Assembly: GCA_903884375.1 (NCBI GenBank) | Contig: CAISER010000025.1 | Coordinates: forward strand, 1,637-65,636 | From: Candidatus Collierbacteria bacterium | GTDB taxonomy: Bacteria > Patescibacteriota > Microgenomatia > UBA1400 > MFAQ01 | DNA length: 64,000 nt | Direction of reading: 5' to 3' | The notes under the pieces: generated by a model | What the model was told of the DNA's origin: nothing | The model's database searches: none | The model's input: the letters and a program-made list of their open reading frames with translations, nothing else | Program-made: the position numbers and the translations under genes | In this document: positions 1 through 64,000 of the stretch, piece after piece | How the letters are laid out: each line of letters opens with the position of its first letter | How positions within the stretch are numbered: position 1 is the stretch's first letter

Positions 1-336
1 GATTTTGCACAATATACTGCCTATGGAATGGTAAGTGAATTAAATAACTCAAAAAATAAGATCGAAGATAGACTTGGTATCACAATAAATTCAATTTCAT
101 GGCCATTAGAAAGTTGCCCTGTTTTTGCAAGTGACCTGGTTAAAATAGGCTATCGATACGCTTTTGGAGGCTATTCGAGAGATAAAGTAATAGATCTCGC
201 GGTTAAGAAAGCAGACAAAAATCCGTTCTGTTTACCGAGAATTTTTCCTCCTAACGAAGAAGGTATCTCAATGAGGCCAAAAGGTCTCACTCTAAAAGAA
301 ATTATGGAGTTATATATTGGCGAAGAGATATCTTAG
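1..336 (+). CDS. polysaccharide deacetylase-like protein, C-terminal fragment (5' end outside window)
   Basis: Frame 1 is open from base 1 (DFAQYTAYG precedes the first Met at 28), so the CDS enters from the left edge. The pattern IEDRLGITINSISWPLESCPVFASDLVKIGYRYAFGG...NPFCLPRI resembles the C-terminal half of NodB-type deacetylases. A hairpin terminator follows. Confidence 0.4.
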   Translation, partial: DFAQYTAYGMVSELNNSKNKIEDRLGITINSISWPLESCPVFASDLVKIGYRYAFGGYSRDKVIDLAVKKADKNPFCLPRIFPPNEEGISMRPKGLTLKEIMELYIGEEIS

Positions 337-354
337 TAAAATTGTTAAAAAAAT

Positions 355-378
355 ACCCCCGGCGTTTATGCTGGGGGT
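355..378. terminator. bidirectional intrinsic terminator between convergent genes
   Basis: Stem ACCCCCGG / CTGGGGGT (one G-U pair) with an 8-nt loop. It is flanked by an A-run on the left and TTTTTGTTTTTT on the right, and lies between the stop at 336 (+) and the stop at 388 (-). Confidence 0.6.
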
Positions 379-387
379 TTTTGTTTT

Positions 388-1101
388 TTATTGAAAGGGA
401 CTGCCGTCCTTTACCTCCGCGCCAACGGCATCAAATATGGTGACGTAGAGAAACTCTGGCTTTGACTGCCCTTTAATTTTGGGGTCGAAAGTGGAGAGGT
501 TCCATTTATTATCACCAAGATACTTATACATCCCCGCTACTTGGTGTAGCGTCCTTCCTAAACGAGGGCCTTTTTGCATTGAGGGAACAAATTCTGCAAA
601 AATTGGTTCTCCCTTTTTGTTATAGCCTAATAAGATTACGACATGGCTATATTCATTGTTCCCATTGTGATTAATCCTTGTTTGAAAATAGATTAATGCA
701 CCGGGATTGATACTGCCCCACAATTTTCCATCAAGTAAATCATTAACGGTTACTTTTATTACTTGGTTGGGGACATTTTTTTCTAGCCAAGCGACTTGCA
801 TGACAGTACTTGCCCAAGGAAATTCTTTTACATCTGCATTGGCATAGTCTTCAGGCCGACTGACAGCCAAGCCAAGTTTTTCAATATACCGACTGGCATA
901 GGTACTACAATGGGCATTTTTCTCCCAGTTATACCCTTGGCCGTTGAAGGAATTTGCAGCATCGTTTGCTGCCTTTACAGCCGTCTTTGTGTATCCTTGA
1001 GGGTCATCTACCAAATCGAATGGCAGAAGACCTTGTCCGTGAACTGGACTAGCTGCCGTCAATACAAGCACGGCAACGATAAATATCACTAATTTCCTCA
1101 C
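388..1101 (-). CDS. secreted protein, possible papain-fold (NlpC/P60 or CHAP-like) cell-wall hydrolase
   Basis: N-terminal signal peptide MRKLVIFIVAVLVLTAASPVHGQG. Candidate Cys (AHCSTYASRYI) and downstream His (EYSHVVILLGY...PIFAEF) are spaced as in NlpC/P60-type enzymes. GTG start at 1101 is preceded by the strong SD AAGGAGGA 4 nt upstream. Confidence 0.45.
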   Translation of the reverse strand: MRKLVIFIVAVLVLTAASPVHGQGLLPFDLVDDPQGYTKTAVKAANDAANSFNGQGYNWEKNAHCSTYASRYIEKLGLAVSRPEDYANADVKEFPWASTVMQVAWLEKNVPNQVIKVTVNDLLDGKLWGSINPGALIYFQTRINHNGNNEYSHVVILLGYNKKGEPIFAEFVPSMQKGPRLGRTLHQVAGMYKYLGDNKWNLSTFDPKIKGQSKPEFLYVTIFDAVGAEVKDGSPFQ

Positions 1102-1283
1102 TTTATCCTCCTTTAAGGTGCTAGTTTTGATTAAACTGCGAGAATTATACCCATTACGAGCTTAATAGTTAACTATATAGGTTATTGCCGAAATTACTCA
1201 AATGCTTGGAAGTGGTGGTTGGTCTGGAAAAATATTATAAAGATAGGTCTTATTATTCGAAATAATTAAGATAAAATTAAATA

Positions 1284-2228
1284 ATGAAAATTTTAGTAAC
1301 AGGAGGCGCCGGTTTTATTGGCTCACATCTTTGTAAAAGATTGTTGGCCGAAGGAAACGAAGTGATTTGTGTAGATAATTTTTTTACCGGACGAATTAAA
1401 AATATAAAGGAATTAAAGAAAACTGACAATTTTTTGGTTGTTAAGCAAGATATTACAAAACCTTTGAAGTTTTCCGGTCTGGATAGAATATACAACTTGG
1501 CTTGTCCGGCTTCTCCTCCTGCTTACCAAAAAGATCCAGTTTTTACTTGGAAAACATGTGTTCTTGGTATGTTGAATGTATTAGAACTGGCAAAGAAAAA
1601 TGACGGTTGTATTGTTTTACAAGCTTCAACATCAGAAGTGTATGGAGATCCCTTGCAACACCCACAAACGGAAAATTATCGTGGAAATGTTAACCCCGTT
1701 GGGATTCGCTCTTGTTATGACGAAGGGAAAAGGGCAGCCGAAACATTGATGATGGATTACCATCGAAAATATAAAATACCGGTAAGGATAATTCGAATAT
1801 TTAATACCTATGGGCCTAATATGGATCCAAAAGACGGCAGAGTGGTAAGTAACTTTGTGGTTCAAGCGTTGACCAACAGAAATATTACGATTTATGGTAA
1901 CGGAACACAAACGAGAAGCTTTCAATATATTGATGATTTACTTGAGGGAATGATAAAAATGATGGAAAACAAAGTTAATTTTTCCGGTCCAGTAAATATT
2001 GGGAATCCGGTAGAGTTTAGTGTAAAAAAATTGGCAATAACTGTTTTACAAATGATCCCTAAATCAAAAAGTAAGATTGTTTATAAAAATATCCCTGATG
2101 ATGATCCAAAACTAAGAAGGCCTGATATCACTTTGGCTAAGGAAAAATTATTATGGGAACCAACCGTAAAATTAGAAGACGGACTGATTCCTACAATCGC
2201 CTATTTCAAGTCTGAAGTGCTGGGGTAA
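1284..2228 (+). CDS. UDP-glucuronate decarboxylase (UDP-xylose synthase) / NAD-dependent sugar epimerase-dehydratase family
   Basis: Rossmann motif [20 protein letters not shown], then [19 protein letters not shown], and the catalytic YDEGKR motif typical of UXS-type short-chain dehydrogenases. Confidence 0.8.
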
Positions 2229-3133
2229 ATAATTGGTTGGCCATAGTCATATATTTTTATAGGAAAGATTTCTTTTTTGATAAGAATATTGTCTTTGTAG
2301 GTTATTTTTAATATCTCTCCGAGACGGGTTTCGTCTGACCACATTTGATCAAAAATGAGATTCCCGAGAGAGTAATATATTGGTTTTCCTTGATAGATTT
2401 CATCAGTTTGAACCCAGTGAGGATGATGGCCAACAACAATATCAGCACCGGAATCTATTGCAAGATGACCTAGAAATATTTGGCGGTTGTTTGGTTTGTT
2501 TTGATATTCCCATCCCCAGTGGAAGGTAGCAATAACAATATCTGCAGAGAGTGCGGCTTCGGATATTTGAGCCGACATAAAATTTTCGTCTAATTGGGGG
2601 AAATCAGAAAATGATATTAGAGCAATTTTCACATTCTTTACTGTATTAAAGACCGGTTTGCCAAGACCAATCGGGGTGATACCGTTATTGGTGAGTATAG
2701 AGATTGTTTCATCAACTCCTTTTTGTCCCTGATTGCCGATGTGATTATTAGCAAGAGAAGCGAAATCCACTCCAGCGTAAACCAAACCAAATACACTTTT
2801 GGGGTCAGCACAAAAAATCATGCCTTTATCGGTTGGACGACAATCCGTAATAAATGGAGATTCCAAATTGATGATGGATATATCTGCTTCGGATAAAAGT
2901 GAGGTGATATTTTTGAAAGGCCAAGTCGGGTCGGCGTATTTTTGGATACGGGTATTAACGGAACGACCCAGCATAACATCGCCAGTGAATATGAAAGTCA
3001 AGGGGGAAGAAATATTAGGAAAAATTAATTCCGGAAGACGACCGGTGATGGGTAATGGTTTGGCGGAATAAAAAAATATTCCAATAAATAATCCAAGGAT
3101 AAAGAGAAAAAACAGCTTTAAATAACTGCTCAT
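2201..3133 (-). CDS. CapA-family metallophosphatase-like capsule/poly-gamma-glutamate synthesis protein
   Basis: N-terminal TM segment followed by [20 protein letters not shown] and GHHPH motifs of the CapA/PGA_cap family. Start moved to the ATG at 3133 (MSSYLKLFF...) because the longer track ORF would overlap rpsI. Confidence 0.7.
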
Positions 3134-3221
3134 GAGGACATTATCCTCTATTTGATGTTTTAACTCTTTGGAGACTGACCCCGGAGTACCGAGGACGAGT
3201 TGCTCCGCAAGTCGTCCGAAA

Positions 3222-3701
3222 TTAACGTTTCGGACTTTGTTTCTTGGCACGAGCACGACCACCTTGACCGGCTTTTCTGGTTTCTTTCATTCGAGGATCA
3301 CGAGTAAGGAAGCCCTTGTCACGCATTAATTTTTTATATTTTTCCGAATCAGCTTTAACTAACGCTCTACCAATACCATGCATAATAGCTTCTGCTTGGC
3401 TCATAATGCCGGATCCAGCAACTTTGATCGAACCAGTATATTGACCAAGAACATCAGCAATCACAAATGGGGAGTGAATCATTTTTTTGATAGTTTCTCC
3501 TTTGAAGTAGGTGGAGAGGGGTTTGCCATTAATCGTAAGCTCTTGTTTACCTGGCCAGATTCGAACACGAGCAATCGCAGTTTTACGCCGACCAACAGCC
3601 GAAAAATAATCTTTGGGCATAGCCAAAAGCCCTTTTTTAACCGGTGTTGTTTTGACCGGTTTGATAGCTACTTTGGATTTTTTGGTTAGTTTTTGTGCCA
3701 T
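3222..3701 (-). CDS. rpsI: 30S ribosomal protein S9
   Basis: GRRKTAIARVRIWPG signature and a basic C-terminus ending KR. Lies directly downstream of rplM as in the conserved pair. Carries a basic N-terminal extension. Confidence 0.95.
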   Translation of the reverse strand: MAQKLTKKSKVAIKPVKTTPVKKGLLAMPKDYFSAVGRRKTAIARVRIWPGKQELTINGKPLSTYFKGETIKKMIHSPFVIADVLGQYTGSIKVAGSGIMSQAEAIMHGIGRALVKADSEKYKKLMRDKGFLTRDPRMKETRKAGQGGRARAKKQSPKR

Positions 3702-3703
3702 AT

Positions 3704-4138
3704 TTATTTTGCGGGTTTTTTGTTAAGACCAAGTTCTTGAGAATAGGGATGTTTATCATCAATGAAGATTTTTAAGCGACGTTGTCTTGTTTGTTGGTGT
3801 TTGTCTTTTGGAAGCATACCCTTGATAGCTTTTTCGATAACTTTTCGTGAGTCTTTAGCCATAAGTTGCTCAAGGGAAATTTCTTTGAGACCACCAGGAA
3901 AACCGGAGTGAGAATAATAAATTTTATCAGTTAGTTTTTTGCCGGTAACTTTAATTTTGTCGGAGTTTATGGCGACAACGTAATCACCTTGATCTAGATG
4001 AGAACCATTTAAGGCCTTACCTTTACCCATTAATAGTGTGGCAATTTTAACAGCAGCACGTCCAAGAATCTGGCCATCGAGATCAATAAGATGCCATGTT
4101 CTTTTAATATCTTGAGGTTTTAGCGTAGTTGTTTTCAT
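3704..4138 (-). CDS. rplM: 50S ribosomal protein L13
   Basis: TWHLIDLDGQILGRAAVKIATLLMGK N-terminal L13 signature. Confidence 0.95.
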   Translation of the reverse strand: MKTTTLKPQDIKRTWHLIDLDGQILGRAAVKIATLLMGKGKALNGSHLDQGDYVVAINSDKIKVTGKKLTDKIYYSHSGFPGGLKEISLEQLMAKDSRKVIEKAIKGMLPKDKHQQTRQRRLKIFIDDKHPYSQELGLNKKPAK

Positions 4139-4143
4139 AAAGG

Positions 4144-4602
4144 TTATTTAGCTTTTTTTTCTTTTTTGACAACTTTTTTGTCTTCTTTTTCCTGAGTGAC
4201 TTTAGTTTTTTTATCTATCACTTTTTTCTCAACAACCGGCGGCATAGCCATCAAACTTAGAGTGGCAATGGAAGTGGCATCACCTTTTTGAATGGACACT
4301 TTTTGGATGGTGGTAAAACCACTTTTGCGAGTACCCATAACCGGGATAATGGCATCGATAAGTTTGTTAGCTGACTTTGGTGAACCGAGAGCAGCGGCGA
4401 CATTTCGACGAGATGCGAGTGTCCCCTCTGTAGCTTTGGCGGCAAGTTTATCAAACAATCTCTTGATTATTTTAGCTTTGGTGACCGTAGTTGTTAGTTT
4501 TCCATTTTCAATGAGTGAACGTAACTGAACCCTAAACAAGGATTTTCTTGAATTTGAGTCACGGTTGAGTTTGGAAATGATTGAGTGATGACGTCGTCCC
4601 AT
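4144..4602 (-). CDS. rplQ: 50S ribosomal protein L17
   Basis: MGRRHHSIISKLNRDSNSRKSLFRVQLRSLIENGKLTTTVTKAK matches the L17 N-terminus. Follows rpoA. Lys-rich C-terminal tail. Confidence 0.9.
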   Translation of the reverse strand: MGRRHHSIISKLNRDSNSRKSLFRVQLRSLIENGKLTTTVTKAKIIKRLFDKLAAKATEGTLASRRNVAAALGSPKSANKLIDAIIPVMGTRKSGFTTIQKVSIQKGDATSIATLSLMAMPPVVEKKVIDKKTKVTQEKEDKKVVKKEKKAK

Positions 4603-4604
4603 AT

Positions 4605-5507
4605 TTATTCAATAGTAATGCCCTTTTCACCAGCTTTTTCAATAACCTGCAAAGCAGATTTTTCGCCTAAGTTTTTGACTTTTTTGAGGTCAACCAGTGA
4701 GAGAGCTTTAAGATCTGATAATTTGTTGATATCGGCTTTTTTAAGAGCATTGAGAACACGTGTCGGAAGATCAAGATCGTCTACGAAACCAGCGGTTTCA
4801 ATGATTGATTTTGATTTTACTTCCTTGATATAGGCTTGTTCGGAGTTGACATAGTCAAAGAAACTAGTAAGTATACGGGCAGCTCCTTTTACCGCTTCTT
4901 CCGGGGTGATCGTACCATTGGTTGTAAGAGCCAAACGAACCTTGTCATAATTACTGGAACGACCGACACGGGCAGCTTCGATTGTATAGTTGGCTTTGAT
5001 TACTGGTGAGAAAGAAGAATCTAAGGGAATGACACCAATTTCATCGGTAGCATTGTCTTCTGCAGCAACATAACCCATGCCTTTAGCAACAGTCACTATG
5101 GCTGAAAGTTTGGCTTTGGCTGATGTCAAATGACAGAGAATTGTGTTGGGGTTGGCTAAAGAAACATTGGCAGGGAGATCCAAATCCGACGCTTTAACAA
5201 TGGTTTGTCCTGAAGCTTTGAGCTTAATTTCTACCGGCTCATCGGAGTCAACCTGAAAATTTAGTGTTTTTAAATTGAGGATTAATTCCAAAACATCCTC
5301 TTTCATACCTGAAAGGGTGGAGAATTGATGTGTGATCCCGTCAATTTTGACACGAATAGCGGCTCCTCCTTCAAGAGAGGTTAGTAAAACACGACGAAGA
5401 GCATTACCAAGAGTATGACCAAAGTTTTGTGGAAGCGGTTCGATAATAACTTCGGCGGTGTTAACAGCGATATCTTTGACTGAAACTTTGAAATTTGGTT
5501 CTAACAT
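4605..5507 (-). CDS. rpoA: DNA-directed RNA polymerase subunit alpha
   Basis: GHTLGNALRRVLLTSLEG N-terminal-domain motif and a C-terminal helix-hairpin-helix region (LPTRVLNALKKADI). Position is between rpsD and rplQ. Confidence 0.95.
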   Translation of the reverse strand: MLEPNFKVSVKDIAVNTAEVIIEPLPQNFGHTLGNALRRVLLTSLEGGAAIRVKIDGITHQFSTLSGMKEDVLELILNLKTLNFQVDSDEPVEIKLKASGQTIVKASDLDLPANVSLANPNTILCHLTSAKAKLSAIVTVAKGMGYVAAEDNATDEIGVIPLDSSFSPVIKANYTIEAARVGRSSNYDKVRLALTTNGTITPEEAVKGAARILTSFFDYVNSEQAYIKEVKSKSIIETAGFVDDLDLPTRVLNALKKADINKLSDLKALSLVDLKKVKNLGEKSALQVIEKAGEKGITIE

Positions 5508-5537
5508 TTTCTTTTGTTTTTTTAATTACTAAATTAA

Positions 5538-6161
5538 TTACCTTGAGTAGAACTCGATAATGAGATTTTCTTTAATATCACTGCCAATCTCATCACGAGT
5601 AGGAAGACGATCAATTTTACCTTCGGCTCCTTTTTTGGATAACCATTTGGCTGGGACGTTTTTTTCGGTCAGGTTGGGAGAGACAAAAGCAAATTTAGTG
5701 GATTTTTCAGAAAGTTTAATTGTTTGACCTGGTTTGGTAATGTATGAGGCAATATCGACTTTTTTGCCATCGACAGTGACATTCCCGTGAGTAACAAGCT
5801 GACGAGCCAAAGAACGGCTAGAAACAAATCCCAGACGGAAAATTATGTTATCCAAACGGGACTCGAGAAGTTGCATGAGAACTTCTCCGGTATTTTGAGC
5901 TGACTTAATAGCTGTTTCGTAGTAAGTGTGAAATTGATTTTCCAAAATTCCATATGAACGTTTGGCTTTTTGTTTCTCACGAAGTTGGATACCATATCCT
6001 GATAGACGGCCATGAGATCTTTTTTTACCATGTTGACCAGGAATTTGGGCACCTTTTTTTTCAATAGGACATTTGGGAGAGAAACAACGCTCTCCTTTTA
6101 GATAAAGTTTGACGCCTTCACGGCGACAAAGTCTGCATTTGGGGTCGATATATTTAGCCAT
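5538..6161 (-). CDS. rpsD: 30S ribosomal protein S4 (zinc-ribbon type)
   Basis: MAKYIDPKCRLCRREGVKLYLKGERCFSPKC N-terminus and the RLDNIIFRLGF S4 RNA-binding domain. Confidence 0.95.
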   Translation of the reverse strand: MAKYIDPKCRLCRREGVKLYLKGERCFSPKCPIEKKGAQIPGQHGKKRSHGRLSGYGIQLREKQKAKRSYGILENQFHTYYETAIKSAQNTGEVLMQLLESRLDNIIFRLGFVSSRSLARQLVTHGNVTVDGKKVDIASYITKPGQTIKLSEKSTKFAFVSPNLTEKNVPAKWLSKKGAEGKIDRLPTRDEIGSDIKENLIIEFYSR

Positions 6162-6182
6162 GTTTTGTTTTCGTATTATTTA

Positions 6183-6635
6183 TTAGACTCTTCTAGTTTT
6201 CTTTGGACGACAACCGTTGTGAGGAATAGGAGTGGTGTCGGCGAGTATATTAATTTCGATACCTGCAGTTTTGAGGACACGAAGGGCGGCATCTTTGCCT
6301 GGGCCTGGGCCTTTGAGGAAAACATCGACTGAAGTAAGACCTAAAGATTTGGCTTTTCTGGTGCCTTCTTCGATAATGGTGGTAGCTGCAAAAGGAGTTG
6401 AGCGTTTGGCACCTTTAAAACCACAAGTCCCAGCAGAACTCCAACAGATGACATCTCCATTCATATTAGTGAAGGAAACATAGGTTGTATTGAAAGTTGA
6501 TTTCACGTACATTTTTCCTTGACCACTTTTGAAATGAACTGCAGAAGCCTTTTTCCCCTTGGAAGTTATTTTGGTGGCAGGTTCAACAGTTACCGGTTCG
6601 GTTATGGTTGGTTCGATTGTTTTTGTTTCTGGCAT
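6183..6635 (-). CDS. rpsK: 30S ribosomal protein S11
   Basis: STFNTTYVSFTNMNGDVICWSSAG and GFKGAKRSTPFAA motifs, with the C-terminal PHNGCRPKKTRRV. Confidence 0.95.
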   Translation of the reverse strand: MPETKTIEPTITEPVTVEPATKITSKGKKASAVHFKSGQGKMYVKSTFNTTYVSFTNMNGDVICWSSAGTCGFKGAKRSTPFAATTIIEEGTRKAKSLGLTSVDVFLKGPGPGKDAALRVLKTAGIEINILADTTPIPHNGCRPKKTRRV

Positions 6636-6644
6636 GTTAGTTAT

Positions 6645-7049
6645 TTATTTCTTGGTTGCTGAGGCTTCTGTCTTGGTAGCGTCTTCTTTGGAAATGGCAC
6701 CAATCGTTTTTCTCTTTCCTTTACGGGTACGAGCATTGGTACGAGTTCTCTGACCATGAACAGGAAGACCCATGGTGTGACGAAGACCACGATAAGCTTG
6801 AATTCGTTTTAGAGTTTCGATGTTGTCGCGGACTATTTTTCGAAGTTCACCTTCGGTAGGAAGAGCTTCAATGGCGGCTTGGATACTCTTGAACTCATCC
6901 GAGGTTAGGTTTTTGGTTCTAATGTTGGGATCAACTTTGGCTGTCTTGAGAATATCTTTAGCAACTTTGTCGCCAATGCCAAAAATATAAGTAAGAGCAA
7001 TGTCTATTCTTTTTTCGTTTGGGATATCGATACCGGCAATTCTAGGCAT
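6645..7049 (-). CDS. rpsM: 30S ribosomal protein S13
   Basis: MPRIAGIDIPNEKRIDIALTYIFGIG N-terminus and GLPVHGQRTRTNARTRKG. Confidence 0.95.
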   Translation of the reverse strand: MPRIAGIDIPNEKRIDIALTYIFGIGDKVAKDILKTAKVDPNIRTKNLTSDEFKSIQAAIEALPTEGELRKIVRDNIETLKRIQAYRGLRHTMGLPVHGQRTRTNARTRKGKRKTIGAISKEDATKTEASATKK

Positions 7050-7062
7050 ATTTTATTTTTAG

Positions 7063-7176
7063 TTATCCTTGACGCTGTTTATGGCGTGGGTTGGTACAAA
7101 TAATGAACACCTTCCCATGGCGTTTAATAATTTTGCAGTTTTTGCATCTGGGTCTGACTGACGATTGAACGCGCAT
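7063..7176 (-). CDS. rpmJ: 50S ribosomal protein L36 (zinc-binding form)
   Basis: Not in the ORF track (37 aa). Manual minus-strand translation from the ATG at 7176 gives [37 protein letters not shown] then TAA. Sits between infA and rpsM as expected. Confidence 0.9.
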
Positions 7177-7241
7177 GCGTGTTTAGTATTTAGTTAATAA
7201 ATAGTTTTTGTATTATAAAGCAAACGGGGAGTTGAAATAGG

Positions 7242-7460
7242 TCAACCTTGCCGATAAGTGATTCTGCCTTTGTCGGTGTCGTAAGGGCTCATTTCAACCT
7301 TTACTTTGTCACCGGGCATTACACGAATGCGATATAGTCGCATTTTACCTGCAAGATGAGCCAAGATTTCTCTGCCGTCTTCGAGAGTTACCCGAAATTG
7401 TGTGTTGGGTAAAGCTTCGGAAACGACTCCGTTTACCTCAGTCATCTGGTTTTTAGCCAT
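7242..7460 (-). CDS. infA: translation initiation factor IF-1
   Basis: [54 protein letters not shown]1-like fold signature. Start placed at the internal ATG (MAKNQ...) rather than the longer track ORF. Confidence 0.9.
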
Positions 7461-7591
7461 ATTTTGTTGTACGAGCGTTATTGTATCAAATATAGGCATG
7501 TTTTGCTAGTGCCTTTTTGATACCGCTTTATTGGTTTGATTTTACTATAATTCCCTAAAAAATAGCCATCTCATTTAGGGATAATTATTAA

Positions 7592-8326
7592 TTATTTTAT
7601 GCCTGTGAGAACGAGTGGTCCATTGGCGGTAAGATAGACTGTTTCTTCATAATAGCCTGTAATGGATTTATCTTGGGTTGAAAGTGTCCAACCATCAGGA
7701 TCTTCAACCAAGTGCGAATCTCCCATGGCATACATAGCCTCAATAGCGATTGTTTGGTCTGTTTGGAGTATGTCTTTTTTGTTTTGATTGTCGGCAAACA
7801 CCGGGATGTAGGGATCCATGTGTAGTTTGCGGCCAATCCCATGACCTGTGAGGTCACGAATGACACTATAACCCCCAGCTTCGATAATTTGCTGCATAGC
7901 CAGACTTATATCAAAAACGGAGTTGCCTGGGAGAGCCATGGTTATGGCTTTTTGGAGAGCTTTTTGACCTATTTCAAGGAATTGGCTGATTTTGATATCT
8001 TTTGGCTCGATTTGAACCGTAATGGCAGTATCAAGATGATAACCATTATGGAAAAGTCCCATATCGATTTTGACAACATCACCGGGCTTGAAGGGGGTGG
8101 CATTTGGAATTCCGTGGACCATGCCTTCATTAATATTGATACAAGTAGCATGGTGGTAGCCTGGTTCCATTTTGAAAGAGGCTTTGTCACCACCTTCAGT
8201 AATCAATTTATCAGCCAACGCTTCAATTTCAATTGGAGTGATTCCGACTTTTGCGGCTTTTACAAGCTGAGTTTTAATCTCGGCAAGTCGGGCGCCACCT
8301 TCAGTCATAGCTTCCAACTTTGTCAT
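7592..8326 (-). CDS. map: type I methionine aminopeptidase
   Basis: Metal-ligand regions VVKIDMG, LTGHGIGRKLH, AIEAMYA and YYEETV. Position is between adk and infA. Confidence 0.9.
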   Translation of the reverse strand: MTKLEAMTEGGARLAEIKTQLVKAAKVGITPIEIEALADKLITEGGDKASFKMEPGYHHATCININEGMVHGIPNATPFKPGDVVKIDMGLFHNGYHLDTAITVQIEPKDIKISQFLEIGQKALQKAITMALPGNSVFDISLAMQQIIEAGGYSVIRDLTGHGIGRKLHMDPYIPVFADNQNKKDILQTDQTIAIEAMYAMGDSHLVEDPDGWTLSTQDKSITGYYEETVYLTANGPLVLTGIK

Positions 8327-8886
8327 TTTATTATTGTCAATTTACTAACAATATCATTGAAAATGGTCTGGATATCCGGTGTTCCATCTATTACCAAGAG
8401 TTTTCCTTGAGAACGATAATTTTCGATAATAGGAAGTGTAGTTTCTTCGTAAATTTTAAGTCTTTCGTTAATGGCGATTGGAGTGTCGTCTGTACGGTGT
8501 TCGATTTCGGCTCTTTTTCCGAGACGACGGAGACTTTCTTCTTTGGGAATTTCCAATAATATTACTTTGTCGATTTCGATTTTCTTTTCTTTAAAAAATG
8601 AATTCAAATACTCCGCTTGTTGAGAATCGCGGGGCGTTCCATCCAAAACAAAACCGGAAATAGCAGATAACAGTGCCGGTTCAAGAACTGAAACGATAGT
8701 TTCAAAAGGCATAAGTTTACCTGTTGTTAGAATTTTGGCAATAATTTTGCCTTTTTCTGAACCACTTTCCGCTTCATTTCGCAATAGTTCACCAGTAGAA
8801 ATGTGTTTTAGACCAAATTTTTCTGAAAGTAGTTTGGCTTGAGTGCCTTTGCCAGAGCCTTGGGGACCTAAGATTATTAAATTCAT
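8323..8886 (-). CDS. adk: adenylate kinase (short form)
   Basis: P-loop ILGPQGSGKGTQAKLLSEKFGLKHISTGELLR. At 187 aa it has no Cys4 lid. Confidence 0.9.
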   Translation of the reverse strand: MNLIILGPQGSGKGTQAKLLSEKFGLKHISTGELLRNEAESGSEKGKIIAKILTTGKLMPFETIVSVLEPALLSAISGFVLDGTPRDSQQAEYLNSFFKEKKIEIDKVILLEIPKEESLRRLGKRAEIEHRTDDTPIAINERLKIYEETTLPIIENYRSQGKLLVIDGTPDIQTIFNDIVSKLTIIK

Positions 8887-8887
8887 T

Positions 8888-10174
8888 CTAATCCAAGAAT
8901 TTATCGTAACTGTACATGAAAAGTTGAGAGTTGATGGTTTTTAAAATCTCAAGAACAACCGAGACAACGATGAGAATGCTGGTACCGCCAATGGCTAACG
9001 ATGCTATACCAGTAAAGCCTGACATTATCGAGGGAAGAATGGCAACCAATCCGAGAAAACTGGCGCCAACCAAAGTAATACGGGTGAGAACAAAATTAAG
9101 ATAGTCTACGGTATTTGGGCCTGGTCTGATTCCCGGAATAAACGAGCCGGAAGAACGAAGATCTTTGGCAATTTTTTCCGGATTGAATACAACGGCAGTA
9201 TAGAAATAGGTAAAAGCAACAACAAGAACAAAGTAAAGAATATTGTAGAGAGCAGAACTGGGAGTAAGAAGACGACTAATCGTGGTAGCAAAACCAGCAA
9301 GAGCAGGTTGATTTACCCTACCCAATATCTGACTAAGCATCCCCGGAATAAGCATAAAAGAAACTGCAAAGATGATGGGAATAACACCGGCTTGGTTTAA
9401 ACGAAGAGGTAAATGAGAACTGGCGACAGCACTGTATGACGAAGAACCTCCACGACGAGCCGACTGAATAGGAATTTCACGAACTGCTTCTCCGGTTCTC
9501 ACAATCGCATAGATAGCGGCGATAGCAAAAATAAGAAAAATTAGATAGGAAAATATTTTAGTCTGATCTATAGTAGTAAGAGTTTGCATAAGATTTATCG
9601 GAATACGACTAACGATGCCAACAAAGATAATTAAACTAATACCGTTTCCCAGACCGTAATCGTTTAACTGTTCACCCATCCAAATAAGGAGAGAGGTTCC
9701 GGCGGCTAAGGTAAAAACGATTGAAGCCAGTTGTAGAGGATCTACTGTAGTAGTTAATCCCTGCTTTTGAAGAAGAAAAATAAGTGCTATACCTTGAAGA
9801 AAACAGAGAGGAATAGTGAGAAGACGAGTATATTGATTAATTTTTTGACGACCATAATCCCCTTCTTTTTGAAGAGCTTCAAGCTTGGGGATAACCATGC
9901 CGAGCATCTGGAAAATAATTGAGGCGTTGATGTAAGGGTTTAGACCAAGGGCCATAATGGAAAAGTTACCTAAAGTGCCACCAGAAAAGACGTCAAGAAG
10001 TGAGAGAAAGGCAGAGGAATTGAACATCTCTTTGAGGGCAGCGAGATTGATCCCTGGTGCCGGAACGTGGGCTACCAGGCGGAAAATAGCGATGATTATG
10101 GCAGTAAAAATTAGACGATTGCGTAGCTCTTTGATTTTTATGAGAGCACGTAGCGGAGCTAATATATTATTCAT
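8888..10174 (-). CDS. secY: preprotein translocase subunit SecY
   Basis: Multi-TM protein with the typical SecY N-terminus (LRNRLIFTAIIIAIFRL) in the spc-operon position. Start placed at the ATG at 10174 (MNNILAPL...); the track start at 10204 is a TTG. Confidence 0.9.
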   Translation of the reverse strand: MNNILAPLRALIKIKELRNRLIFTAIIIAIFRLVAHVPAPGINLAALKEMFNSSAFLSLLDVFSGGTLGNFSIMALGLNPYINASIIFQMLGMVIPKLEALQKEGDYGRQKINQYTRLLTIPLCFLQGIALIFLLQKQGLTTTVDPLQLASIVFTLAAGTSLLIWMGEQLNDYGLGNGISLIIFVGIVSRIPINLMQTLTTIDQTKIFSYLIFLIFAIAAIYAIVRTGEAVREIPIQSARRGGSSSYSAVASSHLPLRLNQAGVIPIIFAVSFMLIPGMLSQILGRVNQPALAGFATTISRLLTPSSALYNILYFVLVVAFTYFYTAVVFNPEKIAKDLRSSGSFIPGIRPGPNTVDYLNFVLTRITLVGASFLGLVAILPSIMSGFTGIASLAIGGTSILIVVSVVLEILKTINSQLFMYSYDKFLD

Positions 10175-10187
10175 TGGTTTTATTTTA

Positions 10188-10691
10188 TCAGGTTCGTAGT
10201 GCAATTAAGGCAATGTTGTAAACAAAATTGATGGGTGTTCGTTCTAGAATAATACCAGCACTTGCACAAGTGGCAAAAAGATTTACCCCTAAAGCTTCTG
10301 GATTAAAAATGACGTCACCTTGAATATCGGGCCTACCTGGAAGTTCGTTTTCAAGAAAATGTCTAAGTTCACTGCGGAGATGGTTTTGCCAGTGACGGGG
10401 ATTTCTTAGGGCTCTATCCGTCCAGTCGGGATGTTTTTCTCTTTTTTGGGCCAAGTATTCGGCAAAATTAAAACGGATTGCAGCAATATGTGCTTCTTTT
10501 TGATAAATGTCGGGAAAGTATGGAACATGGGGAGGACAACCAGTTTTGTAATTCCAGTTTGGACAGCCTTGGGGATGATTGTAGTAAGCATCACGGCAAT
10601 GGGCTTTGATTCGAGGATCACAAACAACTTCAACCGGACCAATAAATAATTTTTCTCTTTCGATAAATTTAATTTCTTTTTCAACAGACAT
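10188..10691 (-). CDS. Cys/His/Trp-rich protein of unknown function, possibly DUF2284-like metal-binding protein
   Basis: 167-aa ORF between rplO and secY. The motif HCRDAYYNHPQGCPNWNYKTGCPPHVP recalls the C...GCP.Y....CPP.P pattern I associate with DUF2284. It is not a known member of the spc operon. Confidence 0.5.
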   Translation of the reverse strand: MSVEKEIKFIEREKLFIGPVEVVCDPRIKAHCRDAYYNHPQGCPNWNYKTGCPPHVPYFPDIYQKEAHIAAIRFNFAEYLAQKREKHPDWTDRALRNPRHWQNHLRSELRHFLENELPGRPDIQGDVIFNPEALGVNLFATCASAGIILERTPINFVYNIALIALRT

Positions 10692-10712
10692 CGTGGTGAA
10701 ATTTTACACCAT

Positions 10713-10740
10713 AAAAAAGACCCCTTGAGGGGCCTTTTTT
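10713..10740 (-). terminator. intrinsic terminator after rplO
   Basis: AAAAAAGACCCCTTGAGGGGCCTTTTTT: a short GC stem (CCCC/GGGG plus an outer G-C) around a TTGA loop, flanked by A6 and T6. On the minus strand the T-run follows the hairpin. Confidence 0.6.
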
Positions 10741-10754
10741 GTTTTTAATTCTAG

Positions 10755-11204
10755 TTACTTAGAAAAGGTGTATTTTCCACCAGCTTTTTCGATGGCTTTG
10801 ATAGCTCCGGCCGTGGCTAGAACATTGACTTCAAGAGCTTTTTCGAGCTTACCTGTGGCAATGATCTTGAAGCCACGTTTGGCTTCTTTGTCACTTACTT
10901 TGAAAGTTTTGACGAGGAGTGCAGCGTCAATGACGTCTTTGTCGTTGAAATATTTGGAGAGGATATCAAAGTTAACAGTGATTGGCTGAAGGTTAATGAC
11001 TTGGAATCTGTGTTTACCTTTAATGAAAGGGGTACGACGGACGATTGGAAGCTGTCCACCTTCAAACCAAAGGGGCATAACACCACGGGTCTTTTGGCCC
11101 TTTTGGCCACGACCAACGGTGTGACCGCCAACTCCTGAACCATAACCTCGACCAAGGCGTTTTTTACCGGTTTTGACTGATTTGGGTAGATTAGATAAGT
11201 TCAT
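10755..11204 (-). CDS. rplO: 50S ribosomal protein L15
   Basis: GRGYGSGVGGHTVGRGQKGQKTR motif. Confidence 0.95.
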   Translation of the reverse strand: MNLSNLPKSVKTGKKRLGRGYGSGVGGHTVGRGQKGQKTRGVMPLWFEGGQLPIVRRTPFIKGKHRFQVINLQPITVNFDILSKYFNDKDVIDAALLVKTFKVSDKEAKRGFKIIATGKLEKALEVNVLATAGAIKAIEKAGGKYTFSK

Positions 11205-11209
11205 AGGAT

Positions 11210-11743
11210 TTAGGCTTTGGTTTTAAGTTCTTTTAAGAGTTTGTATTTCTTGGCAAGTGACTCAACCTGTTTTAAAGCTTTGAAGGTGGCTCTAGCGTTG
11301 GTAGTCTTGTTGTTTGATCCAAGGGCTTTACAGACAATATCAGTGACTCCTGCGGCCTCAACAACGGCACGGATTGAAGAACCGGCGATGATGCCTGTAC
11401 CTTTAGGAGCTGGACGGAAGAGAACTTTACTGGCACCAAATTTAGAAATGGTCTCGTAAGGGATGGTACCGTTGACCAATGGAACTTGAACCAGATCACG
11501 ATTTCCAAGACGAATGGCTTTTTTTATTGCATCGGCAACGTTTGGGGCTTTGGCCAGACCAAGACCGACTTTACCTTTTTTGTCACCGGTAACGACTAAG
11601 GCAGAGAAAGAAACGTTGGAACCACCTTGAGTCTTTTTACTAACACGGCGAATTTGAAGGACTTGCTCGAAACCATCAGACTGAGGACGTTCTCCTCGGC
11701 CACCACGGTTACTGTTGTTGTTTGAGTTGTTTGAAGGATTCAT
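11210..11743 (-). CDS. rpsE: 30S ribosomal protein S5
   Basis: RRVSKKTQGGSNVSFSALVVTGDKKGKVGLGLAKA motif, with an Asn-rich N-terminal extension. Confidence 0.95.
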   Translation of the reverse strand: MNPSNNSNNNSNRGGRGERPQSDGFEQVLQIRRVSKKTQGGSNVSFSALVVTGDKKGKVGLGLAKAPNVADAIKKAIRLGNRDLVQVPLVNGTIPYETISKFGASKVLFRPAPKGTGIIAGSSIRAVVEAAGVTDIVCKALGSNNKTTNARATFKALKQVESLAKKYKLLKELKTKA

Positions 11744-11748
11744 AAAAT

Positions 11749-12096
11749 TTAAAATTTGATTCCTGATTCGCGAACGGATTCGGCTAAGATTTTAACTCGG
11801 CCATGGAAACGATAAGAACCGCGATCAAAAATGACGTTTTCGATTTTAGCTTCTTTGGCGGCTTTTCCTAATAAAGTTCCAATTTCTTTGGCTTGTTCCA
11901 TTTTGTTACCCTTAAAATTTTTAAGAGTTTGGGAAGTTGCTGCAGCTAAGACATGTCCGTCTTTTCTAATAATTTGGGCGCCGATGTGCTGGTTTGAACG
12001 GAGCACGGTCAAGCGAGGTAAATTGGTTCCGGCTAAAAGCTTGGCACGAACACGATGCTGTCTTTTGGCCTTAGAGGTTAAGGTGTTTTGAATCAT
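11749..12096 (-). CDS. rplR: 50S ribosomal protein L18
   Basis: RLTVLRSNQHIGAQII and the C-terminal FDRGSYRFHGRVKILAESVRESGIKF. Confidence 0.95.
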   Translation of the reverse strand: MIQNTLTSKAKRQHRVRAKLLAGTNLPRLTVLRSNQHIGAQIIRKDGHVLAAATSQTLKNFKGNKMEQAKEIGTLLGKAAKEAKIENVIFDRGSYRFHGRVKILAESVRESGIKF

Positions 12097-12113
12097 TTTT
12101 GTTAATAAATTAA

Positions 12114-12665
12114 TTAAGCGGCAGTAGTTTTTGTGGCTGTCTTACCTTGTTTTTTGATAACAACTTCATCAGCGTAGCGAATACCTTTACCTTTATATGG
12201 TTCAGGTTTTTTGAGCTCACGGATATTGGCGGCAACTTGACCGACAAGTTGTTTGTCGATACCCGAGATGTGAATTTTGTCTTGACCTTCAACTATCATA
12301 TTGACGCCTTCAACTTTTTTGAAAATGACGGGGTGACTGAAACCTAAAGATAGAGAAAGACCTTCAGCTGTAGCGGCTACACGATAACCTGTGCCTAAGA
12401 GCTGAAGATGTTTTTCGTATCCTTCGGTAACTCCAGTAACGCAGTTTTGGGCTAAACGACGAGCGAGGCCATGAAGGGCTCTAACTGATGGAATATCGTT
12501 TTCGCGAGTAAAGTTTATAACATTGTCTTTTTGTTCGACTTTAATTCCCTTGGGAACAACGGATTCAAGAGTACCTTTTGGTCCAGTGAATTTAAGCGAA
12601 GTATCAAGCATTTCTACTTTAACAGTTTCGGGGAGATATAGAGGTTTTCTTCCTATGCGGCTCAT
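12114..12665 (-). CDS. rplF: 50S ribosomal protein L6
   Basis: MSRIGRKPLYLPETVKV N-terminus. Start placed at the ATG at 12665. Confidence 0.95.
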   Translation of the reverse strand: MSRIGRKPLYLPETVKVEMLDTSLKFTGPKGTLESVVPKGIKVEQKDNVINFTRENDIPSVRALHGLARRLAQNCVTGVTEGYEKHLQLLGTGYRVAATAEGLSLSLGFSHPVIFKKVEGVNMIVEGQDKIHISGIDKQLVGQVAANIRELKKPEPYKGKGIRYADEVVIKKQGKTATKTTAA

Positions 12666-12669
12666 ATTT

Positions 12670-13059
12670 TTACCAAATTTGACAAATAACTTCACCACCG
12701 AGATGTTTTTCTCGAGCGGTTTTTCCGGTCATGAGACCTTGTGATGTAGAAACAATGGTGGTACCAGCACCGGATAAGGCTTGAGGAATTTTGTCGAAGC
12801 CGGAATAGATTCTTACACTGCCTTTACTAATACGTTTAATACCAGTAACGGCAGGAAGATCTTTTTCGAAATAACGAAGGTCAAGAATAATTTTTTTTGA
12901 TGGTTTGGTGTTTTCTACAGAGTAATCAGTAATGTAACCGTCGGCCTTAAGAAGTTTTGCGATTCCTTCACAAACTATAGTGTGTTTGGCTATGACGGTA
13001 TCTTTTTTTGCGAGATAGCCGTTTCTTATAATGGTGATGAAGTCAGCAATTGTATCCAT
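12670..13059 (-). CDS. rpsH: 30S ribosomal protein S8
   Basis: MDTIADFITIIRNGY N-terminus and GGEVICQIW C-terminus. Start placed at the ATG at 13059. Confidence 0.95.
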   Translation of the reverse strand: MDTIADFITIIRNGYLAKKDTVIAKHTIVCEGIAKLLKADGYITDYSVENTKPSKKIILDLRYFEKDLPAVTGIKRISKGSVRIYSGFDKIPQALSGAGTTIVSTSQGLMTGKTAREKHLGGEVICQIW

Positions 13060-13060
13060 A

Positions 13061-13246
13061 TTATTTTGACATTTTGTAGACGCCCGGAAGTTCACCTTTG
13101 TGGGCTAATTCTCTAAAGCACAAGCGACATAATCCGAAGATTCGAATGACACCTCGAGGTCTGCCACATAATTGACAACGACGACGATCTCTAGTCGAGT
13201 GACCAACTAATCTTTTTGATTTTTCGATTTTACTTGTTTTAGCCAT
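13061..13246 (-). CDS. rpsN: 30S ribosomal protein S14 type Z (zinc-binding, 61 aa)
   Basis: [33 protein letters not shown]. Confidence 0.95.
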
Positions 13247-13254
13247 GGTTTAAC

Positions 13255-13806
13255 TTAGTTTGCGTCTTTGGTAAAAGGCATACCGAGAGCAGTAAGAAGC
13301 ATCAGGGAAGTTTTTGCGTCTTTGGCACTTGTTGAAATAGTAATTTCCAAGCCTTGAATCCTGCCTATTTTATCATATTCGACCTCGGGAAACACAATTT
13401 GTTCGGAAAGCCCGAGAGTGTAGTTGCCATTTTGATCAACGGTTTTTTGAGAAACACCTTGGAAGTCTTTAATACGAGGCAGAACAATGGAAGTGAGTTT
13501 TTGGAAAAAGTCATACATACGATTACCTCTAAGAGTAACTTTGATTCCAACAACTTCTCCTTCACGAAGATTAAAGGCAGCGATACTGTGTTTGGCTTTA
13601 GTTTCAACAGGTGCTTGGCCGGTGATTTGGGTGATCCATGCCTTGGTTTTGGCGAGAAGCTCTTTGTCTGTTTTGAAGTCTCTGGATGAAGTATTTAATG
13701 TAATTTTCACCAATTTTGGGGTAGCTTCAATCGAAGAAAGTCCTAGCTCTTTTTGTAAAGCCGGTCTGATTGTTTTTTGATAGTTTTCTTTTAGTGTTTG
13801 AGTCAT
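13255..13806 (-). CDS. rplE: 50S ribosomal protein L5
   Basis: LKENYQKTIRPALQKELG N-terminus and GLEITISTSAKDAKTSLMLLTALGMPF. Confidence 0.95.
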   Translation of the reverse strand: MTQTLKENYQKTIRPALQKELGLSSIEATPKLVKITLNTSSRDFKTDKELLAKTKAWITQITGQAPVETKAKHSIAAFNLREGEVVGIKVTLRGNRMYDFFQKLTSIVLPRIKDFQGVSQKTVDQNGNYTLGLSEQIVFPEVEYDKIGRIQGLEITISTSAKDAKTSLMLLTALGMPFTKDAN

Positions 13807-14129
13807 TTTTTCTTGGTTTCGCTGGTGATAACTTGACGACAGAGGTGACAGACGCGAACCTTAGGAGTCTGTGAGGCATCAAAACCTATCCTGGTAGCCT
13901 TACCGCAGCTCGGGCAGACAAGTGCGACCGAAGCGGTGGAAATGGCACGAGGAAGAGTAACTATCGAACCGGCTTCGTTGCCTTTGGGTTTGAGATGTTT
14001 TTTATAGACATTTAAACCTTCGACTAAAACTTTTTGATCTCCTGGAAGAACTTTAATGATTTTTCCAGTACGACCTTTATCTTTACCGGCGGTTATTTTT
14101 ATGGTATCTCCAATTTTAAATTTAAACAT
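13803..14129 (-). CDS. rplX: 50S ribosomal protein L24 (with four-Cys C-terminal segment)
   Basis: KOW motif KFKIGDTIKITAGKDKGRTGKIIKV and C-terminal CPSCGKATRIGF...VRVCHLCRQ. Confidence 0.95.
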   Translation of the reverse strand: MFKFKIGDTIKITAGKDKGRTGKIIKVLPGDQKVLVEGLNVYKKHLKPKGNEAGSIVTLPRAISTASVALVCPSCGKATRIGFDASQTPKVRVCHLCRQVITSETKKK

Positions 14130-14135
14130 ATTCTT

Positions 14136-14510
14136 TTAAACAACTTCGGGTGCTAAAGAGGCAATTTTGGCAAATCCAGCATCTTTGACTTCACGGGCGA
14201 TGGGTCCAAAAATACGGGTGCCGAGAGGTTGTTTGCCAGCAATTGAGTCAATAATAACAACAGCGTTGTCATCAAAACGAACATAAGTACCGTCGGGACG
14301 ACGAGTTTCTTTGCGACATCTCACGATGACGGCTTTAACGACTTGTTTGTCCTTGACTGTACCGTTTGTGTCTGAACCTTCAACGGCGGCGGTGACGATA
14401 TCACCCACAAAACCGAATCGTCTGCGAGAACCACCATGAACCAGAATAACTTTAACTAGTTTGGCACCAGAGTTGTCGGCAACATTGAGGACTGATCTTA
14501 GTTGAATCAT
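14136..14510 (-). CDS. rplN: 50S ribosomal protein L14
   Basis: [18 protein letters not shown]-terminus. Confidence 0.95.
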
Positions 14511-14734
14511 AATACTTTAGTTATTTGCCAATGTTTATTTTTACTTATGGGTCTCGTATCTTTGAGTTGAACTTTGTCGCCTTCTTTTGCACCAATTTCG
14601 TTGTGAGCAGAATATGATTTATTTACCTTGATACGTTTGAGGTATTTCGGGTGAACTTGAAAATGAACCACGTCAACCACAGCAGTTTTCATCATCTTAG
14701 CGCTTTTGACAGTTCCAATTAGTTGTTTTTTCAT
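14507..14734 (-). CDS. rpsQ: 30S ribosomal protein S17
   Basis: [18 protein letters not shown]...[31 protein letters not shown]. Confidence 0.9.
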
Positions 14735-14735
14735 A

Positions 14736-14933
14736 TTATTTATTATTTGATTTTCCTCCAGAGGCGGATCCGACTTTGGCGGATGATAGCAATTGAGCGA
14801 TTTGAACTTTGGTTTTTTTGTGAGCGTTGGTATTTTTTTCTTGATTAGCTTTAATCTTTAGTTTGATATCAGCCAATTTAATTTTTAACTCGTCAAGGGT
14901 TTCGATGGTGTTCTCCGTCTTTGTTTTAGGCAT
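14736..14933 (-). CDS. rpmC: 50S ribosomal protein L29
   Basis: 65-aa helical Lys-rich protein in the invariant slot between rplP and rpsQ (LDELKIKLADIKLKIKANQ...). Confidence 0.8.
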   Translation of the reverse strand: MPKTKTENTIETLDELKIKLADIKLKIKANQEKNTNAHKKTKVQIAQLLSSAKVGSASGGKSNNK

Positions 14934-15339
14934 TTTCTTTTTCTATAAATTTTGTTTTAACGGACAATTTGTGACCTGCAAGTCGAATCGCTTCTGCAGC
15001 AATTTCTCGACTGACACCGGAGATTTCCATAAGAATTTGACCAGGTTTAACGACGGCAACATAAGCTGAAACATCGGATTTTCCTGAACCCATACGCGCC
15101 CCGGGTGTTTTCCAACCGATTGGCTTGTGAGGAAAAACTCTTAAAAAGAATTTACCCATACGTTTGGTGTGGTGAGTAATAGTACGACGTGCTGACTCGA
15201 TTTCAGCGGCGGTAACCCAACCACAAACTTCGGATTTGATTCCATATTCACCATAGGCTAAGAAGTTGCTTCTGGTAGCAACACCACCCATAGAACCTCG
15301 GAACTCTTTTCTGTATTTGCGTCTTGATGGTTGTAGCAT
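14926..15339 (-). CDS. rplP: 50S ribosomal protein L16
   Basis: MLQPSRRKYRKEFRG N-terminus and RMGSGKS motif. Confidence 0.95.
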   Translation of the reverse strand: MLQPSRRKYRKEFRGSMGGVATRSNFLAYGEYGIKSEVCGWVTAAEIESARRTITHHTKRMGKFFLRVFPHKPIGWKTPGARMGSGKSDVSAYVAVVKPGQILMEISGVSREIAAEAIRLAGHKLSVKTKFIEKENA

Positions 15340-15354
15340 AGTCTTTAAATTAAA

Positions 15355-16008
15355 TTAGATGATGATATCTCCGGTATAGATCCAAACTTTGATGCCCACA
15401 TAACCGGAACGAGTGAGGGCGGGTTTTTCGACATAATCGATATTGGCACGAAGAGTTTGTGTAGGGATACGGCCCTGTTTAAATTTTTCGGTACGGGCGA
15501 TTTCAGCTCCATCGATACGACCGGCGAAGACGATTTTGACACCCTTGGCTCCAGCAGCCATAACTTTTTCGATGGCTTGGTTAGCGGCTCTGCGGAAAGG
15601 ATAACGGTGTTCCAGCTGATTCGCTAAACGGTCGACAATAATCCCCGCGGAGAGTTCTGGATTTTTAATTTCCATCGGATGGAGATTAATTTTGATAGCG
15701 TTTTTAGCCTTCAAATCAATCTTTAATAGTTTTTCAACATCTTTTTTGAGCTGTTCTAAAGAAGAACCGCCGCGTCCAATGACGACACCAGGTCGTGAAA
15801 CATACATAAAAATATCAACAGTGTTGATACTTCGTTTGATTTCAATATTGGTAATACCAGCTAGTTTCAATTTTTCCTCAAGAAAACGTCTGATTTTATT
15901 GTCTTCAAGAACAAACTTGGCGTAATTTCGAAAATTGCTGTACCAAACAGATCTCGTAGGGAACGTGTAGCCGGTTCTAAAAATGGTAGGATTGACTTTT
16001 TTACCCAT
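15355..16008 (-). CDS. rpsC: 30S ribosomal protein S3
   Basis: MGKKVNPTIFRTGY N-terminus and KH motif GRGGSSLEQLKKDVEKL. Start placed at the ATG at 16008. Confidence 0.95.
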   Translation of the reverse strand: MGKKVNPTIFRTGYTFPTRSVWYSNFRNYAKFVLEDNKIRRFLEEKLKLAGITNIEIKRSINTVDIFMYVSRPGVVIGRGGSSLEQLKKDVEKLLKIDLKAKNAIKINLHPMEIKNPELSAGIIVDRLANQLEHRYPFRRAANQAIEKVMAAGAKGVKIVFAGRIDGAEIARTEKFKQGRIPTQTLRANIDYVEKPALTRSGYVGIKVWIYTGDIII

Positions 16009-16009
16009 G

Positions 16010-16426
16010 TTATTTAGTTTTTTTAGTGGTTGCTGCTTTGGCCTCAACTTTTGGAGTTACTACTTTTGGAGAAGCAACTCTTAATTTTAAGGTTAGATGA
16101 GAAGAAATTCTTTCATATGGTTTGGTACGGCCACGACCGCCAATATGGGCTCGTTTGACGGTACGACCCTTAGTGGCGAAAGCGGAGTCGATAATGAGAG
16201 TGTCCGGTGAGAGTTGTTTTTGAGAAACGGCGTTACCAATGGCTTGTTTTATAAGCTTGGCAATGGGATCTGAAGCTCTTTTTTGGATAACCGAAAGTTG
16301 TTTAATAGCTAATAGTGCGGGTCGACCAACCAAAGCCTTAAGGATAAGGTTTGTTTTGCGGGGAGAGGAGAGTACATGACTCTCACGAGCAACGATTAGA
16401 TTGGTGTTTTCTTTATTAGTAGCCAT
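16010..16426 (-). CDS. rplV: 50S ribosomal protein L22
   Basis: ARESHVLSSPRKTNLILKALVGRPALLAIKQL with the GGRGRTKPY loop region. Confidence 0.9.
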   Translation of the reverse strand: MATNKENTNLIVARESHVLSSPRKTNLILKALVGRPALLAIKQLSVIQKRASDPIAKLIKQAIGNAVSQKQLSPDTLIIDSAFATKGRTVKRAHIGGRGRTKPYERISSHLTLKLRVASPKVVTPKVEAKAATTKKTK

Positions 16427-16431
16427 ATTTT

Positions 16432-16716
16432 TTATGTTTTGGTTAAGAGTCTCTTAACAATTCGTCCATGTCCTCTAAAGTTTCTTGTGGCCGAAAATTC
16501 ACCCAAGCGATGGCCAACCATATCTTCGGTAATAAAAACGTCTTTAAAAACTTTGCCATTATGGACTAAAAAGGTGTAACCAACAAATTCCGGAGGAATC
16601 TGTGAAGATCTTGCCCAGGTTTTAATAGGTTCTTTTTTACCCGAGTTTTTCATACGCTCAACTTTAGCGATAAGCTTCTCGGCTACATATGGTCCTTTGA
16701 TCGAACTTCTGGACAT
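16432..16716 (-). CDS. rpsS: 30S ribosomal protein S19
   Basis: [11 protein letters not shown] and [17 protein letters not shown]. Confidence 0.95.
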
Positions 16717-16718
16717 AA

Positions 16719-17477
16719 TTAATGGTTATAACGATGTTTAATAATTGATTTATTGCTATATTTCTTTTTGTTTCTGGTTCTTTTACCCATGGTTCTTTTA
16801 CCCCAAGGAGATTTTGGAGATTTCATACCGACACCGGAACGACCTTCACCACCACCGTGGGGGTGAGATCTTGGATCTTGAGCAACACCACGAACTGTGG
16901 GACGGATACCCATATGGCGTTTGCGTCCGGCTTTTCCAAGGATTTCTTCTTTGTGATGTTCGTTTGTTAAACTTCCAATTGTGGCCTTACAAGCACCTTT
17001 GAAAATGCGAATTTCACCTGATGGTAATTTAACCGAAACCAATTCTCCTTCTTTGGACTGAACTGTGGCTGAGTTACCGGCGCTTCTGACCATTTGGGCA
17101 CCTTTTCCGGGGGTGATTTCCAGATTATGAATCTGAATACCAATTGGAATGTTTTTTAATGGCAGACAATTGCCAATTTTGATTTCGGCAGTTTCGGAAG
17201 AAATAATGATATCTCCGACTTTGAGACCTTGAGGGGCCAGAATATAGTCTTTGACACCATTTCCATAGACTAAAAGTGCAATATCGGCTGTACGATTTGG
17301 ATCGTACTCGATAGAAGCCACCTTAGCGGACAACGCCAAACTACGCTTCCAGTCGATATGACGAAGAAAGCGTTTTTCGCGGCCACCTTGATGACGAACT
17401 GTTATTTTACCAGAAAAATTTCGGCCTGACGATTTTGGATTAATTGATTTAAGTTTTTTAGATGAATTTGTCTTCAT
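16719..17477 (-). CDS. rplB: 50S ribosomal protein L2
   Basis: [30 protein letters not shown] and [11 protein letters not shown] motifs. The N-terminus is shorter than in model bacteria. Confidence 0.95.
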
Positions 17478-17482
17478 AGGCT

Positions 17483-17791
17483 TTAAGACTTAAGTGCGGA
17501 AAAGAGATCAATTTTTTGACCTGCTTTTATTTTAACGATAGCTTTTTTGTCGGTTGGTCTGGTAATATGTCGACCAGTTTTTCTTGATTTTTCACTTCTG
17601 GCGTTGTGTTTTACTGTGTTGATACTTAATACATTTACTTTGAATAGATCTTCAACAGCTTTTTTTATCTGATATTTACTGGAAGCTGGATCAACTTTAA
17701 AAACGTATTTATCAAGCGCTGAAAGAACATAACTTTTTTCGGTGACAACAGGGCTAATAATAGTGTTTTGGTGAATAAGTGGTGTAGACAT
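17483..17791 (-). CDS. rplW: 50S ribosomal protein L23
   Basis: Position between rplD and rplB. ISPVVTEKSYVLSALDKYVFKVDPASSKYQIKKAVEDLFKVNV matches L23. Confidence 0.9.
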   Translation of the reverse strand: MSTPLIHQNTIISPVVTEKSYVLSALDKYVFKVDPASSKYQIKKAVEDLFKVNVLSINTVKHNARSEKSRKTGRHITRPTDKKAIVKIKAGQKIDLFSALKS

Positions 17792-17793
17792 AT

Positions 17794-18411
17794 TTATTTA
17801 GATTTGGCGGATAAAACGGTTTTAAGTCTTTCTGTTAAGTGGATATAGGCACTGGGGGTTATGACAAGTTTGGGGCTTTGAACCACCTTGTAGACGTTTA
17901 AACGATTGGCTGAAAGTAATACAACATTTTTAAGATTACCAATAGCTTGGAGGGTTTTTGTTTCTTCATGGAAATGAACAAGACCAAGATTTTCGGAACC
18001 AAGAGCTTTAAGTGCAGATTTGGTGGAGTGGTCTTTGATACTATCAATGTCGAGCAATGAAAGACGGCCTTCTTTGTTGTAAAGGGACAAAGCGCCAAGA
18101 AGTGCCTTTATTTTCATTTTTTTATTGAGAGATTTTGGTGTAAGTTTTAAGCCACGAGGACCAAAAACGACTCCTCCTCCCACAAAGATTGGAGCAGACT
18201 TGGCTCCATGACGAGCATTTCCAGTACCTTTTTGTTTGTAAACTTTCTTTTTGGTATAGTCTATTTCACCACGAGTTTTGACTTTGGATACTCCAACGTG
18301 AGAGTTTTCTTGATAAACATAAATTGCTTGAGCAAGAAGAGAAGGAGTTACCTCGATATTAAATATCGAAAGATCGGGCATAGTTTTGGTTTGAACTTTT
18401 TTTGTAGCCAT
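17794..18411 (-). CDS. rplD: 50S ribosomal protein L4
   Basis: KQKGTGNARHGAKSAPIFVGGGVVFGP motif. Confidence 0.95.
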   Translation of the reverse strand: MATKKVQTKTMPDLSIFNIEVTPSLLAQAIYVYQENSHVGVSKVKTRGEIDYTKKKVYKQKGTGNARHGAKSAPIFVGGGVVFGPRGLKLTPKSLNKKMKIKALLGALSLYNKEGRLSLLDIDSIKDHSTKSALKALGSENLGLVHFHEETKTLQAIGNLKNVVLLSANRLNVYKVVQSPKLVITPSAYIHLTERLKTVLSAKSK

Positions 18412-18414
18412 AGT

Positions 18415-19017
18415 TTATAGAATAGTGATCTTGGTAACTGCTCCACGGCCACCAGGAATAGCTCCGGTTATTTGAAGTATGCCTGACTCGTTATCAAAAG
18501 AGTGAATTCTTAAGTTTTCGATAGTAACGTTGACATCGCCCATATGACCAGCCATATGTTTGCCTTTGACAACTCTTCCGGGGGTTGTTCCACGGGCGAT
18601 AGATCCAGGAGCGCGACCTCTATCAGATTGGCCATGAGTGCGTGGACCACCAGCAAAACCCCAACGTTTCATAACACCAGAGGTACCCTTGCCTTTTGAA
18701 GTTGCAGTAACATTAATTAATGTTCCCGGAACTAATATTTCGGCAAGATTATAATTTTCCGATTCCTGAAGAGAAATTTCTCTGATTATTTTTGGAGTAA
18801 TTCCAATACCGGTTTTTTTGAGATAACCAGCAAGAGGTTTGTTGGCTTTTTTTCGATTACCGATGCCAATTATTTGTGCCTCATAACCATCTTTTTCAAT
18901 AGTTTTTTGAGAAATAACCACGTGAGGATCTACCGAGAGAACGGTCAAGGGGATCCGCTTACCTTCTACGAAGGTTTGAGACATAGCTCTTTTGATTGCG
19001 TATACTTGTTTTGTCAT
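18415..19017 (-). CDS. rplC: 50S ribosomal protein L3
   Basis: FAGGPRTHGQSDRGRAPGSIARGTTPGRVVKGKHMAGHMG motif. Confidence 0.95.
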   Translation of the reverse strand: MTKQVYAIKRAMSQTFVEGKRIPLTVLSVDPHVVISQKTIEKDGYEAQIIGIGNRKKANKPLAGYLKKTGIGITPKIIREISLQESENYNLAEILVPGTLINVTATSKGKGTSGVMKRWGFAGGPRTHGQSDRGRAPGSIARGTTPGRVVKGKHMAGHMGDVNVTIENLRIHSFDNESGILQITGAIPGGRGAVTKITIL

Positions 19018-19104
19018 TTTTATTAATAGATTACCCGACCCGATTATCGGGGAAACCGAAAACCGGAAAGGGAAGTTTTAGTTATTTAAAGATAGCGACA
19101 TTTG

Positions 19105-19422
19105 TTACATCTTGATTTCAATACCAACACCAGCTGGAAGATCAAGGTGCTGAAGAGAATCAATTGTCTTATTGGTTGGGTTCACAATATCAATAAGTCT
19201 CTTGTGAGTGAGGATGGCAAATTGTTCACGAGAGTCTTTGTCGGTGTGAGGAGAAGCGGTAACGACAACAACTTTCTTCTTGGTGGGCAATGGCACAGGA
19301 CCAACCACCTGAGCGCCAGAAACTAAGGCTGCTTGAATAATTTTTTTGGCAGCTTCATCGATAACACGATGATCAAATGATTTTAGTTTGACGCGAATAC
19401 GTGGTTGGTCTGTCATGTTCAA
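19105..19422 (-). CDS. rpsJ: 30S ribosomal protein S10
   Basis: [21 protein letters not shown] and [23 protein letters not shown]. Confidence 0.95.
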
Positions 19423-19445
19423 GAAGAATAAATGTGCGATTTTGG

Positions 19446-19464
19446 GCCTAAATCGAATTTAGGC
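19446..19464 (-). other. perfect 8-bp hairpin spanning the tuf stop codon
   Basis: GCCTAAAT-CGA-ATTTAGGC on the plus strand. The tuf stop (19459-19461) lies inside the 3' arm, and no U-tract follows on the minus strand. Confidence 0.4.
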
Positions 19465-20634
19465 GATAACCTTGGTAATAACACCAGCGCCAACTGTAAG
19501 TCCACCTTCGCGGATAGCGAAGTTTTGGCCTTCCATCATAGCGATTGGCTGAATAAGTTCAACATTCATCTTGGCATTGTCACCAGGCATAATCATCTCA
19601 ACGCCTTCGGGAAGTTTAACTTCTCCAGTGACGTCGGTGGTTCTGATAAAGAATTGAGGTTTGTAACCTGTGAACATTGGAGTGTGGCGACCACCCTCAT
19701 CTTTGCCTAAGATATAAGCTTCGGCTTCAAATTTAGTGTGAGGAGTGATTGAGCCAGGCTTGGCCAAAACTTGACCTCTTTGGACATCATCTTTTTCAAC
19801 ACCTCTAAGTAATAGACCAACATTGTCTCCTGCTTGGCCTTGCTCGAGTTGTTGGTGGAACATTTCAACTCCGGTAACGACTGATTTAGTGGTATCTTTG
19901 ATACCAACAATTTCAATTTCATCTCCGATTTTGACGATTCCGGTTTCAATACGTCCAGTAACAACTGTACCGCGACCTTTGATAGAAAAAACGTCTTCAA
20001 CAGGCATAAGGAAAGGTTTGTCGAGATCACGAACTGGATCTGGGATCCATTCATCAACCGTATCCATTAGTTTCATAATTCCTGCTTGAGCTTCTTTGTC
20101 TCCTTCGAGAGCTTTGAGTGCTGACACACGAACGATTGGAGTGTCTTCCTCAAATTTATATTTTTTCAATAACTCTTTAATTTCCATTTCGACCAGCTCA
20201 AGAAGTTCTGGATCTGAAACGGCATCAACTTTATTTAAGGCAACTACCAATCGAGGAACGTTAACTTGGTGAGCCAAAAGTAAATGTTCTTTGGTTTGAG
20301 GCATTGGACCGTCTGTAGCAGCAACAACCAAAATACCTCCATCCATCTGGGCTGCACCGGTGATCATATTTTTGATGTAGTCGCGGTGACCTGGACAGTC
20401 AATATGTGCATAATGACGTTTGGATGTCTCATAAGGAACGTGAGAAATATTGATTGTAACTCCTCGTTCTCTTTCTTCGGGAGATTTATCAATTTGATCA
20501 AAAGGAAGAGCTTCTGCAAGTCCTTGAGCTGCTAATGTGGTGGTAATAGCGGCAGTAAGAGTGGTCTTGCCGTGGTCGACGTGACCGATAGTGCCGATAT
20601 TAACGTGAGGTTTGGTTCTTTGGTATGTAGCCAT
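19459..20634 (-). CDS. tuf: elongation factor Tu
   Basis: [15 protein letters not shown] and NKVD GTPase motifs. 391 aa. Confidence 0.97.
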
Positions 20635-20706
20635 TTTTGTTAATTTTTTTTAATTATTTATAATTGCGCTTTTTCAAGCCTATTTATTTTAGCAGATTTT
20701 ACTCTA

Positions 20707-22827
20707 TTATGCGGGATTTTTCAACAACTTGGAAGCAATATTGTTTGGTAGTTCTTGATAATGACTTGGTTCCATATAATATGAGGCACGACCGGCAGTA
20801 AGTGAACGAATAGCAGTAGCATAAGATGAAAGTTCTGAAAGAGGAACAGTTGCCGTAATAACACGTGCGTTGCCTCTTTGGGCAGTACCACCAATTTGAG
20901 CACGTCTGGCTGATAGATCTCCAATAATATCGCCCATATTGGCTTCCGGCGTGGTAACTTCGACTTTCATAATTGGTTCGAGAATAACCGGACCGGCTTG
21001 TTTGACAGCGTCTTGAAGAGCCATAGATCCCGCGATTTTGAAGGACATTTCCGAAGAATCGACTTCGTGGAAACTTCCATCGACAACTGCTACATCGAGA
21101 TCAACCATCGTAAAACCAGCGATAATACCGTTGTCAAGGGCTTCACGAACACCTTTTTCGATAGGATTAATAAATTCACGAGGAATCGTGCCACCAACAA
21201 TTTTATTAGTAAATGTGAAGCCTTCTCCGCGAGATTTTGGAGTAACAATTAAAATACAATGTCCATATTGTCCTCGACCACCCGATTGACGAATGTATTT
21301 TCCCTCGCCTCGAGCTTCTTTGGTAATAGTTTCACGATAAGCAACTTGAGGAGCCCCCGTGGTAGCGTCAACTTTAAATTCACGACGAAGACGATCAACT
21401 AATATTTCCAAATGTAATTCACCCATACCGGCGATGACAGTTTGGCCTGTTTCATGATTTGTTTTAATCTTGAAAGTTGGATCTTCTTCCGCCAATCGTC
21501 CAAGAGCAATATCCAATTTTTCTTGATCTGCTTTTGTTTTTGGTTCAATAGCTAGTGATATAACCGGATCCGGGAAGTCGATTGACTCAAGAACGATAGG
21601 TTTTGATTCGTCACAAAGAGTATCGCCTGTTTTAGTAGCTTTTAAACCAACAATACCAACAATTTCACCTGCTTTGGCTTCTTGAATTTCTTCTCGAGTA
21701 TTAGCATGCATGAGCATTAAACGACCAAGGCGCTCTCTTTCTGACTTACTGGCGTTGAAAACATATGAACCTGCTTGGATTTTCCCTGAGTAAAGACGTA
21801 CATAGGTAACTTTTCCAACATGAGGATCTGCTTGGATTTTGAATGCTAAACCCACAAAGGATTCATCAGGACTGGGTTTTCTTGTTTCGGCTTCTTTGGT
21901 TTTGGGGTTGATCCCTTCTGTGTCGGCAATATCGAGAGGAGAAGGGAGAAAATCGACAACAGCGTCAAGGAGAGGCTGGACACCTTTATTGCGTAGCGAA
22001 GAGCCAGGAAAAACTGGAACAATTTCGTTATTGATGGTAGCTTTGCGAAGAGCCGTTTTAAGATCTGCCATTGAAGGTTCCTCGCCATTTAAGTATTTTT
22101 CCATTAAGACTTCATCGGTTTCGACAATTGACTCGATGAGCTTACCTCTTTCACTTTCACACTCCGACTTCATGTCTTCGGGGAAACCATCGGTAACATC
22201 ATATTTGGCACCGGTTTCGTCACCTTGCCAAATAATAGTTTTTCTTTCCAAAAGAAGCGCGACCCCCTTGAAAGTATTTTCAACTCCAATAGGAAGCGCC
22301 ATGATGGCAGTTTTGGCTCCAAGTTTTTCATGGACATCTTTTATGGTAGCCATAAAATCGGCTCCCAAGACATCCATTTTGTTGATTAGAGCAATACGAG
22401 GTACTTTGTATTTATCAGCTTGACGCCAAACAGTTTCTGTTTGAGACTGAACTCCGCTTCCTGCATCAAGAACAATAATGCCACCATCAAGTACGCGGAG
22501 GGAGCGTTCCACTTCAGCTGTAAAGTCTACATGTCCTGGGGTATCAATAATATTAAAACGACAGTCCTCCTTGATGTTGGCATCAGCTAAAACAGGAGTC
22601 CAAAAAGTTGTGGTGGCAGCAGATACTATGGTGATACCACGTTCACGCTCTTGATCCATCCAATCCATTTGAGTATCTCCTTCATCAATATCACCAATTT
22701 TATAAGTTTTTCCAGTATAAAAAAGAATACGTTCGGTGGTTGTGGTTTTTCCAGCGTCAATGTGAGCAATGACACCAATATTTCTAACACGATCAAGTGG
22801 TACTTGTTTTGAGACGGGTGCAGCCAT
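20707..22827 (-). CDS. fusA: elongation factor G
   Basis: AHIDAGKTTTTERILFYTG, DTPGHVDF and NKMD motifs. 706 aa. Confidence 0.97.
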   Translation of the reverse strand: MAAPVSKQVPLDRVRNIGVIAHIDAGKTTTTERILFYTGKTYKIGDIDEGDTQMDWMDQERERGITIVSAATTTFWTPVLADANIKEDCRFNIIDTPGHVDFTAEVERSLRVLDGGIIVLDAGSGVQSQTETVWRQADKYKVPRIALINKMDVLGADFMATIKDVHEKLGAKTAIMALPIGVENTFKGVALLLERKTIIWQGDETGAKYDVTDGFPEDMKSECESERGKLIESIVETDEVLMEKYLNGEEPSMADLKTALRKATINNEIVPVFPGSSLRNKGVQPLLDAVVDFLPSPLDIADTEGINPKTKEAETRKPSPDESFVGLAFKIQADPHVGKVTYVRLYSGKIQAGSYVFNASKSERERLGRLMLMHANTREEIQEAKAGEIVGIVGLKATKTGDTLCDESKPIVLESIDFPDPVISLAIEPKTKADQEKLDIALGRLAEEDPTFKIKTNHETGQTVIAGMGELHLEILVDRLRREFKVDATTGAPQVAYRETITKEARGEGKYIRQSGGRGQYGHCILIVTPKSRGEGFTFTNKIVGGTIPREFINPIEKGVREALDNGIIAGFTMVDLDVAVVDGSFHEVDSSEMSFKIAGSMALQDAVKQAGPVILEPIMKVEVTTPEANMGDIIGDLSARRAQIGGTAQRGNARVITATVPLSELSSYATAIRSLTAGRASYYMEPSHYQELPNNIASKLLKNPA

Positions 22828-22946
22828 ACTTTTTGTTGTTTTGTTTAATTGTATATTTTGACGAAATAAATCTGTCCGTTATTGGGACATATTTCACGAG
22901 CTTAATTTTACCATAACACTATAGCTATGGGTATAAATAATGGCGA

Positions 22947-25007
22947 TTAATGACGGAATCGGTGGCGGGAGAAGTGTTTCGAATTTTGAGATTTTTTTTC
23001 TTGCCGTTTTTGGTGTTTCCCAAAATTACGAAATAGATCCGGAAGATAATCTTTTAACCAATCTTTTTTTACTTCCAAGCAGGTACAAGCAAAAGTTTTT
23101 CCTTGAGGGTTGATAAAGATTTCATTGGCCACTAAGAATGAACCTTTGGATGGATAGCTGTTGAAATAGACAGAGTTGGGATGAATATAAATGTTAGACT
23201 TGGTTCCATCAACTTTTTTATAATAAAATTTATCAGACTTTTGAATTAGATTGCCAATAAGACCAGCCGTAATTGCTTGATGAATGGCATCTTTTCTGAT
23301 AATCGGCTTAGTGTTGGGATCAATATTGATTTGATGGTTGGCTAAGACAGTCAAAATATCCAAACGAACGTTTTTGGCTTCTTCAAGAACTTTTTCGTTG
23401 AAATAATTTTGTTTTGCCCAATCGTCACTGTAACCACTGGCGGCATATGCTTTCCAAATATTGAGCAGAACAATAAAATCTGAGTCGTTATTATTGATAT
23501 ATTGATCATGAGCTTTGTCAGCGAGGATTGCCTGGGCAGCTTCTTGAGGTCTGATAAATAAATTTTTCCCATCTAGAAGAGAAGCAATTATGACTATTTC
23601 ATTGACACAATTTATTTTTGGATCTAACGATTCAATAATCATGCGACCCAAACAAGGTTCTACCGCCAACTCAACTAACCAATCGCCTATTTCGGTAATT
23701 TGGCCTGATTCGTCCAAAGCACCAAGAGAAGTAAGAAGATTTAGAGCTTGAATGAGATTCTCGCTGCCTGGGTGATCCATAAAATCAAAGTTTCCAACAT
23801 TTTCGATGCCGACTTTTTTCATTGCGAGAACAACTTGGGACAAGTTGGAGCGTTGAATTTCAGGCGTTTGATACTGAGGGCGGTGTTTTAAACTTTCTTC
23901 AGTAAATAATCGATAACAATAGCCTGGTGCAGTGCGACCTGCTCTTCCTTTGCGTTGCTCTAAACCACTTATGGCGTGTTCAATAAGTTCTAACTTTTCA
24001 ATCCCGGATTTTGGATCAAACTTTGTTTGTTTAATTAGTCCGGAGTCGATAACGTGAATAACCCCATCGATAGTTACAGAGGTTTCGGCAATATTGGTAG
24101 CAATAATTATTTTTCTTTTGGGTGTAATAGTAAAAATATTGTCTTGCTCTTCTGGGGGTAGCTCTGCATGAAGAGGAAGAATTTCGACATCTGAAGAGCC
24201 CAACATTGCTTCAATTTTTTCAACTGTATCAGCAATTTCCTTTTTACCTGGCATAAAAATGAGAATATCTCCTTCGAGTTTTTGGTCGATGATCATTTTG
24301 ACTTTTTCGGCAGCGCCTTTGGTAAAGTCATAGTTGTAGGGAATTTCATTTTCGTAAAATATTTTTACGGGATACATTTTCCCAGGAATTTCAACCGAGT
24401 TATTGTTATCCTTCATGCCAATGTATTCAGCAAATCTATTCCGCTCAATAGTAGCCGAGGTAACAATGACACGAATAGGATCAACTCCAGCACCCAAACG
24501 ACGTTCGTTGACATCTTTAAGAAGTCCAAGGCAGAGATCAATGTTCAAACTGCGCTCATGAGCTTCGTCAACCATGACAATGGCGTAGTCAGTGAGCAAT
24601 GGGTCAAATTGAATTTTCCTTAATAAAATACCATCCGTCATAAAAGTAATGTCGGTGTTGTCCGTTGTCATGTCTTCAAAACGAATATGGAAACCTACCT
24701 GATCACCAACTTCACATTGCATCATTTCGGAAACACGACTAGTAACACTTCTTGTGGCGATTCTTCTGGGTTGAGTAACTGCGATTCCCCCCTTAAGTTT
24801 GAGCTCGTTTCGAAGTTCAAGGAGAAGAGGCGGTAAACAAGTGGTTTTGCCTGAACCGGTTTCTCCGATAAGAACAAAGTTTTGATGCTGTCTTATTTCT
24901 TGACGCAATAAATTTCTGAGATTGGCGACAGGAAGCCTATCCAAATTTTCAAGAGCATATTCCGACGAACAAATTTGTCGATTAATAGTATTTATTTCAG
25001 GTTTCAT
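22947..25007 (-). CDS. DEAH/RHA-family ATP-dependent RNA helicase (compact HrpA/HrpB/DHX-like)
   Basis: Motif I GETGSGKTT, motif II DEAHER, motif III TSAT, motif V TNIAETSVTI and motif VI QRKGRAGR. These are followed by an HA2-like region (LGALDESGQITEIGDWLVELAVEP) and an OB-like C-terminus with a basic tail. Confidence 0.85.
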   Translation of the reverse strand: MKPEINTINRQICSSEYALENLDRLPVANLRNLLRQEIRQHQNFVLIGETGSGKTTCLPPLLLELRNELKLKGGIAVTQPRRIATRSVTSRVSEMMQCEVGDQVGFHIRFEDMTTDNTDITFMTDGILLRKIQFDPLLTDYAIVMVDEAHERSLNIDLCLGLLKDVNERRLGAGVDPIRVIVTSATIERNRFAEYIGMKDNNNSVEIPGKMYPVKIFYENEIPYNYDFTKGAAEKVKMIIDQKLEGDILIFMPGKKEIADTVEKIEAMLGSSDVEILPLHAELPPEEQDNIFTITPKRKIIIATNIAETSVTIDGVIHVIDSGLIKQTKFDPKSGIEKLELIEHAISGLEQRKGRAGRTAPGYCYRLFTEESLKHRPQYQTPEIQRSNLSQVVLAMKKVGIENVGNFDFMDHPGSENLIQALNLLTSLGALDESGQITEIGDWLVELAVEPCLGRMIIESLDPKINCVNEIVIIASLLDGKNLFIRPQEAAQAILADKAHDQYINNNDSDFIVLLNIWKAYAASGYSDDWAKQNYFNEKVLEEAKNVRLDILTVLANHQINIDPNTKPIIRKDAIHQAITAGLIGNLIQKSDKFYYKKVDGTKSNIYIHPNSVYFNSYPSKGSFLVANEIFINPQGKTFACTCLEVKKDWLKDYLPDLFRNFGKHQKRQEKKSQNSKHFSRHRFRH

Positions 25008-25120
25008 TTAGGCTGAATTAGATTAACATAAGAAGGTGAAAATATGTATAGGTGTTGTATATATGTATCTAGTGTCGTTAATTAATGATTGATGCGCTTG
25101 ACTGACGGAAAATACAAAAT

Positions 25121-25142
25121 AAGCGCCCAATTAAGGGCGCTT
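25121..25142 (-). terminator. intrinsic terminator downstream of the 61-aa gene
   Basis: AAGCGCCC-AATTAA-GGGCGCTT, a perfect 8-bp stem. On the minus strand it is followed by ATTTTGTATTTT. Confidence 0.7.
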
Positions 25143-25148
25143 TTTAAT

Positions 25149-25334
25149 TTATTCCGGTTCAGAAGGAAATTGAGCCGGGCAGTCGAATTGTCGAAAATCT
25201 GGTTTGGTTTCGGGGAGAGCCTGGTTCTTTGGTAACGATAACAAATCATCGTTACTGTTTTGGGAATTGGTGGCGGGTGCTGCTGGGGCAACGGGTTCGT
25301 TCTTTATAGATTTATTCGGTAGGCGTTTAGACAT
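25149..25334 (-). CDS. small (61 aa) Pro/Asn-rich acidic protein of unknown function
   Basis: The ATG at 25334 is preceded by the strong SD AAGGAGGT. Protein is MSKRLPNKSIKNEPVAPAAPATNSQNSNDDLLSLPKNQALPETKPDFRQFDCPAQFPSEPE. Flanked by its own promoter-like element and terminator. Confidence 0.6.
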   Translation of the reverse strand: MSKRLPNKSIKNEPVAPAAPATNSQNSNDDLLSLPKNQALPETKPDFRQFDCPAQFPSEPE

Positions 25335-25366
25335 TAATACCTCCTTAAGGTGCAAGATTTGGAGAT

Positions 25367-25375
25367 ATTTTAGCA
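25367..25375 (-). promoter_or_regulatory. extended -10 promoter element (TGCTAAAAT) for the 61-aa gene
   Basis: The minus strand reads TGcTAAAAT about 32 nt upstream of the ATG at 25334, downstream of the rpsG terminator. Confidence 0.4.
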
Positions 25376-25517
25376 CAAACACTTATTTGCTAGGTAGGAT
25401 ACAACACAATTTCCTTTTGTCTTTTTAATATCGCTCTCGGTGAAACGAATTATTTGATACATATATCCATAATAAACCCAAACATTTAACTAATCAATAC
25501 CGAATCAATATATAACA

Positions 25518-25541
25518 AAACACCCCGTTTCCGAGGTGTTT
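25518..25541 (-). terminator. intrinsic terminator after rpsG
   Basis: On the minus strand: AACACC-TCGGAAACGG-GGTGTT followed by TTGTTATATATT. It lies about 25 nt after the rpsG stop. Confidence 0.5.
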
Positions 25542-25565
25542 CTAATTATTCTATATATTATAGGA

Positions 25566-26041
25566 CTACCATCTAAAATGAGCGAAGGCCTTGTTACTTT
25601 CAGCCATTTTGTGTGTATCTAGCTTTTTCTTGATTGCTGAGCCTGTGTTTTCATGAGCTTCCATGACTTCAGCAGCAAGTTTATCAGCCAGAGTTCTGGT
25701 TGGGTTGTTGGATCTGGCCTTGGCAGCATTCAATATCCAACGAATAGCAAGTGAATCGCGACGCTCCGGACGAATGGGAGTTGGGACCTGATAAGAGGCT
25801 CCTCCAACACGACGAGAACGAACTTCAATGTTTGGTTTGACATTTTCGATAGCTTCAGAAAGAAACTCTAGGCCGTTTTTGCCTGATTTTCGGCAATGAT
25901 ATCAATGGCGGTATAAATTTGTTTGGCAGCAACTGATTTTTTGCCTTCGAGCATACAACCATTAATGATCTTGGATACCAACTCACTTCCGTAAATTGGA
26001 TCAAGTTGAATTTTTTTAGTTGGGGTTTTTTTTGATCTCAT
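25566..26041 (-). pseudogene. rpsG: 30S ribosomal protein S7 gene interrupted by a 1-nt deletion in an A4 run (probable assembly artefact)
   Basis: Manual translation from the ATG at 26041 gives MRSKKTPTKKIQLDPIYGSELVSKIINGCMLEGKKSVAAKQIYTAIDIIAE, then a premature TAG at 25870-25868. The adjacent frame continues KSGKNGLEFLSEAIENVKPNIEVRSRRVGGASYQVPTPIRPERRDSLAIRW...HKMAESNKAFAHFRW to the stop at 25566. The span is 476 nt (3n+2). Confidence 0.85.
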
Positions 26042-26046
26042 ATTTT

Positions 26047-26466
26047 TTATTTAGCAGGAGCTGGACGTTTGGTACCATATTTACTGCGACTGGTGCGACG
26101 TTTTTCAATACCGGCAGTATCAAGCTTTCCTCTTATAATGTGATATTTAACACCAGGTAGATCACGAACACGTCCTCCCCTGATCATCACGATACTGTGT
26201 TCGGCTAAATTATGGCCTTCACCCATGATGTAAGCTGTGACTTCTTGCTTATTTGATAGTCTGACACGAGCAATTTTACGTAGAGCCGAGTTTGGTTTTT
26301 TGGGAGTCATTGTTTTGACTTGAAGACAAACTCCAGCTTTTTGAGGAGATTGAGTCTCGACCATGCGCCGTTTGACTGAGTTAAAACTCTTACGAAGAGC
26401 AGTGGTTTTCACCTTTCGTGCACTAGTAAGACGACCCTTCTTGATTAATTGATTTGTTGTAGGCAT
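26047..26466 (-). CDS. rpsL: 30S ribosomal protein S12
   Basis: [13 protein letters not shown]-terminus and [18 protein letters not shown]. Confidence 0.97.
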
Positions 26467-26485
26467 AGATGCGTTGTGTATTTTA

Positions 26486-29400
26486 TCAGATATTTTCGAT
26501 TTTTGCTCTCAGTTTGCTCGTGGGAACCAACCGACCAATAATAACGTTTTCTTTCATGCCAATAAGGTGATCTATTTTCCCTTGAACTGCGGAGTCAGTT
26601 AAAACGGAAGTTGTATCTTGGAAAGAGGCAGCCGAAAGCCAGGAATCAGTATGTAAAGCAGCTCTTATAGCACCAAGGATTAAATTGGTAGCGGTAGCCG
26701 GTTCTCCTCCTTGAGCGATAACGGCTTCGTTGGCCATTTCATATAAACCTCGACTAATAACATCTCCTGCGACCAAAGCCGTATCACCGACAGCATCAAT
26801 TCTGACGTAGTCACACATTTTGCGTAGAATAACTTCAAAATGTTTGTCATGAATACTAATACCCTGAGACTCATAAATGGATTGAATTTCTCCAATGAGA
26901 TAGTTTTGAGTTGTACGAAGGCCTTTAATCTTTAAGAGTTGTTTGATATCTACTCCTCCTGAGGCCAATTGAGTGCCAACAGAAATTAAGTCTCCGTCAG
27001 CAACTTTAAGCGACATGGCAAGAGGAATAAGATATTCTTTTCGATCTTCTTTGGCTTTGCTACTTGGAGTGATAGTAACCAAATTACCGTTTTCTGTTTC
27101 AACAACTTTTACTTTTCCAGAAACTTCAGCAATTGGAGCAACCAACTTGGGAGTTCTGACTTCCAATAATTCTGTTACGCGAGGAAGTCCTTGGGTAACG
27201 TCGACGCCTGCAGCACCTCCTGAGTGTTTGGTACGCATAGTGAGCTGAGTTCCAGGTTCACCAATGGATTGGGCGGCAATGACACCAACCGGATCGCCAA
27301 CAATGGCAAGAGAATTGGTGGCTGTGTTATGACCATAACATTTGGCACAGAGTCCAAAACGTAGCTTACAGGTTATCGGGGAACGAACTTCGACCTCTTT
27401 AACTCCAGCTGCTTCAATTGCGGAGGCAATTTCTTCTGTTATTAATTCTCCAGCATCAACCAGTACTTTTTTCGTCTCTGGGGCAACAACTTTTTTAACT
27501 ACATAACGATAAACAATACGTTTAGCAAAAATCTTTGGTCTTTCTTCTGAAGTTATTGTAATAAATTCATCAGTACCACATTCTTCGGCACGGATAATGG
27601 CATCATGGCTAACGTCGACCAAACGACGGGTTAAGTAACCTGCGTCGGCGGTACGAAGAGCTGTGTCGGTAAGACCTTTTCTTGAACCTCTAATGGAAGT
27701 AACATACTCGAAGATTGAAAGACCTTCGCGGAAGTTGCCTTTAATTGGAAGTTCAATTAAATTGCCTAATGGATCAGCAATAAGACCACGCATGGCGGAA
27801 AGTTGTTCGATTGAGTTTTTGGTAACACGACCGGAGGCAGAGTCAATAACTAGACGAATTGGATTAACTTTTGAGAACGTTGCCCAGGTTTTTTCTGCCA
27901 AATCAGAAGCTGTTTCTCGCCACATATTAATGGTTAATTTGCTTCTTTCACTGTCGGTTATCAAACCTTGTTTGTAGTTATCTTCAATTTCTTCGGCTTT
28001 TTTGTTTCCTGAAGAAATAAGTTCCGATTTTTGGGGATAAACTTCGTTATCGGAGATGGCAAATGAGAAACTACTGATAGTGGCATATTCAAAACCAATA
28101 TTCTTAACAGCGTCAATCAATTTAACAACACGTTTGGTGTCACAAGTTTTGATAGCGCGGGTGAAGAGGGCGGAAATTTCTTTACCGGTAAAACTCTTGT
28201 TCTGGAAATCCCATTCTTTGGGAAGAATGTGATTAAAGATAATACGACCGACGGTAGTGTTGGTCATAACCATCTGTTCCGGATCAAGACGAACATCAAT
28301 TGGTTGACGAACTTCTACAACTTTATTTTGATATGCGGTAATCGCTTCCGTTGGACTACCAAAAGGATATTTATAAGGAGTTAAAGTTTCATCAATTGAA
28401 GTGAGATAGTAAACACCAACGGCCATTTCTTTACGTGAAGGAATATTGACACTTTGTCCCGAAGAGGGTTTAAGAAGATTGAATTGGGGCAACATGAATT
28501 TTTTGGCCTCACGAATAGCTTTTTTGGTTAATGGTACATGAACAGCCATTTGGTCTCCATCAAAATCAGCGTTGAAACCTTCACAAACAACAGGATGTAA
28601 TCGAATAGCAGAGCCATCGACCAGTACAGGTAAAAAGGCAAGAATTGAAAGTTTGTGGAGTGTGGGAGCGCGGTTTAAGAGTATTGGATGTTTTTTGGTA
28701 ATTCTTTCCAAAATGTCGAAAACCTCAGGTTGACGTTTTTCGATGAGAGCTTTTGCAGCTTTGACGTTTGGCGCCAAGTCTTGCTTGATGATCTCGTGAA
28801 GAACAAATGGTTTGAACATTTCAAGAGCCATATCTTTGGGAAGGCCACATTGATTAAGTTTAAGTTCCGGACCAACGATGATAACGGAACGACCTGAGTA
28901 ATCAACACGTTTTCCAAGAAGGTTTTGACGGAAACGGCCCTGTTTTCCACGAAGCATGTCTGAAAGGGACTTGAGAGTTTTACCCGTTCTGGATCTTCTG
29001 GTAGAACGTGCCTGTGAAGAGTCAATTAAAGAGTCAACAGCTTCTTGAAGCATTCGTTTTTCGTTTCTTAATATAATTTCAGGAGCTCCAAGATCAATTA
29101 AATGTTTTAAGCGGTTGTTGCGGTTGATGACACGACGATATAAATCGTTTAGGTCGGAAGCAGCAAAACGACCACCCGAGAGCTGAACCATCGGACGAAG
29201 ATCAGGAGGAATAACAGGAAGAACTTCCAAGACCATCCATTCTGGTTTTACTTTTGAATCAAGAAGGCCTCTTACTACCTGAAGACGCTTGGTGGCTCTG
29301 ACACGTTTCGCTTCTGAGCTTGAGAGAGATTCTTCTTTAAGCTTGACGGCCATCTCTTCAAGATTAACTTTCTTAAGGGCGTCCAAAATTGCCTCTGAAC

Positions 29401-30193
29401 CCATACCGGCAGTCATCCAATCTACAAGGTTATATTCGGCGAGTTTGGCGTATTCCGAGTCAGACAGAAGAGAATTAACTTGAATTTTTTCAATAATGAT
29501 AGCGAGTTTACTGTAGATTTCTTCAGTGAATGCCAATTCGACGACCATTTGTTCACGGAGACTGGCAATTTTTTGTTTGGTTTCGACTTTTAAGTCTTCT
29601 GACTTAAGTTCGCGTTCGTCTTTGGCTTTGGATTTTTTCTTTACTTCAGTAAGTTCTTTTTTACCTTCGTCTTTTATTTCTTCAATTTGCTTGTCAAAAT
29701 TAGCGCGAACTTCTTCAAGTTTGGCATCTTTTTGGATTGTAATATCTTTTAGAGCTGCTTCTCTTTTTTCTTCATCAACTGACATGATGAGGAACTTACT
29801 AAAATAAATTACCGAGGTAAGTGCTTTAGGAGAAATATCCAATAGTAGAGAAAGTTTACTGGGGGCGCCTTTGAAAAACCAAACATGGGCTACTGGAGCT
29901 GCTAAATTAATGTGACCCATGCGTTCACGACGAACACGACTGAGTGTTACTTCAACACCACATTTGTCACAAATGATACCCTTGAATCTGACTCTTTTAT
30001 ATTTACCACAATAACACTCCCAGTCCTTAACTGGACCAAAAATTCTTTCACAAAAAAGACCATCTTTTTCCGGTTTTTGAGTTCGATAGTTAATGGTTTC
30101 CGGTTTGGTAACTAAACCGTGTGACCATTTTCTAACGTCATCCGGACTGGCAAGTCTGATTTGTAATCCTGAAAAATCGACTATGTTATTCAT
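26486..30193 (-). CDS. rpoC: DNA-directed RNA polymerase subunit beta-prime
   Basis: N-terminal zinc motif [23 protein letters not shown] and the catalytic [15 protein letters not shown]. 1235 aa. Confidence 0.97.
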
Positions 30194-30198
30194 GTGAT

Positions 30199-33100
30199 TT
30201 ATTGATTTTGTTCTTCATTAGTAACACCCGCTTCAGCGGCCTCTTCCGAAACTTCTTCTTTTTCAATATCGGCCTCTTCTTCATCTTCAAAAGTGGCGGC
30301 TTGAAGTTCTTCGCTCATAGCTGTTGCTTCGGAAATTACAGCGGCAACTTCCGGTTTTATAGAAACGGCTTCTTCTTCTGCAACTTCAACTGAACCGGTG
30401 GGAACAATGGCAAGGCCAAGAGAATTTAATTCTTTAACAAGAACTTTAAAAGACTCTGGAACCGATGACATTGGAATGGTTTCGCCTTTAACTATTGATT
30501 CAAAAGCTTTGGAACGGCCAACTACATCGTCGGATTTGATTGTAAGCATTTCTTGAAGTGAGTAGGCAGCTTTGTGTGCTTCGAGAGCCCAGACCTCCAT
30601 TTCTCCCAAACGCTGACCACCCATTTGAGCTTTACCTCCTAATGGTTGCTGAGTAACAAGACTATAAGGTCCTATCGAACGGGCATGAGTCTTGTCTTCG
30701 ACCATGTGATTTAACTTGATGATGTAGGAAACACCAACAGCGGTTTCTGCTTCAAATGGTTCACCAGAACGACCGTCAAATAGTTGAATTTTCCCGGAAA
30801 CTGGAAGGTTGGCTTCTTTTAAGGCGTCAGCGATTTTGGCTTCAGATACATTTTCAAATACTGGAACAGAATAACGTTTGTTTAATTTACTTCCGGCAAA
30901 ACCGAGCTGAGCTTCAAGCAATTGACCTAAGTTCATACGAGCCAGTACGGAAAGCGGAGAAATAATAATATCAACAGGAGTACCATCAGCCATGTGAGGC
31001 ATATCGGCGGTGGAAACTATTTTACTGATAACTCCTTTATTTCCATGTCGTCCGGCGACTTTATCTCCAACGGTAATTTTTCTTAGTTGAGCAACTTTTA
31101 TTTTGATTTGTTTGATGACACCGGCGTCAAGTTCATCTCCCTCATCACGGTCTAAAATACGAACGGAGATAACGACTCCTTGTTCACCATGAGGCATACG
31201 AAGTGAGGTGTCTCTCACCTCTCTTGCCTTTTCACCAAAGATAGCACGAAGTAATCTTTCTTCTGCAGTAAGTTCAGTTTCTCCTTTGGGGGCAATTTTC
31301 CCGATAAGAATATCGTTTGGGCCAACAACGGATCCAATAGCGATAATCCCTTCGTGATCAAGATTTCGAAGGTCTGTTTCGGCAACATTAGGAATGTCTC
31401 GTGTCAACTCTTCAGGTCCTAGTTTGGTATCCATAACATCACAAGTGTGTTCGTGAATGTGAACTGAGGAGAGTAAATCCTGACTTACACAACGATCAGA
31501 AACAACAATGGCATCTTCATAACCCAAACCCTCAAAAGCGGCATAGGCGATTAAAAGATTTTGTCCAAGAGCTAGTTCACCTTTTTCAGCCGCAGGACCG
31601 TTGATAATAACATCACCTTTTTTAATTTTATCGCCAACATCAACGAGAGGATGTTGGTTGTAAGAAGTATCTTGAGAAGAGTTGTGATATTTTCTGATAT
31701 TGTAGGTAACTATGTCTTTGTTTATTTCGACAAAGCCATAATCAAAAGGCGAGATACTGGATGTAGCAGTTTTGGCATCAATATCAGAAAGTTTAAGAGA
31801 AATATGATCAGCATCAACAGAAATTACTTCGCCGGCAAAAAGAGATTTAATTGACCAACCCATACTTTGAGCAACAACGTTTTCCATACCTGTTCCAACG
31901 ATAGGAGCAGATGGTTTTACCAAGGGTAATGCTTGAGTTAGGTGGTGAGTGCCCATGAGAGCACGAGTGCCTTCGTCTTGTTGGATGAAAGGAATAAGAG
32001 AAGCAGAAGTACCAACAACCTGACGAGGAACGACATCGATATATTGAATTAAGTCAGCGTCAACTTCAATATATTTTCCTCTAAAACGAGCCGGAACCCA
32101 TTTTTGAGTGATGACGTCACCTTCACGTTCAATACCGGCATGAGTGATATAAGCATCTTCTTCGTCATCAGCAGCTAGATAAGTAATCTCTTTACCGATA
32201 ACCATTTTACTTTTACCTCCCTTGGTAATTTTTTCGACTTTAAGATAGGGTGATTCCAAGAAACCATAATCATTAACTCGGGTGTAGAGAGCAAGATAAG
32301 TAACCAAACCAATGTTTGGACCTTCTGGAGATCTAACCGGGCAGATACGAGAGTACTGAGAAGCATGAATATCACGCATGGAGAAACTGGCTCTTTCTCT
32401 GGTGATACCTCCCGGTCCCATAACGGAGATACGACGAAGGTTATCAATTTCGGATAATGGATTAACTTGATCAAGAATAGAAGAAAGTCTGTTTCGTCTA
32501 AAAAATTCAGTAATGGCAGAGATAATAGGACGAGGGTTAACAAAAGCGGCGGGGGTAGGAAGTTCATCTGGTTTGGCAAGAGACATCTTTTCTTTAATTG
32601 AACGTTCAAGCCTTAATAGTCCTGCCTTAAAAGCAGTTTGATTGACTAACTCGCCCACACAACGCAATCGACGATTAGCCAAGTGATCGATATCATCAAC
32701 CTTGCCATGACCGTTTTGTAAACCAATGAGATATTTAATAGAACCAACAAAATCATCGATGGTCAAAGTAATATGCTGTTTATCTACTGGAGTCGCTAAG
32801 CCAAGTTTACGACTCATCTTGTAACGACCGACAAGTCCTAGGTTGTAACGGCGAGAATCAAAAAACATTTGATGGAGTAAAGCTTTGGCATTTTCGAGAA
32901 CAGCCGGTTCACCGGGACGAACTTTTTGATAAAACTCGAGAAGAGCTTCTTCGGTGTTTGTAGTGGTGTCTTTTTGAAGAGTGGTGGCGATATATTGATG
33001 GTCTTTGTCGACATCAACGTCGGTAAAAAGTGCCAAAATTTCTTCGTTGGTACTAAAGCCTAATGCACGAAGTAGTGTGGTCGCAGATACTTTACGATGG

Positions 33101-33642
33101 CGGTCAATCCTGACAGAAACGTGATCATTACGACTGACAAGTACTTCCAACCAAGAACCGCGCATTGGCCGTATTTCAGCTTGGTGAATAGCACGACCAG
33201 AGTGAGGGTCAACTTCACGGGTGAAGTAGGCTCCTGGAGATCGAACTAACTGGTCAACGACTACACGTTCGACACCATTAATAATAAAGGTGCCTGTGGT
33301 TGTCATCATGGGAATATCGCCAAGGAAGATTTCCTGTTGCTGACTATCTTTTGAATGAAGGTTAGTAAGTTTGACGGTTGCCCAAAGAGGAGCTTCAAAA
33401 GTAACACCTTTTTCAATGGCTTGTTTGGGGGTTATTTTGGGAAGTCCAACACGATTGGAAAGAAATTCAAATTCAAAAACCTTACCAGTAAAATCTCTAA
33501 TTGGATTTAACTCGATCAACGATTCACGTATACCATCTTCGATAAATTGTTTGTATGAGTCTAATTGAATTTGAGTCAAATTCAATTCTGGTAATACCGG
33601 GTTTATAGTTCCCCAGTTTTCACGATTGGTTTGTTTATTCAT
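30199..33642 (-). CDS. rpoB: DNA-directed RNA polymerase subunit beta
   Basis: GRHGNKGVISKIV and GGQRLGEMEVWALEAH motifs with an acidic C-terminal tail. Start placed at the ATG at 33642 (MNKQTNRENW...). Confidence 0.95.
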   Translation of the reverse strand: MNKQTNRENWGTINPVLPELNLTQIQLDSYKQFIEDGIRESLIELNPIRDFTGKVFEFEFLSNRVGLPKITPKQAIEKGVTFEAPLWATVKLTNLHSKDSQQQEIFLGDIPMMTTTGTFIINGVERVVVDQLVRSPGAYFTREVDPHSGRAIHQAEIRPMRGSWLEVLVSRNDHVSVRIDRHRKVSATTLLRALGFSTNEEILALFTDVDVDKDHQYIATTLQKDTTTNTEEALLEFYQKVRPGEPAVLENAKALLHQMFFDSRRYNLGLVGRYKMSRKLGLATPVDKQHITLTIDDFVGSIKYLIGLQNGHGKVDDIDHLANRRLRCVGELVNQTAFKAGLLRLERSIKEKMSLAKPDELPTPAAFVNPRPIISAITEFFRRNRLSSILDQVNPLSEIDNLRRISVMGPGGITRERASFSMRDIHASQYSRICPVRSPEGPNIGLVTYLALYTRVNDYGFLESPYLKVEKITKGGKSKMVIGKEITYLAADDEEDAYITHAGIEREGDVITQKWVPARFRGKYIEVDADLIQYIDVVPRQVVGTSASLIPFIQQDEGTRALMGTHHLTQALPLVKPSAPIVGTGMENVVAQSMGWSIKSLFAGEVISVDADHISLKLSDIDAKTATSSISPFDYGFVEINKDIVTYNIRKYHNSSQDTSYNQHPLVDVGDKIKKGDVIINGPAAEKGELALGQNLLIAYAAFEGLGYEDAIVVSDRCVSQDLLSSVHIHEHTCDVMDTKLGPEELTRDIPNVAETDLRNLDHEGIIAIGSVVGPNDILIGKIAPKGETELTAEERLLRAIFGEKAREVRDTSLRMPHGEQGVVISVRILDRDEGDELDAGVIKQIKIKVAQLRKITVGDKVAGRHGNKGVISKIVSTADMPHMADGTPVDIIISPLSVLARMNLGQLLEAQLGFAGSKLNKRYSVPVFENVSEAKIADALKEANLPVSGKIQLFDGRSGEPFEAETAVGVSYIIKLNHMVEDKTHARSIGPYSLVTQQPLGGKAQMGGQRLGEMEVWALEAHKAAYSLQEMLTIKSDDVVGRSKAFESIVKGETIPMSSVPESFKVLVKELNSLGLAIVPTGSVEVAEEEAVSIKPEVAAVISEATAMSEELQAATFEDEEEADIEKEEVSEEAAEAGVTNEEQNQ

Positions 33643-33778
33643 CCGTTTTTGGATTGTAAGGAAAGCTAAATAACAATGGACAACATACAAAAACCTGACC
33701 GACACAAAATCCAGCCAAGTTTATAGCAGTGGCACAAGGATATCATAATATTGAGGCCGTTGTCAACCTGGAAATTTC

Positions 33779-34768
33779 TTAATTATTACAGTCTTTTTGA
33801 AGATAGACACAAATGTTATTGTGGTGCTGTTCTATTGTATTGGCAAAGTGAATAATGCCTTTTGTATCATGAAGATAAAACCAGGCAGAAGTTTTTTTAG
33901 GAGAAGCTGCAGCTTTTATGGCAGCGGCGCCAGGATTACATATTGGTTTTGGTGGTAGACCTTGATTTTGATATGTATTGTAGAGAGATTTTATTTGAAG
34001 ATCGGTATTTGAAAGACTTTTAGGCCACCAGTCACAGACTAAGTTTTTGCATCGGGCGGAAGAAAGAGCAAACTGAATAGTGGCATCAATCTGAAGAGGC
34101 CATTTGGCAGCGAGTCTGTTTTCTATTACTCCGGCAATTTCAGGCATTTCTTCTGCTGTGGCGGCTTCCCTTTCTAGAAGTGAAGCTAATATAAGAATAC
34201 TGTTTTGATCTTGTATATTAATTTTCGCTTCATTTAATACATCATTAAATCGGTTTTCCAAACGAGTGATAATGTCCGAAGTGCTGTCTTTGGGATCAAA
34301 ATCGTAAGTATCTGGAAATAACTTGCCTTCTTTGTTTTCAGTTTGATTCATAAATTCCGTCAAGGAAAAAGTTTTTCCTTCAATGTTTTTGAAGGCGTTG
34401 TCAAAAATGAGAGCGATTTCTTGGCGTCTTAAACCTTCCGGAATTGTAACTCTAACTTGTTTGGTACTGGCATGAGTGAGTGCTTTGGCAATGTCGGTAA
34501 TACTCATATTGGGAGAAAGACGAAAATATCCGGCTTGGACATTACTGCTAATTCCCATGGTAACAACGGTAATTTTAAATGCACTTCTGGATCTTATTAA
34601 TTGTTTGGTGCTTAGTTCCTGACCGATGCGATCGATACCCCATCCTGACACAATTTCGAACTCGACAGAAGGCAGCTGTTTGTACGTAACCGGTCTAGTG
34701 GCAAGGTAAAACCAACCAAAAAATGCGATGGCGATAAAAACAAGGGCGATAAAAAGACGTTTAAACAT
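33779..34768 (-). CDS. mltG: endolytic murein transglycosylase MltG (YceG-like)
   Basis: N-terminal TM helix, LILASLLEREA, and YNTYQNQGLPPKPICNPG motifs of the YceG family. Confidence 0.85.
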   Translation of the reverse strand: MFKRLFIALVFIAIAFFGWFYLATRPVTYKQLPSVEFEIVSGWGIDRIGQELSTKQLIRSRSAFKITVVTMGISSNVQAGYFRLSPNMSITDIAKALTHASTKQVRVTIPEGLRRQEIALIFDNAFKNIEGKTFSLTEFMNQTENKEGKLFPDTYDFDPKDSTSDIITRLENRFNDVLNEAKINIQDQNSILILASLLEREAATAEEMPEIAGVIENRLAAKWPLQIDATIQFALSSARCKNLVCDWWPKSLSNTDLQIKSLYNTYQNQGLPPKPICNPGAAAIKAAASPKKTSAWFYLHDTKGIIHFANTIEQHHNNICVYLQKDCNN

Positions 34769-34772
34769 GTGA

Positions 34773-34979
34773 CTAAACTTCGCTTAAAAGGGCACGTCTG
34801 TAGGTTTTTGTCTTTGGGTTATAGATAAAAATACGGCCACATTTACAAGTAACCTGATTGCATCCTTTTATTTTATTTGAAGGAGTACTTTCGCCTTCAA
34901 TTAAAGGTGTGCCACAACCAACGCAGGAACCCTTGGAAAGAAGCCAGGCTTGAACCGGAGCAATAATATTCTTAAACAT
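34773..34979 (-). CDS. small zinc-ribbon protein
   Basis: 68 aa with CVGC...CKCG cysteine pairs. Sits between ruvX and mltG with 4-nt spacing to mltG. Confidence 0.5.
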   Translation of the reverse strand: MFKNIIAPVQAWLLSKGSCVGCGTPLIEGESTPSNKIKGCNQVTCKCGRIFIYNPKTKTYRRALLSEV

Positions 34980-35001
34980 ATTTATATTGTATCAGTAGTG
35001 A

Positions 35002-35400
35002 TTATGACAAAAGATTTTCGAGGTAATCTTCCAGAATAATGGCGGCGGCGGTTTGATGTTCACTTTTTTTTCTTTTGACGATGGTTTTTCCGGTTACTTT
35101 TAAAAGACTTCTCGCTGAACGAGAAGAAAGATCTTCGGAAAAGAGAACTATCTCGCCGGAGAAAATTTTTTCCAGTTCGGATTTGACGGCATCAGCATAC
35201 TCAACCAATGGACCATGAGGGGGAATGCCGATAACAATAGTATCAGGATGGGTCTTGACGATTAAGGGGAGAAGTTTACCTATGAGCTTATCAATCTTTG
35301 ATTCAAAGATTGTCGCCAAAGGTTCTGCCAATATTCCTTCACGAGAAATGGCTAAACCGGTGTGGACAGTACCGACATCAAGACAAAGAATTGTGGGCAT
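35002..35400 (-). CDS. ruvX: putative pre-16S rRNA nuclease / Holliday-junction-resolvase-like YqgF
   Basis: ILCLDVGTVHTGLAIS N-terminus and the C-terminal SEHQTAAAIILEDYL, typical of the YqgF/RuvX family. Confidence 0.8.
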   Translation of the reverse strand: MPTILCLDVGTVHTGLAISREGILAEPLATIFESKIDKLIGKLLPLIVKTHPDTIVIGIPPHGPLVEYADAVKSELEKIFSGEIVLFSEDLSSRSARSLLKVTGKTIVKRKKSEHQTAAAIILEDYLENLLS

Positions 35401-35502
35401 AATTTATTATAGTGTAGATGATTATCCCATCTTTTCTTTCCCTGTCCATTATTCCTTTATCTATCGGCTCAAAGAGTGTTAGAAATAATTTAGCGAGGGA
35501 GG

Positions 35503-36255
35503 TTAGTTTTCGATTAAGGAACCCTCAACTACCAAGCGACGTAGTGTGGTTCCAGGAGGGACACAGGTCACTACTTTTATCGTTTTGGAATTGTAATTTT
35601 GTTTTAATACCCAGAGTTCAGAGGGTTTTACTTCAATTACTTTGGTAACCCGGTAGGTGTACTCTTTGTCATTGTATTTGACGAATATGTCCGAGCCAGG
35701 TTTTATTTTTGGAAGATTGGAAAAAATAGTGGTGTATTTTTGTGCATCAAAAAATTGGGGAAGGGTGGAATGGCCAAAAATAACCGGTGAGCCGACCTGC
35801 CCAGGAAGAGCTGTTTGAGGATACTGAACCAGATGTTTAGTAAGATCTTCATCAAAAAGACTAACTTTTGCTTCTGCTAGACCGAGAGAGGGAATCGAAA
35901 TGGTATAAAATTCCGGAATTTCTCCATCATTTTCGATAGGTGAATTGAAAAGCTGATTTTGAGTACTACCTGGGAACCAACTACTGGCTTTGGTGTAGTC
36001 TAAATCACTTAATACTTTGGGTTCACTATCCGAATTTGCTTTTGATTCGTAGTAAACAGGTGACAACAAACCTTGGTCTTTTGAGTTGAAAAGATTTATA
36101 TCTTTAAGCTGATAACTGACAACCGGATAAATAACTGCACCAAGAATCCCAAGCCCCAAAGCAGAAATTAGAGTAGGAATTGTTTTTAGATAGATAGGAA
36201 TTTTTTTCCCGGGATGCGGATTTTTTGCCGTAGCCTTTTTGTACCCGTAGAGCAT
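35503..36255 (-). CDS. sortase-family transpeptidase
   Basis: N-terminal TM anchor, catalytic His context VIFGHSTLP, the Cys motif KVVTCVPPG and a downstream Arg (TTLRRLVV). Confidence 0.75.
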   Translation of the reverse strand: MLYGYKKATAKNPHPGKKIPIYLKTIPTLISALGLGILGAVIYPVVSYQLKDINLFNSKDQGLLSPVYYESKANSDSEPKVLSDLDYTKASSWFPGSTQNQLFNSPIENDGEIPEFYTISIPSLGLAEAKVSLFDEDLTKHLVQYPQTALPGQVGSPVIFGHSTLPQFFDAQKYTTIFSNLPKIKPGSDIFVKYNDKEYTYRVTKVIEVKPSELWVLKQNYNSKTIKVVTCVPPGTTLRRLVVEGSLIEN

Positions 36256-36256
36256 A

Positions 36257-38419
36257 TTATTTCTCTTTCAGCTCAAACTTGATGTTTTTTAGAGGAATAT
36301 AGTTGGCAAAAACAGGAATTTTGGGAGATATTCTGATGGTCAGATGGTCAAAACCTTGGATTGTGGTAAAAAAAGGACGAATATCGGCGGCCGGTTTCCC
36401 TTTGATAAATCCAGCAGTTTTTATCTCATCAATTTTAGGAAAAAGACTGGTTTCCACATTTATTTTGGCTTCATAGAAACTTCCTTTATTGGTGGGAGTT
36501 TCAAGTTTCATGGAAGTGTTACCGGGAAAAATTTCCGAACCGGAAGAAATTTTTGGAGAAAGCTGATTCGAAACTAACTGAAATAATCCGTCTTCGGAAT
36601 AAACAAGTGTTTCAACAGAACCTTCTAAATCAAGGTTGAGAACGGTGGCTTCTTCACCAACATTTTTATCAAAAGTTTTTTTGGTATAGGTAAAATCAGA
36701 CAGGGCTAAGGATTTATAACCCGTTGTTTGATCCCCTGTCGATGATTGAATCTGGGACGTTATCTTTTCACCAGCGATTTGAAGTAATTTTTCTTGATCA
36801 ATTTTCGAAACTGCTTGAACAGCTCTCGACGTACCACCGGAAAAGTCTGAGTCCGCCACAGCTACAATGGTGTTTTTTGAGTAGTTATCAACTGAAAAAG
36901 CAGAATTTTTGGGTAGATTGTGATCGGCACCAATTTTAGTAGCAGTTACTTTTACGCCTGAGGCAATTCCATAAGCACCCTGAACAATACCGACATCGGC
37001 GCTTTTGGAAGCGATGGTAATAGCCTCAGTAATGAGATAAGAATATTTGCCATTATCAGATAAGATTGAAGCACCTGATTTTAGAATAATCGGAGCAGTT
37101 GATTTGTTGGCGACAGTGATAATACCATTAGCTTTATCACCAACTGTTGCTTCTCCAGTGGTTGGAATTTGTTCTTTGGCGGAACCGAAAACTGTTTTTT
37201 TGGTGGCAAGTAGAGTTGGCGAACCGGAAATAGTGCTCTCGGCTATTGAAATTGAAAATTGATCGTTAATTTTTTCAGGTTTGAAATATATAGAGATGAT
37301 TGCTTGGCCGGTAAAAAGATAAAAAACAAAGCCTAAAATCAAAAATGCGGGAATAATAAGAAGATATAACCAGGAAAATTTACTTATTTTTAAGTTTGGA
37401 AAGTGAAATTTGGGTAATGAAGGAAGGGGTAGGGTATATTTTTGTTTGGGAGTTTTTATAAGAAGCGGTTCTTCGGGTTCAATAGCATATTCCGATTCTT
37501 CAGGTTCCGTTACCGATTCTATAATTGGCTCGGGCGGAGCTTTTTCAAGTGAGTCTGGAGCGGTTGATTCTTCGTAAGAAAAACCCAATTCACTTATAGA
37601 AGATGGTGTAACTTCGGGGATATAAATATTTGTTTCTTCTCGCGGAAGACTTTCTTCGTGAGTGTCTTCGATAACTTGCCCGGTAAGGTACTGAACAGCT
37701 TCGGTTCCTCCGGTGAGAGCAATGGCTTTAATACTAAAATCAACTGCCAATACTTCAACTTTTGGCATGTGCTGAAAAGGAAGGCGTTCTTGCCACGGAT
37801 GTGAAGTTATTCGTTGTTCCTCTTCTTCCAAGACTCCACCGTTAGTGAGAATAAAACGAGTGGGAAGTTTTTCGTGGCCGATCACGGTAAGCCCTTCTTC
37901 TACATCTTGTGCGAGGTCATCTGACCTTGCAGCTTCTTCTGAAGAAGTAATTTCACCTTTTTCTATAATTGAAACAACAACTTTGGTGGTATAAATCTCT
38001 AACAGAATAGCTGTCGGAGGAATACCTTCAAGTTTTTTCATGTAATGGGCAATTGCCGAGTTTATGGGAACCATACCAATCGGGTTAAGGCCCAACTCTT
38101 TTACCAGTCTGGCAATAAGTTTCGTTTTTGAAGGATGTATTTTGCCGTCATGTATCCAAGAATCCGGCAAACCAAAAATGACTTTACGCGGTTCTGCTTT
38201 AATTATTTTGACAGCTTGTTCGAGAGAGGCATCAACACCATTAATAAGTGAGTCTTCATCGGTCCAAGACTCAAATGAACCGACACTTACAACCGAAGGA
38301 TTGCCATTGGCAATTTCCCAAAGGGCGGTTTTGATTAAAGATTCATGGATTTCGATGGCCAAAAAATATTCCGGTTCTGTGGATTTTGATTTGTTCCCAA
38401 ATAGATTTACAAGATTCAT
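36257..38419 (-). CDS. bitopic membrane protein: cytoplasmic PilM/FtsA-like actin-fold domain, acidic/Pro linker, TM helix, large beta-rich external domain
   Basis: The N-terminus FLAIEIHESLIKTALWEI...LGLNPIGMVPINSAIAHY...LEIYTTKVVVSII resembles PilM/FtsA ATPase folds. TM helix is FSWLYLLIIPAFLILGFVFYLF. The C-terminal ~350 aa is Ser/Thr/Gly-rich. Start placed at the ATG at 38419 (the track start is a TTG). Confidence 0.5.
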   Translation of the reverse strand: MNLVNLFGNKSKSTEPEYFLAIEIHESLIKTALWEIANGNPSVVSVGSFESWTDEDSLINGVDASLEQAVKIIKAEPRKVIFGLPDSWIHDGKIHPSKTKLIARLVKELGLNPIGMVPINSAIAHYMKKLEGIPPTAILLEIYTTKVVVSIIEKGEITSSEEAARSDDLAQDVEEGLTVIGHEKLPTRFILTNGGVLEEEEQRITSHPWQERLPFQHMPKVEVLAVDFSIKAIALTGGTEAVQYLTGQVIEDTHEESLPREETNIYIPEVTPSSISELGFSYEESTAPDSLEKAPPEPIIESVTEPEESEYAIEPEEPLLIKTPKQKYTLPLPSLPKFHFPNLKISKFSWLYLLIIPAFLILGFVFYLFTGQAIISIYFKPEKINDQFSISIAESTISGSPTLLATKKTVFGSAKEQIPTTGEATVGDKANGIITVANKSTAPIILKSGASILSDNGKYSYLITEAITIASKSADVGIVQGAYGIASGVKVTATKIGADHNLPKNSAFSVDNYSKNTIVAVADSDFSGGTSRAVQAVSKIDQEKLLQIAGEKITSQIQSSTGDQTTGYKSLALSDFTYTKKTFDKNVGEEATVLNLDLEGSVETLVYSEDGLFQLVSNQLSPKISSGSEIFPGNTSMKLETPTNKGSFYEAKINVETSLFPKIDEIKTAGFIKGKPAADIRPFFTTIQGFDHLTIRISPKIPVFANYIPLKNIKFELKEK

Positions 38420-38430
38420 GACGACAGTCG

Positions 38431-40269
38431 TCAAACAAATTGTAAATAAAGGCGGCGTGTCCCTGCGCCAAGCGACTCTTGTTTGACTATCTTTATCTTA
38501 GCAAGTTCTTCAGTGTTCGTCACGTGGGGACCTCCACAAATCTCTTTGGAAAACGGATTATTTTTGTTCCCGATGGTGTAGACACTAACAATATCAGGAT
38601 ATTTTTGTCCAAAAAAGGCCATGGCACCTTCTTTTATTGCTTTTTCTTTAGGCATTTCTTCGCGGGTGACCGCTTGTTTTTCTGCGATAGTTTTATTAAT
38701 TAATTCTTCGACCTGTAGGAGCTCTCCGTCTGTTAATTTTTCTGGGTGAGAAAAATCAAACCTTAGTCTTTGCGCTGTTAAATTTGAACCTTTTTGACCA
38801 ATATGGTTTCCAAGTATTTGACGTAGAGCCGAGTGAAGAAGATGAGTAACAGTATGATAAGCGGTGACTGTTTTTGAGTTGTCTTCAAGACCACCCTTAA
38901 ACATACCAACAGAAGCAGTCCGACTAAGTTCTTTGTGTTTTTCAAATTCGGTTTCAAATTGATTGGTATCGATTTTAATATCCATTTGAGACAAAATCTC
39001 TGTGGTAATTTCAATGGGGAAACCGTAGTTTTGGTAAAGGTCAAAGGCTGTTTTCCCATCAATGTGGGGGTTTTTTTGAAGTTCTTTAATTCCTTTATCG
39101 AGTGAGAAACCAAATTTTTTTATTTCTACCCTTATCGTTTCAAAAATAACCGGAATATCTTTTTTTATTTCAAAATATATGGGTGAGTAAAATTGACAGA
39201 CAAGTGAACTTATTGGAGCCATCTTTTCCAGTATTTCGAGATTGCCTGTAAGAAAATACATTTTTACAGCTGCGCGGCGAAGTAGTCTTCTTAAAACATA
39301 GCCTTGAGCTTTATTTGTGGGGAAAACTCCGTCTTTAATCAAAAAAGTTGCAGCAGTTAAATGGTCTGCAATAACTCGCATTGAGGGCTGATTGATAACA
39401 TCAGAGTAAGACTTACCAGATATTTTTTCGATTTCTTGAATCAGGGGGTATAGGCTGCTAATTTTAAACATATCCGGTTCGGAATTGGTAACTGCTTCGA
39501 GTCTGGTAAGCCCACCACCAAAATCAATATTTTTTCGAGGAAGCTCCACCAAAGAACCGTCTTCATTTTTAATATATTGCATAAAAACAGAATTACCAAT
39601 TTCCAAGAAACGTCCACATTCACAGTTGGGGTGACATTTTTCATTTTTAAATGGTGATTTTTCATGAAGCAGACGATTTTCACCAAAATCAAAGAAAACT
39701 TCAGAATCTGGACCGCCTGGTTCACCTGGGGGCATATTTTCCGGCACCCCTGCTCTAGACCACCAATTTTTATTTGACTGATAGGCAAAAATGCGCTCAC
39801 CTTCTTTTGCCGTAAGACCGACTTTTTTAAATAAATCTTGCCAGATGGCAATTGATTCAATATCCTTACCCACTCCAGAACCACCCCCAAATACCGTGAT
39901 AAATAATTTTTTAGGGTCAAGACCAAGACCTTCATCTTTTTTTGTTAAAAATGTAAAAAACCATTCGAGCTGTTTGTCTTTAAAATAATCGCCTAAAGAC
40001 CAGTTCCCTAACATTTCAAAAAAAGTGGTATGACGATTATCACCAATTTCATCAATGTCACCAGAACGGAAACATTTTTGAGAATCAACCAGACGGGTAC
40101 CAAGGGGATGTTTTTGACCTAATAGATAAGGCATCATGGGTTGCATCCCAGCGGAAGTAAAGAGAGTAGTGGCGTCACCTTCTGGAACTAACGAAGAAGA
40201 GGGAATAATGGAATGACCTCGTTTTTCCATAAATAAGAGATATTTCTGCCTTATTTCATTGATGGTCAT
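38431..40269 (-). CDS. alaS: alanine--tRNA ligase lacking the C-Ala domain
   Basis: FTSAGMQPMMPYLLG class II motif. Editing-domain metal motifs HTVTHLLHSALR and CGGPHV. The protein ends right after the editing domain (612 aa). Confidence 0.9.
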   Translation of the reverse strand: MTINEIRQKYLLFMEKRGHSIIPSSSLVPEGDATTLFTSAGMQPMMPYLLGQKHPLGTRLVDSQKCFRSGDIDEIGDNRHTTFFEMLGNWSLGDYFKDKQLEWFFTFLTKKDEGLGLDPKKLFITVFGGGSGVGKDIESIAIWQDLFKKVGLTAKEGERIFAYQSNKNWWSRAGVPENMPPGEPGGPDSEVFFDFGENRLLHEKSPFKNEKCHPNCECGRFLEIGNSVFMQYIKNEDGSLVELPRKNIDFGGGLTRLEAVTNSEPDMFKISSLYPLIQEIEKISGKSYSDVINQPSMRVIADHLTAATFLIKDGVFPTNKAQGYVLRRLLRRAAVKMYFLTGNLEILEKMAPISSLVCQFYSPIYFEIKKDIPVIFETIRVEIKKFGFSLDKGIKELQKNPHIDGKTAFDLYQNYGFPIEITTEILSQMDIKIDTNQFETEFEKHKELSRTASVGMFKGGLEDNSKTVTAYHTVTHLLHSALRQILGNHIGQKGSNLTAQRLRFDFSHPEKLTDGELLQVEELINKTIAEKQAVTREEMPKEKAIKEGAMAFFGQKYPDIVSVYTIGNKNNPFSKEICGGPHVTNTEELAKIKIVKQESLGAGTRRLYLQFV

Positions 40270-40329
40270 TTGAATATGAATTATAACAAGCTCTTTAAGA
40301 GAAAGTATAAGTAAAAGAATCCTGATTCA

Positions 40330-40668
40330 TTATATTGGCCGAAAGGGGCGAACAGAAGGAGGTGCCGGGGGAGGAACTTCCCCCAAAGAAACATTGGGGC
40401 CTAATACTTCAGTACTGTGAAAATCATAGGTAGAATGATGAGGTGTTTCCTCCGGAATTATTATAGGAGTTCGTGGAAGTTCTGGTTTATCTTGATGAAT
40501 TAAATTATCAGGAATTTTTTTATATTTTTCAGGTATGGAATCAAGAACTTTTTTGACAACCTTACGGCCTTCTTCAGTGCCAAAAAGTAAGGCAGCAATG
40601 ATACCTATAGTGGCTCCCATAGCAAAGGAAGAAAAATGATGATCGGTGGCTTTATTAGATGGAGTCAT
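40330..40668 (-). CDS. small membrane protein (YtxH-like) with Pro-rich C-terminus
   Basis: GATIGIIAALLFGTEEGRKVVKKV resembles the YtxH-type helix. ATG at 40668. Confidence 0.4.
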   Translation of the reverse strand: MTPSNKATDHHFSSFAMGATIGIIAALLFGTEEGRKVVKKVLDSIPEKYKKIPDNLIHQDKPELPRTPIIIPEETPHHSTYDFHSTEVLGPNVSLGEVPPPAPPSVRPFRPI

Positions 40669-40954
40669 TGTTTTCAAGATTTACCGGGGGAGTTGGCTGA
40701 TCTTTACCCAGAAGATGTTGAACCATCTCAACGATTTTGCCTGACTGGCGGAAACCCTCGATGATGGCAAAAAGTCCAACTGCTGGTTGAGAAAGTTTTT
40801 GGAGAGTATCATCGGCAGTGTCGAGAGTGTGATTGATTCTGGTAAGGGAACTTTTCATTTCTTTTAAAACAACTATTAGCTCAATGCCGACGATAACGGC
40901 AACAATAGTCAGTACGGACATAGAGATTAAGGAAACAATTTGGGGCAGTGTCAT
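40655..40954 (-). CDS. small membrane protein (DUF948-like)
   Basis: An N-terminal TM helix followed by a coiled region (LKEMKSSLTRINHTLDTADDTLQKL), as in DUF948 proteins. Confidence 0.4.
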   Translation of the reverse strand: MTLPQIVSLISMSVLTIVAVIVGIELIVVLKEMKSSLTRINHTLDTADDTLQKLSQPAVGLFAIIEGFRQSGKIVEMVQHLLGKDQPTPPVNLENNDSI

Positions 40955-41006
40955 GTATTAATAATAACAAATTTCAAGTAGCAATGATTTAATAACTAAA
41001 AACTCT

Positions 41007-41636
41007 TCAGTTTGAAATAACGGTAAGGGGTAATTCGATAAAAGAGGAACGAGAAAAACGGTTGGTCGTTTTTATTTTTATTATTGTCTCCCCCACCGGA
41101 AGGCTAAGTCTCAACTGAAAGTGGCCATTTTGGTCTGGCTTTACCACATTATCATCATTAATAGTAACTAATGAATCGGTGGAAGTTTCCCCCAGTATTT
41201 CAACAGGAGAGGCTAATACTGTATCTTTTTGGGGTTTGCTTATTTCCAGAGGTGGTGGAGTGAGAATGACCCGAAACTGGAAAGCCAAATAGATAATAAA
41301 AACAACAATACCAAGGATAATAGAGAAAAATTGTGGTGATAATCCAGATAGGATCTTTTTGGATGATCGATTATTATTTTTTAAAAAATTGTTATTATCA
41401 AAATTACGATAATCTCTTCTGAAAATAGCAATGTTTTCTTCGGGGTTGCATCCTAGATTTAAAGAGAGATTTCTGATAAAACCCTTAGCAAAGGTTTCTG
41501 ATGGAAGAAGATCATATTTGTCGGCTTCAAGAGCTTTTATGTATTTAACGTCAATCTTTGTAGCGAGAGATAGCTCTTCAACGGAAATATTTTTTATATT
41601 TCTTTCTTTGTAAAGTAACTGGCCGACTGTTTTCAT
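41007..41636 (-). CDS. RodZ-like helix-turn-helix membrane protein
   Basis: An N-terminal HTH (ISVEELSLATKIDVKYIKALEADKYDLLPSETFAKGFIRN), a central TM helix and a C-terminal beta domain. Confidence 0.6.
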   Translation of the reverse strand: MKTVGQLLYKERNIKNISVEELSLATKIDVKYIKALEADKYDLLPSETFAKGFIRNLSLNLGCNPEENIAIFRRDYRNFDNNNFLKNNNRSSKKILSGLSPQFFSIILGIVVFIIYLAFQFRVILTPPPLEISKPQKDTVLASPVEILGETSTDSLVTINDDNVVKPDQNGHFQLRLSLPVGETIIKIKTTNRFSRSSFIELPLTVISN

Positions 41637-41641
41637 AACAG

Positions 41642-43762
41642 TTATTCTTCCAAAGTTTCGTTTTGGGGCAGATATTCATCAAAACTGCTAACAATAATTT
41701 CACGGGGTTTGTTGCCTTCAGCATGGGCCAAAATACCGGCATTTTCCAACTGGTCGAGGATTCTGGCTGCTCTGGCGTAGCCGACTTCGAGACGCCGTTG
41801 AAGAAGGGAGGCCGAACCCTTGCCTTCGGCGATACAGAGTCTGGCAGCTTCTTCAAATTTTTCGTCAACGTTACCTAAGTCTTGACCATTGGTGGACATG
41901 GTCCCTTTAGTAGAAACATTCCGAGTAATAGTGTCATCAACCTTTGCTTCAACTCCCATGCTCTTTATGTATCTAATTAGGTCGCCAATTTCTCGTTCAG
42001 AAACGAAGGCTCCTTGAATACGTTTGGGTTTGGCAACGTCTGGAGGAATAAATAACATATCGCCTTTACCTAATAGTTTTTCGGCACCTGGTGAGTCAAT
42101 AATGACACGAGAATCGATCATGGAAGTGACTTGGAAAGCAATACGGGCAGGGACATTGGCCTTGATAATACCAGTCAAAACGTTAACTGATGGACGTTGG
42201 GTGGCAAGAACCAAGTGAATACCAACGGCACGAGCCATCTGGGCTAACCTAACAATGCGATTTTCAACTTCCCCGGCATTTTTACTCATCATAATATCGG
42301 CAATTTCATCAATAACAATGACAATATAAGGCATGGATTGAAAGGCTTTACTTTCGTTGTAACCAGCAATATTTTTAACACCAACCTCTTGGAATATTTT
42401 GTAACGAGTTTCCATTTCTTTGACAGCCCAACCAAGAGCGTTGACTACTTTATCAACATCTACAATAACATCGGTAAGAAGATGAGGAATTCCACTGTAA
42501 GGAGTAAGTTCGACACGTTTTGGGTCAACCATGATAAATTTAACTTCTTCAGGAGAAGCACGGAAAAGAATTGAGGCGATAAAGGCATTAATTAAAACGG
42601 ATTTTCCGGAACCTGTAGTTCCGGCTATAAGAACGTGAGGCATTTTGGCTATATCAACAGTACAAGCTGTGCCAGAAACATCAAGACCTAACGAAACCAT
42701 GGTTTTTGATTTACTGCTTTGCATGGCCGGAGAACTTAGCATGTCTCTCAGAGAAACAAATTCAAGTGAGCGATTAGGTATTTCGATACCGACCAAGTCT
42801 CTCCCGGGGATGGGGGCTTCAATACGAATTTGACCTTGGGGAGCTGACAGAGCCAAGGCCAGATCTGATTGAAGTGCGTTTATTTTACTTAGCTTTGTCC
42901 CCATAGCGATAGTGAGAGCATACTGAGTGACTGCAGGACCTTTGTGAACTTCGGAAACTTGAGCTTCAATTGAAAATGATTTCAAAGTATTTTGAATGAT
43001 TTCAATATTTTTGTTGATATCACCACGATCGGCTTTGCCAAGTTTTTGATCAGAGAGAAGATTAATGGGAGGATATTGCCAAATAGTAGCCGTAGCTCCT
43101 TCGAGTAGTGGCTTGGGCGGAAGCTGACTTACTGGTTGAGTCTTGATTTTTGCTTCTTGATGAATAACCGGTGTGGTTGGTGTAAATGTATCCTCTCCAC
43201 CAGTAATTTTGACTGAACCAGGTTTACTAACGAAAACGGTGCCATTTCTTTTTCCTAGAGTTTGAAGTTTATTTCCAGCATCACCAACTTTTTTGGCACC
43301 TTCCTGAATAAAAAGGACTAGGTCTTCGATTGAAGTCTCAAAAAGAATAAATAAACCGATGGCGGTACCGACAACAAAAAAGAGAATGGCTCCAGGTGTT
43401 GAGATCAGAGAAACAATAGAGTCTTTTATACCAACACCAATACTGCCCGAACCTGTAAGACCAGATAACGAAATCATCGTTACAACACTACCCAATAGAA
43501 CATGAGCAGATGCAATGGCTAGTTTAACATGAGTCAACATTAAGCCACCAGAAATAAGAATAAAAGGAATAAAAAGAAGTGGCCAACCGAGTAACCCGCG
43601 GCCAACTTCATTGACCTTGGTTAAAAAGACGCCTTGTTGGGAGAAAGAAATAGCGATTAAACCACCTATTCCCATAATTAGAACGGCCATGATGGAATTC
43701 ATGGTGTCTTTTTTAAGATTTAGTTTGTAAGGTTTTGAACGGCGACCTTTTTTACGAGCCAT
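41642..43762 (-). CDS. ftsK: DNA translocase FtsK/SpoIIIE
   Basis: N-terminal TM helices, Walker A LIAGTTGSGKSVLIN, Walker B VIVIDEIADIM, and the gamma winged-helix ASLLQRRLEVGYARAARILDQLE. Confidence 0.92.
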   Translation of the reverse strand: MARKKGRRSKPYKLNLKKDTMNSIMAVLIMGIGGLIAISFSQQGVFLTKVNEVGRGLLGWPLLFIPFILISGGLMLTHVKLAIASAHVLLGSVVTMISLSGLTGSGSIGVGIKDSIVSLISTPGAILFFVVGTAIGLFILFETSIEDLVLFIQEGAKKVGDAGNKLQTLGKRNGTVFVSKPGSVKITGGEDTFTPTTPVIHQEAKIKTQPVSQLPPKPLLEGATATIWQYPPINLLSDQKLGKADRGDINKNIEIIQNTLKSFSIEAQVSEVHKGPAVTQYALTIAMGTKLSKINALQSDLALALSAPQGQIRIEAPIPGRDLVGIEIPNRSLEFVSLRDMLSSPAMQSSKSKTMVSLGLDVSGTACTVDIAKMPHVLIAGTTGSGKSVLINAFIASILFRASPEEVKFIMVDPKRVELTPYSGIPHLLTDVIVDVDKVVNALGWAVKEMETRYKIFQEVGVKNIAGYNESKAFQSMPYIVIVIDEIADIMMSKNAGEVENRIVRLAQMARAVGIHLVLATQRPSVNVLTGIIKANVPARIAFQVTSMIDSRVIIDSPGAEKLLGKGDMLFIPPDVAKPKRIQGAFVSEREIGDLIRYIKSMGVEAKVDDTITRNVSTKGTMSTNGQDLGNVDEKFEEAARLCIAEGKGSASLLQRRLEVGYARAARILDQLENAGILAHAEGNKPREIIVSSFDEYLPQNETLEE

Positions 43763-43795
43763 ATTTAATCTAAGTATAGCTTAATGAATTAAATT

Positions 43796-45454
43796 TTAAA
43801 CCTCAAGAAGAATGGCTATAACCAGAGGACGTCTTTGGGTATGATCGAAAGCAAATTTCTCAAGTTGGCCTTCAATCTTTTTTCTAATAAATCCCCAATC
43901 TGTAGCTTGACCTTTGAGATCTTTAAGACATGCATAGACATGTTTCCGAGCATCGTTTATCAACTCTTGCGATTCTTTTTGATAAACGAAACCTCTGGAA
44001 ATAATTTCAATATCTCCGGTTACCTGAGAGTTATCTCGACGCATGGGAACAATGGCCAGTAATATGCCGTCGGCGGACATGACTTGTCGGTCTCTTAAAA
44101 CAACCGTTCCAACATCACCAATACCTAAGCCATCTACGTAAACGTTTCTGGTTTCGATTTTGGGACCTTGTTTGACGATTCCTCCTTCCAATACAATGGA
44201 CTGGCCGTCGGAGAGAACAAAAACTTTTTCAGGGTCAAAGTTCATTTCTTTGGCTAGGTCTTTATAAATCATCATGTGACGAAGATTGCCGCCAATAGGA
44301 ATAATGTTTTTGGGTTTTATCAAACGGGCAAGGAGAGTTAAATCACCTCGATATCCATGACCAGAAACATGAAGATTTTCGGAAGTGCCTGAGTATGTTA
44401 CTTGAATACCTCTTTTGTAGAGAGTGTCGAGTAAATCGAAAATGTCACCTTCATTCCCGGGAATAGCATCGGAACTAATGAGTACTTTGTCACCTTTTTT
44501 TAACTTTATCTGAGTATGTTCGTCATTGGCAAGACGATGCATAGCGGAACCAACCTGGCCTTGAGAACCGGAGACAATAACCGTTACTTGGTGTGCGGGA
44601 AGTGTGGAAACTTGCTGACTTTTAATAAATATTCCTTTGGGGATTTTGATAAAACCATTTTTGGCGGCGGCTTCGACATTTTGTTCGACACTACGCCCAA
44701 TGATGGCTACACGACGATGATATTTGGCACTGGCATCGATGGCCATCTGAATACGAGAAATCGAAGAAGACATGGTAGTAAATATCATTTTGCCTTCGGT
44801 GGAGCGAACTTCACTGTCTATGGCTGTGAGTAAAGAACGTTCCGATGGACAGAAGCCGTTTTTTTCAACACGAAGACAGTCGGTAAGCATCAAGTCAACA
44901 CCGTTATTCCCGGCAACGGCCATGGCACCCATATCCGGAGGAAGATTATCTATTGGTGTTAAATCAAACTTAAAATCGGCACCATGATATACGGTTCCGG
45001 CGGGAGTTTTGATGAGAACATGAAAACAGTTGGGGACGGAGTGAGTGATATGAATGAATTCCAAGTGGAAAGGTCCAAGATTTAGAACTCCTTCAACAGG
45101 TGTCATTTTGTTAGTTATGCCAAACTCGCGAACTTTGATTTCGGCAATAGCGATAGCCAATTTGCTTCCATAAACTTCGATGCCTTTAAGACGAGGAAGA
45201 ATGTAAGGCAAACCACCAACATGATCTTGATGGGCGTGGGTTAGAACAATTCCATGAAGCTTTTTATTGGAGTGCTCAAGATAACTAATATCGGGAATAA
45301 CGGCATCGACGCCAAGGGCGTCATCTTTGGGGAAACCCATACCACAATCAATCACAATTTGATCGTTGCCATATTCATATACGTACATATTTTTGGTGAC
45401 GTCACCGACGCCTCCCAAAGGAATAATTTTTAAAGGAATTTTTTTAAAATCCAT
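43796..45454 (-). CDS. rnj: ribonuclease J (metallo-beta-lactamase / beta-CASP)
   Basis: HAHQDHVGG motif, N-terminal IIPLGGVGDVTKNMYVYEY, and HVSGHG. Confidence 0.9.
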   Translation of the reverse strand: MDFKKIPLKIIPLGGVGDVTKNMYVYEYGNDQIVIDCGMGFPKDDALGVDAVIPDISYLEHSNKKLHGIVLTHAHQDHVGGLPYILPRLKGIEVYGSKLAIAIAEIKVREFGITNKMTPVEGVLNLGPFHLEFIHITHSVPNCFHVLIKTPAGTVYHGADFKFDLTPIDNLPPDMGAMAVAGNNGVDLMLTDCLRVEKNGFCPSERSLLTAIDSEVRSTEGKMIFTTMSSSISRIQMAIDASAKYHRRVAIIGRSVEQNVEAAAKNGFIKIPKGIFIKSQQVSTLPAHQVTVIVSGSQGQVGSAMHRLANDEHTQIKLKKGDKVLISSDAIPGNEGDIFDLLDTLYKRGIQVTYSGTSENLHVSGHGYRGDLTLLARLIKPKNIIPIGGNLRHMMIYKDLAKEMNFDPEKVFVLSDGQSIVLEGGIVKQGPKIETRNVYVDGLGIGDVGTVVLRDRQVMSADGILLAIVPMRRDNSQVTGDIEIISRGFVYQKESQELINDARKHVYACLKDLKGQATDWGFIRKKIEGQLEKFAFDHTQRRPLVIAILLEV

Positions 45455-45697
45455 ATTTATTTATTTAATTACTAAACTTTCAACACAGAATCACTGCTTG
45501 AATACGCCACAATAAGGTGGCAAAACTTAATTTATTTTACACTTACTAAGGGGATTGTTTTCGGAACCAAAGCTGCAATAAACTTGGGGTCAAAGATACT
45601 TTTCTTAGTCAAGCCAAAACTTAATATAGGACTATTATACCACAATAATAAATAATTAGTGTTTACATTGAAGAGAAAAAGAGTAAACTATTTTTGA

Positions 45698-47062
45698 ATG
45701 GAAAAATTGGTGAAAGAAAGAGTGATTCGAATATTTAATTTATCAGAGGATGTTTGGCCTTTTATTGAAACGATGGGCAACAAAAAGGCAAGAATGTCGG
45801 AGATTGAGGAAAACGCAAACTTGGCCGACCGTGATTTGTTTTCAATGGCTGAGGAGTTTGAGTTTACCTTTATCACTCCCAAAAAACTGGATCCCCATTT
45901 CGTAAACTACTTTATCAAAGTTTGTATGATGCGGGAAATGGAAGTATTGGTTCCCAAAAAAAATAGTGGACTTATTTGTGAGGATATTTTGGCGGATAAG
46001 GAGATTATGAAGAGGCTTGTTAAACTGGGGAAGAGCTGTAAAAGATTGGTGCTTACCGCCTACTCTACTTCGCCATATTTTTTACACTTGGTTGGCGAGT
46101 TACGGAAAAAGGGAATTGAAGTACGAACACCAGAAGCTCCAGATGAGGCTAATGCTTGGACGGTAAATTTTTACGGAAGCAAATCGGGGATAAGACAACT
46201 GACACAGATAAACGGGGCAATTAGAGCGGACTTGAAAATGCCTAATGGAGTTGTTTCCTCGGGAGTGTTGGACTCTGCAAGGATAGCGGCAAATAAATAT
46301 ATAAAGGAAAATGGAGTAGTAATCAAAACAAACAAAGGCCACTCAGGAATGGGAGTACTTATTTTCCGTAAAGGTGATTTGCCGAAAAAATATCGAGAGT
46401 GTCAGAAAAAAATTATTGAAATATTTAACGGAGACAGTTACTGGGAAAAATTTCCGATCGTGGTGGAGTCTTTGGTAAAACCCAATCCTCGGATCGGAGG
46501 AGGTTTTCCAAATGCGGAGTTTTTGATAAAAAAAGATGGCGAGGTAAAACTTTTGTATTACTGTGGAATGCGAGTAGACGACAAGGGCGTTTTTGGCGGA
46601 GTGGAGATAGGAGAAGAAGTATTGCCTCGTCGTGTGACTTCCAGAATTACCGATATCGGTTATCTAATTGGCGAACAGTATGCCGAAGACGGTTATCGTG
46701 GTTTTTTTGATATTGATTTTATTGCCGGAAAAGGTGGAGAGATATTTGTGAATGAGTCGAATGTAAGAGTCACTGGAGGAACACATGTGTATCAAGCAGC
46801 AGTAGAACTGGCTGGGCGAGAGTTTATGAAGAAAGTCTATGTGTTGTCGAATAATAACTACGATATTCCAAACAAAAAAATCTTTACTTTCGACAGACTT
46901 CATAAACTAATGAAACCGATACTTTTTGACAGAAAAACGCGTGAGGGATTGGTGATTGCATCGTCAAATCTATTGGCAATGGGAAAACTGGCTTACATTA
47001 TTTTTGGAAAAAATAAACGTAGAGCTTTGGCCGTCGAGGAAGAGATGACGAGATTATTATAA
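45698..47062 (+). CDS. ATP-grasp ligase with pre-ATP-grasp domain (PGM1-like peptide-ligase family, tentative)
   Basis: YGSKSGIRQL..., the central strand VVIKTNKGHSGMGVLIF, and the Mg/ATP-site region FFDIDFIAGKGGEIFVNESNVRVTGGTH. One of only four plus-strand genes. Confidence 0.55.
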   Translation: MEKLVKERVIRIFNLSEDVWPFIETMGNKKARMSEIEENANLADRDLFSMAEEFEFTFITPKKLDPHFVNYFIKVCMMREMEVLVPKKNSGLICEDILADKEIMKRLVKLGKSCKRLVLTAYSTSPYFLHLVGELRKKGIEVRTPEAPDEANAWTVNFYGSKSGIRQLTQINGAIRADLKMPNGVVSSGVLDSARIAANKYIKENGVVIKTNKGHSGMGVLIFRKGDLPKKYRECQKKIIEIFNGDSYWEKFPIVVESLVKPNPRIGGGFPNAEFLIKKDGEVKLLYYCGMRVDDKGVFGGVEIGEEVLPRRVTSRITDIGYLIGEQYAEDGYRGFFDIDFIAGKGGEIFVNESNVRVTGGTHVYQAAVELAGREFMKKVYVLSNNNYDIPNKKIFTFDRLHKLMKPILFDRKTREGLVIASSNLLAMGKLAYIIFGKNKRRALAVEEEMTRLL

Positions 47063-47193
47063 ATATAGAATGGACCCCTCTCCCGCTCAACCAGGTTTGT
47101 TACAAAACTGGTTTCGCAATCGTCGCAAATTCCTTATGCTATGTTTTTTATAATCTGCACAAGGCATATTATGAAAAACCGGGAATTTACTCC

Positions 47194-48255
47194 TCACCAC
47201 TTTGGTAGAAATGATTTTATATTTTCGGGCGTGAGAGATATTGTCTTGGCTTGACCGGTAACAATTAATAGAGCAACTTTACGGACAATACCTTCGATCG
47301 TGCGATTTAGGGTACGAATACCGGCGTCGTAACCTAGAGGACGAATAATCATCGGCCAGAGAGCAGGGTCAATGGTAATGATTGAGGGATCCATACCGGC
47401 GGCTTCCAAAGCTTTGGGGAATAGATATTCGAGGGCAATATGAGTTTTTTCATCGTCGGAGTAAGAAGGCATTTGAATTGGTTCCAAACGATCCATAACG
47501 GCGGTCGCTAAATTGCCCGTGTTGTTGGCCGTGGCGATAAACATAACTTCGGAAAGGTCAACGGGGTAATCAATAAAGTGATCGAGAAAACGATTGTTTT
47601 GCGTTGGATCAAGAAGCTCGACCAAAACACCCATAATATCAGCTCTGGCTTCTTCGGTAACACGGTCGATTTCATCCAGAAGAATAATGGGGTTTTTAAC
47701 TCCCGTATCACAAAGAGCTCTGACCACATAACCAGGTTCGGCTTCAAGATGTAGACGAGACTGGCCACGTAAGTCTTTAGCTGAACCCAAACCTCCAAAA
47801 GGAATACGGGCAATGGGGCGGCCAAGCGCTTCAGAGAGGGCATAAGCAAAAGTAGTTTTACCGGTACCAACAAGACCAACTAAGCAAACAATCGGAGCTC
47901 TCCCCGCTCCAAGGTTTCTGGTGGTACGGAGTTTTAAGATAGACATATATTCAAGAATTCGTTCCTTGACCTCGTTCATGCCGTAGTGATTTTTATCAAG
48001 TGTGGCCTTGATAGCAGTTAAGTCAATCGGGCGTTCGACTCTTTTTGTCCAAGGAACTTTGGCAACCCAAGAAATATAGTGGCTGATTTTTTCGTATTCT
48101 TCAGAAAAAAATCCTTGGGTGGAAAGACGCTCGAGACGAGCAATCATATCAAGAGTATTTTCTTTTAACTCTGGGGGTGTTTCGATACTTTCAATTTTTT
48201 GACGAAGATCATCAAGAAGAGTATTGGCTTTTGTGGTGATTGGAGCAGGATCCAT
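47194..48255 (-). CDS. stand-alone Lon-type AAA+ ATPase module (no LAN N-domain, no protease domain)
   Basis: Collinear with the Lon ATPase region: VPWTKR, HYGMNEVKERILEYM, Walker A GLVGTGKTT, Walker B IILLDEIDR, FIATAN, MDRLE and YDAGIRTL. The ORF stops (…SFLPKW) where Lon proteins continue into the Ser-Lys peptidase domain. Confidence 0.75.
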   Translation of the reverse strand: MDPAPITTKANTLLDDLRQKIESIETPPELKENTLDMIARLERLSTQGFFSEEYEKISHYISWVAKVPWTKRVERPIDLTAIKATLDKNHYGMNEVKERILEYMSILKLRTTRNLGAGRAPIVCLVGLVGTGKTTFAYALSEALGRPIARIPFGGLGSAKDLRGQSRLHLEAEPGYVVRALCDTGVKNPIILLDEIDRVTEEARADIMGVLVELLDPTQNNRFLDHFIDYPVDLSEVMFIATANNTGNLATAVMDRLEPIQMPSYSDDEKTHIALEYLFPKALEAAGMDPSIITIDPALWPMIIRPLGYDAGIRTLNRTIEGIVRKVALLIVTGQAKTISLTPENIKSFLPKW

Positions 48256-48367
48256 AGTTTCATTATATCCGTTTTAAAAAATACTTAGATCAGAATAAAT
48301 CACACACTCTATCTAAGAAAAGGATCTTTATCGAGGATATTATTAAATAGGGCTGCTGTTAATTTTA

Positions 48368-49363
48368 TTATCGAATATTGTAGGTTGGTGGCTTAGTGCT
48401 GCCGCTACCGGTGTTAATTCTGCACAAACTATCGTTAGTACAAGTGCTTTTAGGACATGTTGAGCTAATATTGACAGTTTTTGATATTGATTTACAAAGA
48501 TTGTTACTACATGTTTTGTAAATACAAACTTTTGTGTTTGCCACTCCTGATCCCACTGTCGAGCATTTACATGTAATGCTCCCATCTTTACAGGTACACA
48601 CTCTGCTCTTTGATTGTCCTGTTCCACAACCTAATGATGCCGGACAATTACCGGAACATTGATTATATGATTGACCGCTGGCAAAAGTATAACCATCACT
48701 GGTAGTGCAAGTGCCAGGCTTAATGATGGTACCGGCACAAGTATTATCATTTGAGCCTTTGCATGTACTAGTAGGACAGGTCGAACTTTGTTTAAAGGTC
48801 ATGTTATATGACTTACACTGACCCTGATAACACTGGGACCATTTACATTCTTTAGTCCCTGAGGGAACGGGCTCTTTATCGGCTATGCATTGGCCGACTG
48901 CGGAACTGGCGGTATAGTTTAAGGCAATTTTTCCATTACCACAGTGATAACCAGAGCAACACTGCCGGACATCATTCCAAGAAAAAACTCCACAGTGTCC
49001 ACCTTCTTCCACACACCTATTTGAAGTTGGTCGAGGTTTTTCAGTGCAATTCGATGGTTTACAGCTCGCGGTAAACGCTCTGCTCTCGCCTCCACCAGTG
49101 TAAGCGCAAATTTCTCCGGTTTTGCAGCCACCTTCCCAACCACATTTATTTGCGGTTGCCAGGCTGCTGCCACAAGTAACGTTTGCCGCTGCTGGTTCAC
49201 TTTCTGGAGCATTGGGGGCTACGGCTTGTCTGGCAGTTAATTGAGCAGCAATAAAAAGAACGGCACCAAGAATAGCAGCAAAAATTAAGACAGGAAAAAA
49301 CTTTTTCAAAAAAGGATTAGTATGCTGTTTGACAATCGTCTTCTTGGGCATCTTCTTGGCCAT
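48368..49363 (-). CDS. membrane-anchored/exported cysteine-rich protein (32 Cys) with internal repeats
   Basis: Basic N-terminus plus TM/signal anchor FFPVLIFAAILGAVLFIAAQL, then 32 Cys in about 270 aa. Two paralogous modules carry the pattern C..CKS.....T....SSTCP.STC. Confidence 0.6.
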   Translation of the reverse strand: MAKKMPKKTIVKQHTNPFLKKFFPVLIFAAILGAVLFIAAQLTARQAVAPNAPESEPAAANVTCGSSLATANKCGWEGGCKTGEICAYTGGGESRAFTASCKPSNCTEKPRPTSNRCVEEGGHCGVFSWNDVRQCCSGYHCGNGKIALNYTASSAVGQCIADKEPVPSGTKECKWSQCYQGQCKSYNMTFKQSSTCPTSTCKGSNDNTCAGTIIKPGTCTTSDGYTFASGQSYNQCSGNCPASLGCGTGQSKSRVCTCKDGSITCKCSTVGSGVANTKVCIYKTCSNNLCKSISKTVNISSTCPKSTCTNDSLCRINTGSGSTKPPTYNIR

Positions 49364-49409
49364 ATTAGTGTGAGTTAATTATTAATTAAATTAATTAACC
49401 TCTGTTTTA

Positions 49410-49437
49410 ATAATAACTGTTTTTTTGTAAAGGTCAA
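49410..49437 (-). promoter_or_regulatory. candidate sigma-70-type promoter of the Cys-rich gene
   Basis: The minus strand reads TTGACC (49437-49432), a 16-nt spacer, then TATTAT (49415-49410). It lies just downstream of the pnp terminator. Confidence 0.35.
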
Positions 49438-49444
49438 ATTAACA

Positions 49445-49469
49445 AAACGCCCCGAGAATCGGAGCGTTT
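49445..49469 (-). terminator. intrinsic terminator after pnp
   Basis: On the minus strand: AACGCTCCGA-TTC-TCGGGGCGTT (10-bp stem with one mismatch) followed by TTGTTAATTT. Confidence 0.65.
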
Positions 49470-49499
49470 ATTGCTAAGGCCTAACTTTATTATTCTACA

Positions 49500-51677
49500 T
49501 TAACGAGAGTCTCTAAAATTGCGGAAGTTTGGACGACCACCACCTCTTTGACCGCCTCGATCACCACCGCCAAATCTTGGCCTGTCTCCTCCGCCACCCA
49601 TAGGTCGCTGTGCTCTTATTGGTTCCTCGCCTTCTTTGAGCATGGTGAGATTTACGCGACCCATGGAGTCTACTTCGTAACATCTGACTTCAACTTTGTC
49701 GCCGATTTTCATTGTTTTGAAAACTTCTGGTTGGACTTGGGAAATATGAACTAAACCATCTTTCCCCGGAAGAATATTGACGAATGCGCCAAAAGCTTCA
49801 ACTCTAGCAACAGTACCTTGATAGGTCATGCCAACTTCGGCTTCGGCAACAATGGAATCAATGAAAGCTCTGGCTGCATCTACCTTGGATTGATCTGTAC
49901 CGGTAACGGTAACAGTACCATCATCTTCGATGTTGACTTCAACTAAGAAATCATCTTGGATTTGGTGAATGATCTTGCCACCTGAACCAATAACGTCACC
50001 AATCTTGGCAACCGGGACTTTGGTGGAAACAATTTTAGGAGCGTACTGAGATAGTTTTTCGCGTGGAACAGAAATGGATTCGACCATGAGGTCTAGAATC
50101 TTCATTCTGGCACGTTTGGCTTGTTCAACAGCTTGGGTTAGGACTTCGGCTTTGATACCCGTAACCTTGACGTCCATTTGGAGAGCGGTGATACCGTCTT
50201 TGGTTCCAGCGACTTTGAAATCCATGTCACCTAGGTGATCTTCGAGACCACAGATGTCGGTGAGGGTGACAAAATCTTTGCCTTCGGTAATTAGTCCCAT
50301 GGCAGTACCGGCAACAGGTTTTTTAATTGGAACACCAGCGTCCATGAGAGACAAGGTAGAACCACAAATTGAGGCTTGAGAAGTAGAGCCATTTGAAGAC
50401 ATAACTTCAGAGACAACACGAATGGTATACGGGAAAACGGCGGTGTCTGGAAGGACAGGAACCAAGGCTCTTTCGGCAAGATTCCCATGACCAATCTCAC
50501 GGCGACCTGTACCTGGGCGACCAACTTCACCGGCTGCGTAGCCTGGCATGTTGTAGTGATGCATATAGCGCTTGGTGGTTTCACCCTTCATACCATCGAT
50601 AAGCATTTCTCTGGCTGGAGAAGCTAGAGTAACAACCGAAAGTACATGAGTAAGTCCTCTTTGGAAAAAGGCAGAGCCGTGAGTACGAGGAAGCAAACCA
50701 ATCTCGATATTGATAGGGCGAATATCCTCGATTCCACGTCCGTCTGGTCTGGTTTTGGTTTCGAGAATGGTTTTTCTAGCCTCGTCACGAAGCATATGAT
50801 CAGCGGTTTCGGCAATGTGACTAGCATTGTATTCTGGATGAGCGGCGATAATGCCGTCGACGATTTCTCTAGCTTGGATTCCAGTTTTGGTAGCTTCGTT
50901 TTTCAAGATTACTTGAAGATCTCCAATTTCGGCGCTAACAAACTTTTTAATTTCAGAATCTATAACGATTTCAGGGATAGTACGTTTGGCTTTGCCGTTT
51001 TCTTTGGCAAATTTGTCAATTCCTTCGGCAATGATGTCGACATATTTTTGAGCGTAGGCAAGGGCGCCGGTCATCTTTTCTTCGGAAACTTCATTGGCTC
51101 CGGCCTCAACCATACAAATGCCCCCCTTAGGACCAGAAACGACAAGATCGAGAGGAGAAACAAGCTTTTCTTGCTCATTTGGGTTGATGATGTACTCACC
51201 TTCTGGGGTCATACCAACACGAACAGCACCAACCGGTCCGGCCCATGGATAGTCAGAAAGAGATACAGCAGCTGAAGAAGCAATAATGGCTAAAATTTCT
51301 GGCTCTTCGACTCCATCGATGGAGAGAGGATAAGACATGATCTGAACTTCATTTCTTGAAGCTTGATCAAACAAAGGACGGAGAGAGCGATCGATCACAC
51401 GACCAACAAGGATTTCACCTTCTGAAGGACGTCCTTCACGTTTTATAAAACGACTGGAAGAAATAACTCCACCTGCGTAGAATTTTTCTTGGTAATCAAT
51501 GGAAAGAGGAAAATAATCAATTCCTTCTTTAACTCTGTTTGTGGCTACTACTGAAGCAACAACTATAGTGTCGCCGCATCTTGCAGTAACAGAACCTGAG
51601 GCCTGGGCACCAAAACGGCCGGTTTCGATTGTAATTGTTTTACCATTGAGAACAATGGTAGTTTGAGGATGTGTCAT
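49500..51677 (-). CDS. pnp: polyribonucleotide nucleotidyltransferase (PNPase) with RGG-rich C-terminal tail
   Basis: Two RNase PH domains, KH motif IGDVIGSGGKIIHQIQ and an S1 domain. Start placed at the ATG at 51677 (MTHPQTT...), which is preceded by AAGGA. The track start is a GTG. Confidence 0.93.
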   Translation of the reverse strand: MTHPQTTIVLNGKTITIETGRFGAQASGSVTARCGDTIVVASVVATNRVKEGIDYFPLSIDYQEKFYAGGVISSSRFIKREGRPSEGEILVGRVIDRSLRPLFDQASRNEVQIMSYPLSIDGVEEPEILAIIASSAAVSLSDYPWAGPVGAVRVGMTPEGEYIINPNEQEKLVSPLDLVVSGPKGGICMVEAGANEVSEEKMTGALAYAQKYVDIIAEGIDKFAKENGKAKRTIPEIVIDSEIKKFVSAEIGDLQVILKNEATKTGIQAREIVDGIIAAHPEYNASHIAETADHMLRDEARKTILETKTRPDGRGIEDIRPINIEIGLLPRTHGSAFFQRGLTHVLSVVTLASPAREMLIDGMKGETTKRYMHHYNMPGYAAGEVGRPGTGRREIGHGNLAERALVPVLPDTAVFPYTIRVVSEVMSSNGSTSQASICGSTLSLMDAGVPIKKPVAGTAMGLITEGKDFVTLTDICGLEDHLGDMDFKVAGTKDGITALQMDVKVTGIKAEVLTQAVEQAKRARMKILDLMVESISVPREKLSQYAPKIVSTKVPVAKIGDVIGSGGKIIHQIQDDFLVEVNIEDDGTVTVTGTDQSKVDAARAFIDSIVAEAEVGMTYQGTVARVEAFGAFVNILPGKDGLVHISQVQPEVFKTMKIGDKVEVRCYEVDSMGRVNLTMLKEGEEPIRAQRPMGGGGDRPRFGGGDRGGQRGGGRPNFRNFRDSR

Positions 51678-51731
51678 CCTTAAATCCTTTCTTTTTCGCG
51701 CCACCCTTCTTGAGAAGAAAACAGAAGATAC

Positions 51732-51747
51732 CCAAGGACACCCTTGG
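51732..51747 (-). promoter_or_regulatory. hairpin in the rpsO-pnp intergenic leader
   Basis: CCAAGG-ACAC-CCTTGG, a perfect 6-bp stem, nested inside the outer complementary arms CTTGAG (51709-51714) and CTCAAG (51769-51774). Confidence 0.4.
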
Positions 51748-51775
51748 ACGGATATACTCTATTTACTCCTCAAGC

Positions 51776-52066
51776 TTATTTTGCTGAGTCGCGCAACTGA
51801 CTGTTAATGTTTAGAGACTTGGTAACTTCAAGATAATCTTTTGAATTGGATTTTAGAAGATAATTTAGGAGGCGGCGTCTTTTGGAAATAATCTTTAAGA
51901 GGCCACGTCTGGAATGATTATCTTTATTGTGAACTTTTAGATGATTGGTGAGTTCTTCGATTTGGGCAGTGAGAAGGGCAATTTGCACACGAGGAGAACC
52001 AGTGTCTTTGTCACTGGCAGCGAAGGATTTTATGATATCTACTTTTGTTTCGGATTTAAGAGCCAT
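51776..52066 (-). CDS. rpsO: 30S ribosomal protein S15
   Basis: [48 protein letters not shown]. Start placed at the ATG at 52066 (the track start is a TTG). Confidence 0.92.
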
Positions 52067-52131
52067 ATCGGGTTGTATTGTAACAGATGTATTTCGTTTT
52101 GCCAAGACTGAACTGTGCGTAAAGAAAAAAT

Positions 52132-52389
52132 TTAATCATCGGAATCAAGGTCTTTGTCTTTGGTTGGTTGAGATTTCCAGATACCACCCTTGTCTTCAGG
52201 CTCAACTGGTTCAAGTTCATTACCCCAGGCTCTAAACATTCTTACTTGTCTGGGGGTAAGTTTCCGGATCAAGACAACCCTTTCCCCTGTTTCGGGGACA
52301 ATCCCTGTTTCATAAGTACCGTCGGGTCCTTTTATCTTAAAAGGACGCGTAATATCGTCGTCTTGTTCGTATTCTGGTATTCCACCCAT
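52132..52389 (-). CDS. small acidic protein of unknown function (85 aa)
   Basis: ORF with an ATG start in the operon between the DHH-like gene and rpsO. I recognise no motif. Confidence 0.45.
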
Positions 52390-52404
52390 ATTAACTATAT
52401 TATA

Positions 52405-53319
52405 TCAACCATTGTCACCAACACGGAAGATTTTAGGTTTGTTCCAGTCTGCCGGGATTGAGGTACCAGCTTCATTGGTAGATAGGTTTTCTTCTTCCGG
52501 AAGAGGAATGTTTTCTTCGGTAGGAGCCGATGGAACATCGGGCACTTCAAAAAATGGCGCTTGGGAAAAACGAGGAGTTTGAACTTTTGTTTTTGGAAGA
52601 TGAGCACCGGAGCGCATAAGGAAAGCAATGGCTTCAAAGGTGTCTGCCGTTAGATTGCCTGTGGATAAATTATTGGAACTTTCGTAAATATTGGTTAATA
52701 GATTTTGAGAAACAGAAGTGTTTAGTTTTAATTTTAATTCCTTGAGAAGACCAATAACCAACTCAGAAAAAGAACCCATGTTTTTGTGATAAAGATTGCC
52801 GGTAAATGCGGCTGGTCGAAGAGTATTGTTGAGATTTAGAATGGTGGCATTATCCAAAAAGTTTTTTTCATCGGCATAAATTTTTCCTAATTCTTCGAGA
52901 GAATTAATACCAAGAGTAATGACTAAGTCGGCTTGAGCTCCTGAGTAAGAGTATTTAACACCGCCGATATCGGGAACGGGAGCACCAGTTTTGGGTTTTA
53001 CCAATAGATAAAATTTGCCGTCATCTCTGACATCGTAGTCAACTTTATCCAAATCTTCTTCACGATAATCAAAGGAGATAATTAAGTTACGACTACCAAT
53101 GGAGTCGGGGATGTTTTTTATACCATTAGTTTCGTCATCAACTTCGACTTCACTTCCACAACCGATTTGAGAAATTTTCCCTGATTGTTTTAGAGCAAGA
53201 TGAAGACTGATTCCGGCGGTAACAAGATCTTTTCCTGGATCGGGAGGAAGAATAATAATAATAGACTTGGCAGATTTAATTAAATTATTAACGTTTATTT
53301 CCGATTTGTTGTCTTCCAT
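52405..53319 (-). CDS. DHH-fold (NrnA-like) protein with all catalytic motifs substituted and no DHHA1 domain
   Basis: Collinear with the NrnA DHH domain, but motif I is PPDPGKD (for PDPD), motif II is ITLGINS (for VCDTAN), motif III is LNLNNT (for IDHH) and motif IV is YESSNNL (for VGDTGRF). The C-terminus is a Pro/Glu-rich tail. Confidence 0.55.
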   Translation of the reverse strand: MEDNKSEINVNNLIKSAKSIIIILPPDPGKDLVTAGISLHLALKQSGKISQIGCGSEVEVDDETNGIKNIPDSIGSRNLIISFDYREEDLDKVDYDVRDDGKFYLLVKPKTGAPVPDIGGVKYSYSGAQADLVITLGINSLEELGKIYADEKNFLDNATILNLNNTLRPAAFTGNLYHKNMGSFSELVIGLLKELKLKLNTSVSQNLLTNIYESSNNLSTGNLTADTFEAIAFLMRSGAHLPKTKVQTPRFSQAPFFEVPDVPSAPTEENIPLPEEENLSTNEAGTSIPADWNKPKIFRVGDNG

Positions 53320-53320
53320 T

Positions 53321-54724
53321 TTAGTTTTCTATAGTTGTGGCCGTCATTATATCACCAGTTTTAAACTCAATATTGGGAGTTAAAACCAAACCACATTCCT
53401 GATCTTTTTTGGCCTCCAAAACATCTTCTTTGCCGATTTTAAGGGAAGTAATTTTTGAGTTATCAACCGTGTCGCCAATTTTAAATTTACCTGAGGTAAT
53501 ACTACAACCATAGACGATGGTCCCGCCAAAATTAAAGACTTTGAGAACACTGGCTTCCCCTGTCGTAATTATCTTGGGAGCGGCTTGTGCCGATTTGGTT
53601 GTTTGCAGTTCTTTTAGATAATCAAATAGTTGATAAATTATTTTGAAATTGGTGAATTTGATATGTTCGATTTCCGCCAAACGGGCAACTGAGGCCGACA
53701 TTTTGGAGTTGAAGCCTAAAATTTCGGCTTTGGTGGCAATAGCTGTTTCAATATCGGAATCAGTGACCAAACCAACGGAACTACTAACAATATTGGCTTT
53801 ATCTTTGATTGTTTCTGAGATGGCTTCAAGTGAACCTTGGACATCGGCTTTGAGAATAATGGTAGGAATTTCTTCACTAATAACATCCGAAACACCAAAA
53901 GTATTATTTGTTTTTTGGTTGATGCAGGGTTTGCTGGTGATAATGTCGCCAACATTGGGAACTTTGGCAAAACCAATTACTTGAAAAGGAGTCGAGGGGG
54001 TTGCCTTGGAAAGAAATTTACCGGAGTAGTCCAACATGGAGCGGATTTTGCCGAAATCAATTTTACCGTTGTAGAGAGGATCGTTTTTATCAAAAACACC
54101 ACTTTTTACTAATAGAGTTGCCAAAGGACCTTTTTGCGGATGCATTGACGACTCAATAACAAGAGCCGTGGCCGGACAGTCATCCGAATTGTCTTTTAGC
54201 TCTTCCAGCTCAGCCAATAGAAGAATAATTTCCAGTAAATCATCTACGCCCTCACCGGTTTTGGCGGAAATGTTGACTATGGGAATATTCCCTCCATAGC
54301 CTTCAACAAAAACGCCTTCGTTTGCTAGATCTGTTTTGACTCTTTCAGGATTTACTCCTGCAAGGTCGGTTTTATTAACGGCAACAACAAAAGGAATACC
54401 GGCAGATTTGATGTGTTCGATGGATTCTTTCGTCTGGGGCATCACCGAGTCGTCGGCAGCAATAATAAGGATAGCTACATCAGCAGCTTGGCCACCTCTT
54501 CGACGCATTGCCGAAAAAGCCGCATGACCGGGGGTATCGATAAAGGTAATTATTTTGCCTTGATGTTCAATTTGATAAGCACCAATGGCTTGAGTAATGC
54601 CACCAACTTCACCTGAAGCAACCGAAGCATGACGAATCCTGTCTAATAAAGAGGTCTTTCCATGATCTACGTGTCCTAAAATAGTAACCACCGGTGGCCT
54701 GGTGGCAATTGTTTTTTCGGCCAT
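53321..54724 (-). CDS. infB: translation initiation factor IF-2 (G domain to C-terminus only)
   Basis: It starts directly at [23 protein letters not shown], followed by DTPGHAAF and NKTD. 467 aa. Confidence 0.92.
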   Translation of the reverse strand: MAEKTIATRPPVVTILGHVDHGKTSLLDRIRHASVASGEVGGITQAIGAYQIEHQGKIITFIDTPGHAAFSAMRRRGGQAADVAILIIAADDSVMPQTKESIEHIKSAGIPFVVAVNKTDLAGVNPERVKTDLANEGVFVEGYGGNIPIVNISAKTGEGVDDLLEIILLLAELEELKDNSDDCPATALVIESSMHPQKGPLATLLVKSGVFDKNDPLYNGKIDFGKIRSMLDYSGKFLSKATPSTPFQVIGFAKVPNVGDIITSKPCINQKTNNTFGVSDVISEEIPTIILKADVQGSLEAISETIKDKANIVSSSVGLVTDSDIETAIATKAEILGFNSKMSASVARLAEIEHIKFTNFKIIYQLFDYLKELQTTKSAQAAPKIITTGEASVLKVFNFGGTIVYGCSITSGKFKIGDTVDNSKITSLKIGKEDVLEAKKDQECGLVLTPNIEFKTGDIMTATTIEN

Positions 54725-54732
54725 GATTTAAT

Positions 54733-55941
54733 TTAGTTTTTGTAAACAGCCAACTGCGATTTGATTTTTTCAAGAGTCTTGGGGCCAAGACCTTTGACTG
54801 AGTCGAGTTTATCAGAGGTGAGATCCTCAATATGAGTTAGCTCTGCTTCCAAAAGAATATTTCTGGTTTTGGTGTCTAAACCTAGTTGGTCAATTTCGTA
54901 TTCTTCTGTACCGGTAACAACAATCCCTGCATCTTTATCTTTGGTTTCTTCAGAAATTATTCTCAATTTTGTTTGAGTAAGCTTGGCAGCCAATTTAACA
55001 TTTTGACCACCACGACCGATCGCCAATGAAAGCTGGTCTGCAGGAACGGTAACAATTGTTTCGCCAGTTGTTTTGTCGTATTTTATTTCCAATCCTTCAG
55101 CGGGGGCTAAAGCAGACTTAATATATTTGTCTTTGTCTTCTGAGAACTGAATAATGTCAATTTTTTCGTTATTTAATTCATTAATGACTGCTTGAACGCG
55201 AACTCCTTTTTGACCAACGCAAGAACCTACTGGATCGACTCCGGGTTGTGTAGACTCAACGGCAACCTTGGAACGACTTCCTGGTTCACGAGCAACCCCT
55301 TTTATGATGACACTACCAGCACTAACTTCAGGAACTTCTCTTTCGAAAAGACCTGAAAGTAAATTGTCATCGGCTCGAGATACAATAATTTGACGGCCTT
55401 TAGCTGTTTCGGCAATTTCTTTCAAATAAACTGCAAGACGAGAATTTAAACGATAAAACTCAGTTGGAGATTGTTCTTCGGGAGGCATGACTGCTTGGCC
55501 ACGACCTAAATCAATAATTACACTACGTCCGTCCATGCGTTGGACCATACCGGTCATGACTTCACCAATGTGGTCTTGGTAATCAGCGAGAACGGAGTCA
55601 CGTTCGGCTTCGCGAATAGTTTGGAGAATAACAAATTTGGCGGCTTGAGCAGCAATACGACCGAAGCCAGGAGGAGTAATGTCTTTTAAATCTTTTTTCT
55701 TGGCACCTTCCTCACCAACAAACAAACGGAATTGGCCGTTATCGGAATCGACATCGGCAGTAATCATTTTGCCTTCTTCTTCAAGTTTTAGTGCCTGTTC
55801 TGGATAGTCTTTTTTAAATGAAGCTATGAGAGCAGTATTGATGGCGCCCAACACAGTTTCCGGAGCGATGCCCCGTTCGGAACAAATTTGATTTATGGCT
55901 GCGGCGAACTCGGTTCTTGCCGATAGTGTTTGTGTATCCAT
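54733..55941 (-). CDS. nusA: transcription termination/antitermination factor NusA
   Basis: An N-terminal domain, an S1 domain, KH motifs (VGSCVGQKGVRVQ and IGRGGQNVKLAAKL) and a C-terminal HhH region. Confidence 0.92.
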   Translation of the reverse strand: MDTQTLSARTEFAAAINQICSERGIAPETVLGAINTALIASFKKDYPEQALKLEEEGKMITADVDSDNGQFRLFVGEEGAKKKDLKDITPPGFGRIAAQAAKFVILQTIREAERDSVLADYQDHIGEVMTGMVQRMDGRSVIIDLGRGQAVMPPEEQSPTEFYRLNSRLAVYLKEIAETAKGRQIIVSRADDNLLSGLFEREVPEVSAGSVIIKGVAREPGSRSKVAVESTQPGVDPVGSCVGQKGVRVQAVINELNNEKIDIIQFSEDKDKYIKSALAPAEGLEIKYDKTTGETIVTVPADQLSLAIGRGGQNVKLAAKLTQTKLRIISEETKDKDAGIVVTGTEEYEIDQLGLDTKTRNILLEAELTHIEDLTSDKLDSVKGLGPKTLEKIKSQLAVYKN

Positions 55942-55992
55942 GTTAGATGTTTTAAATTTTATGTTTTACGTTTAATATTTTTGACTAAGTTT

Positions 55993-56017
55993 AAAAAAGG
56001 ACGGTCAAACGCCGCCC
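55993..56017 (-). terminator. hairpin plus T6: dnaJ terminator and/or nusA leader attenuator
   Basis: On the minus strand: GGGCGG-CGTTTGA-CCGTCC (6-bp stem including one G-U pair) followed by TTTTTT. It lies between the dnaJ stop (56091) and the nusA ATG (55941). Confidence 0.5.
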
Positions 56018-56090
56018 AAAATACACTTAATCGAGGTTATTATAGCACGTTGAAGCCAAATCGAGAAAGAATTTAAATGGTGAAATTGAT

Positions 56091-56939
56091 TTAGGATTCC
56101 TCGAATTTATTAAGAAGATCCTTTTGCTTATTAGAAAGATGAGTGGGGAGTTTTATGACAAAACGAATATATAAATCGCCATGTTGATTGCCTTTGAGAT
56201 GTTTAATGCCTTTCCCGGTTAGTCGAAGTGTGGTACCGGGTTGAGTGCCGGAGCGAACTTTGATCTTTAAATCTCCGTTTAAGGTAGGGATTGTGGTGTT
56301 ACCGCCCAGGATAGCTTGTGTGAAAGAAATTTCATGATTAACAATAACGTCATAGCCTTCGCGTTGGAAAATTTTGCTGGGACGGACAACAAAACTAATA
56401 TCAAAATCGGAGTAACGAATTTGGGTTCCCTCGTCTGCTCCTGCAGGAATTTTGACAGTGTATTCTTTTCCTTGGTGAACAATGGTTTTTTCGGCACCTT
56501 TGACAGCGTCGTCAAAATCAATTTTAAGTGAGTAATGAGTCTTTTGTGGTCTTCTTTGTCCACCAAAACCTCCGCCAAAGAAACCACTAAAAATATCAAA
56601 GGGGTCGGAAAAACCACCGGCTCCACCAAATAAATCTTCAAAATTAATATTGCCACCTTGCTGATAGTAACCACCGAAGGGATTTCCTCCAGCACCGAAG
56701 GGATTTCCTCCACCTTGGCTAAAAGCAGCATGACCAAACTGATCATATTTAGCTTTTTTATCAGAGTTGCTTAAAACTTCGTAGGCTTCATTGATTTCTT
56801 TGAATTTTTCATGAGTATCGCTATCTTTATTTCTGTCGGGGTGCCACTTGAGCGCTAGTTTTCTATAAGCAGATTTAATCTCTGCAGCTGTGGCAGATTT
56901 ATTTACTCCGAGAATGTCATAGTAATCTCTTGTTGTCAT
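56091..56939 (-). CDS. dnaJ: DnaJ-family co-chaperone, class B (CbpA-like, no zinc-finger domain)
   Basis: J domain DYYDILGV...WHPDRN, a G/F-rich region and C-terminal substrate-binding domains. The protein contains no cysteine at all. Confidence 0.85.
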   Translation of the reverse strand: MTTRDYYDILGVNKSATAAEIKSAYRKLALKWHPDRNKDSDTHEKFKEINEAYEVLSNSDKKAKYDQFGHAAFSQGGGNPFGAGGNPFGGYYQQGGNINFEDLFGGAGGFSDPFDIFSGFFGGGFGGQRRPQKTHYSLKIDFDDAVKGAEKTIVHQGKEYTVKIPAGADEGTQIRYSDFDISFVVRPSKIFQREGYDVIVNHEISFTQAILGGNTTIPTLNGDLKIKVRSGTQPGTTLRLTGKGIKHLKGNQHGDLYIRFVIKLPTHLSNKQKDLLNKFEES

Positions 56940-56980
56940 TTGTTATTTAGATATCATAATAAGAGCTTTCTCGTTTTCTT

Positions 56981-57001
56981 TTCAATAATTTTATTATTGA
57001 A
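56981..57001. promoter_or_regulatory. perfect 9-bp inverted repeat upstream of dnaJ (possible operator overlapping a -35 box)
   Basis: TTCAATAAT-TTT-ATTATTGAA. On the minus strand the 3' arm supplies TTGAAA (56985-56980), with TATTAT (56961-56956) 18 nt downstream. Confidence 0.35.
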
Positions 57002-57110
57002 ATATCCAAACTGCGCTTCCTCTTATATTCGCTCATAGTTCGTTTCACTTCACTATGATGCTTGAATATAGTCTCTCGTGGTAGCCATATTAATTCAACA
57101 ACCATTTTAA

Positions 57111-57136
57111 CAGGGGCTTGAATCGTCAAGCCCCTG
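57111..57136 (-). terminator. strong hairpin immediately after dnaK
   Basis: CAGGGGCTTGA-ATCG-TCAAGCCCCTG, a perfect 11-bp stem, 14 nt after the dnaK stop. The trailing sequence TTAAAATGGTTGTTG is only moderately U-rich. Confidence 0.6.
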
Positions 57137-57149
57137 AAATTAATTGGTT

Positions 57150-59051
57150 TTATTCGACAACCTCGCCTTCCTCGGCAGTTTTGGCATCAGTCTTTGCTTC
57201 TTCAGCTTTGCCGTCTTCAGGTTTACTTTCTTCTTTCTTGTCTTTTTCACCGGCGGCTTTGTATAGCGCTTCTGCATGTTTTTGAACCAGTTCGGTGGCG
57301 GTTTTTAGTTTGGCATCAACAGATTCCAAAGTAGTATCGGCTTTTTTCAGTTCTTCTTCCAACTCCGAAAGTGATTTTTCGATTTCTTCTTTGGCAGCAC
57401 TATCGAATTTGTCTCCCGAGTCTTTGAGAACTTTTCTTGTTTGAATGATTAAAGTGTCGGCTTCGTTTTTCTTGTCGACCAACTCTTTCTTCTTTTTATC
57501 GTCTTCGGCATACTTCTCGGCTTCTTGTTTCATTCTTTCGACTTCTTCATCGGAAAGGTTGGTAGCGTTTTTTATCGTAATCTTTTGTTCTTTGCCGGTG
57601 GCCTTATCCTTGGCCGAAACATTTAAGATACCGTTGGCGTCGATGTCAAAAGTAACTTCAATCTGAGGAATACCTCGAGGTGCAGCCGGAATACCATCAA
57701 GGATGAAACTACCTAGTGTCTTGTTGTCTGCGGCCATTGGTCGCTCACCTTGGAGAATATGAATCTCAACTTGGGGCTGATTGTCACTGGCTGTTGAAAA
57801 TACTTGAGATTTACTGGAAGGAACCGTGGTGTTTCTTTCGATTAGAGGAGTCATCACTTGGCCCATGGTTTCGATACCAAGAGTTAGAGGAGTAACGTCT
57901 AGAAGTAGGACATCTTTGACGTCTCCGGAGATAACACCTCCCTGAATGGCGGCACCAAGAGCAACGGCTTCGTCCGGATTAACGGATTTGTTTGGCTCTT
58001 TGCCAAAGAAGTCTTTGACTACTTGCTGAACCTTGGGCATACGAGTCATTCCACCGACCAAAATGATTTCGGCAATAGCAGATTTTTCAATCTTGGCATC
58101 AGCCAAAGCTTTTTTACACGGTTCAATGGTTTTTTGAATTAAATCATCAACTAATTCTTCAAGTTTGGCTCTGGTTATCTTCATAGTTAAGTGAAGTGGG
58201 TTGCCATCACGTTGAGTGATAAAAGGTTGATTAATTTCTGTTTCGGTAGCACTGGAAAGTTCGATTTTGGCCTTTTCGGCGGCGTCTTTAATACGCTGAA
58301 GCGCTTGTTTGTCTTGAGCAAGGTCAACACCATTTTCCTTTTTGAATTCGGAAACAATGTATTCAATTATTTTGTGATCAAAATCATCACCACCAAGGAA
58401 AGTGTCGCCGTTGGTTGATTTGACTTCAAAAACGCCATCGCCCAGTTCGAGAATAGAAACGTCAAAAGTACCACCACCTAAGTCATAGACCACGACAACT
58501 TCATTTTTTCCTTTATCCAACCCATAGGCCAAAGCGGCGGCGGTTGGTTCGTTTACAATGCGCTTTACATTTAATCCGGCAATCTCACCTGCTTGTTTGG
58601 TGGCTTGGCGTTGAGAATCATCAAAATAGGCAGGAACAGTAATGACAACGTCGGTTACGGGTCCTCCAAGATAGGCTTCGGCGTCTGCTTTGGCTTTTTG
58701 GAGAATTTTGGCAGAAATTTCCTGTGGTGTGTATGTTTTCCCTCCAATTTTTATAATAGCCAGACCATCTTTACCCGCTTCAATATCGTAAGGAGCAATT
58801 TCTTTGGTTTTTTGGGCTTGTTTGCCGGAATATTTTTGGCCCATCAATCTTTTAACGCTAAAAATCGTGTTTTCCGAGTTTAAGACCATTTGACGTTTGG
58901 CAACATCACCAACAAGATTTTTTAGAGGTTCAACAATTGAAGGAAAGGTGTTTTTCCCTTCAGCCGTGGGGATAATTTTGGCTTTTCCAGCCTCCATGAC
59001 CGCAATGGCACTATTGGTGGTGCCTAGATCGATGCCGATTATTTTTGACAT
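57150..59051 (-). CDS. dnaK: molecular chaperone DnaK (Hsp70)
   Basis: [20 protein letters not shown] and [11 protein letters not shown] motifs. 633 aa. Confidence 0.97.
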
Positions 59052-59084
59052 ATGTTTTTGTTTAATTAATTTATTAATACTTGA

Positions 59085-59534
59085 TTATTTTTCTCCTGAG
59101 CCGACATTTACTTTAGCAGGACGGAGAACCTTATCGAAAAGATAATAGCCTTTGGTAAGGGTAGAAATGACATGGTCTTTTTTGCCCGGAACGACTTCGA
59201 GACAATCCATAGTGAGTGGATCAAAGAGTTTCCCATCCGATTCAATTAATTGAAGTCCTTCTGTTTTTAGAGTTTCATGAAGTTGTTTGATAACCATTTC
59301 CAAACCGGCATCATGGAGATGATTTTGCGCCATTTCCAATGAATCGAGATTGAGAAGAATTTTTTCAAGAAGCACCGCATTGGCGAATTTGACTATTTGA
59401 GTCTGAGTTTCTTTAAAGCGACGGTCTTGATTTTGATAATCAGCCAATACTCGTTTGTAGTTTTGTTCGTGTTCATCAGCACGAGCGATGATTTTTTCTA
59501 TTTCTTTGCTGGAGGGATGTGTTTTTTTTACCAT
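59085..59534 (-). CDS. grpE: nucleotide exchange factor GrpE
   Basis: YKRVLADYQNQDRRFKE coiled coil and the C-terminal GYYLFDKVLRPAKV. Sits between hrcA and dnaK. Confidence 0.85.
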   Translation of the reverse strand: MVKKTHPSSKEIEKIIARADEHEQNYKRVLADYQNQDRRFKETQTQIVKFANAVLLEKILLNLDSLEMAQNHLHDAGLEMVIKQLHETLKTEGLQLIESDGKLFDPLTMDCLEVVPGKKDHVISTLTKGYYLFDKVLRPAKVNVGSGEK

Positions 59535-60253
59535 TCTTGTGCAATTTGATTTACTAAATTAGCGATATAGCGAACGAAGGGAATATTGCGGTCATATTCC
59601 TGACGACTGGAGCCGATGATACCGAGACTGCCACGATGACCACCAATGTTTAGATCGGCAAAGACACAACTGGCAGGGCGAAGGAGGGTGATACCCATTT
59701 CGTCACCAACTAAAATATGAATTGGAGAGTTGTTTCCTGCCCGATTAAATATATCCAAAAGACGTTGGTGTTGATCTAATAGATAGAATACTTCTTTTGC
59801 GGTAGTAAAATCTTGAAACTCAATCTCATTAAAAATATTGGCATAACCGGCATGATACATTTGACCTTCTTCGGTGGTGGCGATACAAAGTGACTTGGTT
59901 CTTTCGGAGAGAACTTTGGTAGCTTCACGGAGAAGATCATCTCTGTTATAGCGATGATCCCAAACTCTTGATTTCACATTAACCTCTTCAGCAACAGAAA
60001 GATCTTTTTCTTTCATTAATTCATTAACATAAAACTTGATGGCCATGGGGGTGGGGATGCGACCGGCAGAGGTGTGTGGTTGGGTGAGAAAACCTTTTTC
60101 TTCCAGAACAGCCATTTCATTTCGAAGAGTTGCCGGAGATACACCAAGACGGTATTTGTTTTCCAGAGTGACCGAACCGACCGCTTCGGCAGTCTGGGTA
60201 AACTCTTCAACAATCGTTTTAATTATTTGTATCTGTCTTTCGGTTAGATCCAT
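59528..60253 (-). CDS. hrcA: heat-inducible transcription repressor HrcA (short form)
   Basis: LTERQIQIIKTIVEEF...VSPATLRNEMAVLEEKGFLTQPHTSAGRIPT winged-helix N-terminus. Start placed at the ATG at 60253 (the track start is a GTG). Confidence 0.85.
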   Translation of the reverse strand: MDLTERQIQIIKTIVEEFTQTAEAVGSVTLENKYRLGVSPATLRNEMAVLEEKGFLTQPHTSAGRIPTPMAIKFYVNELMKEKDLSVAEEVNVKSRVWDHRYNRDDLLREATKVLSERTKSLCIATTEEGQMYHAGYANIFNEIEFQDFTTAKEVFYLLDQHQRLLDIFNRAGNNSPIHILVGDEMGITLLRPASCVFADLNIGGHRGSLGIIGSSRQEYDRNIPFVRYIANLVNQIAQEW

Positions 60254-60264
60254 AATTTTTTTGT

Positions 60265-60315
60265 TTATCACTCTAGTTAGGAAAGTGATTAGCAGTACTA
60301 TATCATGAGTGATAA
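60265..60315 (-). promoter_or_regulatory. two overlapping CIRCE-like inverted repeats (HrcA operator candidates)
   Basis: The minus strand reads TTATCACTC-N9-TACTGCTAA (60315-60289) and TAATCACTT-N9-GAGTGATAA (60291-60265), against the consensus TTAGCACTC-N9-GAGTGCTAA. The outermost arms TTATCACTC and GAGTGATAA are perfectly complementary. Confidence 0.5.
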
Positions 60316-60326
60316 TTGGTCGTCAA
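60297..60326 (-). promoter_or_regulatory. candidate promoter of the hrcA-grpE-dnaK operon
   Basis: Minus strand: TTGACG (60326-60321), an 18-nt spacer, then TATAGT (60302-60297). The -10 box lies inside the first CIRCE-like element. Confidence 0.45.
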
Positions 60327-60351
60327 GTCTTTTTTGTTGTAAAGTTATTTC

Positions 60352-61743
60352 ATGGCTAGAAAAAGTGAGTTGTTTAAAAGCTTGATACCGTTGATTTTTG
60401 GATTAATAGTGATAGTCATTGTGGTAGAAGTAATCCCAAACGCGGTTAAGTTGGTTAGCAAAGCTTCGGGACAAAAAGCTGATTTAGTTTTTAATCTTGA
60501 AGGTGTTATCGGAAAGATGCCTACACCTTGGAGAAACTTGGCACAGGGAGGAGAAGAACAGGGTGATATGATTTCCAAAGTAATACCGGAAGTTCGGGCA
60601 CTAAAACCTGAGTATATTCGTATTGACCATATATATGACGCATATAAAGTAGTATCCAGAAATGAGGGGCAGCTCGTTTATGACTGGTCGCGTCTTGATA
60701 GTGCAGTAGCTTCAATCATGGCAACTGGTGCTAAGCCATTTTTATCTTTGTCTTATATGCCGGAAGTTATTGCCAAAGGAGATATAGTGTCGGCAGCTCG
60801 TGACTGGAGTGAGTGGGGACAGGTAGTGGGAGCAACAATTCAACATTACAGTGGCATAAATCAAAAAAATATTGATGGCGTAATTTATGAAGTGTGGAAT
60901 GAACCTGATTTGTTTGGCGGTTTTAAAACATACGGAGAGAAAAATTATCTTGATATGTATGCCGCCTCGGCTCGAGCGGCCGCTAATGTTCGTGGAACAA
61001 ATTTATTTGAAATTGGAGGACCGGCAACTACCGGACTTTATCAAAACTGGCTGGAAAGATTAATTAAATTTGTGGAAGCTAATAGTTTGAGAATGGATTT
61101 TATTAGTTGGCATAAATACACAACCGATCTTGAACAGTTCGAAAAAGATGTTACTTCCGCTAGATCTTGGGCAGAAAACATTCCAGCATTAATAAATCTA
61201 AAGTACTACGTAACAGAGTGGGGTTTTGATAGTGAAAACAACAAAGGATATGACGAGAGAAGCGGAGCTATCCATTTATTGGCGGCAACTAGAACTATGG
61301 TGGGAACTGTCGACCGTGCCTTTGTATTTGAAATAAAAGATGGTCCGGGACCGGAAAAATACTGGGGGCGATGGGGAGTTCTCACCAATGAAAAATTCGG
61401 TACACCCGAGAAAAAGCCTCGATATGAAGCGATCGAGTTTATCAATAGCTTGTATCCGTATCGTATAAGCGTTTCCGGTGAAGGATCTTGGATTAAGAGT
61501 TTGGCAACAGCAAATGAAAATGGTGATATTAAAATTTTGGTGACCAACTACGATTCAAAGAACAGCCATGTTGAAGCAGTGCCAATAACTTTGGAAAATT
61601 TACCAAAGAGTAAGTTCACAATTGTTCGAGATAACTTTATGGGAGAAAGTAGAAGTTTAAAAGTGGCTACAACAAGTGCGACATGGAAAACCAGTGAGTA
61701 TTTTGAACCAAACTCGGCGGCAATATTTACGATAAATTTTTAA
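60352..61743 (+). CDS. membrane-anchored clan GH-A glycoside hydrolase (GH39/GH5-like)
   Basis: N-terminal TM helix LIPLIFGLIVIVIVVEVI. Acid/base motif YEVWNEPDL and nucleophile motif YYVTEWGF, spaced as in (beta/alpha)8 clan GH-A enzymes. Confidence 0.6.
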   Translation: MARKSELFKSLIPLIFGLIVIVIVVEVIPNAVKLVSKASGQKADLVFNLEGVIGKMPTPWRNLAQGGEEQGDMISKVIPEVRALKPEYIRIDHIYDAYKVVSRNEGQLVYDWSRLDSAVASIMATGAKPFLSLSYMPEVIAKGDIVSAARDWSEWGQVVGATIQHYSGINQKNIDGVIYEVWNEPDLFGGFKTYGEKNYLDMYAASARAAANVRGTNLFEIGGPATTGLYQNWLERLIKFVEANSLRMDFISWHKYTTDLEQFEKDVTSARSWAENIPALINLKYYVTEWGFDSENNKGYDERSGAIHLLAATRTMVGTVDRAFVFEIKDGPGPEKYWGRWGVLTNEKFGTPEKKPRYEAIEFINSLYPYRISVSGEGSWIKSLATANENGDIKILVTNYDSKNSHVEAVPITLENLPKSKFTIVRDNFMGESRSLKVATTSATWKTSEYFEPNSAAIFTINF

Positions 61744-61752
61744 GAAAATATA

Positions 61753-63522
61753 TTAGACCTTAACTACAGCGAGGAAAGCAGACTGGGGAAGTTGAACTTT
61801 GCCGAATTGTTTCATACGAGCTTTACCTTTTTTCTGTTTGTTTAAAAGTTTTAGATTTCTGGTAAAGTCGCCGCCATGGAGCTTAGCATCCACATCTTTT
61901 CTGTATGCTTTGATAGTTTCACGAGCAATAATTTGACCGCCGATGGCAACTTGAATGGGGATTTCGAATTGTTGACGAGGAATGGCTTCTCTCAGTTTTT
62001 CGGCAATAGCTTTAGCCTTAAAGCCCGATTTTTGCTTGACCGTAATAATGCTCATTGGAGTAAAGACTTCGTGATTTAACAATACATCCAGACGAACCAG
62101 CTCAGCTTTTTGCCAGCCGGAAAGTTCGTAGTCGAGGGAGGCAAAGCCTTGAGAGACACTTTTTAAACTATCGTGAAGTGCGGTAATGACTTCGATTAGA
62201 GGTAAGAGATAGTCGATTTCGACAAGCTGATCAAGATAGCTGACATTAGTCATATTGCCACGAAGATCTTGACAAAGTTGCATGACAGCACCGACATAAT
62301 TATCGGTTACCACAATTTTGACATTGGCCATTGGTTCATAACCCTCGGCGATAATAGCCGGGTCGGGAAAATCAGCTGCCGAACTAAAGATTTTCTCTAT
62401 GCCATTTCTTTGGACTACTTTATATTCAACTGATGGCGAAACGGCAATAACCGGTAAATTAAATTCACGTTCAAGACGTTCGCCAACAACTTCTGAATGT
62501 AATAACCCAAGGAAACCGACTTTAACACCTTGACCAAGGATAGGAGAGTTGATTCCTTGAGTAGTAAGAGCCGAGTCATTTAATTTTAGTTTTTCCAACG
62601 CATCAACTAAGTCTCTATATTGAGAACCATCAGATGGATACATATCCAAGTAAACATTGGGGTGAATTTTGCGGAAACCGGGGAGCGGAGTAACTTCTTT
62701 GCTTTGTGATGCCAAACAAAGAGTGTCCCCGACCAAAATACGACGAATATCTTTTAGACCAGTAATGATGTAACCAACATTCCCAGCAGTAATGATTTTT
62801 CTTTCTTCACGTTTGGGACTAAACACACCAATTTCGGATGCCATAATAACTTGACCAGAGTTTAAAAACTCCAGTTTGTCATTAGTATGAAGATCACCTG
62901 TAATGATACGGCAAAAGGCAATGACACCAAGATGAATATCGTAGACCGAGTTAAAAACGAGTGCTTGAAGAGGTTTGTCTTCCGTTTTTGGTGAAGGTAG
63001 GTCAGAAATTATCTTGTCTAGTAAATCGGCTACTCCCTCACCAGTTTTGGCGGAAACAAAAAAGGGTTCTGTGGAGATATTTAATAACTGTTTTATTTGC
63101 CTGGTGGCTGCGGCTACATCGGCAAGAGGAGCATCAATTTTATTGATGACAGGAATAATTGTAAGTCCTAAGTGTTTGGCAAGTCTTAGGTTGGCGACTG
63201 TTTGGGCTTGTACTCCTTTGGTGGCATCAACCAGAAGAATAGCGCCGTCACAGGCTTCTAGTGCCCTTTCGACTTCATAATTAAAATCCACATGTCCGGG
63301 AGTGTCGATAAGATTTAGAGTGAAACCTTTGTAATGCATGGTCACTGGAGCAAGTTTTATGGTGATGCCACGCTCTCTTTCAATGGGGTTGCTGTCGAGA
63401 AGCTGGGGAATGATTTTGTCTTTATCGACGGTTCCGGTAATTTCCAACATCCGGTCGGCCAAAGTGGATTTACCGGCATCAATATGGGCAATGATAGAAA
63501 AATTTCTGATTTTGTTTTCCAT
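61753..63522 (-). CDS. lepA: elongation factor 4 (LepA)
   Basis: IRNFSIIAHIDAGKSTLADRMLEITG, DTPGHVDF and NKID motifs, plus the LepA C-terminal region (KLLNKQKKGKARMKQFGKVQLPQSAF). Confidence 0.93.
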   Translation of the reverse strand: MENKIRNFSIIAHIDAGKSTLADRMLEITGTVDKDKIIPQLLDSNPIERERGITIKLAPVTMHYKGFTLNLIDTPGHVDFNYEVERALEACDGAILLVDATKGVQAQTVANLRLAKHLGLTIIPVINKIDAPLADVAAATRQIKQLLNISTEPFFVSAKTGEGVADLLDKIISDLPSPKTEDKPLQALVFNSVYDIHLGVIAFCRIITGDLHTNDKLEFLNSGQVIMASEIGVFSPKREERKIITAGNVGYIITGLKDIRRILVGDTLCLASQSKEVTPLPGFRKIHPNVYLDMYPSDGSQYRDLVDALEKLKLNDSALTTQGINSPILGQGVKVGFLGLLHSEVVGERLEREFNLPVIAVSPSVEYKVVQRNGIEKIFSSAADFPDPAIIAEGYEPMANVKIVVTDNYVGAVMQLCQDLRGNMTNVSYLDQLVEIDYLLPLIEVITALHDSLKSVSQGFASLDYELSGWQKAELVRLDVLLNHEVFTPMSIITVKQKSGFKAKAIAEKLREAIPRQQFEIPIQVAIGGQIIARETIKAYRKDVDAKLHGGDFTRNLKLLNKQKKGKARMKQFGKVQLPQSAFLAVVKV

Positions 63523-63530
63523 AGAGAATA

Positions 63531-64000
63531 TTAACTACCAGAAACCGGAGTCTCGATGACTTCATCGGTTTCAGCAAATACTTGTCTCCAGTTGCCTAGT
63601 TTCCCAAAAAGCCGTTGGACGTCAATGAATTGATTGATTTTGAGTAGATAAGCGAGACCAAAATAAACAGTAAGACCGGTGATACTAACAATTGCTGTCA
63701 GGATTAGAAGAGGAACGGTGCGAGTAGTGTCAAAAACGAATTGATCCAAGAGTTTCATGGGTATCCACAAAGCGATAGCAGTGAGAGAAGATACCAGAAG
63801 CATTTTGATTATTTCTTTGGTGATTTTTAAGCTTGGTAATCCAGCACGAATAACTAAGTAAAGAACAAAAAAGTTTAAAGCGTTGCTAAGACTCATGGCA
63901 AAACTCATACCCAACACTCCCCAGGCAAAGGTATCGGTAAACAAATATGACGATACAACGAAGAGAATTAAGGTGGCGATATTAATAATAAGAGGCGTCT
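63531..64000 (-). CDS. murJ: polytopic membrane protein, probably the C-terminal part of lipid II flippase MurJ (5' end outside window)
   Basis: The frame stays open to base 64000 (the track start is an internal TTG). The fragment has several TM helices and resembles MurJ/MviN C-termini, but it is only a fragment. Confidence 0.45.
   Translation of the reverse strand, partial: TPLIINIATLILFVVSSYLFTDTFAWGVLGMSFAMSLSNALNFFVLYLVIRAGLPSLKITKEIIKMLLVSSLTAIALWIPMKLLDQFVFDTTRTVPLLILTAIVSITGLTVYFGLAYLLKINQFIDVQRLFGKLGNWRQVFAETDEVIETPVSGS

Follow-up and report, generated by a model that had tools for sequence, protein, structure and literature searches.

Among bacterial gene pairs, the rpsG-fusA junction is usually one of the most stable. 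In the 64,000-nucleotide stretch of a Candidatus Collierbacteria contig analyzed here (the window), it is interrupted by a gene for a compact helicase. What kind of helicase this is, and whether its position says anything about its function, are the questions raised by this locus. The gene order on the minus strand was rpoB, rpoC, rpsL, rpsG, helicase, fusA, tuf, rpsJ, rplC, and rplD, which confirmed the original prediction that the helicase gene is located between rpsG and fusA on the same strand (Table 1).

Table 1. Features of the rpsG-fusA region, with positions in the window
Feature	Position	Strand	Basis and details
rpsG (S7), frameshifted	25566..26041	minus	Split ORFs; intact 158-aa gene on public contig L001
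Terminator-like hairpin right behind rpsG	25517..25542	minus	Scan match; 11-bp stem
Small ORF, 61 aa	25149..25334	minus	AAGGAGG Shine-Dalgarno sequence; called as a gene on L001
Terminator-like GC hairpin (AAGCGCCC/GGGCGCTT) and T-run	25112..25142	minus	Scan match at 25142-25121; adjoins the helicase promoter motif upstream
Helicase extended -10-like motif TGTTAATCT	25020..25028	minus	Consensus match; 12 nt upstream of the ATG
Compact helicase CDS	22947..25007	minus	ORF, motifs, Pfam; 686 aa, minimal DEAH/RHA, HrpA lineage
fusA extended -10-like motif TGGTAAAAT	22905..22913	minus	34 nt past the helicase stop codon
fusA leader stem-loop	22860..22897	minus	Outer GUGAAAU/AUUUC stem, inner GUCC-loop-GGAC stem, then a U-rich tract; conserved
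fusA (EF-G)	20707..22827	minus	ORF; Pfam families of homologous loci; next gene downstream of the helicase

The translation carried every DEAH/RHA motif that had been claimed for it, namely, GETGSGKTT (residues 48 to 56), DEAHER (147 to 152), TSAT (183 to 186), TNIAETSVTI (304 to 313), and QRKGRAGR (351 to 358). SF2 DEAH/RHA motifs I, Ia, Ib, II (DEAH), III (SAT), IV, V, and VI were present, together with two RecA-like domains, and the motif residues showed no variation across an alignment of 27 sequences. The claimed HA2/OB-like C-terminal domains and basic tail were also found. Pfam matched DEAD, Helicase_C, HA2_N (WH), HA2_C (ratchet), and OB_NTP_bind, and the layout was RecA1, RecA2, WH, HB/ratchet, and OB, followed by a basic disordered tail (residues 662 to 686) ending in KHQKRQEKKSQNSKHFSRHRFRH (residues 664 to 686). 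K, R, and H together accounted for 8 or more of the final 25 residues in 69 of the 75 proteins of the compact clade (see below). An AF2 model of the helicase had a pLDDT of 83.6, with values below 50 for the tail and for residues 1 to 13. According to Foldseek, it aligned with Prp22, DHX8, DHX15, and HrpA at TM scores of about 0.75 to 0.80 over about 650 columns.

The helicase gene is under purifying selection, with a dN/dS of about 0.1 (range, about 0.07 to 0.13). All seven substitutions separating the gene from its counterpart on a 99.5%-identical public contig (L001) were synonymous. These values and the invariant motif residues ruled out a pseudogene or nonfunctional ORF, and the low dN/dS ruled out positive selection behind the rapid divergence of the helicase described below. 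Neither the helicase nor the 61-aa small ORF had a match in PADLOC, so that a defense-system reading was unsupported.

We then considered the family of the protein, which had been thought to be closer to eukaryotic Prp43/DHX-type enzymes than to HrpA. A eukaryote-type helicase (Prp43/DHX15/DHX8-like) would either have been acquired from eukaryotes or be their direct bacterial counterpart. As far as size and raw PDB scores are concerned, the proposal stood: the length is near that of the crystallized eukaryotic cores, and the top PDB sequence and fold matches were DHX8, DHX15, and Prp22 (419 bits for DHX8, 36 to 37% identity, TM score of about 0.78), compared with 359 bits and a TM score of 0.75 for E. 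coli HrpA. The helicase resembles DHX8/Prp22 and DHX15/Prp43 in having the same five domains in a core of about the same length; these eukaryotic proteins are extended at the N terminus and rely on G-patch cofactors, whereas no G-patch partner of the helicase was detected in the window. However, the order of the PDB matches depends on which cores happen to have crystal structures and on how far the E. coli protein has diverged, and hundreds of bacterial relatives scored far higher, at 560 to 865 bits. The nearest relatives in the library were 45 to 49% identical (560 to 640 bits) and mostly 1000 to 1500 aa in length, with an N-terminal core; some are labeled Patescibacteria or Parcubacteria helicases in the source records. 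In neighbor-joining trees (100 bootstraps, about 620 to 660 columns), whose deep backbone was weak (42% or less), the compact clade was joined with a long sister, P0121 (1498 aa), at 100% bootstrap. A clade comprising DHX8, DHX15, and seven coclustering proteins, most of them with N-terminal extensions, excluded the helicase at 99%, the first two being named eukaryotic sequences and the other seven being assigned by tree position and architecture. Clade labels in general rest on source-record names and architecture, and the representative proteins mostly carry no taxonomic names. The phylogeny thus contradicted the eukaryotic affinity. The GC content and codon usage of the gene, which are like those of the flanking genes, also argue against it, and we regard this explanation as largely refuted and extremely improbable. 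As judged from the sequence comparisons, the helicase core groups with Patescibacteria HrpA-like proteins and is bacterial, not eukaryote-like.

HrpA was indeed the top NCBIfam model (472 bits, versus 361 bits for HrpB), at a score under the HrpA equivalog cutoff (TIGR01967/PRK11131, 472.6 bits versus 722.75 and 427.8 versus 1400, profile positions 63 to 688 of 1284). Membership in HrpB was ruled out, because the score with TIGR01970 was under the cutoff of 546, the match covered only residues 25 to 483, and there was no HrpB_C match in Pfam. The helicase shares the RecA1/RecA2/WH part with E. coli HrpB (residues 25 to 461 or 25 to 483), but the match ends before the HB and OB domains, and the PDB HrpB entry scored 210 bits. 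The protein therefore lies outside ordinary HrpB, in keeping with the original prediction. With E. coli HrpA, the RecA1, RecA2, WH, HB, and OB domains are all homologous, with 35% identity over HrpA residues 75 to 665 (BLASTP). Unlike E. coli HrpA, the helicase is without about 74 N-terminal residues (the first aligned positions are residue 75 of HrpA and residue 23 of the query) and without the beta-meander, HB2, DUF3418 alpha+beta, and Hook domains that come after the OB fold. No Pfam match to DUF3418 was found in the 686-aa protein, which stops about 25 residues past the OB fold and bears a basic, His-rich disordered tail instead of the C-terminal region. Another difference is the location of its gene between rpsG and fusA. 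In contrast to the helicase, P0121 keeps the beta-meander and HB2 region, and its alignment to E. coli HrpA extended as far as residue 868; P0123 carried a DUF3418 match. Because it groups with a long sister keeping HrpA domains beyond the OB fold, the helicase looks like a trimmed HrpA, derived by loss of both the N-terminal domain and the C-terminal region.

E. coli HrpA is a rescue helicase for collided ribosomes, and its C-terminal region is required for disome binding and ribosome splitting; HrpA 1-783 is active as a helicase, yet it neither splits ribosomes nor complements the deletion (PMC11419001). Since the collision-sensing C-terminal region is absent, the collision-sensing mechanism of E. 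coli HrpA would not be expected for the helicase studied here. HrpA-like helicases without this region (CTR-less) also exist in Spirochaetota (e.g., Treponema), Paceibacterota, and Saccharibacteria. They are likewise compact bacterial DEAH/RHA proteins with an N-terminal core and are 35 to 47% identical to the helicase over query residues ~20 to 680, but they belong to different clades of the tree, and none of their 75 examined loci was in the str region. The spirochete case that has been studied is Borrelia HrpA, reported to be an RNA helicase with an effect on the amounts of many proteins (PMC3144200, PMC3868530).

Although the position between rpsG and fusA was confirmed, the idea that the gene is embedded in the str operon overstated its operon membership, since terminators precede the helicase and separate -10 motifs were found for the helicase and fusA. 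The 558-bp spacer between rpsG and the helicase contained a terminator-like hairpin, the 61-aa ORF, and a second terminator-like hairpin; a counterpart of the latter, also GC-rich and with a T-run, was present in L002, L082, L083, L086, L088, L091, and L099. The 61-aa protein is acidic and Pro-rich with a C-terminal PSEPE, and no Pfam match was found for it. Its versions in relatives are 49 to 106 aa long (106 aa in L082 and 73 aa in L099), some with a Cys motif. The rpsG frameshift at this locus results from a one-base deletion in an A-run near position 25891, as compared with L001, and is probably an assembly error. Rfam searches of the entire 64-kb window at the gathering threshold and of two intergenic regions at an E value of ≤1 gave nothing meaningful, the only matches being subthreshold ones to terminator hairpins.

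The helicase start has no Shine-Dalgarno sequence, which, together with a -10-like motif only 12 nt from the ATG, implies that the mRNA has a very short leader or none. The motif TGTGTTAA(T/C)CT was found at the same place upstream of the helicase in most aligned loci of the str region and in L099, whose helicase is 51% identical; L003 differed, with TGTGGTATTCT. The 119-bp gap between the helicase and fusA contained a promoter-like motif and a fusA leader hairpin, both conserved. The fusA motif, of the format TGnTAAAAT, was also found before fusA in L097 and L098, two loci that lack the compact helicase. The inner stem of the leader, read from single-sequence folds and by eye, retained pairing in its variants (GCCC/GGGC in L003 and CUCC/GGGG in L098). 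RNAalifold was uninformative for this leader because MAFFT had set the hairpin out of register, and the stem-loop had no Rfam match. Promoters and terminators were called as consensus matches, and overall the promoter scan showed no enrichment relative to shuffled sequences (10 matches versus 11.3 expected); the case for the promoters therefore rests on conservation across loci. With an upstream terminator and its own conserved extended -10-like motif, separate from that of fusA, the helicase appears to form its own transcription unit between two operons. No canonical terminator was found in the helicase-fusA gap, and some read-through from the helicase into the fusA-tuf unit is therefore likely.

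Next, the gap was compared across relatives. A genome scan included at least five close relatives among the matches listed (80 loci), and a metagenome scan with a single protein gave four loci. The rpsG-helicase-fusA order was found in at least 10 examined relatives, with helicase identity down to 51% and S7 identity down to 73%. About 10 further helicase clusters had a longest contig equal in size to one bearing an S7 homolog and appear to share a contig with S7, giving about 20 clusters when the examined loci are included. The arrangement is thus kept in a sizeable lineage and is not a recent one-off insertion. As to the concern that the gene might be found at unrelated loci in close relatives, the orthologs of sister lineages do lie elsewhere, two of them after rplS. 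In a second subclade, the order was dnaE-rplS-helicase, with a gap of 3 bp in L092 and about 420 bp in L004; other orthologs adjoin ABC transporters, glycosyltransferases, or unknown genes. In related Collierbacteria, the rpsG-fusA gap contained a DUF559 endonuclease, small ORFs, a ParE/YafQ-like toxin, Fic/RhuM, or unknown ORFs, and a DEAD-box helicase occupied it in L097. The compact helicase was the commonest occupant among the examined loci and, where present in the gap, always adjoined the fusA promoter. No integrase, repeat, or PADLOC signals were detected at the locus. The adjacency to fusA, the rplS arrangement, and the DEAD-box helicase of L097 could mean a link to translation that is tighter than "general remodeler" suggests.

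The helicase evolved 3 to 5 times faster (dN/dS) than the neighboring genes. Between L091 and L002, RpoC and FusA were 94 to 96% identical, compared with only 60% for the helicase, and the L091 helicase grouped with helicases from other loci. Between L083 and L086, dS was 1.29 for the helicase versus 0.44 to 0.54 for the flanks. The dS excess and the discordant tree position of L091 make allelic replacement by recombination possible. The rpsG-fusA junction in Collierbacteria is an old break point turned variable island.

Taken as a whole, the best explanation, to which we give a probability of about 0.75, is a functional minimal HrpA-lineage helicase that appears to form its own unit in a variable gap and would most likely act as a general RNA/RNP remodeler. 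By homology with other DEAH/RHA enzymes, it would be an ATP-driven 3'-to-5' translocase on single-stranded RNA, with the RNA path running through a tunnel between RecA1/RecA2 and the WH-HB-OB module. The disordered tail of about 25 residues, rich in Lys, Arg, and His, would probably provide nonspecific tethering to RNA or RNPs. Consensus motifs suggest expression from its own extended -10 element behind the upstream terminator, with a very short leader devoid of a Shine-Dalgarno sequence. In Collierbacteria-type Microgenomates, the rpoBC-rpsLG and fusA-tuf-S10 units are parted by a gap that behaves like a variable island. In a reduced genome, such a remodeler would plausibly act on mRNA or ribosomal particles.

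The role in ribosome or rRNA remodeling that was originally suggested is possible, but genomic position is weak evidence for it. A stronger version would make the helicase a dedicated translation factor, for ribosome rescue or splitting or for rRNA or subunit maturation, with expression coupled to fusA and the basic tail as a replacement ribosome anchor. The deep conservation of the fusA adjacency, the roughly 20 clusters in which the helicase and S7 apparently share a contig, the dnaE-rplS-helicase order, the DEAD-box helicase in the L097 gap, the missing terminator before fusA, and the rescue function of E. coli HrpA (PMC11419001) all point in this direction. Yet the C-terminal region and Hook are absent, and HrpA 1-783 is inactive in rescue (PMC11419001). 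The promoter-like motifs are separate, the fusA motif and leader are unchanged in helicase-less loci, orthologs are also found beside ABC transporters, glycosyltransferases, and unknown genes, unrelated cargo fills the gap in related genomes, and the helicase dN/dS is several times that of its neighbors. We consider a dedicated translation factor possible but rather unlikely. A more specific variant, in which the helicase and the upstream small Cys-rich or acidic protein are a helicase-cofactor pair directed at ribosome splitting or maturation, analogous to G-patch/DEAH pairs, seems quite improbable. If it were true, the place at the head of fusA-tuf and the DEAD-box gene of L097 would reflect selection for coexpressing an RNA helicase with elongation factors.

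At the other extreme, the helicase could be neutral cargo of a permissive interoperon gap, exchanged by recombination between conserved flanks, in which case its position would be functionally uninformative. The variable gap content, the conflict between the helicase tree and the flanks of L091 and L002, and the dS values of L083 and L086 are consistent with this, but codon bias in the highly expressed flanking genes may account for part of the dS excess. Neutral cargo would also fit poorly with purifying selection, with the helicase being the most frequent occupant and always next to the fusA promoter, with a promoter motif and an upstream terminator kept over deep divergence, and with the absence of integrase, repeat, and PADLOC signals. 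This explanation is unlikely.

A functional remodeler of the HrpA lineage thus remains our preferred reading, and it corrects a tempting misreading: the DEAH helicase of this Candidate Phyla Radiation (CPR) bacterium, at first sight "eukaryote-like," looks like a domain-stripped HrpA. The variability of the gap matters for synteny- or operon-based function prediction in CPR genomes that uses this gene string. Purifying selection on a whole motor-only clade suggests that a lone HrpA motor may have a job of its own or be recruited in some other way.

We examined the minus strand around the helicase, where rpoB, rpoC, rpsL, rpsG, the helicase, fusA, tuf, rpsJ, rplC, and rplD follow one another. 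This order bore out the original prediction that a DEAH/RHA helicase lies between rpsG and fusA on the same strand. The distances are 558 bp from rpsG to the helicase and 119 bp from the helicase to fusA, and the GC content is flat across the helicase region. All of the motifs predicted for it (GETGSGKTT, DEAHER, TSAT, TNIAETSVTI, and QRKGRAGR) were found in the translation, as was the basic tail (KHQKRQEKKSQNSKHFSRHRFRH), and the motif residues were invariant in 27 sequences. Pfam matches to DEAD, Helicase_C, HA2_N (winged helix), HA2_C (ratchet), and OB_NTP_bind confirmed the expected HA2/OB-like C-terminal domains. An AlphaFold2 model, with 27 homologs as input, had a mean pLDDT of 83.6, with values below 50 only at residues 1 to 13 and 662 to 686, and gave TM scores of about 0.75 to 0.80 against Prp22, DHX8, DHX15, Prp2, Prp43, and E. 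coli HrpA. Across the compact clade, i.e., the short Microgenomates helicases including the window protein, the tail is kept in its Lys/Arg/His-rich composition and not in its sequence (of 75 proteins, 69 have eight or more K, R, or H residues among their final 25). The dN/dS ratio of the helicase was 0.07 to 0.13 (Nei-Gojobori), compared with 0.02 to 0.05 for rpoC, fusA, and tuf. These substitution rates clearly point to purifying selection, though at ratios 3 to 5 times above those of the three other genes. When the window was compared with a public contig 99.5% identical to it (L001), the helicase genes differed at seven nucleotides, each a synonymous change that leaves the protein identical. 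The rpsG copy of L001 is intact (158 aa), and the window copy lacks one A in an A-run near position 25891. Because S7 is normally indispensable, this frameshift is probably a homopolymer assembly error and not the mark of a pseudogene. A second assembly difference between the two contigs is a 2-nt gap at 25510. Elsewhere in the window, two large ORFs lie amid housekeeping genes (their neighbors encode AlaRS, FtsK, RNase J, PNPase, DnaK, and LepA), and neither had a Pfam match at E<=1e-5.

Features of the helicase locus, other ORFs of the window, and the rplS-linked arrangements (window positions unless a locus is named)
Feature	Position	Strand	Remark
rpsG	25566-26041	minus	two frames in the window
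Terminator-like hairpin	25542-25517	minus	just 3' of rpsG
Small ORF	25149-25334	minus	61 aa; AAGGAGG Shine-Dalgarno; rpsG-helicase spacer
GC hairpin and T-run	25142-25121	minus	rpsG-helicase spacer
Putative helicase extended -10, TGTTAATCT	25028-25020	minus	12 nt from ATG
Helicase ORF	22947-25007	minus	686 aa
Inverted repeat TACCCATAAC...GTTATGGTA	22914-22940	minus	directly 3' of helicase stop codon
Putative fusA motif TGnTAAAAT	22913-22905	minus	conserved leader stem-loop, then U-rich tract
fusA motif with leader	22860-22913	minus
Large ORF	36257-38434	minus	725 aa
Large ORF	45698-47062	plus	454 aa
dnaE-rplS-helicase, L092	5468-8010		3-bp gap; another Collierbacteria subclade
dnaE-rplS-helicase, L004	2668-5657		another Collierbacteria subclade

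The helicase had been thought closer, by its size and architecture, to eukaryotic Prp43/DHX enzymes than to HrpA; the comparisons did not support such an affinity. Homologs with 55 to 100% identity came from Microgenomates MAGs (named Collierbacteria, Woesebacteria, or "Microgenomates group") and were nearly all 666 to 715 aa long. In a library of 1.8 billion proteins, the best-scoring representatives outside that clade showed 45 to 49% identity and were mostly 1000 to 1500 aa long, with the helicase core N-terminal; several were named Patescibacteria or Parcubacteria helicases, and one had a DUF3418 match. Eukaryote-type architectures, extended far on the N-terminal side and once also carrying an S1 domain like that of DHX8/Prp22, appeared only at about 37 to 41% identity (about 400 to 430 bits). 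Neighbor-joining trees with 100 bootstraps were built from the cores of about 130 library representatives, the Microgenomates loci, E. coli HrpA and HrpB, and human DHX8 and DHX15, the last two transcribed from PDB alignments; few references are named in these trees, and the deep backbone support is at most 42%. The compact clade received 100% support, as did its union with a sister group made up of P0121 (a library representative of 1498 aa) and forms of about 710 to 810 aa. DHX8 and DHX15 formed a clade apart (99%) with seven co-clustering proteins, most of them N-terminally extended. This clade excludes the window protein, and a eukaryote-type enzyme was therefore rejected. An HrpB identity was likewise rejected, since the NCBIfam HrpB profile gave 361 bits and matched only residues 25 to 483. 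The top NCBIfam match was HrpA (472 bits, with a cutoff of 722), confined to profile positions 63 to 688 of 1284. The alignment of P0121 to E. coli HrpA runs to residue 868, through the HrpA-specific beta-meander and HB2 region and into the first part of the C-terminal region. The window helicase aligns only with residues 75 to 665 and, unlike E. coli HrpA, has neither the N-terminal domain nor the post-OB region. DHX8 and DHX15 ranked above E. coli HrpA in PDB searches by sequence and fold; this ranking reflects the choice of crystallized cores and the divergence of E. coli HrpA, not ancestry. Our conclusion from sequence comparison is that the helicase appears to derive from the bacterial HrpA lineage, with its N-terminal domain and everything beyond the OB fold lost.

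The rpsG-helicase-fusA arrangement proved to be conserved within the lineage but not universal. Its layout (rpsG, a spacer of 133 to 604 bp or more, the helicase, 98 to 154 bp, and fusA) was found in relatives with helicases 82% (L082), 76% (L083 and L085), 72% (L086), 68% (the contig of library representative P0018), 67% (L002 and L003), 64% (L088), 61% (L091), and 51% (L099; S7 73%, RpoC 78%) identical to that of the window. About 20 helicase clusters, the examined loci included, appear to share a contig with an S7 homolog, as matched by the equal size of each cluster's longest contig; in eight of these matches, the contig is no longer than 10 kb. Orthologs with 55 to 64% identity also lie outside the gap, behind rplS (L092 and L004), beside ABC transporters (L090), beside glycosyltransferase-like ORFs (L005, according to the ORF list only), or beside unknown genes (L093 and L006). 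In the pairing with rplS (L19), the helicase independently adjoins a ribosomal-protein gene a second time. Among the matches listed, 75 loci from more distant groups (Saccharibacteria, Paceibacterota, and Spirochaetota) all had the helicase outside the str region. The loci with the helicase in the gap fell at three places in the helicase tree, namely, a main clade (89 to 91%), L091, and L099 (backbone at most 42%). The gap may be the ancestral helicase site, with later relocations.

The gap was also surveyed in relatives by look-ups anchored on S7 and not on the helicase. After rpsG, L098 (S7 75%) has three unknown ORFs and then fusA; L097 (S7 78%) has seven genes, including those for a 398-aa DEAD-box helicase and a ParE/YafQ-like toxin, and then fusA; and L096 (S7 82%) has unknown ORFs and a Fic/RhuM protein gene, with fusA absent within 5 kb. 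The spacer of the P0018 contig carries a DUF559 endonuclease-like gene. In Collierbacteria, the rpoBC-rpsLG and fusA-tuf-S10 blocks are separate, with varied cargo gathering between them, and the str junction in this lineage is an insertion hotspot. The DEAH helicase is its commonest occupant among the loci examined and, wherever present in the gap, always adjoins fusA. Most spacers upstream of it (window, L082, L083, L086, L088, L091, and L099) contain a small gene that has a strong Shine-Dalgarno sequence in front and a terminator behind it. Versions of 73 to 106 aa have a common Cys motif (CP...C....C..W.....CG), and others, including that of the window, are acidic, rich in Pro, and terminate with P(S/Q)(E/D)PE; the L082 version has both parts. 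The small ORF had no match in Pfam or PADLOC, and its product could be a helicase partner.

The helicase loses identity far more quickly than its flanks do. Between L083 and L086, RpoC and FusA are 99% identical and the helicases 75%; the sliding nucleotide identity falls from about 91% to about 70 to 80% over the spacer and helicase, and dS is 1.29 for the helicase and 0.44 to 0.54 for the flanks. Between L091 and L002, RpoC and FusA are 95 to 96% identical and the helicases 60%. This divergence fits occasional allelic replacement between conserved flanks, as does the L091 helicase, which groups in the tree with helicases from other loci, in discordance with its own flanks. Part of the helicase excess could stem from dS being lower in highly expressed genes.

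An alignment of the loci with the helicase in the gap showed that the GC hairpin and T-run upstream of the helicase are conserved. In most of these loci, the motif TGTGTTAA(T/C)CT, an extended -10 of the form TGnTAAnnT, is found 8 to 24 nt 5' of the helicase ATG, and the helicase start is then without a Shine-Dalgarno sequence. Given the distance of TGTTAATCT from the ATG, the helicase leader would be very short or absent. The fusA motif and leader also occur in L002, L003, L082 to L091, and L097 to L099; L097 and L098 lack the DEAH helicase yet keep both. The inner stem of the leader shows compensatory variants (GUCC/GGAC, GCCC/GGGC, and CUCC/GGGG). The element had no Rfam match and may be an attenuator or autoregulatory element of the fusA-tuf unit. 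Because no canonical terminator was found between the helicase stop and the fusA motif, read-through from the helicase into fusA is plausible. The inverted repeat past the helicase stop, seen in the window, L082, L083, and L086, has no T-run and overlaps the fusA -10 motif with its 3' arm. Its possible roles include a hairpin that closes the helicase mRNA at the 3' end and occlusion of the promoter. These promoter and terminator assignments are putative, at the level of consensus. A generic promoter scan gave no enrichment over shuffles, and the promoter argument therefore rests on cross-locus conservation.

E. coli HrpA splits collided ribosomes, for which it requires ATP hydrolysis, downstream mRNA, and its C-terminal region with the Hook domain; a fragment of residues 1 to 783 keeps RNA unwinding and loses ribosome splitting and deletion complementation (PMC11419001). 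The Collierbacteria helicase would be an ATP-driven 3'->5' RNA translocase, presumably recruited without the collision-sensing domains of HrpA, and its basic tail probably lends it a general affinity for RNA or RNPs. The original prediction took its place among translation genes to suggest work on ribosomes or rRNA. We consider a dedicated ribosome role rather unlikely. A ribosome-related role would be compatible with the conserved rpsG/fusA neighborhood, with the second arrangement, in which the helicase follows rplS, and with the presence of a DEAD-box helicase in the same gap of L097; it is weakened by the putatively independent promoters of the helicase and fusA, the variable cargo of the gap, and the orthologs at unrelated loci. 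We found no literature linking HrpA-type helicases to the Candidate Phyla Radiation, and these proteins already carry the label "HrpA-like RNA helicase" in databases. What is new is an entire clade that appears to retain only the HrpA motor and a basic tail, the siting of its helicase where the rpsG-fusA junction was broken long ago, and the nature of that junction as a variable island in Collierbacteria.

Follow-up and report, generated by a model that had tools for sequence, protein, structure and literature searches.

In dnaX, a programmed −1 frameshift takes place on A_AAA_AAG, flanked by an SD-like element upstream and a hairpin downstream, and yields a second, shorter product. A stop codon close to the site can promote shifting. 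Homopolymer runs are hotspots of genuine replication slippage and are also the typical place for length miscalls, and a systematic long-read homopolymer error would strike the longer runs first. Ribosomal protein S7, the product of rpsG, is a universal and essential primary 16S rRNA-binding protein in the assembly of the 30S subunit, and is included in the standard ribosomal-protein marker sets. The minimal site for a −1 shift is Z_ZZN, and the A/T runs at which bacterial transcription has been described to slip are about 9 long (Atkins et al. 2016, PMC5009743). Frameshifted genes in the endosymbionts Buchnera and Blochmannia are rescued by transcriptional slippage at poly(A) tracts (cited in PMC5009743), and single-base deletions in E. 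coli test genes are suppressed spontaneously by −1 slippage, with an aggregate of 1-10% (Springstein et al. 2024, PMC10861913).

The rpsG gene described below is broken by the loss of one base from a short A-run, and we compare it here with the same gene in near-identical assemblies, in related species and with the systems above. The break is not a programmed frameshift, does not mark a pseudogene lineage and is no new kind of feature.

Structure of the interrupted rpsG

The window, that is, the whole 64-kb stretch of DNA that was analysed, has a G+C content of 40% and is densely packed with genes, nearly all of which are on the minus strand. The gene order around the break is rpoB, rpoC, rpsL, rpsG, a terminator-like hairpin, a small ORF, a DEAH-type helicase, fusA and tuf. 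The broken gene is therefore in the str-operon position, directly downstream of rpsL and with rpoB and rpoC farther upstream; 3′ of tuf there are S10-like, other ribosomal-protein-sized and secY-sized ORFs, all of them assigned from size and order alone. The closest named relatives of the S7 protein are from Candidatus Collierbacteria and the Microgenomates group, which belong to the Candidate Phyla Radiation. The features at and around the break are as follows.

25566..26041, minus strand: rpsG (30S ribosomal protein S7) with a 1-nt deletion, 476 nt versus 477
25868..26041, minus strand: frame-0 part of rpsG, S7 residues 1-51 followed by NQAKTA and a premature TAG; product of 57 aa
25566..25889, minus strand: −1-frame part of rpsG, S7 residues 52-158 (KSGKNGLEF...AFAHFRW*), located by tblastn
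25887..25890, minus strand: A4 run, one A short (plus-strand TTTT; A5 in the comparators, GCC GAA AAA TCA)
25876..25880, minus strand: A5 run two codons ahead of the TAG, with the frame-0 codons GC[A AAA A]CG; a Z_ZZN site of the minimal kind for −1 shifting
26047..26466, minus strand: rpsL (S12), undamaged, upstream of rpsG at a distance of 5 nt; an identical public protein carries PF00164
25517..25542, minus strand: intrinsic-terminator-like hairpin of 11 pairs with a GAAA loop and a T-rich tail, 24 nt past the rpsG stop

Read on the minus strand from the ATG at 26041 to the stop at 25566, rpsG spans 476 nt, which is no multiple of 3. Frame 0 begins with MRSKKTPTKK and runs to AIDIIAENQAKTA, where it meets the TAG at 25870-25868; up to NQAKTA it reads MRSKKTPTKKIQLDPIYGSELVSKIINGCMLEGKKSVAAKQIYTAIDIIAE. 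The rest of S7 is found in the −1 frame, as KSGKNGLEFLSEAIENVKPNIEVRSRRVGGASYQVP...AFAHFRW*, and ends at the stop at 25566. By tblastn, residues 52-158 are recovered with 100% identity in frame −3 (25889..25569). With the repaired protein as query, the same program returns one copy of S7 from the window, the halves of which are in frames −1 and −3 and join at residues 52-61, and no second S7 copy was found within the 64 kb. One A added to the A4 run gives a gene of 477 nt and a 158-aa S7, which matches Pfam PF00177 (Ribosomal_S7) with E=1.5e-55, residues 1-151 being aligned to profile positions 1-148 of 148. The original prediction held that rpsG is split by a single-base deletion between 26041 and 25566 and that one added A restores a 158-aa S7. 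The frames, the TAG, the coordinates of the T4 run and the length of 476 nt were all reproduced, and the restored protein, besides its full match to PF00177, is 100% identical to the public protein P0001.

The rpoB-rpoC-rpsL-rpsG unit would end at rpsG, provided that the predicted hairpin downstream of it functions. We also noticed that the usual rpsL-rpsG-fusA order is broken up in this organism (window 22947-25542) by the hairpin, the small ORF and the helicase. The small ORF (25149-25382) encodes 77 aa and has no Pfam match, while the helicase, of 686 aa, is DEAH/HrpA-like, with DEAD, Helicase_C, HA2 and OB_NTP_bind. The order of rpsG, hairpin, small ORF, helicase and fusA is the same in the near-identical public contigs L001 and L004.

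The break site in independent assemblies and related species

The DNA comparators comprise three ENA metagenome assemblies of the same strain from three samples (L001, L002 and L003) and two extracts (L004 and L008) of one Logan assembly, SRR22250822, whose strain is ~99.5% identical. All four assemblies with readable DNA at the site (L001, L002, L003 and L004) have A5, in the codons ATT GCC GAA AAA TCA GGC, and have in common the site sequence GCCGAAAAATCAGG. Against each of them the window shows a single gap, at 25887-25890. The alignments of L002 (4,572 nt) and L003 (1,071 nt) to the window contain zero mismatches, the sole difference being the 1-nt gap at the A4 run. Among the ENA assemblies, ERZ18643896 and ERZ18644181 from BUCK21-1 are the ones that match the window in all but this base. 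At the protein level, P0001, to which the repaired S7 is identical over all 158 aa, is found on 5 contigs, and P0002 is 99% identical to the repaired S7. Two further assemblies were compared through their gene tables: that of ERZ1426665 gives a 158-aa S7, and in that of ERZ1426820, which ends within rpsG, no stop has appeared after 68 codons, whereas the window has its stop at codon 58. An exact-product look-up in public assemblies found no record of the fragment products, whether of 57 aa or of 55 aa. An exact DNA scan of the GTDB species genomes and JGI metagenomes matched neither the A4 nor the A5 allele and is uninformative on A4 versus A5.

The species comparison covered 30 species-representative genomes of the Collierbacteria group, with S7 identities of 64-93%. 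In every one of the 30, S7 residues 1-158 are encoded in a single frame, and among the matches listed all 120 of 120 S7 relatives are intact, most of them with 158 aa. The codons at the break site differ from relative to relative (GAA CAA TCC, GAG CAG ACA, GAA AAA ACA and others), and the longest A-run at the site measures from 1 to 6 nt. What is conserved is E-[KQ]-[ST]-G, the motif of the repaired frame, and not any shift-prone motif; this conservation places the break in the GAA AAA run rather than farther downstream. The comparisons with strains and with relatives had been proposed in the original prediction, and the first found A5 in all four readable assemblies and two further gene tables open past the break, while the second found a frameshift at the site in 0 of the 30 species genomes.

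One relative, L021 (CAYTOI010000023.1), was considered as a natural interruption of rpsG and rejected. Its S7 match spans 629 nt and contains an N run flanked by duplicated 55 nt (1560-1665); the scaffold gap together with the duplication is a scaffolding artefact, and accounts for the annotated S7 of 129 aa (P0116). Five further S7 entries are also 129 aa long (P0099, P0100, P0107, P0112 and P0120), and these may owe their length to damage of the same kind in their assemblies or to a start codon assigned to Met30.

The homopolymers of the rest of the assembly were checked over the 31.6 kb of the window that are covered by independent assemblies (20702-48216 and 49183-53247). Out of 738 runs of at least 4 nt, including 27 of 7-8 nt, 737 agree in length and the A4 run of rpsG is the sole discrepancy. 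The alignment to the Logan strain, of about 20.6 kb, has 218 substitutions and zero indels. With 1 of 738 runs discordant, any error here would be sporadic, not systematic, and as a one-off it is harder to tell from a genuine rare variant. No other broken genes are visible in the 64-kb window. The pair 40330-40677/40655-40954 and the region 51776-52220 were examined as candidate split genes and rejected, with the same two genes being present in the Logan strain and S15 being complete.

Several local differences between the window and the public contigs were observed at other positions. Roughly half of the 60 substitutions relative to L004 crowd into about 140 nt (window 25464-25602), a stretch that takes in the 3′ end of rpsG (the final ~12 codons, where most changes are synonymous and 2 lead to conservative amino-acid replacements) together with the terminator hairpin and the spacer. 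It has the appearance of a hypervariable patch or of a short tract of recombination. Around position 2288 of L001 (window 26614-26631, at the 3′ end of rpoC) a 10-N gap stands in place of 18 nt; this is a scaffolding gap in the public assembly and no difference in the organism. The ORF at 48368-49363 on the minus strand, which is cysteine-rich and has an N-terminal hydrophobic segment, encodes 331 aa in the window, against 182 aa in the Logan strain. The two products agree over their first ~60 residues, and about 970 nt are unalignable (window 48217-49182); the product varies between strains and is probably a surface or secreted protein.

Explanations for the missing A

The missing A is very probably a sporadic consensus error that arose in sequencing, assembly or polishing. 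The deletion is private to one contig, is situated inside a homopolymer, and has flanking sequence identical to that of independent assemblies. We infer an error, rather than a true mutation of the DNA that was sequenced, because S7 is essential and the sequence is otherwise identical. As S7 is essential, a frameshift allele is not expected at consensus frequency in a natural population, and, with the other same-strain assemblies from several samples lacking the deletion, an error in this contig is by far the likeliest explanation. A homopolymer-length error was also the preferred reading of the original prediction, and it gains support from the identity to P0001, from the A5 found elsewhere and from the 30 relatives, of which none is frameshifted. 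If so, this would be an otherwise ordinary and perfect rpsG of a Collierbacteria-like bacterium, from which one A of GAA AAA was dropped in this contig only, and the organism itself would have A5 and would make a normal 158-aa S7 without recoding. The break then matters for quality control only, the remedy being to restore A5 at 25887-25890 and annotate rpsG; left uncorrected, the gene could distort marker-gene or completeness counts.

It is unlikely, but deserves some weight, that the deletion is real and non-functional, namely a very recent loss of rpsG in a minority or dead-end genotype, or in a single amplified cell, that was taken as the consensus. Carriers of such an allele would be without a working S7 and would not persist. 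The zero accompanying substitutions fit the extreme youth that this requires, the homopolymer is a hotspot of slippage, and a random error is not especially expected when 1 of 738 runs is discordant; however, all same-strain assemblies, from several samples, have A5, and the universal and essential S7 has no second copy in the window, and it is improbable that a lethal allele would be found at consensus frequency in a metagenome.

We regard it as very improbable that the deletion is real and is compensated in expression, either by some ribosomes slipping to −1 or by RNA polymerase adding an A at the A4 run. The S7 frame is reachable by a −1 ribosomal shift or by one extra base in the mRNA, and a product of 158 aa would result by either route. 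The deletion site, GCC GAA AAT, offers no X_XXY_YYZ heptamer, and re-pairing there is poor, which confirms the original prediction that the junction is without a canonical slippery heptamer. The A5 run at 25876-25880, which lies 12 nt downstream of the A4 run, was overlooked in that prediction. Compensation would most plausibly proceed through tRNA-Lys on A_AAA_A in this run (GCA AAA ACG, 25876-25880), within ~10 codons that are open in both frames. The run fits the minimal Z_ZZN (PMC5009743) and has the TAG close by, and a −1 slip on it would give AENQAK-NGLEF, in which the length of S7 is kept and NQA replaces KSG at residues 52-54. In the intact alleles, however, the same five A are present unchanged (there as GGC AAA AAC), so the run has not evolved for shifting. 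It is accompanied neither by a tandem X_XXY_YYZ heptamer nor by a downstream stimulator, as no stimulatory fold was found in 25900-25800 (101 nt), for which the MFE is −19.6 kcal/mol and the mean of the shuffled sequences −19.4 kcal/mol (z=−0.05).

The route through RNA polymerase fares no better. The run at the site has 4 nt, its neighbour has 5 nt, and the longest A/T run in the window is 8 nt, against about 9 A/T in the bacterial cases of transcriptional slippage (PMC5009743); the earlier claim that A4 is too short for such slippage is borne out. As to the yield of a ribosomal shift, spontaneous −1 suppression of 1-10% in E. coli test genes (PMC10861913) counts in favour of such a rescue, but this level is far too low because S7 is required once per ribosome; the protein is needed stoichiometrically, and a yield of a few percent could not sustain ribosome synthesis. 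The two-frame layout of rpsG is also absent from all relatives compared (0 of 30 species, 0 of 4 near-identical assemblies and 0 of 2 further gene tables), including every same-strain assembly, and no description of rpsG recoding was found in the surveyed literature that names both 'rpsG' and 'frameshift'.

Still more doubtful is the fuller version of this rescue, in which a living Collierbacteria-like strain does carry the A4 allele and full-length S7 is made only through an uncommonly efficient, unstimulated −1 slip of tRNA-Lys at A_AAA_A, or through correction at the RNA level. If A4 is real, the peptides IIAEKSGK / SGKNGLEFLSEAIENVK would mark RNA-level correction, IIAENQAKNGLEFLSEAIENVK would mark the −1 slip, and IIAENQAKTA the C-terminus of a truncated protein. 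A slippage rescue would mean that, in a Candidate Phyla Radiation bacterium, the gene of a core ribosomal protein undergoes a corrective frameshift, and a deletion that was both real and fixed would be a rare instance of an essential ribosomal protein dependent on corrective frameshifting; no finding here favours the latter.

Beyond an artefact, a non-functional mutation and a rescue by slippage, we leave almost no room for any other explanation. There is a negligible chance that S7 is made as two polypeptides, the 57-aa N-terminal fragment and a separately initiated C-terminal one: both halves have open reading frames, but the −1 frame is without ATG, GTG or TTG from the upstream TGA to the TTG at 25733, for which reason the sole C-terminal ORF has only 55 aa and is missing residues 58-103, the conserved core that includes ...RSRRVGGASYQVP..., and the gene is split in no relative. 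Reassignment or readthrough of the TAG was rejected, as the sequence that follows it belongs to another frame; the 61 long ORFs of the window end with TAA in 50 cases, with TGA in 8 and with TAG in 3. A decaying pseudogene was likewise rejected, the gene having 0 substitutions and only the 1-nt gap relative to the intact alleles of L002 and L003; with no other change, either the deletion arose extremely recently or it does not exist.

Comparison with known systems

The programmed −1 frameshift of dnaX resembles rpsG in its lysine-codon A-run and in the direction of the shift, which is −1 in both. The rpsG gene has neither the tandem heptamer nor the stimulatory hairpin, and its two-frame layout is not conserved. 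The two would also differ in outcome, as the shift in dnaX leads to an extra, shorter product whereas a shift in rpsG would give the only functional one.

Corrective −1 frameshifting and the suppression of deletions (Atkins et al. 2016, PMC5009743; Springstein et al. 2024, PMC10861913) come nearer in layout, with a 1-nt deletion, a short stretch that is open in two frames and a Z_ZZN before the stop. In rpsG, by contrast, the deletion is known from one contig and is accompanied by neither conservation nor a stimulator, and the reported yields fall below the demand for S7. The transcriptional slippage of Buchnera and Blochmannia is similar to the present case in that a needed gene of a reduced-genome, symbiont-like lineage has an indel in an A-run; the tracts there are long, whereas the intact allele here has a run of 5 nt and the window one of 4 nt.

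Homopolymer errors in metagenome-assembled genomes differ from the present case in that the run is short here (from 5 to 4) and no other such discrepancy occurs. They share with rpsG the private single-base change in length that breaks an essential gene, the gene being intact in relatives.

Follow-up and report, generated by a model that had tools for sequence, protein, structure and literature searches.

FtsA, an actin-fold protein with the 1C (SHS2) and 2B subdomains that it uses for partner binding, tethers the divisome to the membrane by a C-terminal amphipathic targeting helix and is encoded beside ftsZ and ftsQ. GspL and PilM/PilN, the bitopic or peptide-tethered platform proteins of T2SS and type IV pili, have a cytoplasmic actin-fold domain that binds a partner (PilN peptide, GspE, PilB); in GspL and PilMN a TM helix connects this domain to an outer one with the ferredoxin-like fold of PilN, PilO, GspL and GspM. 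The gp6/J wedge proteins (Mu gp47, P1 BplA, diffocin TRI-2, Pvc11 and Afp11) are built from domains that act as oligomerising ring-builders in the baseplates of phages and contractile injection systems (CIS), as seen in PDB entries. Class A (housekeeping) and class C (pilus) sortases combine the sortase fold and a His-Cys-Arg triad with an N-terminal anchor and a TC(V/T)PxG...R signature. Finally, B. subtilis, like other Firmicutes, displays the gene order alaS-yrzL-ruvX(yrrK)-yrzB-mltG(yrrL).

Here we report on a stretch of 64,000 nucleotides from a Candidatus Collierbacteria bacterium (hereafter the window), in which genes for a 720-residue membrane protein, termed X, and for a sortase are lodged in a version of the latter cluster. 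X combines an actin fold inside the cell with a baseplate-wedge module outside it; this architecture was not found described in the literature on baseplate J, sortases and FtsA/actin-like proteins in CPR, Patescibacteria or Microgenomates.

The X-sortase locus

The ORF listing together with Pfam and NCBIfam searches places X and the sortase between alaS and ruvX-mltG (Table 1), with alaS, the sortase, RuvX and YceG/MltG all scoring above the cut-offs of these databases. The TGA stop of alaS (38431-38433) and the ATG of X at 38419 are separated by 11 nt (cgactgtcgtc), and a single nucleotide lies between the TAA stop of X (36257-36259) and the sortase ATG at 36255, the sortase gene ending at 35503. 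An earlier first-pass annotation, made from the letters alone, had given these ORFs and spacings correctly and had described the pair as inserted between alaS and ruvX-mltG, a description borne out by the gene order here and in relatives. We consider that alaS and X probably share one transcript, and that X and the sortase probably share a transcript and are translationally coupled. The sortase-ruvX gap contains a promoter-like TGGACA-16-GATAAT at 35448..35421; in a promoter and terminator scan such sites were no commoner than in shuffled sequence. An Rfam scan of the window returned no match.

Table 1. Features of the X-sortase locus, in window coordinates
Feature	Position	Strand	Basis
mltG (yceG), endolytic transglycosylase	33779..34768	-	Pfam YceG 245 bits; TIGR00247 189 bits
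68-aa CxxC...CxC Zn-ribbon-like ORF, between ruvX and mltG	34773..34979	-	
ruvX (yqgF), 102 nt downstream of sortase	35002..35400	-	Pfam RuvX
Sortase, 250 aa	35503..36255	-	Pfam Sortase, TIGR01076
Sortase parts: N-terminal TM anchor (about aa 24-47), ~70-aa spacer, catalytic domain			
Gene X, 720-aa bitopic membrane protein	36257..38419 (stop codon counted)	-	ORF and homologue alignment for ATG
X residues 372-720, extracytoplasmic multi-domain module	36260..37306	-	
X residues ~349-371, single TM helix, N-in topology	37307..37375	-	Hydropathy, AF2, Lys-rich N-side flank
X residues 248-345, disordered acidic Pro-rich cytoplasmic linker	37385..37678	-	pLDDT and composition
X residues 278-284 (LGFSYEE), conserved short linear motif in linker	37568..37588	-	Alignments
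X residues ~15-247, cytoplasmic minimal ASKHA (actin-fold) domain	37679..38377	-	AF2 model, structure search
alaS (612 aa, short form), ends 11 nt before X	38431..40269	-	NCBIfam NF002436, 627 bits
RodZ-like protein (HTH_25, TM helix, Glucodextran_B-like domain)	41007..41636	-	Pfam HTH_25 E=3e-16

Relative to the Firmicutes cluster, alaS, ruvX and mltG retain their order and orientation, whereas the Microgenomates version has X and the sortase between alaS and ruvX, and its yrzB position is occupied by an unrelated 68-aa Zn-ribbon-like ORF. The latter matched no known family in searches that included Pfam and NCBIfam, and is 60-94% identical from locus to locus. The RodZ-like gene, which ftsK (41642..43762) immediately precedes, is part of the conserved block as well and is kept upstream in related loci. 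The 64-kb window has no pil or gsp genes (T4P, T2SS), and the neighborhood of X has no wedge partners or tail/CIS genes (sheath, tube, spike, gp7/gp25-like).

Conservation of the gene order

Comparison of about 60 related loci, which are not phylogenetically independent, gave a median X-sortase gap of 4 nt, with no gap above 150 nt among 56 loci. Gaps of more than 150 nt are present at other junctions of the block, namely sortase-ruvX (11/52), ruvX-Zn-ribbon ORF (13/43) and mltG-rpoB (15/38). X-sortase is one of only two junctions of the block that are never interrupted; the Zn-ribbon-like ORF and mltG are separated in 0/44. The X-sortase junction stays tight despite genes inserted after the sortase at one locus (L064) and an inversion of alaS at another (L059). 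The alaS gene adjoins X in 55 of 59 loci, nearly as tightly as X adjoins the sortase. Linkage of the pair in relatives, which the first-pass annotation had named as a check on its proposal, holds down to 25-30% identity (about 28%). Nevertheless, the whole ftsK-to-rpoB block is syntenic, and part of the X-sortase adjacency is thus inherited gene order. Moreover, in a Daviesbacteria clade (L050, L051, L060) X is intact while sortase, ruvX and mltG are all missing downstream of it; at the gene level, at least, X can therefore stand away from the sortase. X sits in a housekeeping block with rpoBC and ribosomal genes, the synteny of which is conserved and vertical across Microgenomates.

The X family

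The start of X is the ATG at 38419, M1 being conserved in at least 90% of the homologue alignment; the TTG at 38434 given in the ORF list is an over-extension, as homologues start at the ATG. A protein-database search yielded 195 close relatives, and the wider family comprises 8368 cluster representatives at E<=1e-3, of which 1739 fall at E<=1e-30; hence, X is a real gene. All named homologues are from Microgenomates among the matches listed (for the cluster search, the best 150 of 8368); the protein-database searches were filled by close Microgenomates relatives, and the taxonomic range given for X is that of these matches. X had no significant match in Pfam or NCBIfam, and neither single-protein nor profile queries recovered one, by sequence, in the PDB. 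NCBI annotates X as "hypothetical", and UniRef applies a phage-derived domain name that is misleading. The AF2 model of the whole protein has a mean pLDDT of 79.

The cytoplasmic region of X

In the AF2 model, the N-terminal domain consists of two RNase-H-like lobes, each with the succession beta-beta-beta-alpha-beta-alpha-beta-alpha, separated by an interdomain cleft, i.e. an ASKHA fold. Among solved structures FtsA and PilM come closest to it, with FtsA the top match of the structure search. The actin-like domain that the first-pass annotation had assigned to this region, with FtsA and PilM as its likenesses, is thus recovered in the structural model. The domain is, however, a reduced version: its core of ~230 residues, against about 370-380 in FtsA, aligns structurally with 215 of 370 FtsA residues, and it lacks the 1C and 1B inserts, with 2B at most minimal. 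No insert is seen between the strand at 40-50 and the helix at 55-69, or after the strand at 79-84. An hhalign comparison of its profile with E. coli FtsA gave a weak match in register (E=0.02, 72 columns, covering the N-terminal ~70 residues), and one with E. coli HofM gave no match. Likewise, even at E<=10 X matched no FtsA/SHS2_FTSA model in Pfam or NCBIfam, and neither PilM_2 nor GspL in Pfam. X further departs from FtsA in having a genuine TM helix and, beyond it, an external module of 350 residues, and in its neighbors, which are alaS and the sortase rather than ftsZ and ftsQ. The absence of 1C also sets it apart from PilM/PilN and GspL.

The phosphate loops of X lack their glycines, reading EIHES and EIYTTK instead of DIGT and DxGGG. 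Across a broad sample of 58 members, the acidic residues of these loops are present in 47 (E23) and 41 (E141); the remaining 11 and 17 members (19-29%) have N, Q, G or R there. By comparison, the adenosine motif is retained (G237 in 58/58, G238 in 50/58), and W34, W88, W209, F215, P219, D172, G237 and E240 are invariant in the sample. E. coli FtsA likewise has a Glu at the position that hhalign aligns with the phosphate-1 Glu. Variable phosphate-loop acids and missing Gly-rich loops, set against invariance at other positions, suggest that the domain may be non-enzymatic. The same features tell against the label "ATPase" that it had been given in the first-pass annotation.

The linker that follows is rich in Glu (19%) and Pro (15%), has a net charge of -14, and is modelled with pLDDT below 50 along most of its length. 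Within it, the motif LGFSYEE coincides with a local rise in pLDDT and a short helix at 275-278; its G279 and F280 are invariant in the close-homologue alignment, and in the broad sample F280 is kept in 56/58 and G279 in 51/58 members. The LGF motif is at most a candidate ligand for partner binding. The TM helix, an AF2 helix at 350-370, is the sole segment of X with a Kyte-Doolittle 19-residue window mean of at least 1.6. The model, composition and hydropathy agree with the bitopic layout, with its acidic Pro-rich linker and one TM helix, that had been read from the translation. The Lys-rich N-side flanks of the TM helices of both X and the sortase predict an N-in topology for the two proteins, and this topology would put the C-terminal domain of X and the catalytic domain of the sortase on the same, outer face.

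The outer module of X

The external region begins with a long beta-hairpin stalk, continues with a beta-barrel resembling those of GlxA and EF-Tu domain II, and ends in C-terminal alpha/beta subdomains. Structure searches show that the barrel is common to the baseplate wedge gp6/J proteins and that the region has the wedge fold. According to the model, it is a rigid module composed of beta-barrel and alpha/beta domains like those of phage/CIS baseplate wedge proteins. The rmsd to these proteins is 15-37 Å, implying that the domains of X are arranged differently. X also differs from them in being membrane-anchored, extracytoplasmic and encoded in the core chromosome, and in its absence from the phage collections searched. 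With GlxA, the membrane-anchored galactose-oxidase homologue of Streptomyces lividans, it has only the accessory beta-barrel in common; X lacks a Kelch propeller or copper site, and contains no Cys at all. There were no PilN, PilO, GspL or GspM proteins among the structural matches of the outer domain, the fold of which is not the ferredoxin-like one of those proteins.

At the sequence level, X of the window scores 15.3-17.3 bits with Baseplate_J (PF04865), below the gathering cut-off of 21.1. Among its relatives, 22 of 37 match this model at E<=0.01 (best 2.7e-5), and a few have a precomputed PF04865 match. A PHROG match of the C-terminal domain to Baseplate_J was marginal; this domain had no tblastn match among 50,697 phage records, and an IMG/VR scan found no relative of X. 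The remark in the first-pass annotation that similar outer domains in CPR genomes are labelled baseplate-J-like is supported by the wedge fold, by the UniRef name and by the sub-threshold PF04865 scores. Its description of a Ser/Thr/Gly-rich outer domain is right as to the ~350 residues and the external location, but the enrichment is modest, at 27.6% Ser+Thr+Gly.

The sortase

The product of the second gene had been called a sortase, and profile searches and an intact triad agree: it scores 74 bits with Pfam PF04203 (cut-off 26.6) and 49.2 with TIGR01076 (cut-off 39.35), and its His162, Cys231 (in VTCVPPG) and Arg240 are invariant in 53 orthologues. These residues and the N-terminal anchor predict a catalytically competent, membrane-anchored enzyme. 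In the PDB its sequence matches are an LPXTG-site transpeptidase of B. anthracis (2kw8) and class C sortases. Of the class-specific NCBIfam models for classes A-F none reaches its cut-off, the best being class C (52.4 vs 160 bits), with the class E, D and F models scoring below it. In contrast to class C sortases, it has no C-terminal anchor, and no lid motif was identified in it.

In a combined regex and hydrophobicity scan, none of the ORFs of the window, as had been stated before, or of about 60 related loci ended in an LPXTG-like sorting signal, the only returns being spurious antisense ORFs. X was considered as a substrate of the sortase and rejected; its conserved Pro-rich stretches are either cytoplasmic or C-terminal with no TM helix after them. 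A sortase family is reported to occur in nearly all Microgenomates but only patchily in other CPR groups (PMC6744442), and for this reason the sortase may be the housekeeping one. The claim that it is dedicated to X is accordingly unproven, also in view of the Daviesbacteria clade with X but no adjacent sortase.

Functional implications

We tentatively favor the view that X is a housekeeping protein of the envelope, inherited vertically, and a transmembrane scaffold that would link the cell interior to sortase-dependent envelope assembly. Its cytoplasmic domain would then dock or oligomerise instead of acting as an enzyme, in the manner of a pseudo-ATPase such as GspL, and might respond to a cytoplasmic cue or partner from the apparatus of division or elongation (FtsZ/FtsA, MreB and the neighboring RodZ-like protein being examples). 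The external module might organise or position the sortase on the same face, and a sortase so placed could join surface proteins to lipid II and peptidoglycan where the wall is being made. The coupling of X and sortase is supported by the same-face topology, the invariant triad, the uninterrupted junction and the linkage down to about 28% identity, and also by the range of X in Microgenomates, which parallels the reported near-ubiquity of a sortase family there (PMC6744442). The neighbors ftsK, the RodZ-like gene and mltG, all envelope or division genes, speak for an envelope role. Against the coupling count the tight alaS-X spacing, which carries no implied common function, the Daviesbacteria clade, and the lack of a substrate nearby; against a pseudo-enzyme count the retained G237/G238 and the presence of the phosphate-loop acids in most members. 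The "surface-assembly machine" of the first-pass annotation is in our hands a hypothesis: its observations stood, and its functional reading did so in part, without the ATPase, the dedicated sortase or the machine itself being established.

The same data could be read as indicating two independent genes, with X a TM-anchored FtsA-like division or elongation tether from filament to wall and the sortase a general housekeeping enzyme that is its neighbor by synteny. This is somewhat unlikely, though the structure search ranks FtsA first, the N-terminal ~70 residues of X match it in register, ftsK, the RodZ-like gene and mltG share the block, the almost equal tightness of alaS and X shows that close spacing here needs no common function, and the Daviesbacteria X lacks an adjacent sortase. 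However, the X-sortase junction is never interrupted in 56 loci and outlasts local rearrangements, X lacks 1C and most of 2B, by which FtsA binds its partners, and almost every CPR genome already encodes canonical FtsA/PilM-family proteins (about 2242 genomes; PMC6744442 and its supplement). The last point also led us to discard the idea that X substitutes for an absent FtsA. A second alternative makes X the inner-membrane platform of a surface filament, as an analogue of GspL or a PilM-PilN fusion, at the base of which a class-C-like sortase polymerises or anchors pilin-type substrates. Its layout of actin fold, TM helix and external domain mirrors GspL/PilMN, wedge domains build rings by oligomerising, class C is the best-scoring class model, and TCVPPG...RRLVV resembles the class C TCTPYG...RL. 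But we judge it decidedly unlikely, given that neither the window nor the 60 related loci contain a pilin, pilB/pilC or sorting-signal gene, that PilN, PilO, GspL and GspM are missing from the matches of the external domain and a Pfam PilM/GspL match from X even at E<=10, that the sortase reaches 52 of the 160 bits needed for class C and has no C-terminal anchor, and that T4P clusters of CPR already hold separate PilM/N/O genes (PMC6744442).

Could X instead be an active ASKHA enzyme or signaling ATPase, whose external sensing controls a cytoplasmic nucleotide cycle? The well-supported fold, the retained G237/G238 and invariant D172 and E240, and a phosphate-1 Glu in 47 of 58 members, with a Glu at the aligned position of E. 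coli FtsA too, would be compatible with this, but both phosphate loops are devoid of glycines, their acidic residues are replaced in 19-29% of members, and the 230-residue core offers no substrate-binding insert, making such activity highly improbable. An origin of X as a prophage or CIS baseplate remnant has its sole support in the fold and the weak Pfam/PHROG Baseplate_J similarity of the C-terminal domain. It is effectively refuted by the location of X inside a core housekeeping block with no phage genes nearby, by vertical conserved synteny across Microgenomates, by the want of any match in 50,697 phage records or relative in IMG/VR, and by the TM anchor that places the domain on the external side of the membrane.

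A bolder extension of the scaffold proposal, which we regard as unlikely at present, is that X and the sortase form the core of an unrecognised, Microgenomates-specific transenvelope apparatus, with a non-catalytic actin fold inside, a domesticated, oligomeric wedge platform outside and, on that platform, a surface structure built or anchored by the sortase. Such a structure might be a pilus, an S-layer tether or a host-attachment organelle; inside the cell, the actin-fold domain might oligomerise or dock to the cytoskeleton.

Conclusions

Almost nothing is known of the cell envelope and host-interaction biology of Microgenomates, a CPR lineage of ultra-small bacteria without cultivated members. 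The X-sortase pair, lying in a housekeeping block and conserved to 25-30% identity, is a core feature of this lineage. The architecture of X, which joins an internal actin fold to an external baseplate-wedge module, has no counterpart in the literature covered, and the function of X is inferred. The domain map of X, its conserved residues and its short motif already provide sites for mutation and targets for complex prediction. If X organises the sortase, then cytoplasmic spatial cues would be linked to the anchoring of surface proteins, a connection of which we know no instance in Firmicutes or Actinobacteria, and a building block of phage tails would have been recruited into the cell envelope. 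Should the transenvelope apparatus be real, it would be the first case of a sortase pathway served by its own cytoplasmic organiser, and of a gp6/J wedge module put to cellular, non-injection use on the external face of a membrane.

Gene neighborhood of X and the sortase

The 720-aa bitopic membrane protein X is encoded between alaS and a sortase gene, in a region of the window where all genes lie on the minus strand. In the raw sequence 11 nt separate the alaS stop from the X ATG and 1 nt separates the X stop from the sortase ATG. The coordinates, spacings and gene calls of the first-pass annotation were correct. The window otherwise holds housekeeping genes, namely lepA, hrcA-grpE-dnaK-dnaJ, nusA-infB, rpsO-pnp, RNase J, rpsL, fusA and ribosomal protein operons.

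Features of the window: the X neighborhood in transcription order, followed by other features
Feature	Position	Strand	Remarks
ftsK	43762..41642	-	first in transcription order
RodZ-like HTH_25 membrane protein	41636..41007	-	directly after ftsK
two small membrane ORFs	40954..40655 and 40677..40330	-	overlapping; before alaS
alaS	40269..38431	-	short 612-aa form; above curated Pfam/NCBIfam cut-offs
X	38419..36257	-	720-aa ORF
LGF(S)YEE linker motif of X	37568..37588	-	aa 278-284
sortase	36255..35503	-	250 aa; above curated Pfam/NCBIfam cut-offs
ruvX	35400..35002	-	RuvX above curated Pfam/NCBIfam cut-off
zn68	34979..34773	-	68-aa Zn-ribbon-like ORF
mltG/yceG	34768..33779	-	YceG/MltG above curated Pfam/NCBIfam cut-offs
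rpoB and rpoC		-	after mltG
rpsG (ribosomal protein S7)	25566..26041	-	frameshifted
DEAH/HrpA-like helicase	22947..25007	-	686 aa; DEAD, Helicase_C, HA2 and OB_NTP_bind domains
454-aa protein	45698..47062	+	weak pre-ATP-grasp, ATP-grasp and PGM1_C matches
GH39-family glycoside hydrolase	60352..61743	+	

The succession of ftsK and the RodZ-like gene is kept in related loci, as is the position upstream of alaS of the two small ORFs, which show weak similarity to DUF948 (E=0.02) and YtxH (E=7e-4). In the RodZ-like protein the HTH_25 domain is accompanied by a TM helix and a beta domain resembling Glucodextran_B. Since RodZ of other bacteria uses its HTH domain to bind MreB, an actin homologue, we speculate that this protein is a candidate partner of the actin-fold domain of X. 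The zn68 product displays a CxxC...CxC pattern and has no family match in Pfam, NCBIfam or PDB. Across loci whose X proteins share only 28-77% identity it keeps 60-94%, a conservation about equal to that of RpoB, and its position is that of yrzB in the Firmicutes cluster.

The helicase gene between rpsG and fusA occupies an unusual spot within the str operon. In rpsG itself the N-terminal 57 aa end ...AENQAKTA-stop and the remainder (GKNGLEFLSEAIENVKP...AHFRW) lies in another frame, probably because an A-rich run was misassembled or has a 1-nt indel, although a real pseudogene or a recoding event may be involved. The two plus-strand genes in the table are among the few in the window.

Domain architecture and topology of X

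No Pfam or NCBIfam model matches X at E<=0.01, and PDB sequence searches gave no match; at relaxed thresholds the sole match is Baseplate_J (PF04865; E=0.003-0.012, residues 429-530), whose 15-17 bits stay below the gathering threshold of 21.1. An AlphaFold2 model built from 34 homologues (mean pLDDT 79) resolves two confident parts, an N-terminal domain (residues 17-246, pLDDT 82-90) and a C-terminal module (372-719), with a disordered segment (252-346) and a helix (350-370) between them. This layout agrees with composition and hydropathy: Glu makes up 19% and Pro 15% of the linker, whose net charge is -14, the outer module is 27.6% Ser+Thr+Gly, and there is a single hydrophobic segment at ~349-371, whose Lys-rich N-side flank predicts an N-in topology.

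The 1C (SHS2) subdomain is a defining feature of FtsA and PilM. In the model the actin-fold N-domain of X, at ~230 residues, has no space for 1C and little for 2B. Among 58 sampled family members (~25-100% identity), the acidic residues of phosphate-1 (E23) and phosphate-2 (E141) are retained in 47 and 41, respectively, and both phosphate loops are without the usual glycines; W34, G83, W88, V117, G155, D172, P186, W209, F215, P219, G237 and E240 are invariant. Drift at the catalytic positions beside fixed residues elsewhere fits a pseudo-ATPase with a docking or structural role, like that of GspL, better than an enzyme. The acidic linker, elsewhere unconserved, retains the LGF(S)YEE motif (F280 in 56/58 and G279 in 51/58 sequences), a candidate short linear motif for partner or intramolecular binding.

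Structure comparisons of the outer module recovered, after a higher-ranked match, gp6/J-family baseplate wedge proteins: the list comprises cyanophage A-1(L) gp31 (12.6), diffocin TRI-2 (12.1), P1 BplA and Mu gp47 (11.8), phiCD508 Baseplate J (11.7), XM1 gp16, phi812, Milano gp29, Pvc11 (9.0), T4-type gp6 (8.1) and Afp11 (6.4). PilN, PilO, GspL and GspM structures were absent from the top 60 matches. Pfam Baseplate_J is matched by 22 of 37 family members at E<=0.01, and UniRef names several "Baseplate protein J-like domain-containing protein" where NCBI has hypothetical; on these grounds the baseplate-J-like label that the first-pass annotation mentioned for similar outer domains in CPR genomes was right.

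The sortase and its substrates

The neighbor of X is a genuine sortase that fits no class-specific model: Pfam Sortase gives its catalytic domain 74 bits and the TIGR01076 cut-off is also passed, whereas the best class in NCBIfam is C, at 52 versus 160 bits. Its nearest solved sequence relatives in PDB are an LPXTG-site transpeptidase of B. anthracis (2kw8) and sortases of class C. The active site is intact, with His162 (GHS), Cys231 (TCVPPG) and Arg240 invariant across 53 orthologues. A Lys-rich N-terminal segment followed by a TM helix (~aa 24-47, hydropathy) predicts that the catalytic domain is extracellular and shares its side of the membrane with the outer module of X.

When the window and the ~60 related loci were scanned for (L/I/V/...)Px(T/S/A/G)x with a hydrophobic stretch and a basic tail behind it, no genuine ORF emerged from any of them, in line with the earlier claim on LPXTG-type signals in the window. 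X itself was rejected as a substrate, its conserved Pro-rich stretches being either cytoplasmic of the TM helix or C-terminal with no later membrane segment.

Phyletic distribution and gene linkage

X is a large, vertically inherited family in Microgenomates. Beyond 195 close homologues, an exhaustive profile search recovered 8368 cluster representatives at E<=1e-3, of which 1739 reach E<=1e-30. Nearly all of the best 150 of the 8368 are full-length (676-822 aa), a few being shorter fragments. All named records among the matches listed in the various searches belong to Microgenomates (Collier-, Woese-, Daviesbacteria or "Microgenomates group"). Many MAGs with the locus bear taxon names that appear to be wrong, namely 'uncultured Pseudomonadales', 'Gammaproteobacteria' or 'Spirochaetia bacterium' (L005-L007, L012-L014, L019, L022 and others). 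The range of X agrees with that of the sortase family, which is reported to occur in nearly all Microgenomates and only patchily elsewhere in the CPR (PMC6744442). Canonical FtsA/PilM-family proteins occur in nearly all CPR genomes (PMC6744442 table); hence, X is an additional actin-fold protein and was rejected as an FtsA replacement.

Neighbors were mapped by tblastn and ORF calling in ~60 related loci, which are not phylogenetically independent. The X-sortase junction is exceptionally stable and tight: in 56 loci the sortase comes next after X, the gap having a median of 1-4 nt and exceeding 150 nt in none of them (0/56). The linkage in relatives that the first-pass annotation wished to see checked holds down to ~28% X identity (L047, L049, L053). 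The tight junction also withstands insertion of NUDIX and peptidase genes behind the sortase (L064) and inversion of alaS (L059). The sole other never-broken junction is zn68-mltG (0/44); sortase-ruvX is broken in 11/52 loci, ruvX-zn68 in 13/43, mltG-rpoB in 15/38 and alaS-X, inversions included, in 4/59.

A single Daviesbacteria clade (L050, L051, L060) departs from this arrangement: there alaS-X is followed by PMT_2-type glycosyltransferase genes, with no sortase, ruvX or mltG in the 5-6 kb downstream of X. In the stretches 6168..8195 of L050, 7133..9130 of L051 and 9093..10499 of L060, X is succeeded by large polytopic membrane proteins, with a nearby opposite-strand gene for a PMT_2-type glycosyltransferase in L060; a different envelope-modifying partner may be indicated.

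Functional interpretation

The analysis establishes the domain map, topology and fold assignments of X, as well as the intact sortase active site, the vertically inherited family and the tight X-sortase junction. We tentatively propose that X is a transmembrane scaffold organizing the sortase, and hence surface-protein anchoring, at envelope-growth sites. This proposal is weakened by the near-equal tightness of alaS-X, by the Daviesbacteria clade with X but no adjacent sortase, and by the phylogenetic dependence among the loci. The first two observations also leave room for X and the sortase to function independently: X would be a tether of the divisome or elongasome, and its adjacency to the sortase a product of synteny. 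We consider this rather unlikely beside a junction unbroken by insertions and inversions around it. X would work most like the GspL and PilM-PilN units, which are likewise bitopic platforms whose actin fold is cytoplasmic, and might be such a platform for a sortase-assembled filament; this is improbable for a protein whose outer module recovered none of their structures. FtsA is the closest in structure, and X lies outside all three families because it lacks 1C and any profile match and has a different external domain and gene context.

The N-domain may bind nucleotide, and the acidic residues are kept in most members; that X is a real ATPase or sensor is nevertheless very unlikely given the drifting catalytic positions. 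Although its fold is that of baseplate wedge proteins, the outer module is no baseplate component. A recent phage origin of the module was rejected: tblastn against 50,697 phage genomes gave no match and PHROG only a marginal one, and X has no relative in IMG/VR. The idea of a phage remnant is, therefore, effectively refuted.

We found no description of X or of its pairing with a sortase in the literature. The finding is real, conserved and undescribed, and X would be a bitopic actin-fold scaffold with an unprecedented external module and putative partner. For these uncultivated bacteria we infer a function in which the cytoplasmic actin-fold core would dock to a partner or oligomerize, the external wedge-type module would organize the sortase, and surface proteins would thereby be anchored to the wall at sites of envelope growth.

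Follow-up and report, generated by a model that had tools for sequence, protein, structure and literature searches.

A putative PGM1/BesA-type ATP-grasp amide ligase retained as a core gene of Microgenomates-type Patescibacteria

The plus-strand gene at positions 45698..47062 of the window, which is the whole 64,000-nucleotide stretch of DNA analysed here, is best explained as encoding a stand-alone amide ligase of the PGM1/BesA superfamily, an enzyme that is probably catalytically competent, belongs to the core genes of Microgenomates and would carry out one step of a short-peptide pathway. Patescibacteria (CPR) have minimal genomes in which most conserved 'hypothetical' genes are unexplained, and one of these genes can now be given, from its sequence, a firm enzymatic class, that of PGM1-type peptide-bond-forming ligases. 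To our knowledge, such ligases have so far come only from actinomycete antibiotic pathways. As the organisms of this radiation cannot make most amino acids, the retention of a slow-evolving ligase implies that a non-ribosomal peptide or a peptide modification is needed. The enzyme class is unsurprising once recognised, and it is the universal retention of a peptide ligase, together with the ATP-grasp, MurL-like and KamA-like cassettes of its relatives, that poses a concrete question.

The open reading frame (454 aa, predicted to be a complete PGM1-superfamily ATP-grasp amide ligase gene) runs on the plus strand from ATG to stop exactly over 45698..47062, with the stop codon at 47060-47062. Its start is ambiguous by four codons, as an identical public protein (P0001) contains 450 aa, which fits an alternative GTG start at codon 5 (nt 45710). 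The peptides quoted in the initial annotation are all present in the translation (DRDLF...FIKV, residues 44-75; YGSKSGIRQL, residues 159-168; VVIKTNKGHSGMGVLIF, residues 207-223; FFDIDF...TGGTH, residues 336-363). In a collection of 5.8 billion proteins, 732 clusters match the 454-aa protein at E<=1e-3, and the best 120 of these share 53-100% identity with it over 72-100% of its length (>=96% except for four fragments); by this conservation, the frame is thus a real gene and no chance ORF. None of the sources gives a functional name to the matching family members in the 732-cluster set. The nearest relatives with a named source are from Candidatus Collierbacteria (88-89% identity), which fits the earlier remark that the host has a reduced genome. 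A greedy gene call over the whole window yields 73 ORFs (96% coding), among which only four lie on the plus strand (28-336, 1284-2228, 45698-47062 and 60352-61743), exactly as first described; besides the ligase gene, these comprise a 102-aa ORF and genes for a GH39 glycosidase and a sugar epimerase/dehydratase. The window covers a core region of the genome, with ribosomal-protein and rpoBC-sized genes together with EF-G, NusA/IF-2, PNPase, DnaK, LepA, FtsK, RNase J and YceG/MltG.

The initial annotation had held that the protein resembles the PGM1 family of peptide ligases more than the housekeeping ATP-grasp enzymes, and profile and fold searches support this. Matches of the single sequence to Pfam and NCBIfam models (PGM1_C, PreAtp-grasp, BesA and LdmS) are all sub-threshold, so that such searches were needed. 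The window protein alone scores 19.7 bits against a cut-off of 22.5 for PGM1_C (PF18105; residues 408-448) and 20.0 bits against 27.5 for PreAtp-grasp (PF18604; residues 59-133), thus passing neither Pfam gathering score, and the latter match agrees with the pre-ATP-grasp-like N-terminal region noted earlier. Among 63 family representatives, 16 match PF18604 and 10 match PF18105 at E<=1e-3, with best E values of 2.7e-10 and 3e-9, respectively; these models are thus linked to the family as a whole, of which the window sequence is a distant member. The only sequence relatives of the window protein in the PDB are 8ynd ('ATP-grasp peptide ligase'), PGM1 and BesA, whose matches rise to 1.7e-9, 1e-6 and 2e-5 with a profile of 32 close homologues and to full-length matches of 7e-28, 2e-27 and 1e-18 with a profile of the 63 representatives (down to 22% identity). 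With the latter profile, the best housekeeping ATP-grasp enzymes, which are biotin carboxylases, reach only about 1e-3 to 1e-4, and the best match is thus not a housekeeping enzyme. An AlphaFold2 model built from the family alignment is confident (pLDDT 89.9, pTM 0.88), and a Foldseek search with it gives the same two tiers, with PGM1-group structures nearest and clearly apart from other ATP-grasp families. The three-part architecture (pre-ATP-grasp N-domain, ATP-grasp core and PGM1-type C-terminal domain) is present and can be aligned over the full length, and two distant plasmid homologues carry the NCBI annotation 'peptide ligase PGM1-related protein'. Taken together, the profile matches and the predicted structure support membership of the putative product in the PGM1/BesA ligase superfamily.

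Comparison with the other ATP-grasp subfamilies likewise favours a PGM1-like enzyme over RimK, MdnB/MdnC and cyanophycin synthetase. The window protein does not match the Ddl fold or the Ddl sequence models, and the RimK-type ATP-grasp domain is not its best match, which speaks against RimK or LysX. It has neither the fold nor the adjacent precursor of the graspetide macrocyclases (MdnB/MdnC type), and it does not match the CphA model of cyanophycin synthetase, to which only the Ddl-like neighbours of its relatives show a faint likeness. PurK and CarB are rejected as well, and no PADLOC anti-phage model matches the protein. A diverged housekeeping enzyme (Ddl, PurK, PurD, CarB, biotin carboxylase, RimK or GshB) would share the generic ATP-grasp core and could account for a weak NCBIfam match to the 'biotin carboxylase' model PRK06524 (35.8 bits over 75 residues), but this explanation is effectively refuted and extremely improbable.

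The pre-ATP-grasp domain, provisionally placed at residues 1-150 (approximately; nt 45698..46147, plus strand as for all features below), is recognised from the sub-threshold PreAtp-grasp match and from the subfamily motif N-x-S-E-D-V-W-P-F (residues 14-22), where N14 and E17 are at least 90% conserved among homologues down to 22% identity. The central nucleotide-binding region (about residues 151-330; nt 46148..46687) is defined by invariant columns and by alignment to 8ynd, PGM1 and BesA. It contains the motif GSKSG (residues 160-164; nt 46175-46189) with the invariant K162 and, shortly after it, the invariant R166, the glycine-rich loop KTNKGHSGMG (residues 210-219; nt 46325-46354), which starts with the invariant K210, the hinge residue E257 (nt 46466-46468) and the loop GGGFPN (residues 267-272; nt 46496-46513), which is specific to the subfamily and falls in a five-residue gap of the PGM1 and 8ynd alignments. 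The C-terminal half (about residues 331-454; nt 46688..47059) carries the motif GYRG-x-FD-x-D (residues 332-340) with the invariant D340 (nt 46715-46717) and the putative Mg/catalytic motif E353-S-N355-V-R357-x-TGGTH (nt 46754-46786), and ends in the PGM1_C-type terminal domain (residues 408-448).

Nine residues (K162, K210, E257, G301, G335, D340, E353, N355 and R357) are invariant in 123 family sequences with identities down to 21%, and R166 and P271 are invariant in the 63-sequence subset. As aligned by HMM, K162, K210, E257, D340, E353, N355 and R357 coincide with residues of PGM1, 8ynd and BesA, where E353/N355/R357 correspond to EHNGR in PGM1, EINAR in 8ynd and EINLR in BesA, and the equivalent of R166 is a lysine in BesA. 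The elements common to these enzymes are SK..FR, the ATP-binding lysine before the glycine-rich loop, the hinge glutamate, GYRG..D.D and E-x-N-x-R, and those peculiar to the subfamily are N-x-S-E-D-V-W-P-F, VNF[YF]GSKSGIRQ, KTNKGH and the GGGFPN loop. We take the conserved residues to be the standard ATP-grasp set for binding of ATP and Mg2+ and for acyl-phosphate chemistry. As this set is intact across the family, which bears out the 'classical ATP-grasp core' of the initial annotation, the window ligase is very probably active.

A pattern scan with one genome per GTDB species confirmed a ligase locus in at least 202 species. The neighbourhood work used 80 of the 202 confirmed loci, which come from Collier-, Woese-, Gottesman- and Pacebacteria, Microgenomatus, Wirthbacteria, unclassified Patescibacteria and one record labelled TM6. 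In an exhaustive library of 50% clusters, 929 related clusters were found at E<=1e-3 and 243 at E<=1e-30, and the family grades into lineages outside CPR such as KSB1. No phage homologues were found, and the plasmid relatives share only 22-31% identity. Mean column identity is 68% over the whole length across deep lineages, and in 22 genome pairs the ligase is 59-89% identical to the window protein, a value that rises and falls with those for FtsK, RNase J and PNPase. The ligase thus evolves in the manner of an essential housekeeping protein and not in that of a typical natural-product enzyme, and is, by its distribution and sequence conservation, a conserved core gene of Microgenomates-type (Patescibacteria) bacteria.

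Clustering of the ORFs around 84 loci gave three main synteny groups. In group A, which is the clade of the window, RodZ-like HTH_25, FtsK and RNase J genes lie on one strand, followed by the ligase gene alone on the opposite strand and then by Lon-like AAA+ and PNPase genes. The linkage to RNase J and the Lon-like AAA+ protein is lineage synteny only, and these genes were rejected as functional partners. Group C has a DEAD-box helicase and a methyltransferase flanking the ligase on the opposite strand. No neighbour is common to the three groups in the 84 loci, and no partner recurs across clades among the 80 closest loci, where the genes around the ligase are housekeeping genes without relation to it that change from clade to clade. 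Of these 80 loci, 4 have a Ddl-like gene within 10 kb, a frequency that does not clearly exceed chance, and so do three of the seven group-C loci with enough flanking sequence. Genes related to the wall (GlmS, VanW and MurJ) occur in some of the ligase neighbourhoods, and a few relatives have small upstream ORFs, which are not conserved.

Group B (Gottesmanbacteria type, 35-37 loci) contains, in 32-37 loci, a co-directional string, with gaps of 24-86 bp, of a small protein (f2), a 783-aa membrane ATPase (f1) and the ligase, usually followed by a NUDIX gene. The f1 protein combines transmembrane segments with a TrwB/DUF87 ATPase and matches models of TraD/VirD4 coupling proteins, and the N-terminus of f2 is variable, whereas its C-terminal region is conserved and amphipathic; its sequence does not look precursor-like, and f2 was therefore rejected as a substrate or precursor for the ligase. 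The string is kept in spite of a ligase identity that drops to a median of 57% and of a turnover of the neighbours (10 families at position -3 and 12 at +1), which would fit a ligase that works with a translocation ATPase of the TraD/VirD4 type and modifies or loads a substrate handled at the envelope. However, the linkage is confined to one clade, the window contains no homologue of f1 or f2, and the presence of FtsK at -2 in the clade of the window probably reflects coincidental synteny; we know of no mechanistic precedent tying ATP-grasp ligases to coupling ATPases, and this partnership is considered very unlikely.

The sister clades contain cassettes that point to concrete candidate substrates. 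On a 1.2-Mb contig (locus L086), an orthodox-type ligase copy, 49-50% identical to the window protein, is followed by a paralogue with 35% identity, a MurL-like gene and a Ddl-family ligase. The MurL-like protein contains 503 aa and weakly matches NF041275 (E 2e-9; 36 bits against a MurL cut-off of 700). Its family is common in Patescibacteria and adjoins a Ddl-like gene in 4 of the 4 loci examined; at one of the loci with such a pair (L089), the adjoining radical SAM gene is RlmN and unrelated. At locus L091, the order is ligase (49.8% identical to the window protein), MurL-like, Ddl-like and then a KamA-like aminomutase. As L086 and L091 have their outer synteny in common, they are counted as one lineage.

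With the diverged paralogue as the seed and without selection for Ddl, a metagenome scan gave 78 loci. In many of these, a Ddl-like gene comes directly after an orthodox-type ligase, and at times a second one lies upstream; others have three tandem PGM1-like paralogues, in some cases followed by a Ddl-like gene. When 191 family genes were collapsed to 57 clusters at 70% identity, 8 of them had a Ddl-like gene at +-1 and 15 had one within three genes, in at least five arrangements, where well under one cluster would be expected by chance if there are one to three Ddl-like genes per about 1000 genes. Many of the Ddl-adjacent loci are syntenic, and the independent events are thus fewer than the locus count. 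The Ddl-adjacent ligases retain the signature motifs of the window protein. Their neighbours belong to the Ddl family by best match, below the NCBI cut-off of 243 bits, the closest type, which is full-length and directly adjoins the ligase in several sister clades, reaching 162-189 bits and the more diverged type 90-108 bits; some loci have two or three such genes. In more distant members (26-27% identity), namely locus L087 and a Thioflavicoccus plasmid, the PGM1-like and Ddl-like ligases are accompanied by SbnA/SbnB, which serve 2,3-diaminopropionate synthesis, and by a KamA-family aminomutase; a diaminobutyrate transaminase is encoded in addition on the Thioflavicoccus plasmid, and L087 also has genes for a C39 peptidase and an ABC exporter. 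As Ddl-adjacent loci occur across sister and distant clades, the pairing of PGM1-like and putative Ddl-like ligases is, judged from gene order, old and recurrent. A Ddl-like gene at +-1 was found neither in the clade of the window nor in about 30 other clusters with at least 50% identity, except for the cluster of L086.

By analogy with the family, ATP and Mg2+ would bind between the central and C-terminal domains through K162, K210, E257, D340, E353 and N355. A substrate carboxylate would then be phosphorylated to an acyl-phosphate, stabilised by R357, and would be attacked by an amino acid or short peptide through its free amine, giving a peptide (amide) bond, ADP and Pi. Given the family assignment, the balance tips slightly towards a role of the ligase as one step in a pathway that is independent of the ribosome and joins amino-acid-like units into a short peptide. 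Gene context suggests that sister lineages encode this pathway in a cassette that includes a Ddl-like dipeptide ligase; some of these cassettes also contain a MurL-like C-terminal epimerase, a KamA-like aminomutase or further paralogues of the PGM1-like type. In the lineage of the window the ligase gene stands alone, and any partners would act in trans. One speculative order is that a dipeptide made by the Ddl-like enzyme is acylated at its free N-terminus by the PGM1-like enzyme. A broader proposal, which is rather doubtful, is that Patescibacteria, independently of ribosomes, NRPS and Mur ligases, assemble a short peptide in which D- or beta-amino acids occur, by means of stand-alone ATP-grasp ligases (one to three PGM1-like and one or two Ddl-like), a MurL-like ATP-dependent epimerase and a KamA-like aminomutase, where the window ligase would be the universally retained step. 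If the product were a wall precursor (for instance a piece of the stem peptide made in advance, or a side chain), a major uncultured radiation would have a new route to peptidoglycan.

As to the product, a relation to the cell envelope or to peptidoglycan precursors is a tentative possibility. The ligase may, with similarly limited likelihood, be a peptidoglycan-precursor enzyme that works with Ddl and adds an amino acid to, or pre-assembles, a part of the stem peptide or cross-bridge, in functional analogy to ATP-grasp ligases that act on side chains or to an alternative route for the early steps, such as MurD2/MurL. Such a role is suggested by the direct adjacency to the most Ddl-like genes in several sister clades and by the MurL-like epimerase between the ligase and the Ddl-like gene at L086 and L091; YceG/MltG in the window implies wall synthesis by the organism, an essential envelope function would agree with the slow evolution, and the occurrence of GlmS, VanW and MurJ in some neighbourhoods is in line with it. 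However, the Ddl-like neighbours all score below the NCBI Ddl cut-offs, are present in two or three copies at some loci and may not be the wall Ddl; the similarity to MurL is weak, the Ddl-like adjacency is absent from the window's clade, no Mur ligase or MraY is linked to the ligase at any locus examined, and the same ligase pair occurs in clearly secondary-metabolite clusters. A link to the wall would change the genome-based reconstruction of peptidoglycan synthesis in this radiation.

The secondary-metabolite clusters bear on the reading of the enzyme as a tailoring ligase like PGM1, which would couple a non-proteinogenic acid to a ribosomal peptide whose gene lies at another place in the genome. 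The characterised relatives (PGM1, BesA and 8ynd) are all Streptomyces natural-product enzymes (PMC8939145, PMC13417212), and the loci of distant members resemble gene clusters, containing tiny ORFs, a C39 peptidase and an ABC exporter; against this, conservation at a housekeeping rate extends across at least 202 species, the small upstream ORFs of a few relatives are not conserved, and in the close clades the ligase is a lone gene among core genes, without a precursor ORF, biosynthetic genes or an exporter, which makes tailoring quite improbable. The very small biosynthetic capacity of Patescibacteria speaks against tailoring as well. A ligase that modifies a conserved protein, adding an amino acid to a terminus or side chain as do RimK on S6, the tubulin ligases and the EF-P beta-lysylation system, would fit the very high conservation over the whole length, the position of the window ligase among translation, RNA-decay and division genes and the KamA/EpmB-like aminomutase in the L091 cassette, and PGM1 accepts peptide N-termini (PMC8359417); such a function is considered unlikely. 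The short-peptide pathway stands as the preferred reading.

Among the known systems, Streptomyces cirratus PGM1 (PDB 3wvq/3wvr; PF18604 + PF18105), the peptide ligase for pheganomycin, uses a peptide N-terminus as the nucleophile (PMC8359417, PMC8939145), and the window protein is only 18-20% identical to it. The window ligase differs from PGM1 in the GGGFPN loop, which is a gap in the latter, and in the conserved N-x-S-E-D-V-W-P-F segment, and it is a lone, slow-evolving Patescibacteria core gene with no guanidino-acid biosynthesis gene or precursor-peptide gene nearby, whereas PGM1 belongs to an actinomycete antibiotic cluster. Orthology to PGM1 within a pheganomycin-type cluster was rejected, as the neighbours are RNase J, FtsK, Lon-like AAA+ and PNPase and there is no conserved small ORF. 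The 'ATP-grasp peptide ligase from Streptomyces' (8ynd/8ynq, released 2025) is 16-19% identical and has an actinomycete host. BesA, the L-propargylglycine--L-glutamate ligase (PDB 8yi6; NF042917), uses an amino acid as the nucleophile (bioRxiv 10.1101/2025.10.10.681649) and has a lysine in place of R166; no bes-type genes lie near the window ligase, whose match to the BesA equivalog model (28.8 bits against a cut-off of 750) covers residues 273-376 only and was rejected. LdmS, the L-aspartate--L-methionine ligase of Staphylococcus aureus (PDB 7r8p; PMC9486568), falls outside the PGM1 tier and has no match to the PGM1_C-type domain; with 16.5 bits against a cut-off of 475, the window protein is not its orthologue. 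The Ddl and MurD2/MurL-type peptidoglycan precursor enzymes use ATP to make or edit short peptides that contain D-amino acids, and relatives of the window ligase adjoin Ddl-family genes and, in one lineage, a MurL-like gene. The window ligase thus differs from every characterised member of the superfamily in its minimal-genome, uncultured host, in being a lone core gene, in its housekeeping rate and in its subfamily loops. A literature search found no paper linking ATP-grasp enzymes with Microgenomates or with CPR peptidoglycan. PGM1-type ligases are useful biocatalysts for the acylation of peptide N-termini, and this large new clade is of practical interest.

The divergent intergenic region between RNase J (minus strand) and the ligase (243 bp; 45455..45697) presumably contains the promoter and leader. 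A search for ORFs of at least 20 aa gave no credible small ORF or precursor gene in the leader or the downstream spacer, Rfam gave no match in the leader even at E<=1, and its folding is not significant (z -0.66 and -0.17). A promoter/terminator scan found nothing above shuffled sequences, with weak promoter-like hexamers at 45621-45649 and 45662-45689. The leader sequence is conserved among the three closest relatives only.

The gene convergent to the PGM1-like ATP-grasp ligase gene of the window (45698–47062, plus strand) encodes a Lon-like AAA+ protein of 353 aa (47194–48255, minus strand), and this arrangement is found in 24 Collierbacteria-type loci, with 77–88% identity kept. The protein matches the endopeptidase La profile TIGR00763 with 307 bits (cut-off 608), and, as the match spans only positions 250–571 of the 795 in the profile, it consists of the AAA+ module and the lid only, with no protease domain and little of the N-domain. 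Between this gene and that of PNPase lies a Cys/Gly/Thr/Ser-rich protein of 331 aa (48368–49363, minus strand), which has a hydrophobic N-terminal segment and a recurring C-x-x-C-like spacing, and for which a Pfam search returned no matches. It looks like a secreted or surface protein and, since the locus L003 of a close relative contains no gene at the same position, like a lineage-specific insertion.

On the other side of the ligase gene, the region separating it from the RNase J gene contains a stretch of about 130 nt (45515–45650), which is nearly identical in the window and in the closest relatives' loci L003 and L006 and is absent from more distant relatives. This stretch carries the inverted repeat ACTAAG...CTTAGT, and its predicted structure is no better than those of shuffled sequences. 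Elsewhere in this core-gene region of the window, two large ORFs on the minus strand gave no Pfam match at E ≤ 1e-4, namely a 725-aa ORF (36257–38434) and a 304-aa ORF between the genes of IF-2 and S15 (52405–53319), the latter of which is also found, unannotated, in the retrieved loci L003 and L004.

Among the loci retrieved from other genomes, 32–37 (e.g. L028, L038, L058 and L081) repeat a co-directional string, typified by L001 (5193–9398), in which a small protein (f2, 130–144 aa) is followed by a 783-aa protein (f1) and the PGM1-like ligase, with differing flanks. The f1 protein is a TraD/VirD4/HerA-like membrane ATPase that also matches PADLOC mad8 (E 5e-17), and it is better conserved than the ligase (median identity 78% against 57%).

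Three tandem PGM1-like ATP-grasp paralogues, sharing 48%, 33% and 24% identity with the window protein, are situated downstream of an M17 aminopeptidase gene (L101, 6560–10746; also L093, L097, L099, L105–L107 and L110), and the triplet of L093 is immediately preceded by a diverged Ddl-like gene. L108 and L094 contain a two-copy array followed by a Ddl-like gene, and L052 encodes two copies of the window protein's own kind (10001–11347 and 12300–13658; 61% mutual identity), which are separated by one gene. In L052 the other strand carries a diverged Ddl-like gene, 2 kb upstream of the two copies.

A PGM1-like ligase and a Ddl-like ligase are further conserved together with SbnA, SbnB and a KamA-family aminomutase in L087 (2631–9865) and in the Thioflavicoccus plasmid NC_019941.1 (L170, 5341–12172), whose ligase gene is omitted from the PLSDB gene table. 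The plasmid version additionally encodes a diaminobutyrate transaminase, and the L087 version two tiny ORFs, a C39 peptidase and an ABC exporter. The product of this cluster is probably a peptide natural product containing diamino or beta-amino acids.

Proteins resembling MurL, about 500 aa long, occur widely across the Patescibacteria, with some carriers labelled as DPANN archaea. In all four loci examined, the MurL-like gene is paired with a Ddl-like ATP-grasp gene (L086, 9385–11941; L089, 7001–9567; L090, 7001–10139; L091, 7001–9438), and the pair may represent an unrecognised CPR cassette that makes wall precursors or peptides with D-amino acids.

Many public MAG records containing a CPR-type ligase gene and CPR-type neighbours, including L007 and L003 (contig CAZENT010000001.1) and many further loci, bear the title 'uncultured Pseudomonadales' or 'uncultured Gammaproteobacteria', which looks like a placeholder or an error. 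The complete genome CP011212.1, which also carries the ligase gene, is labelled as candidate division TM6.
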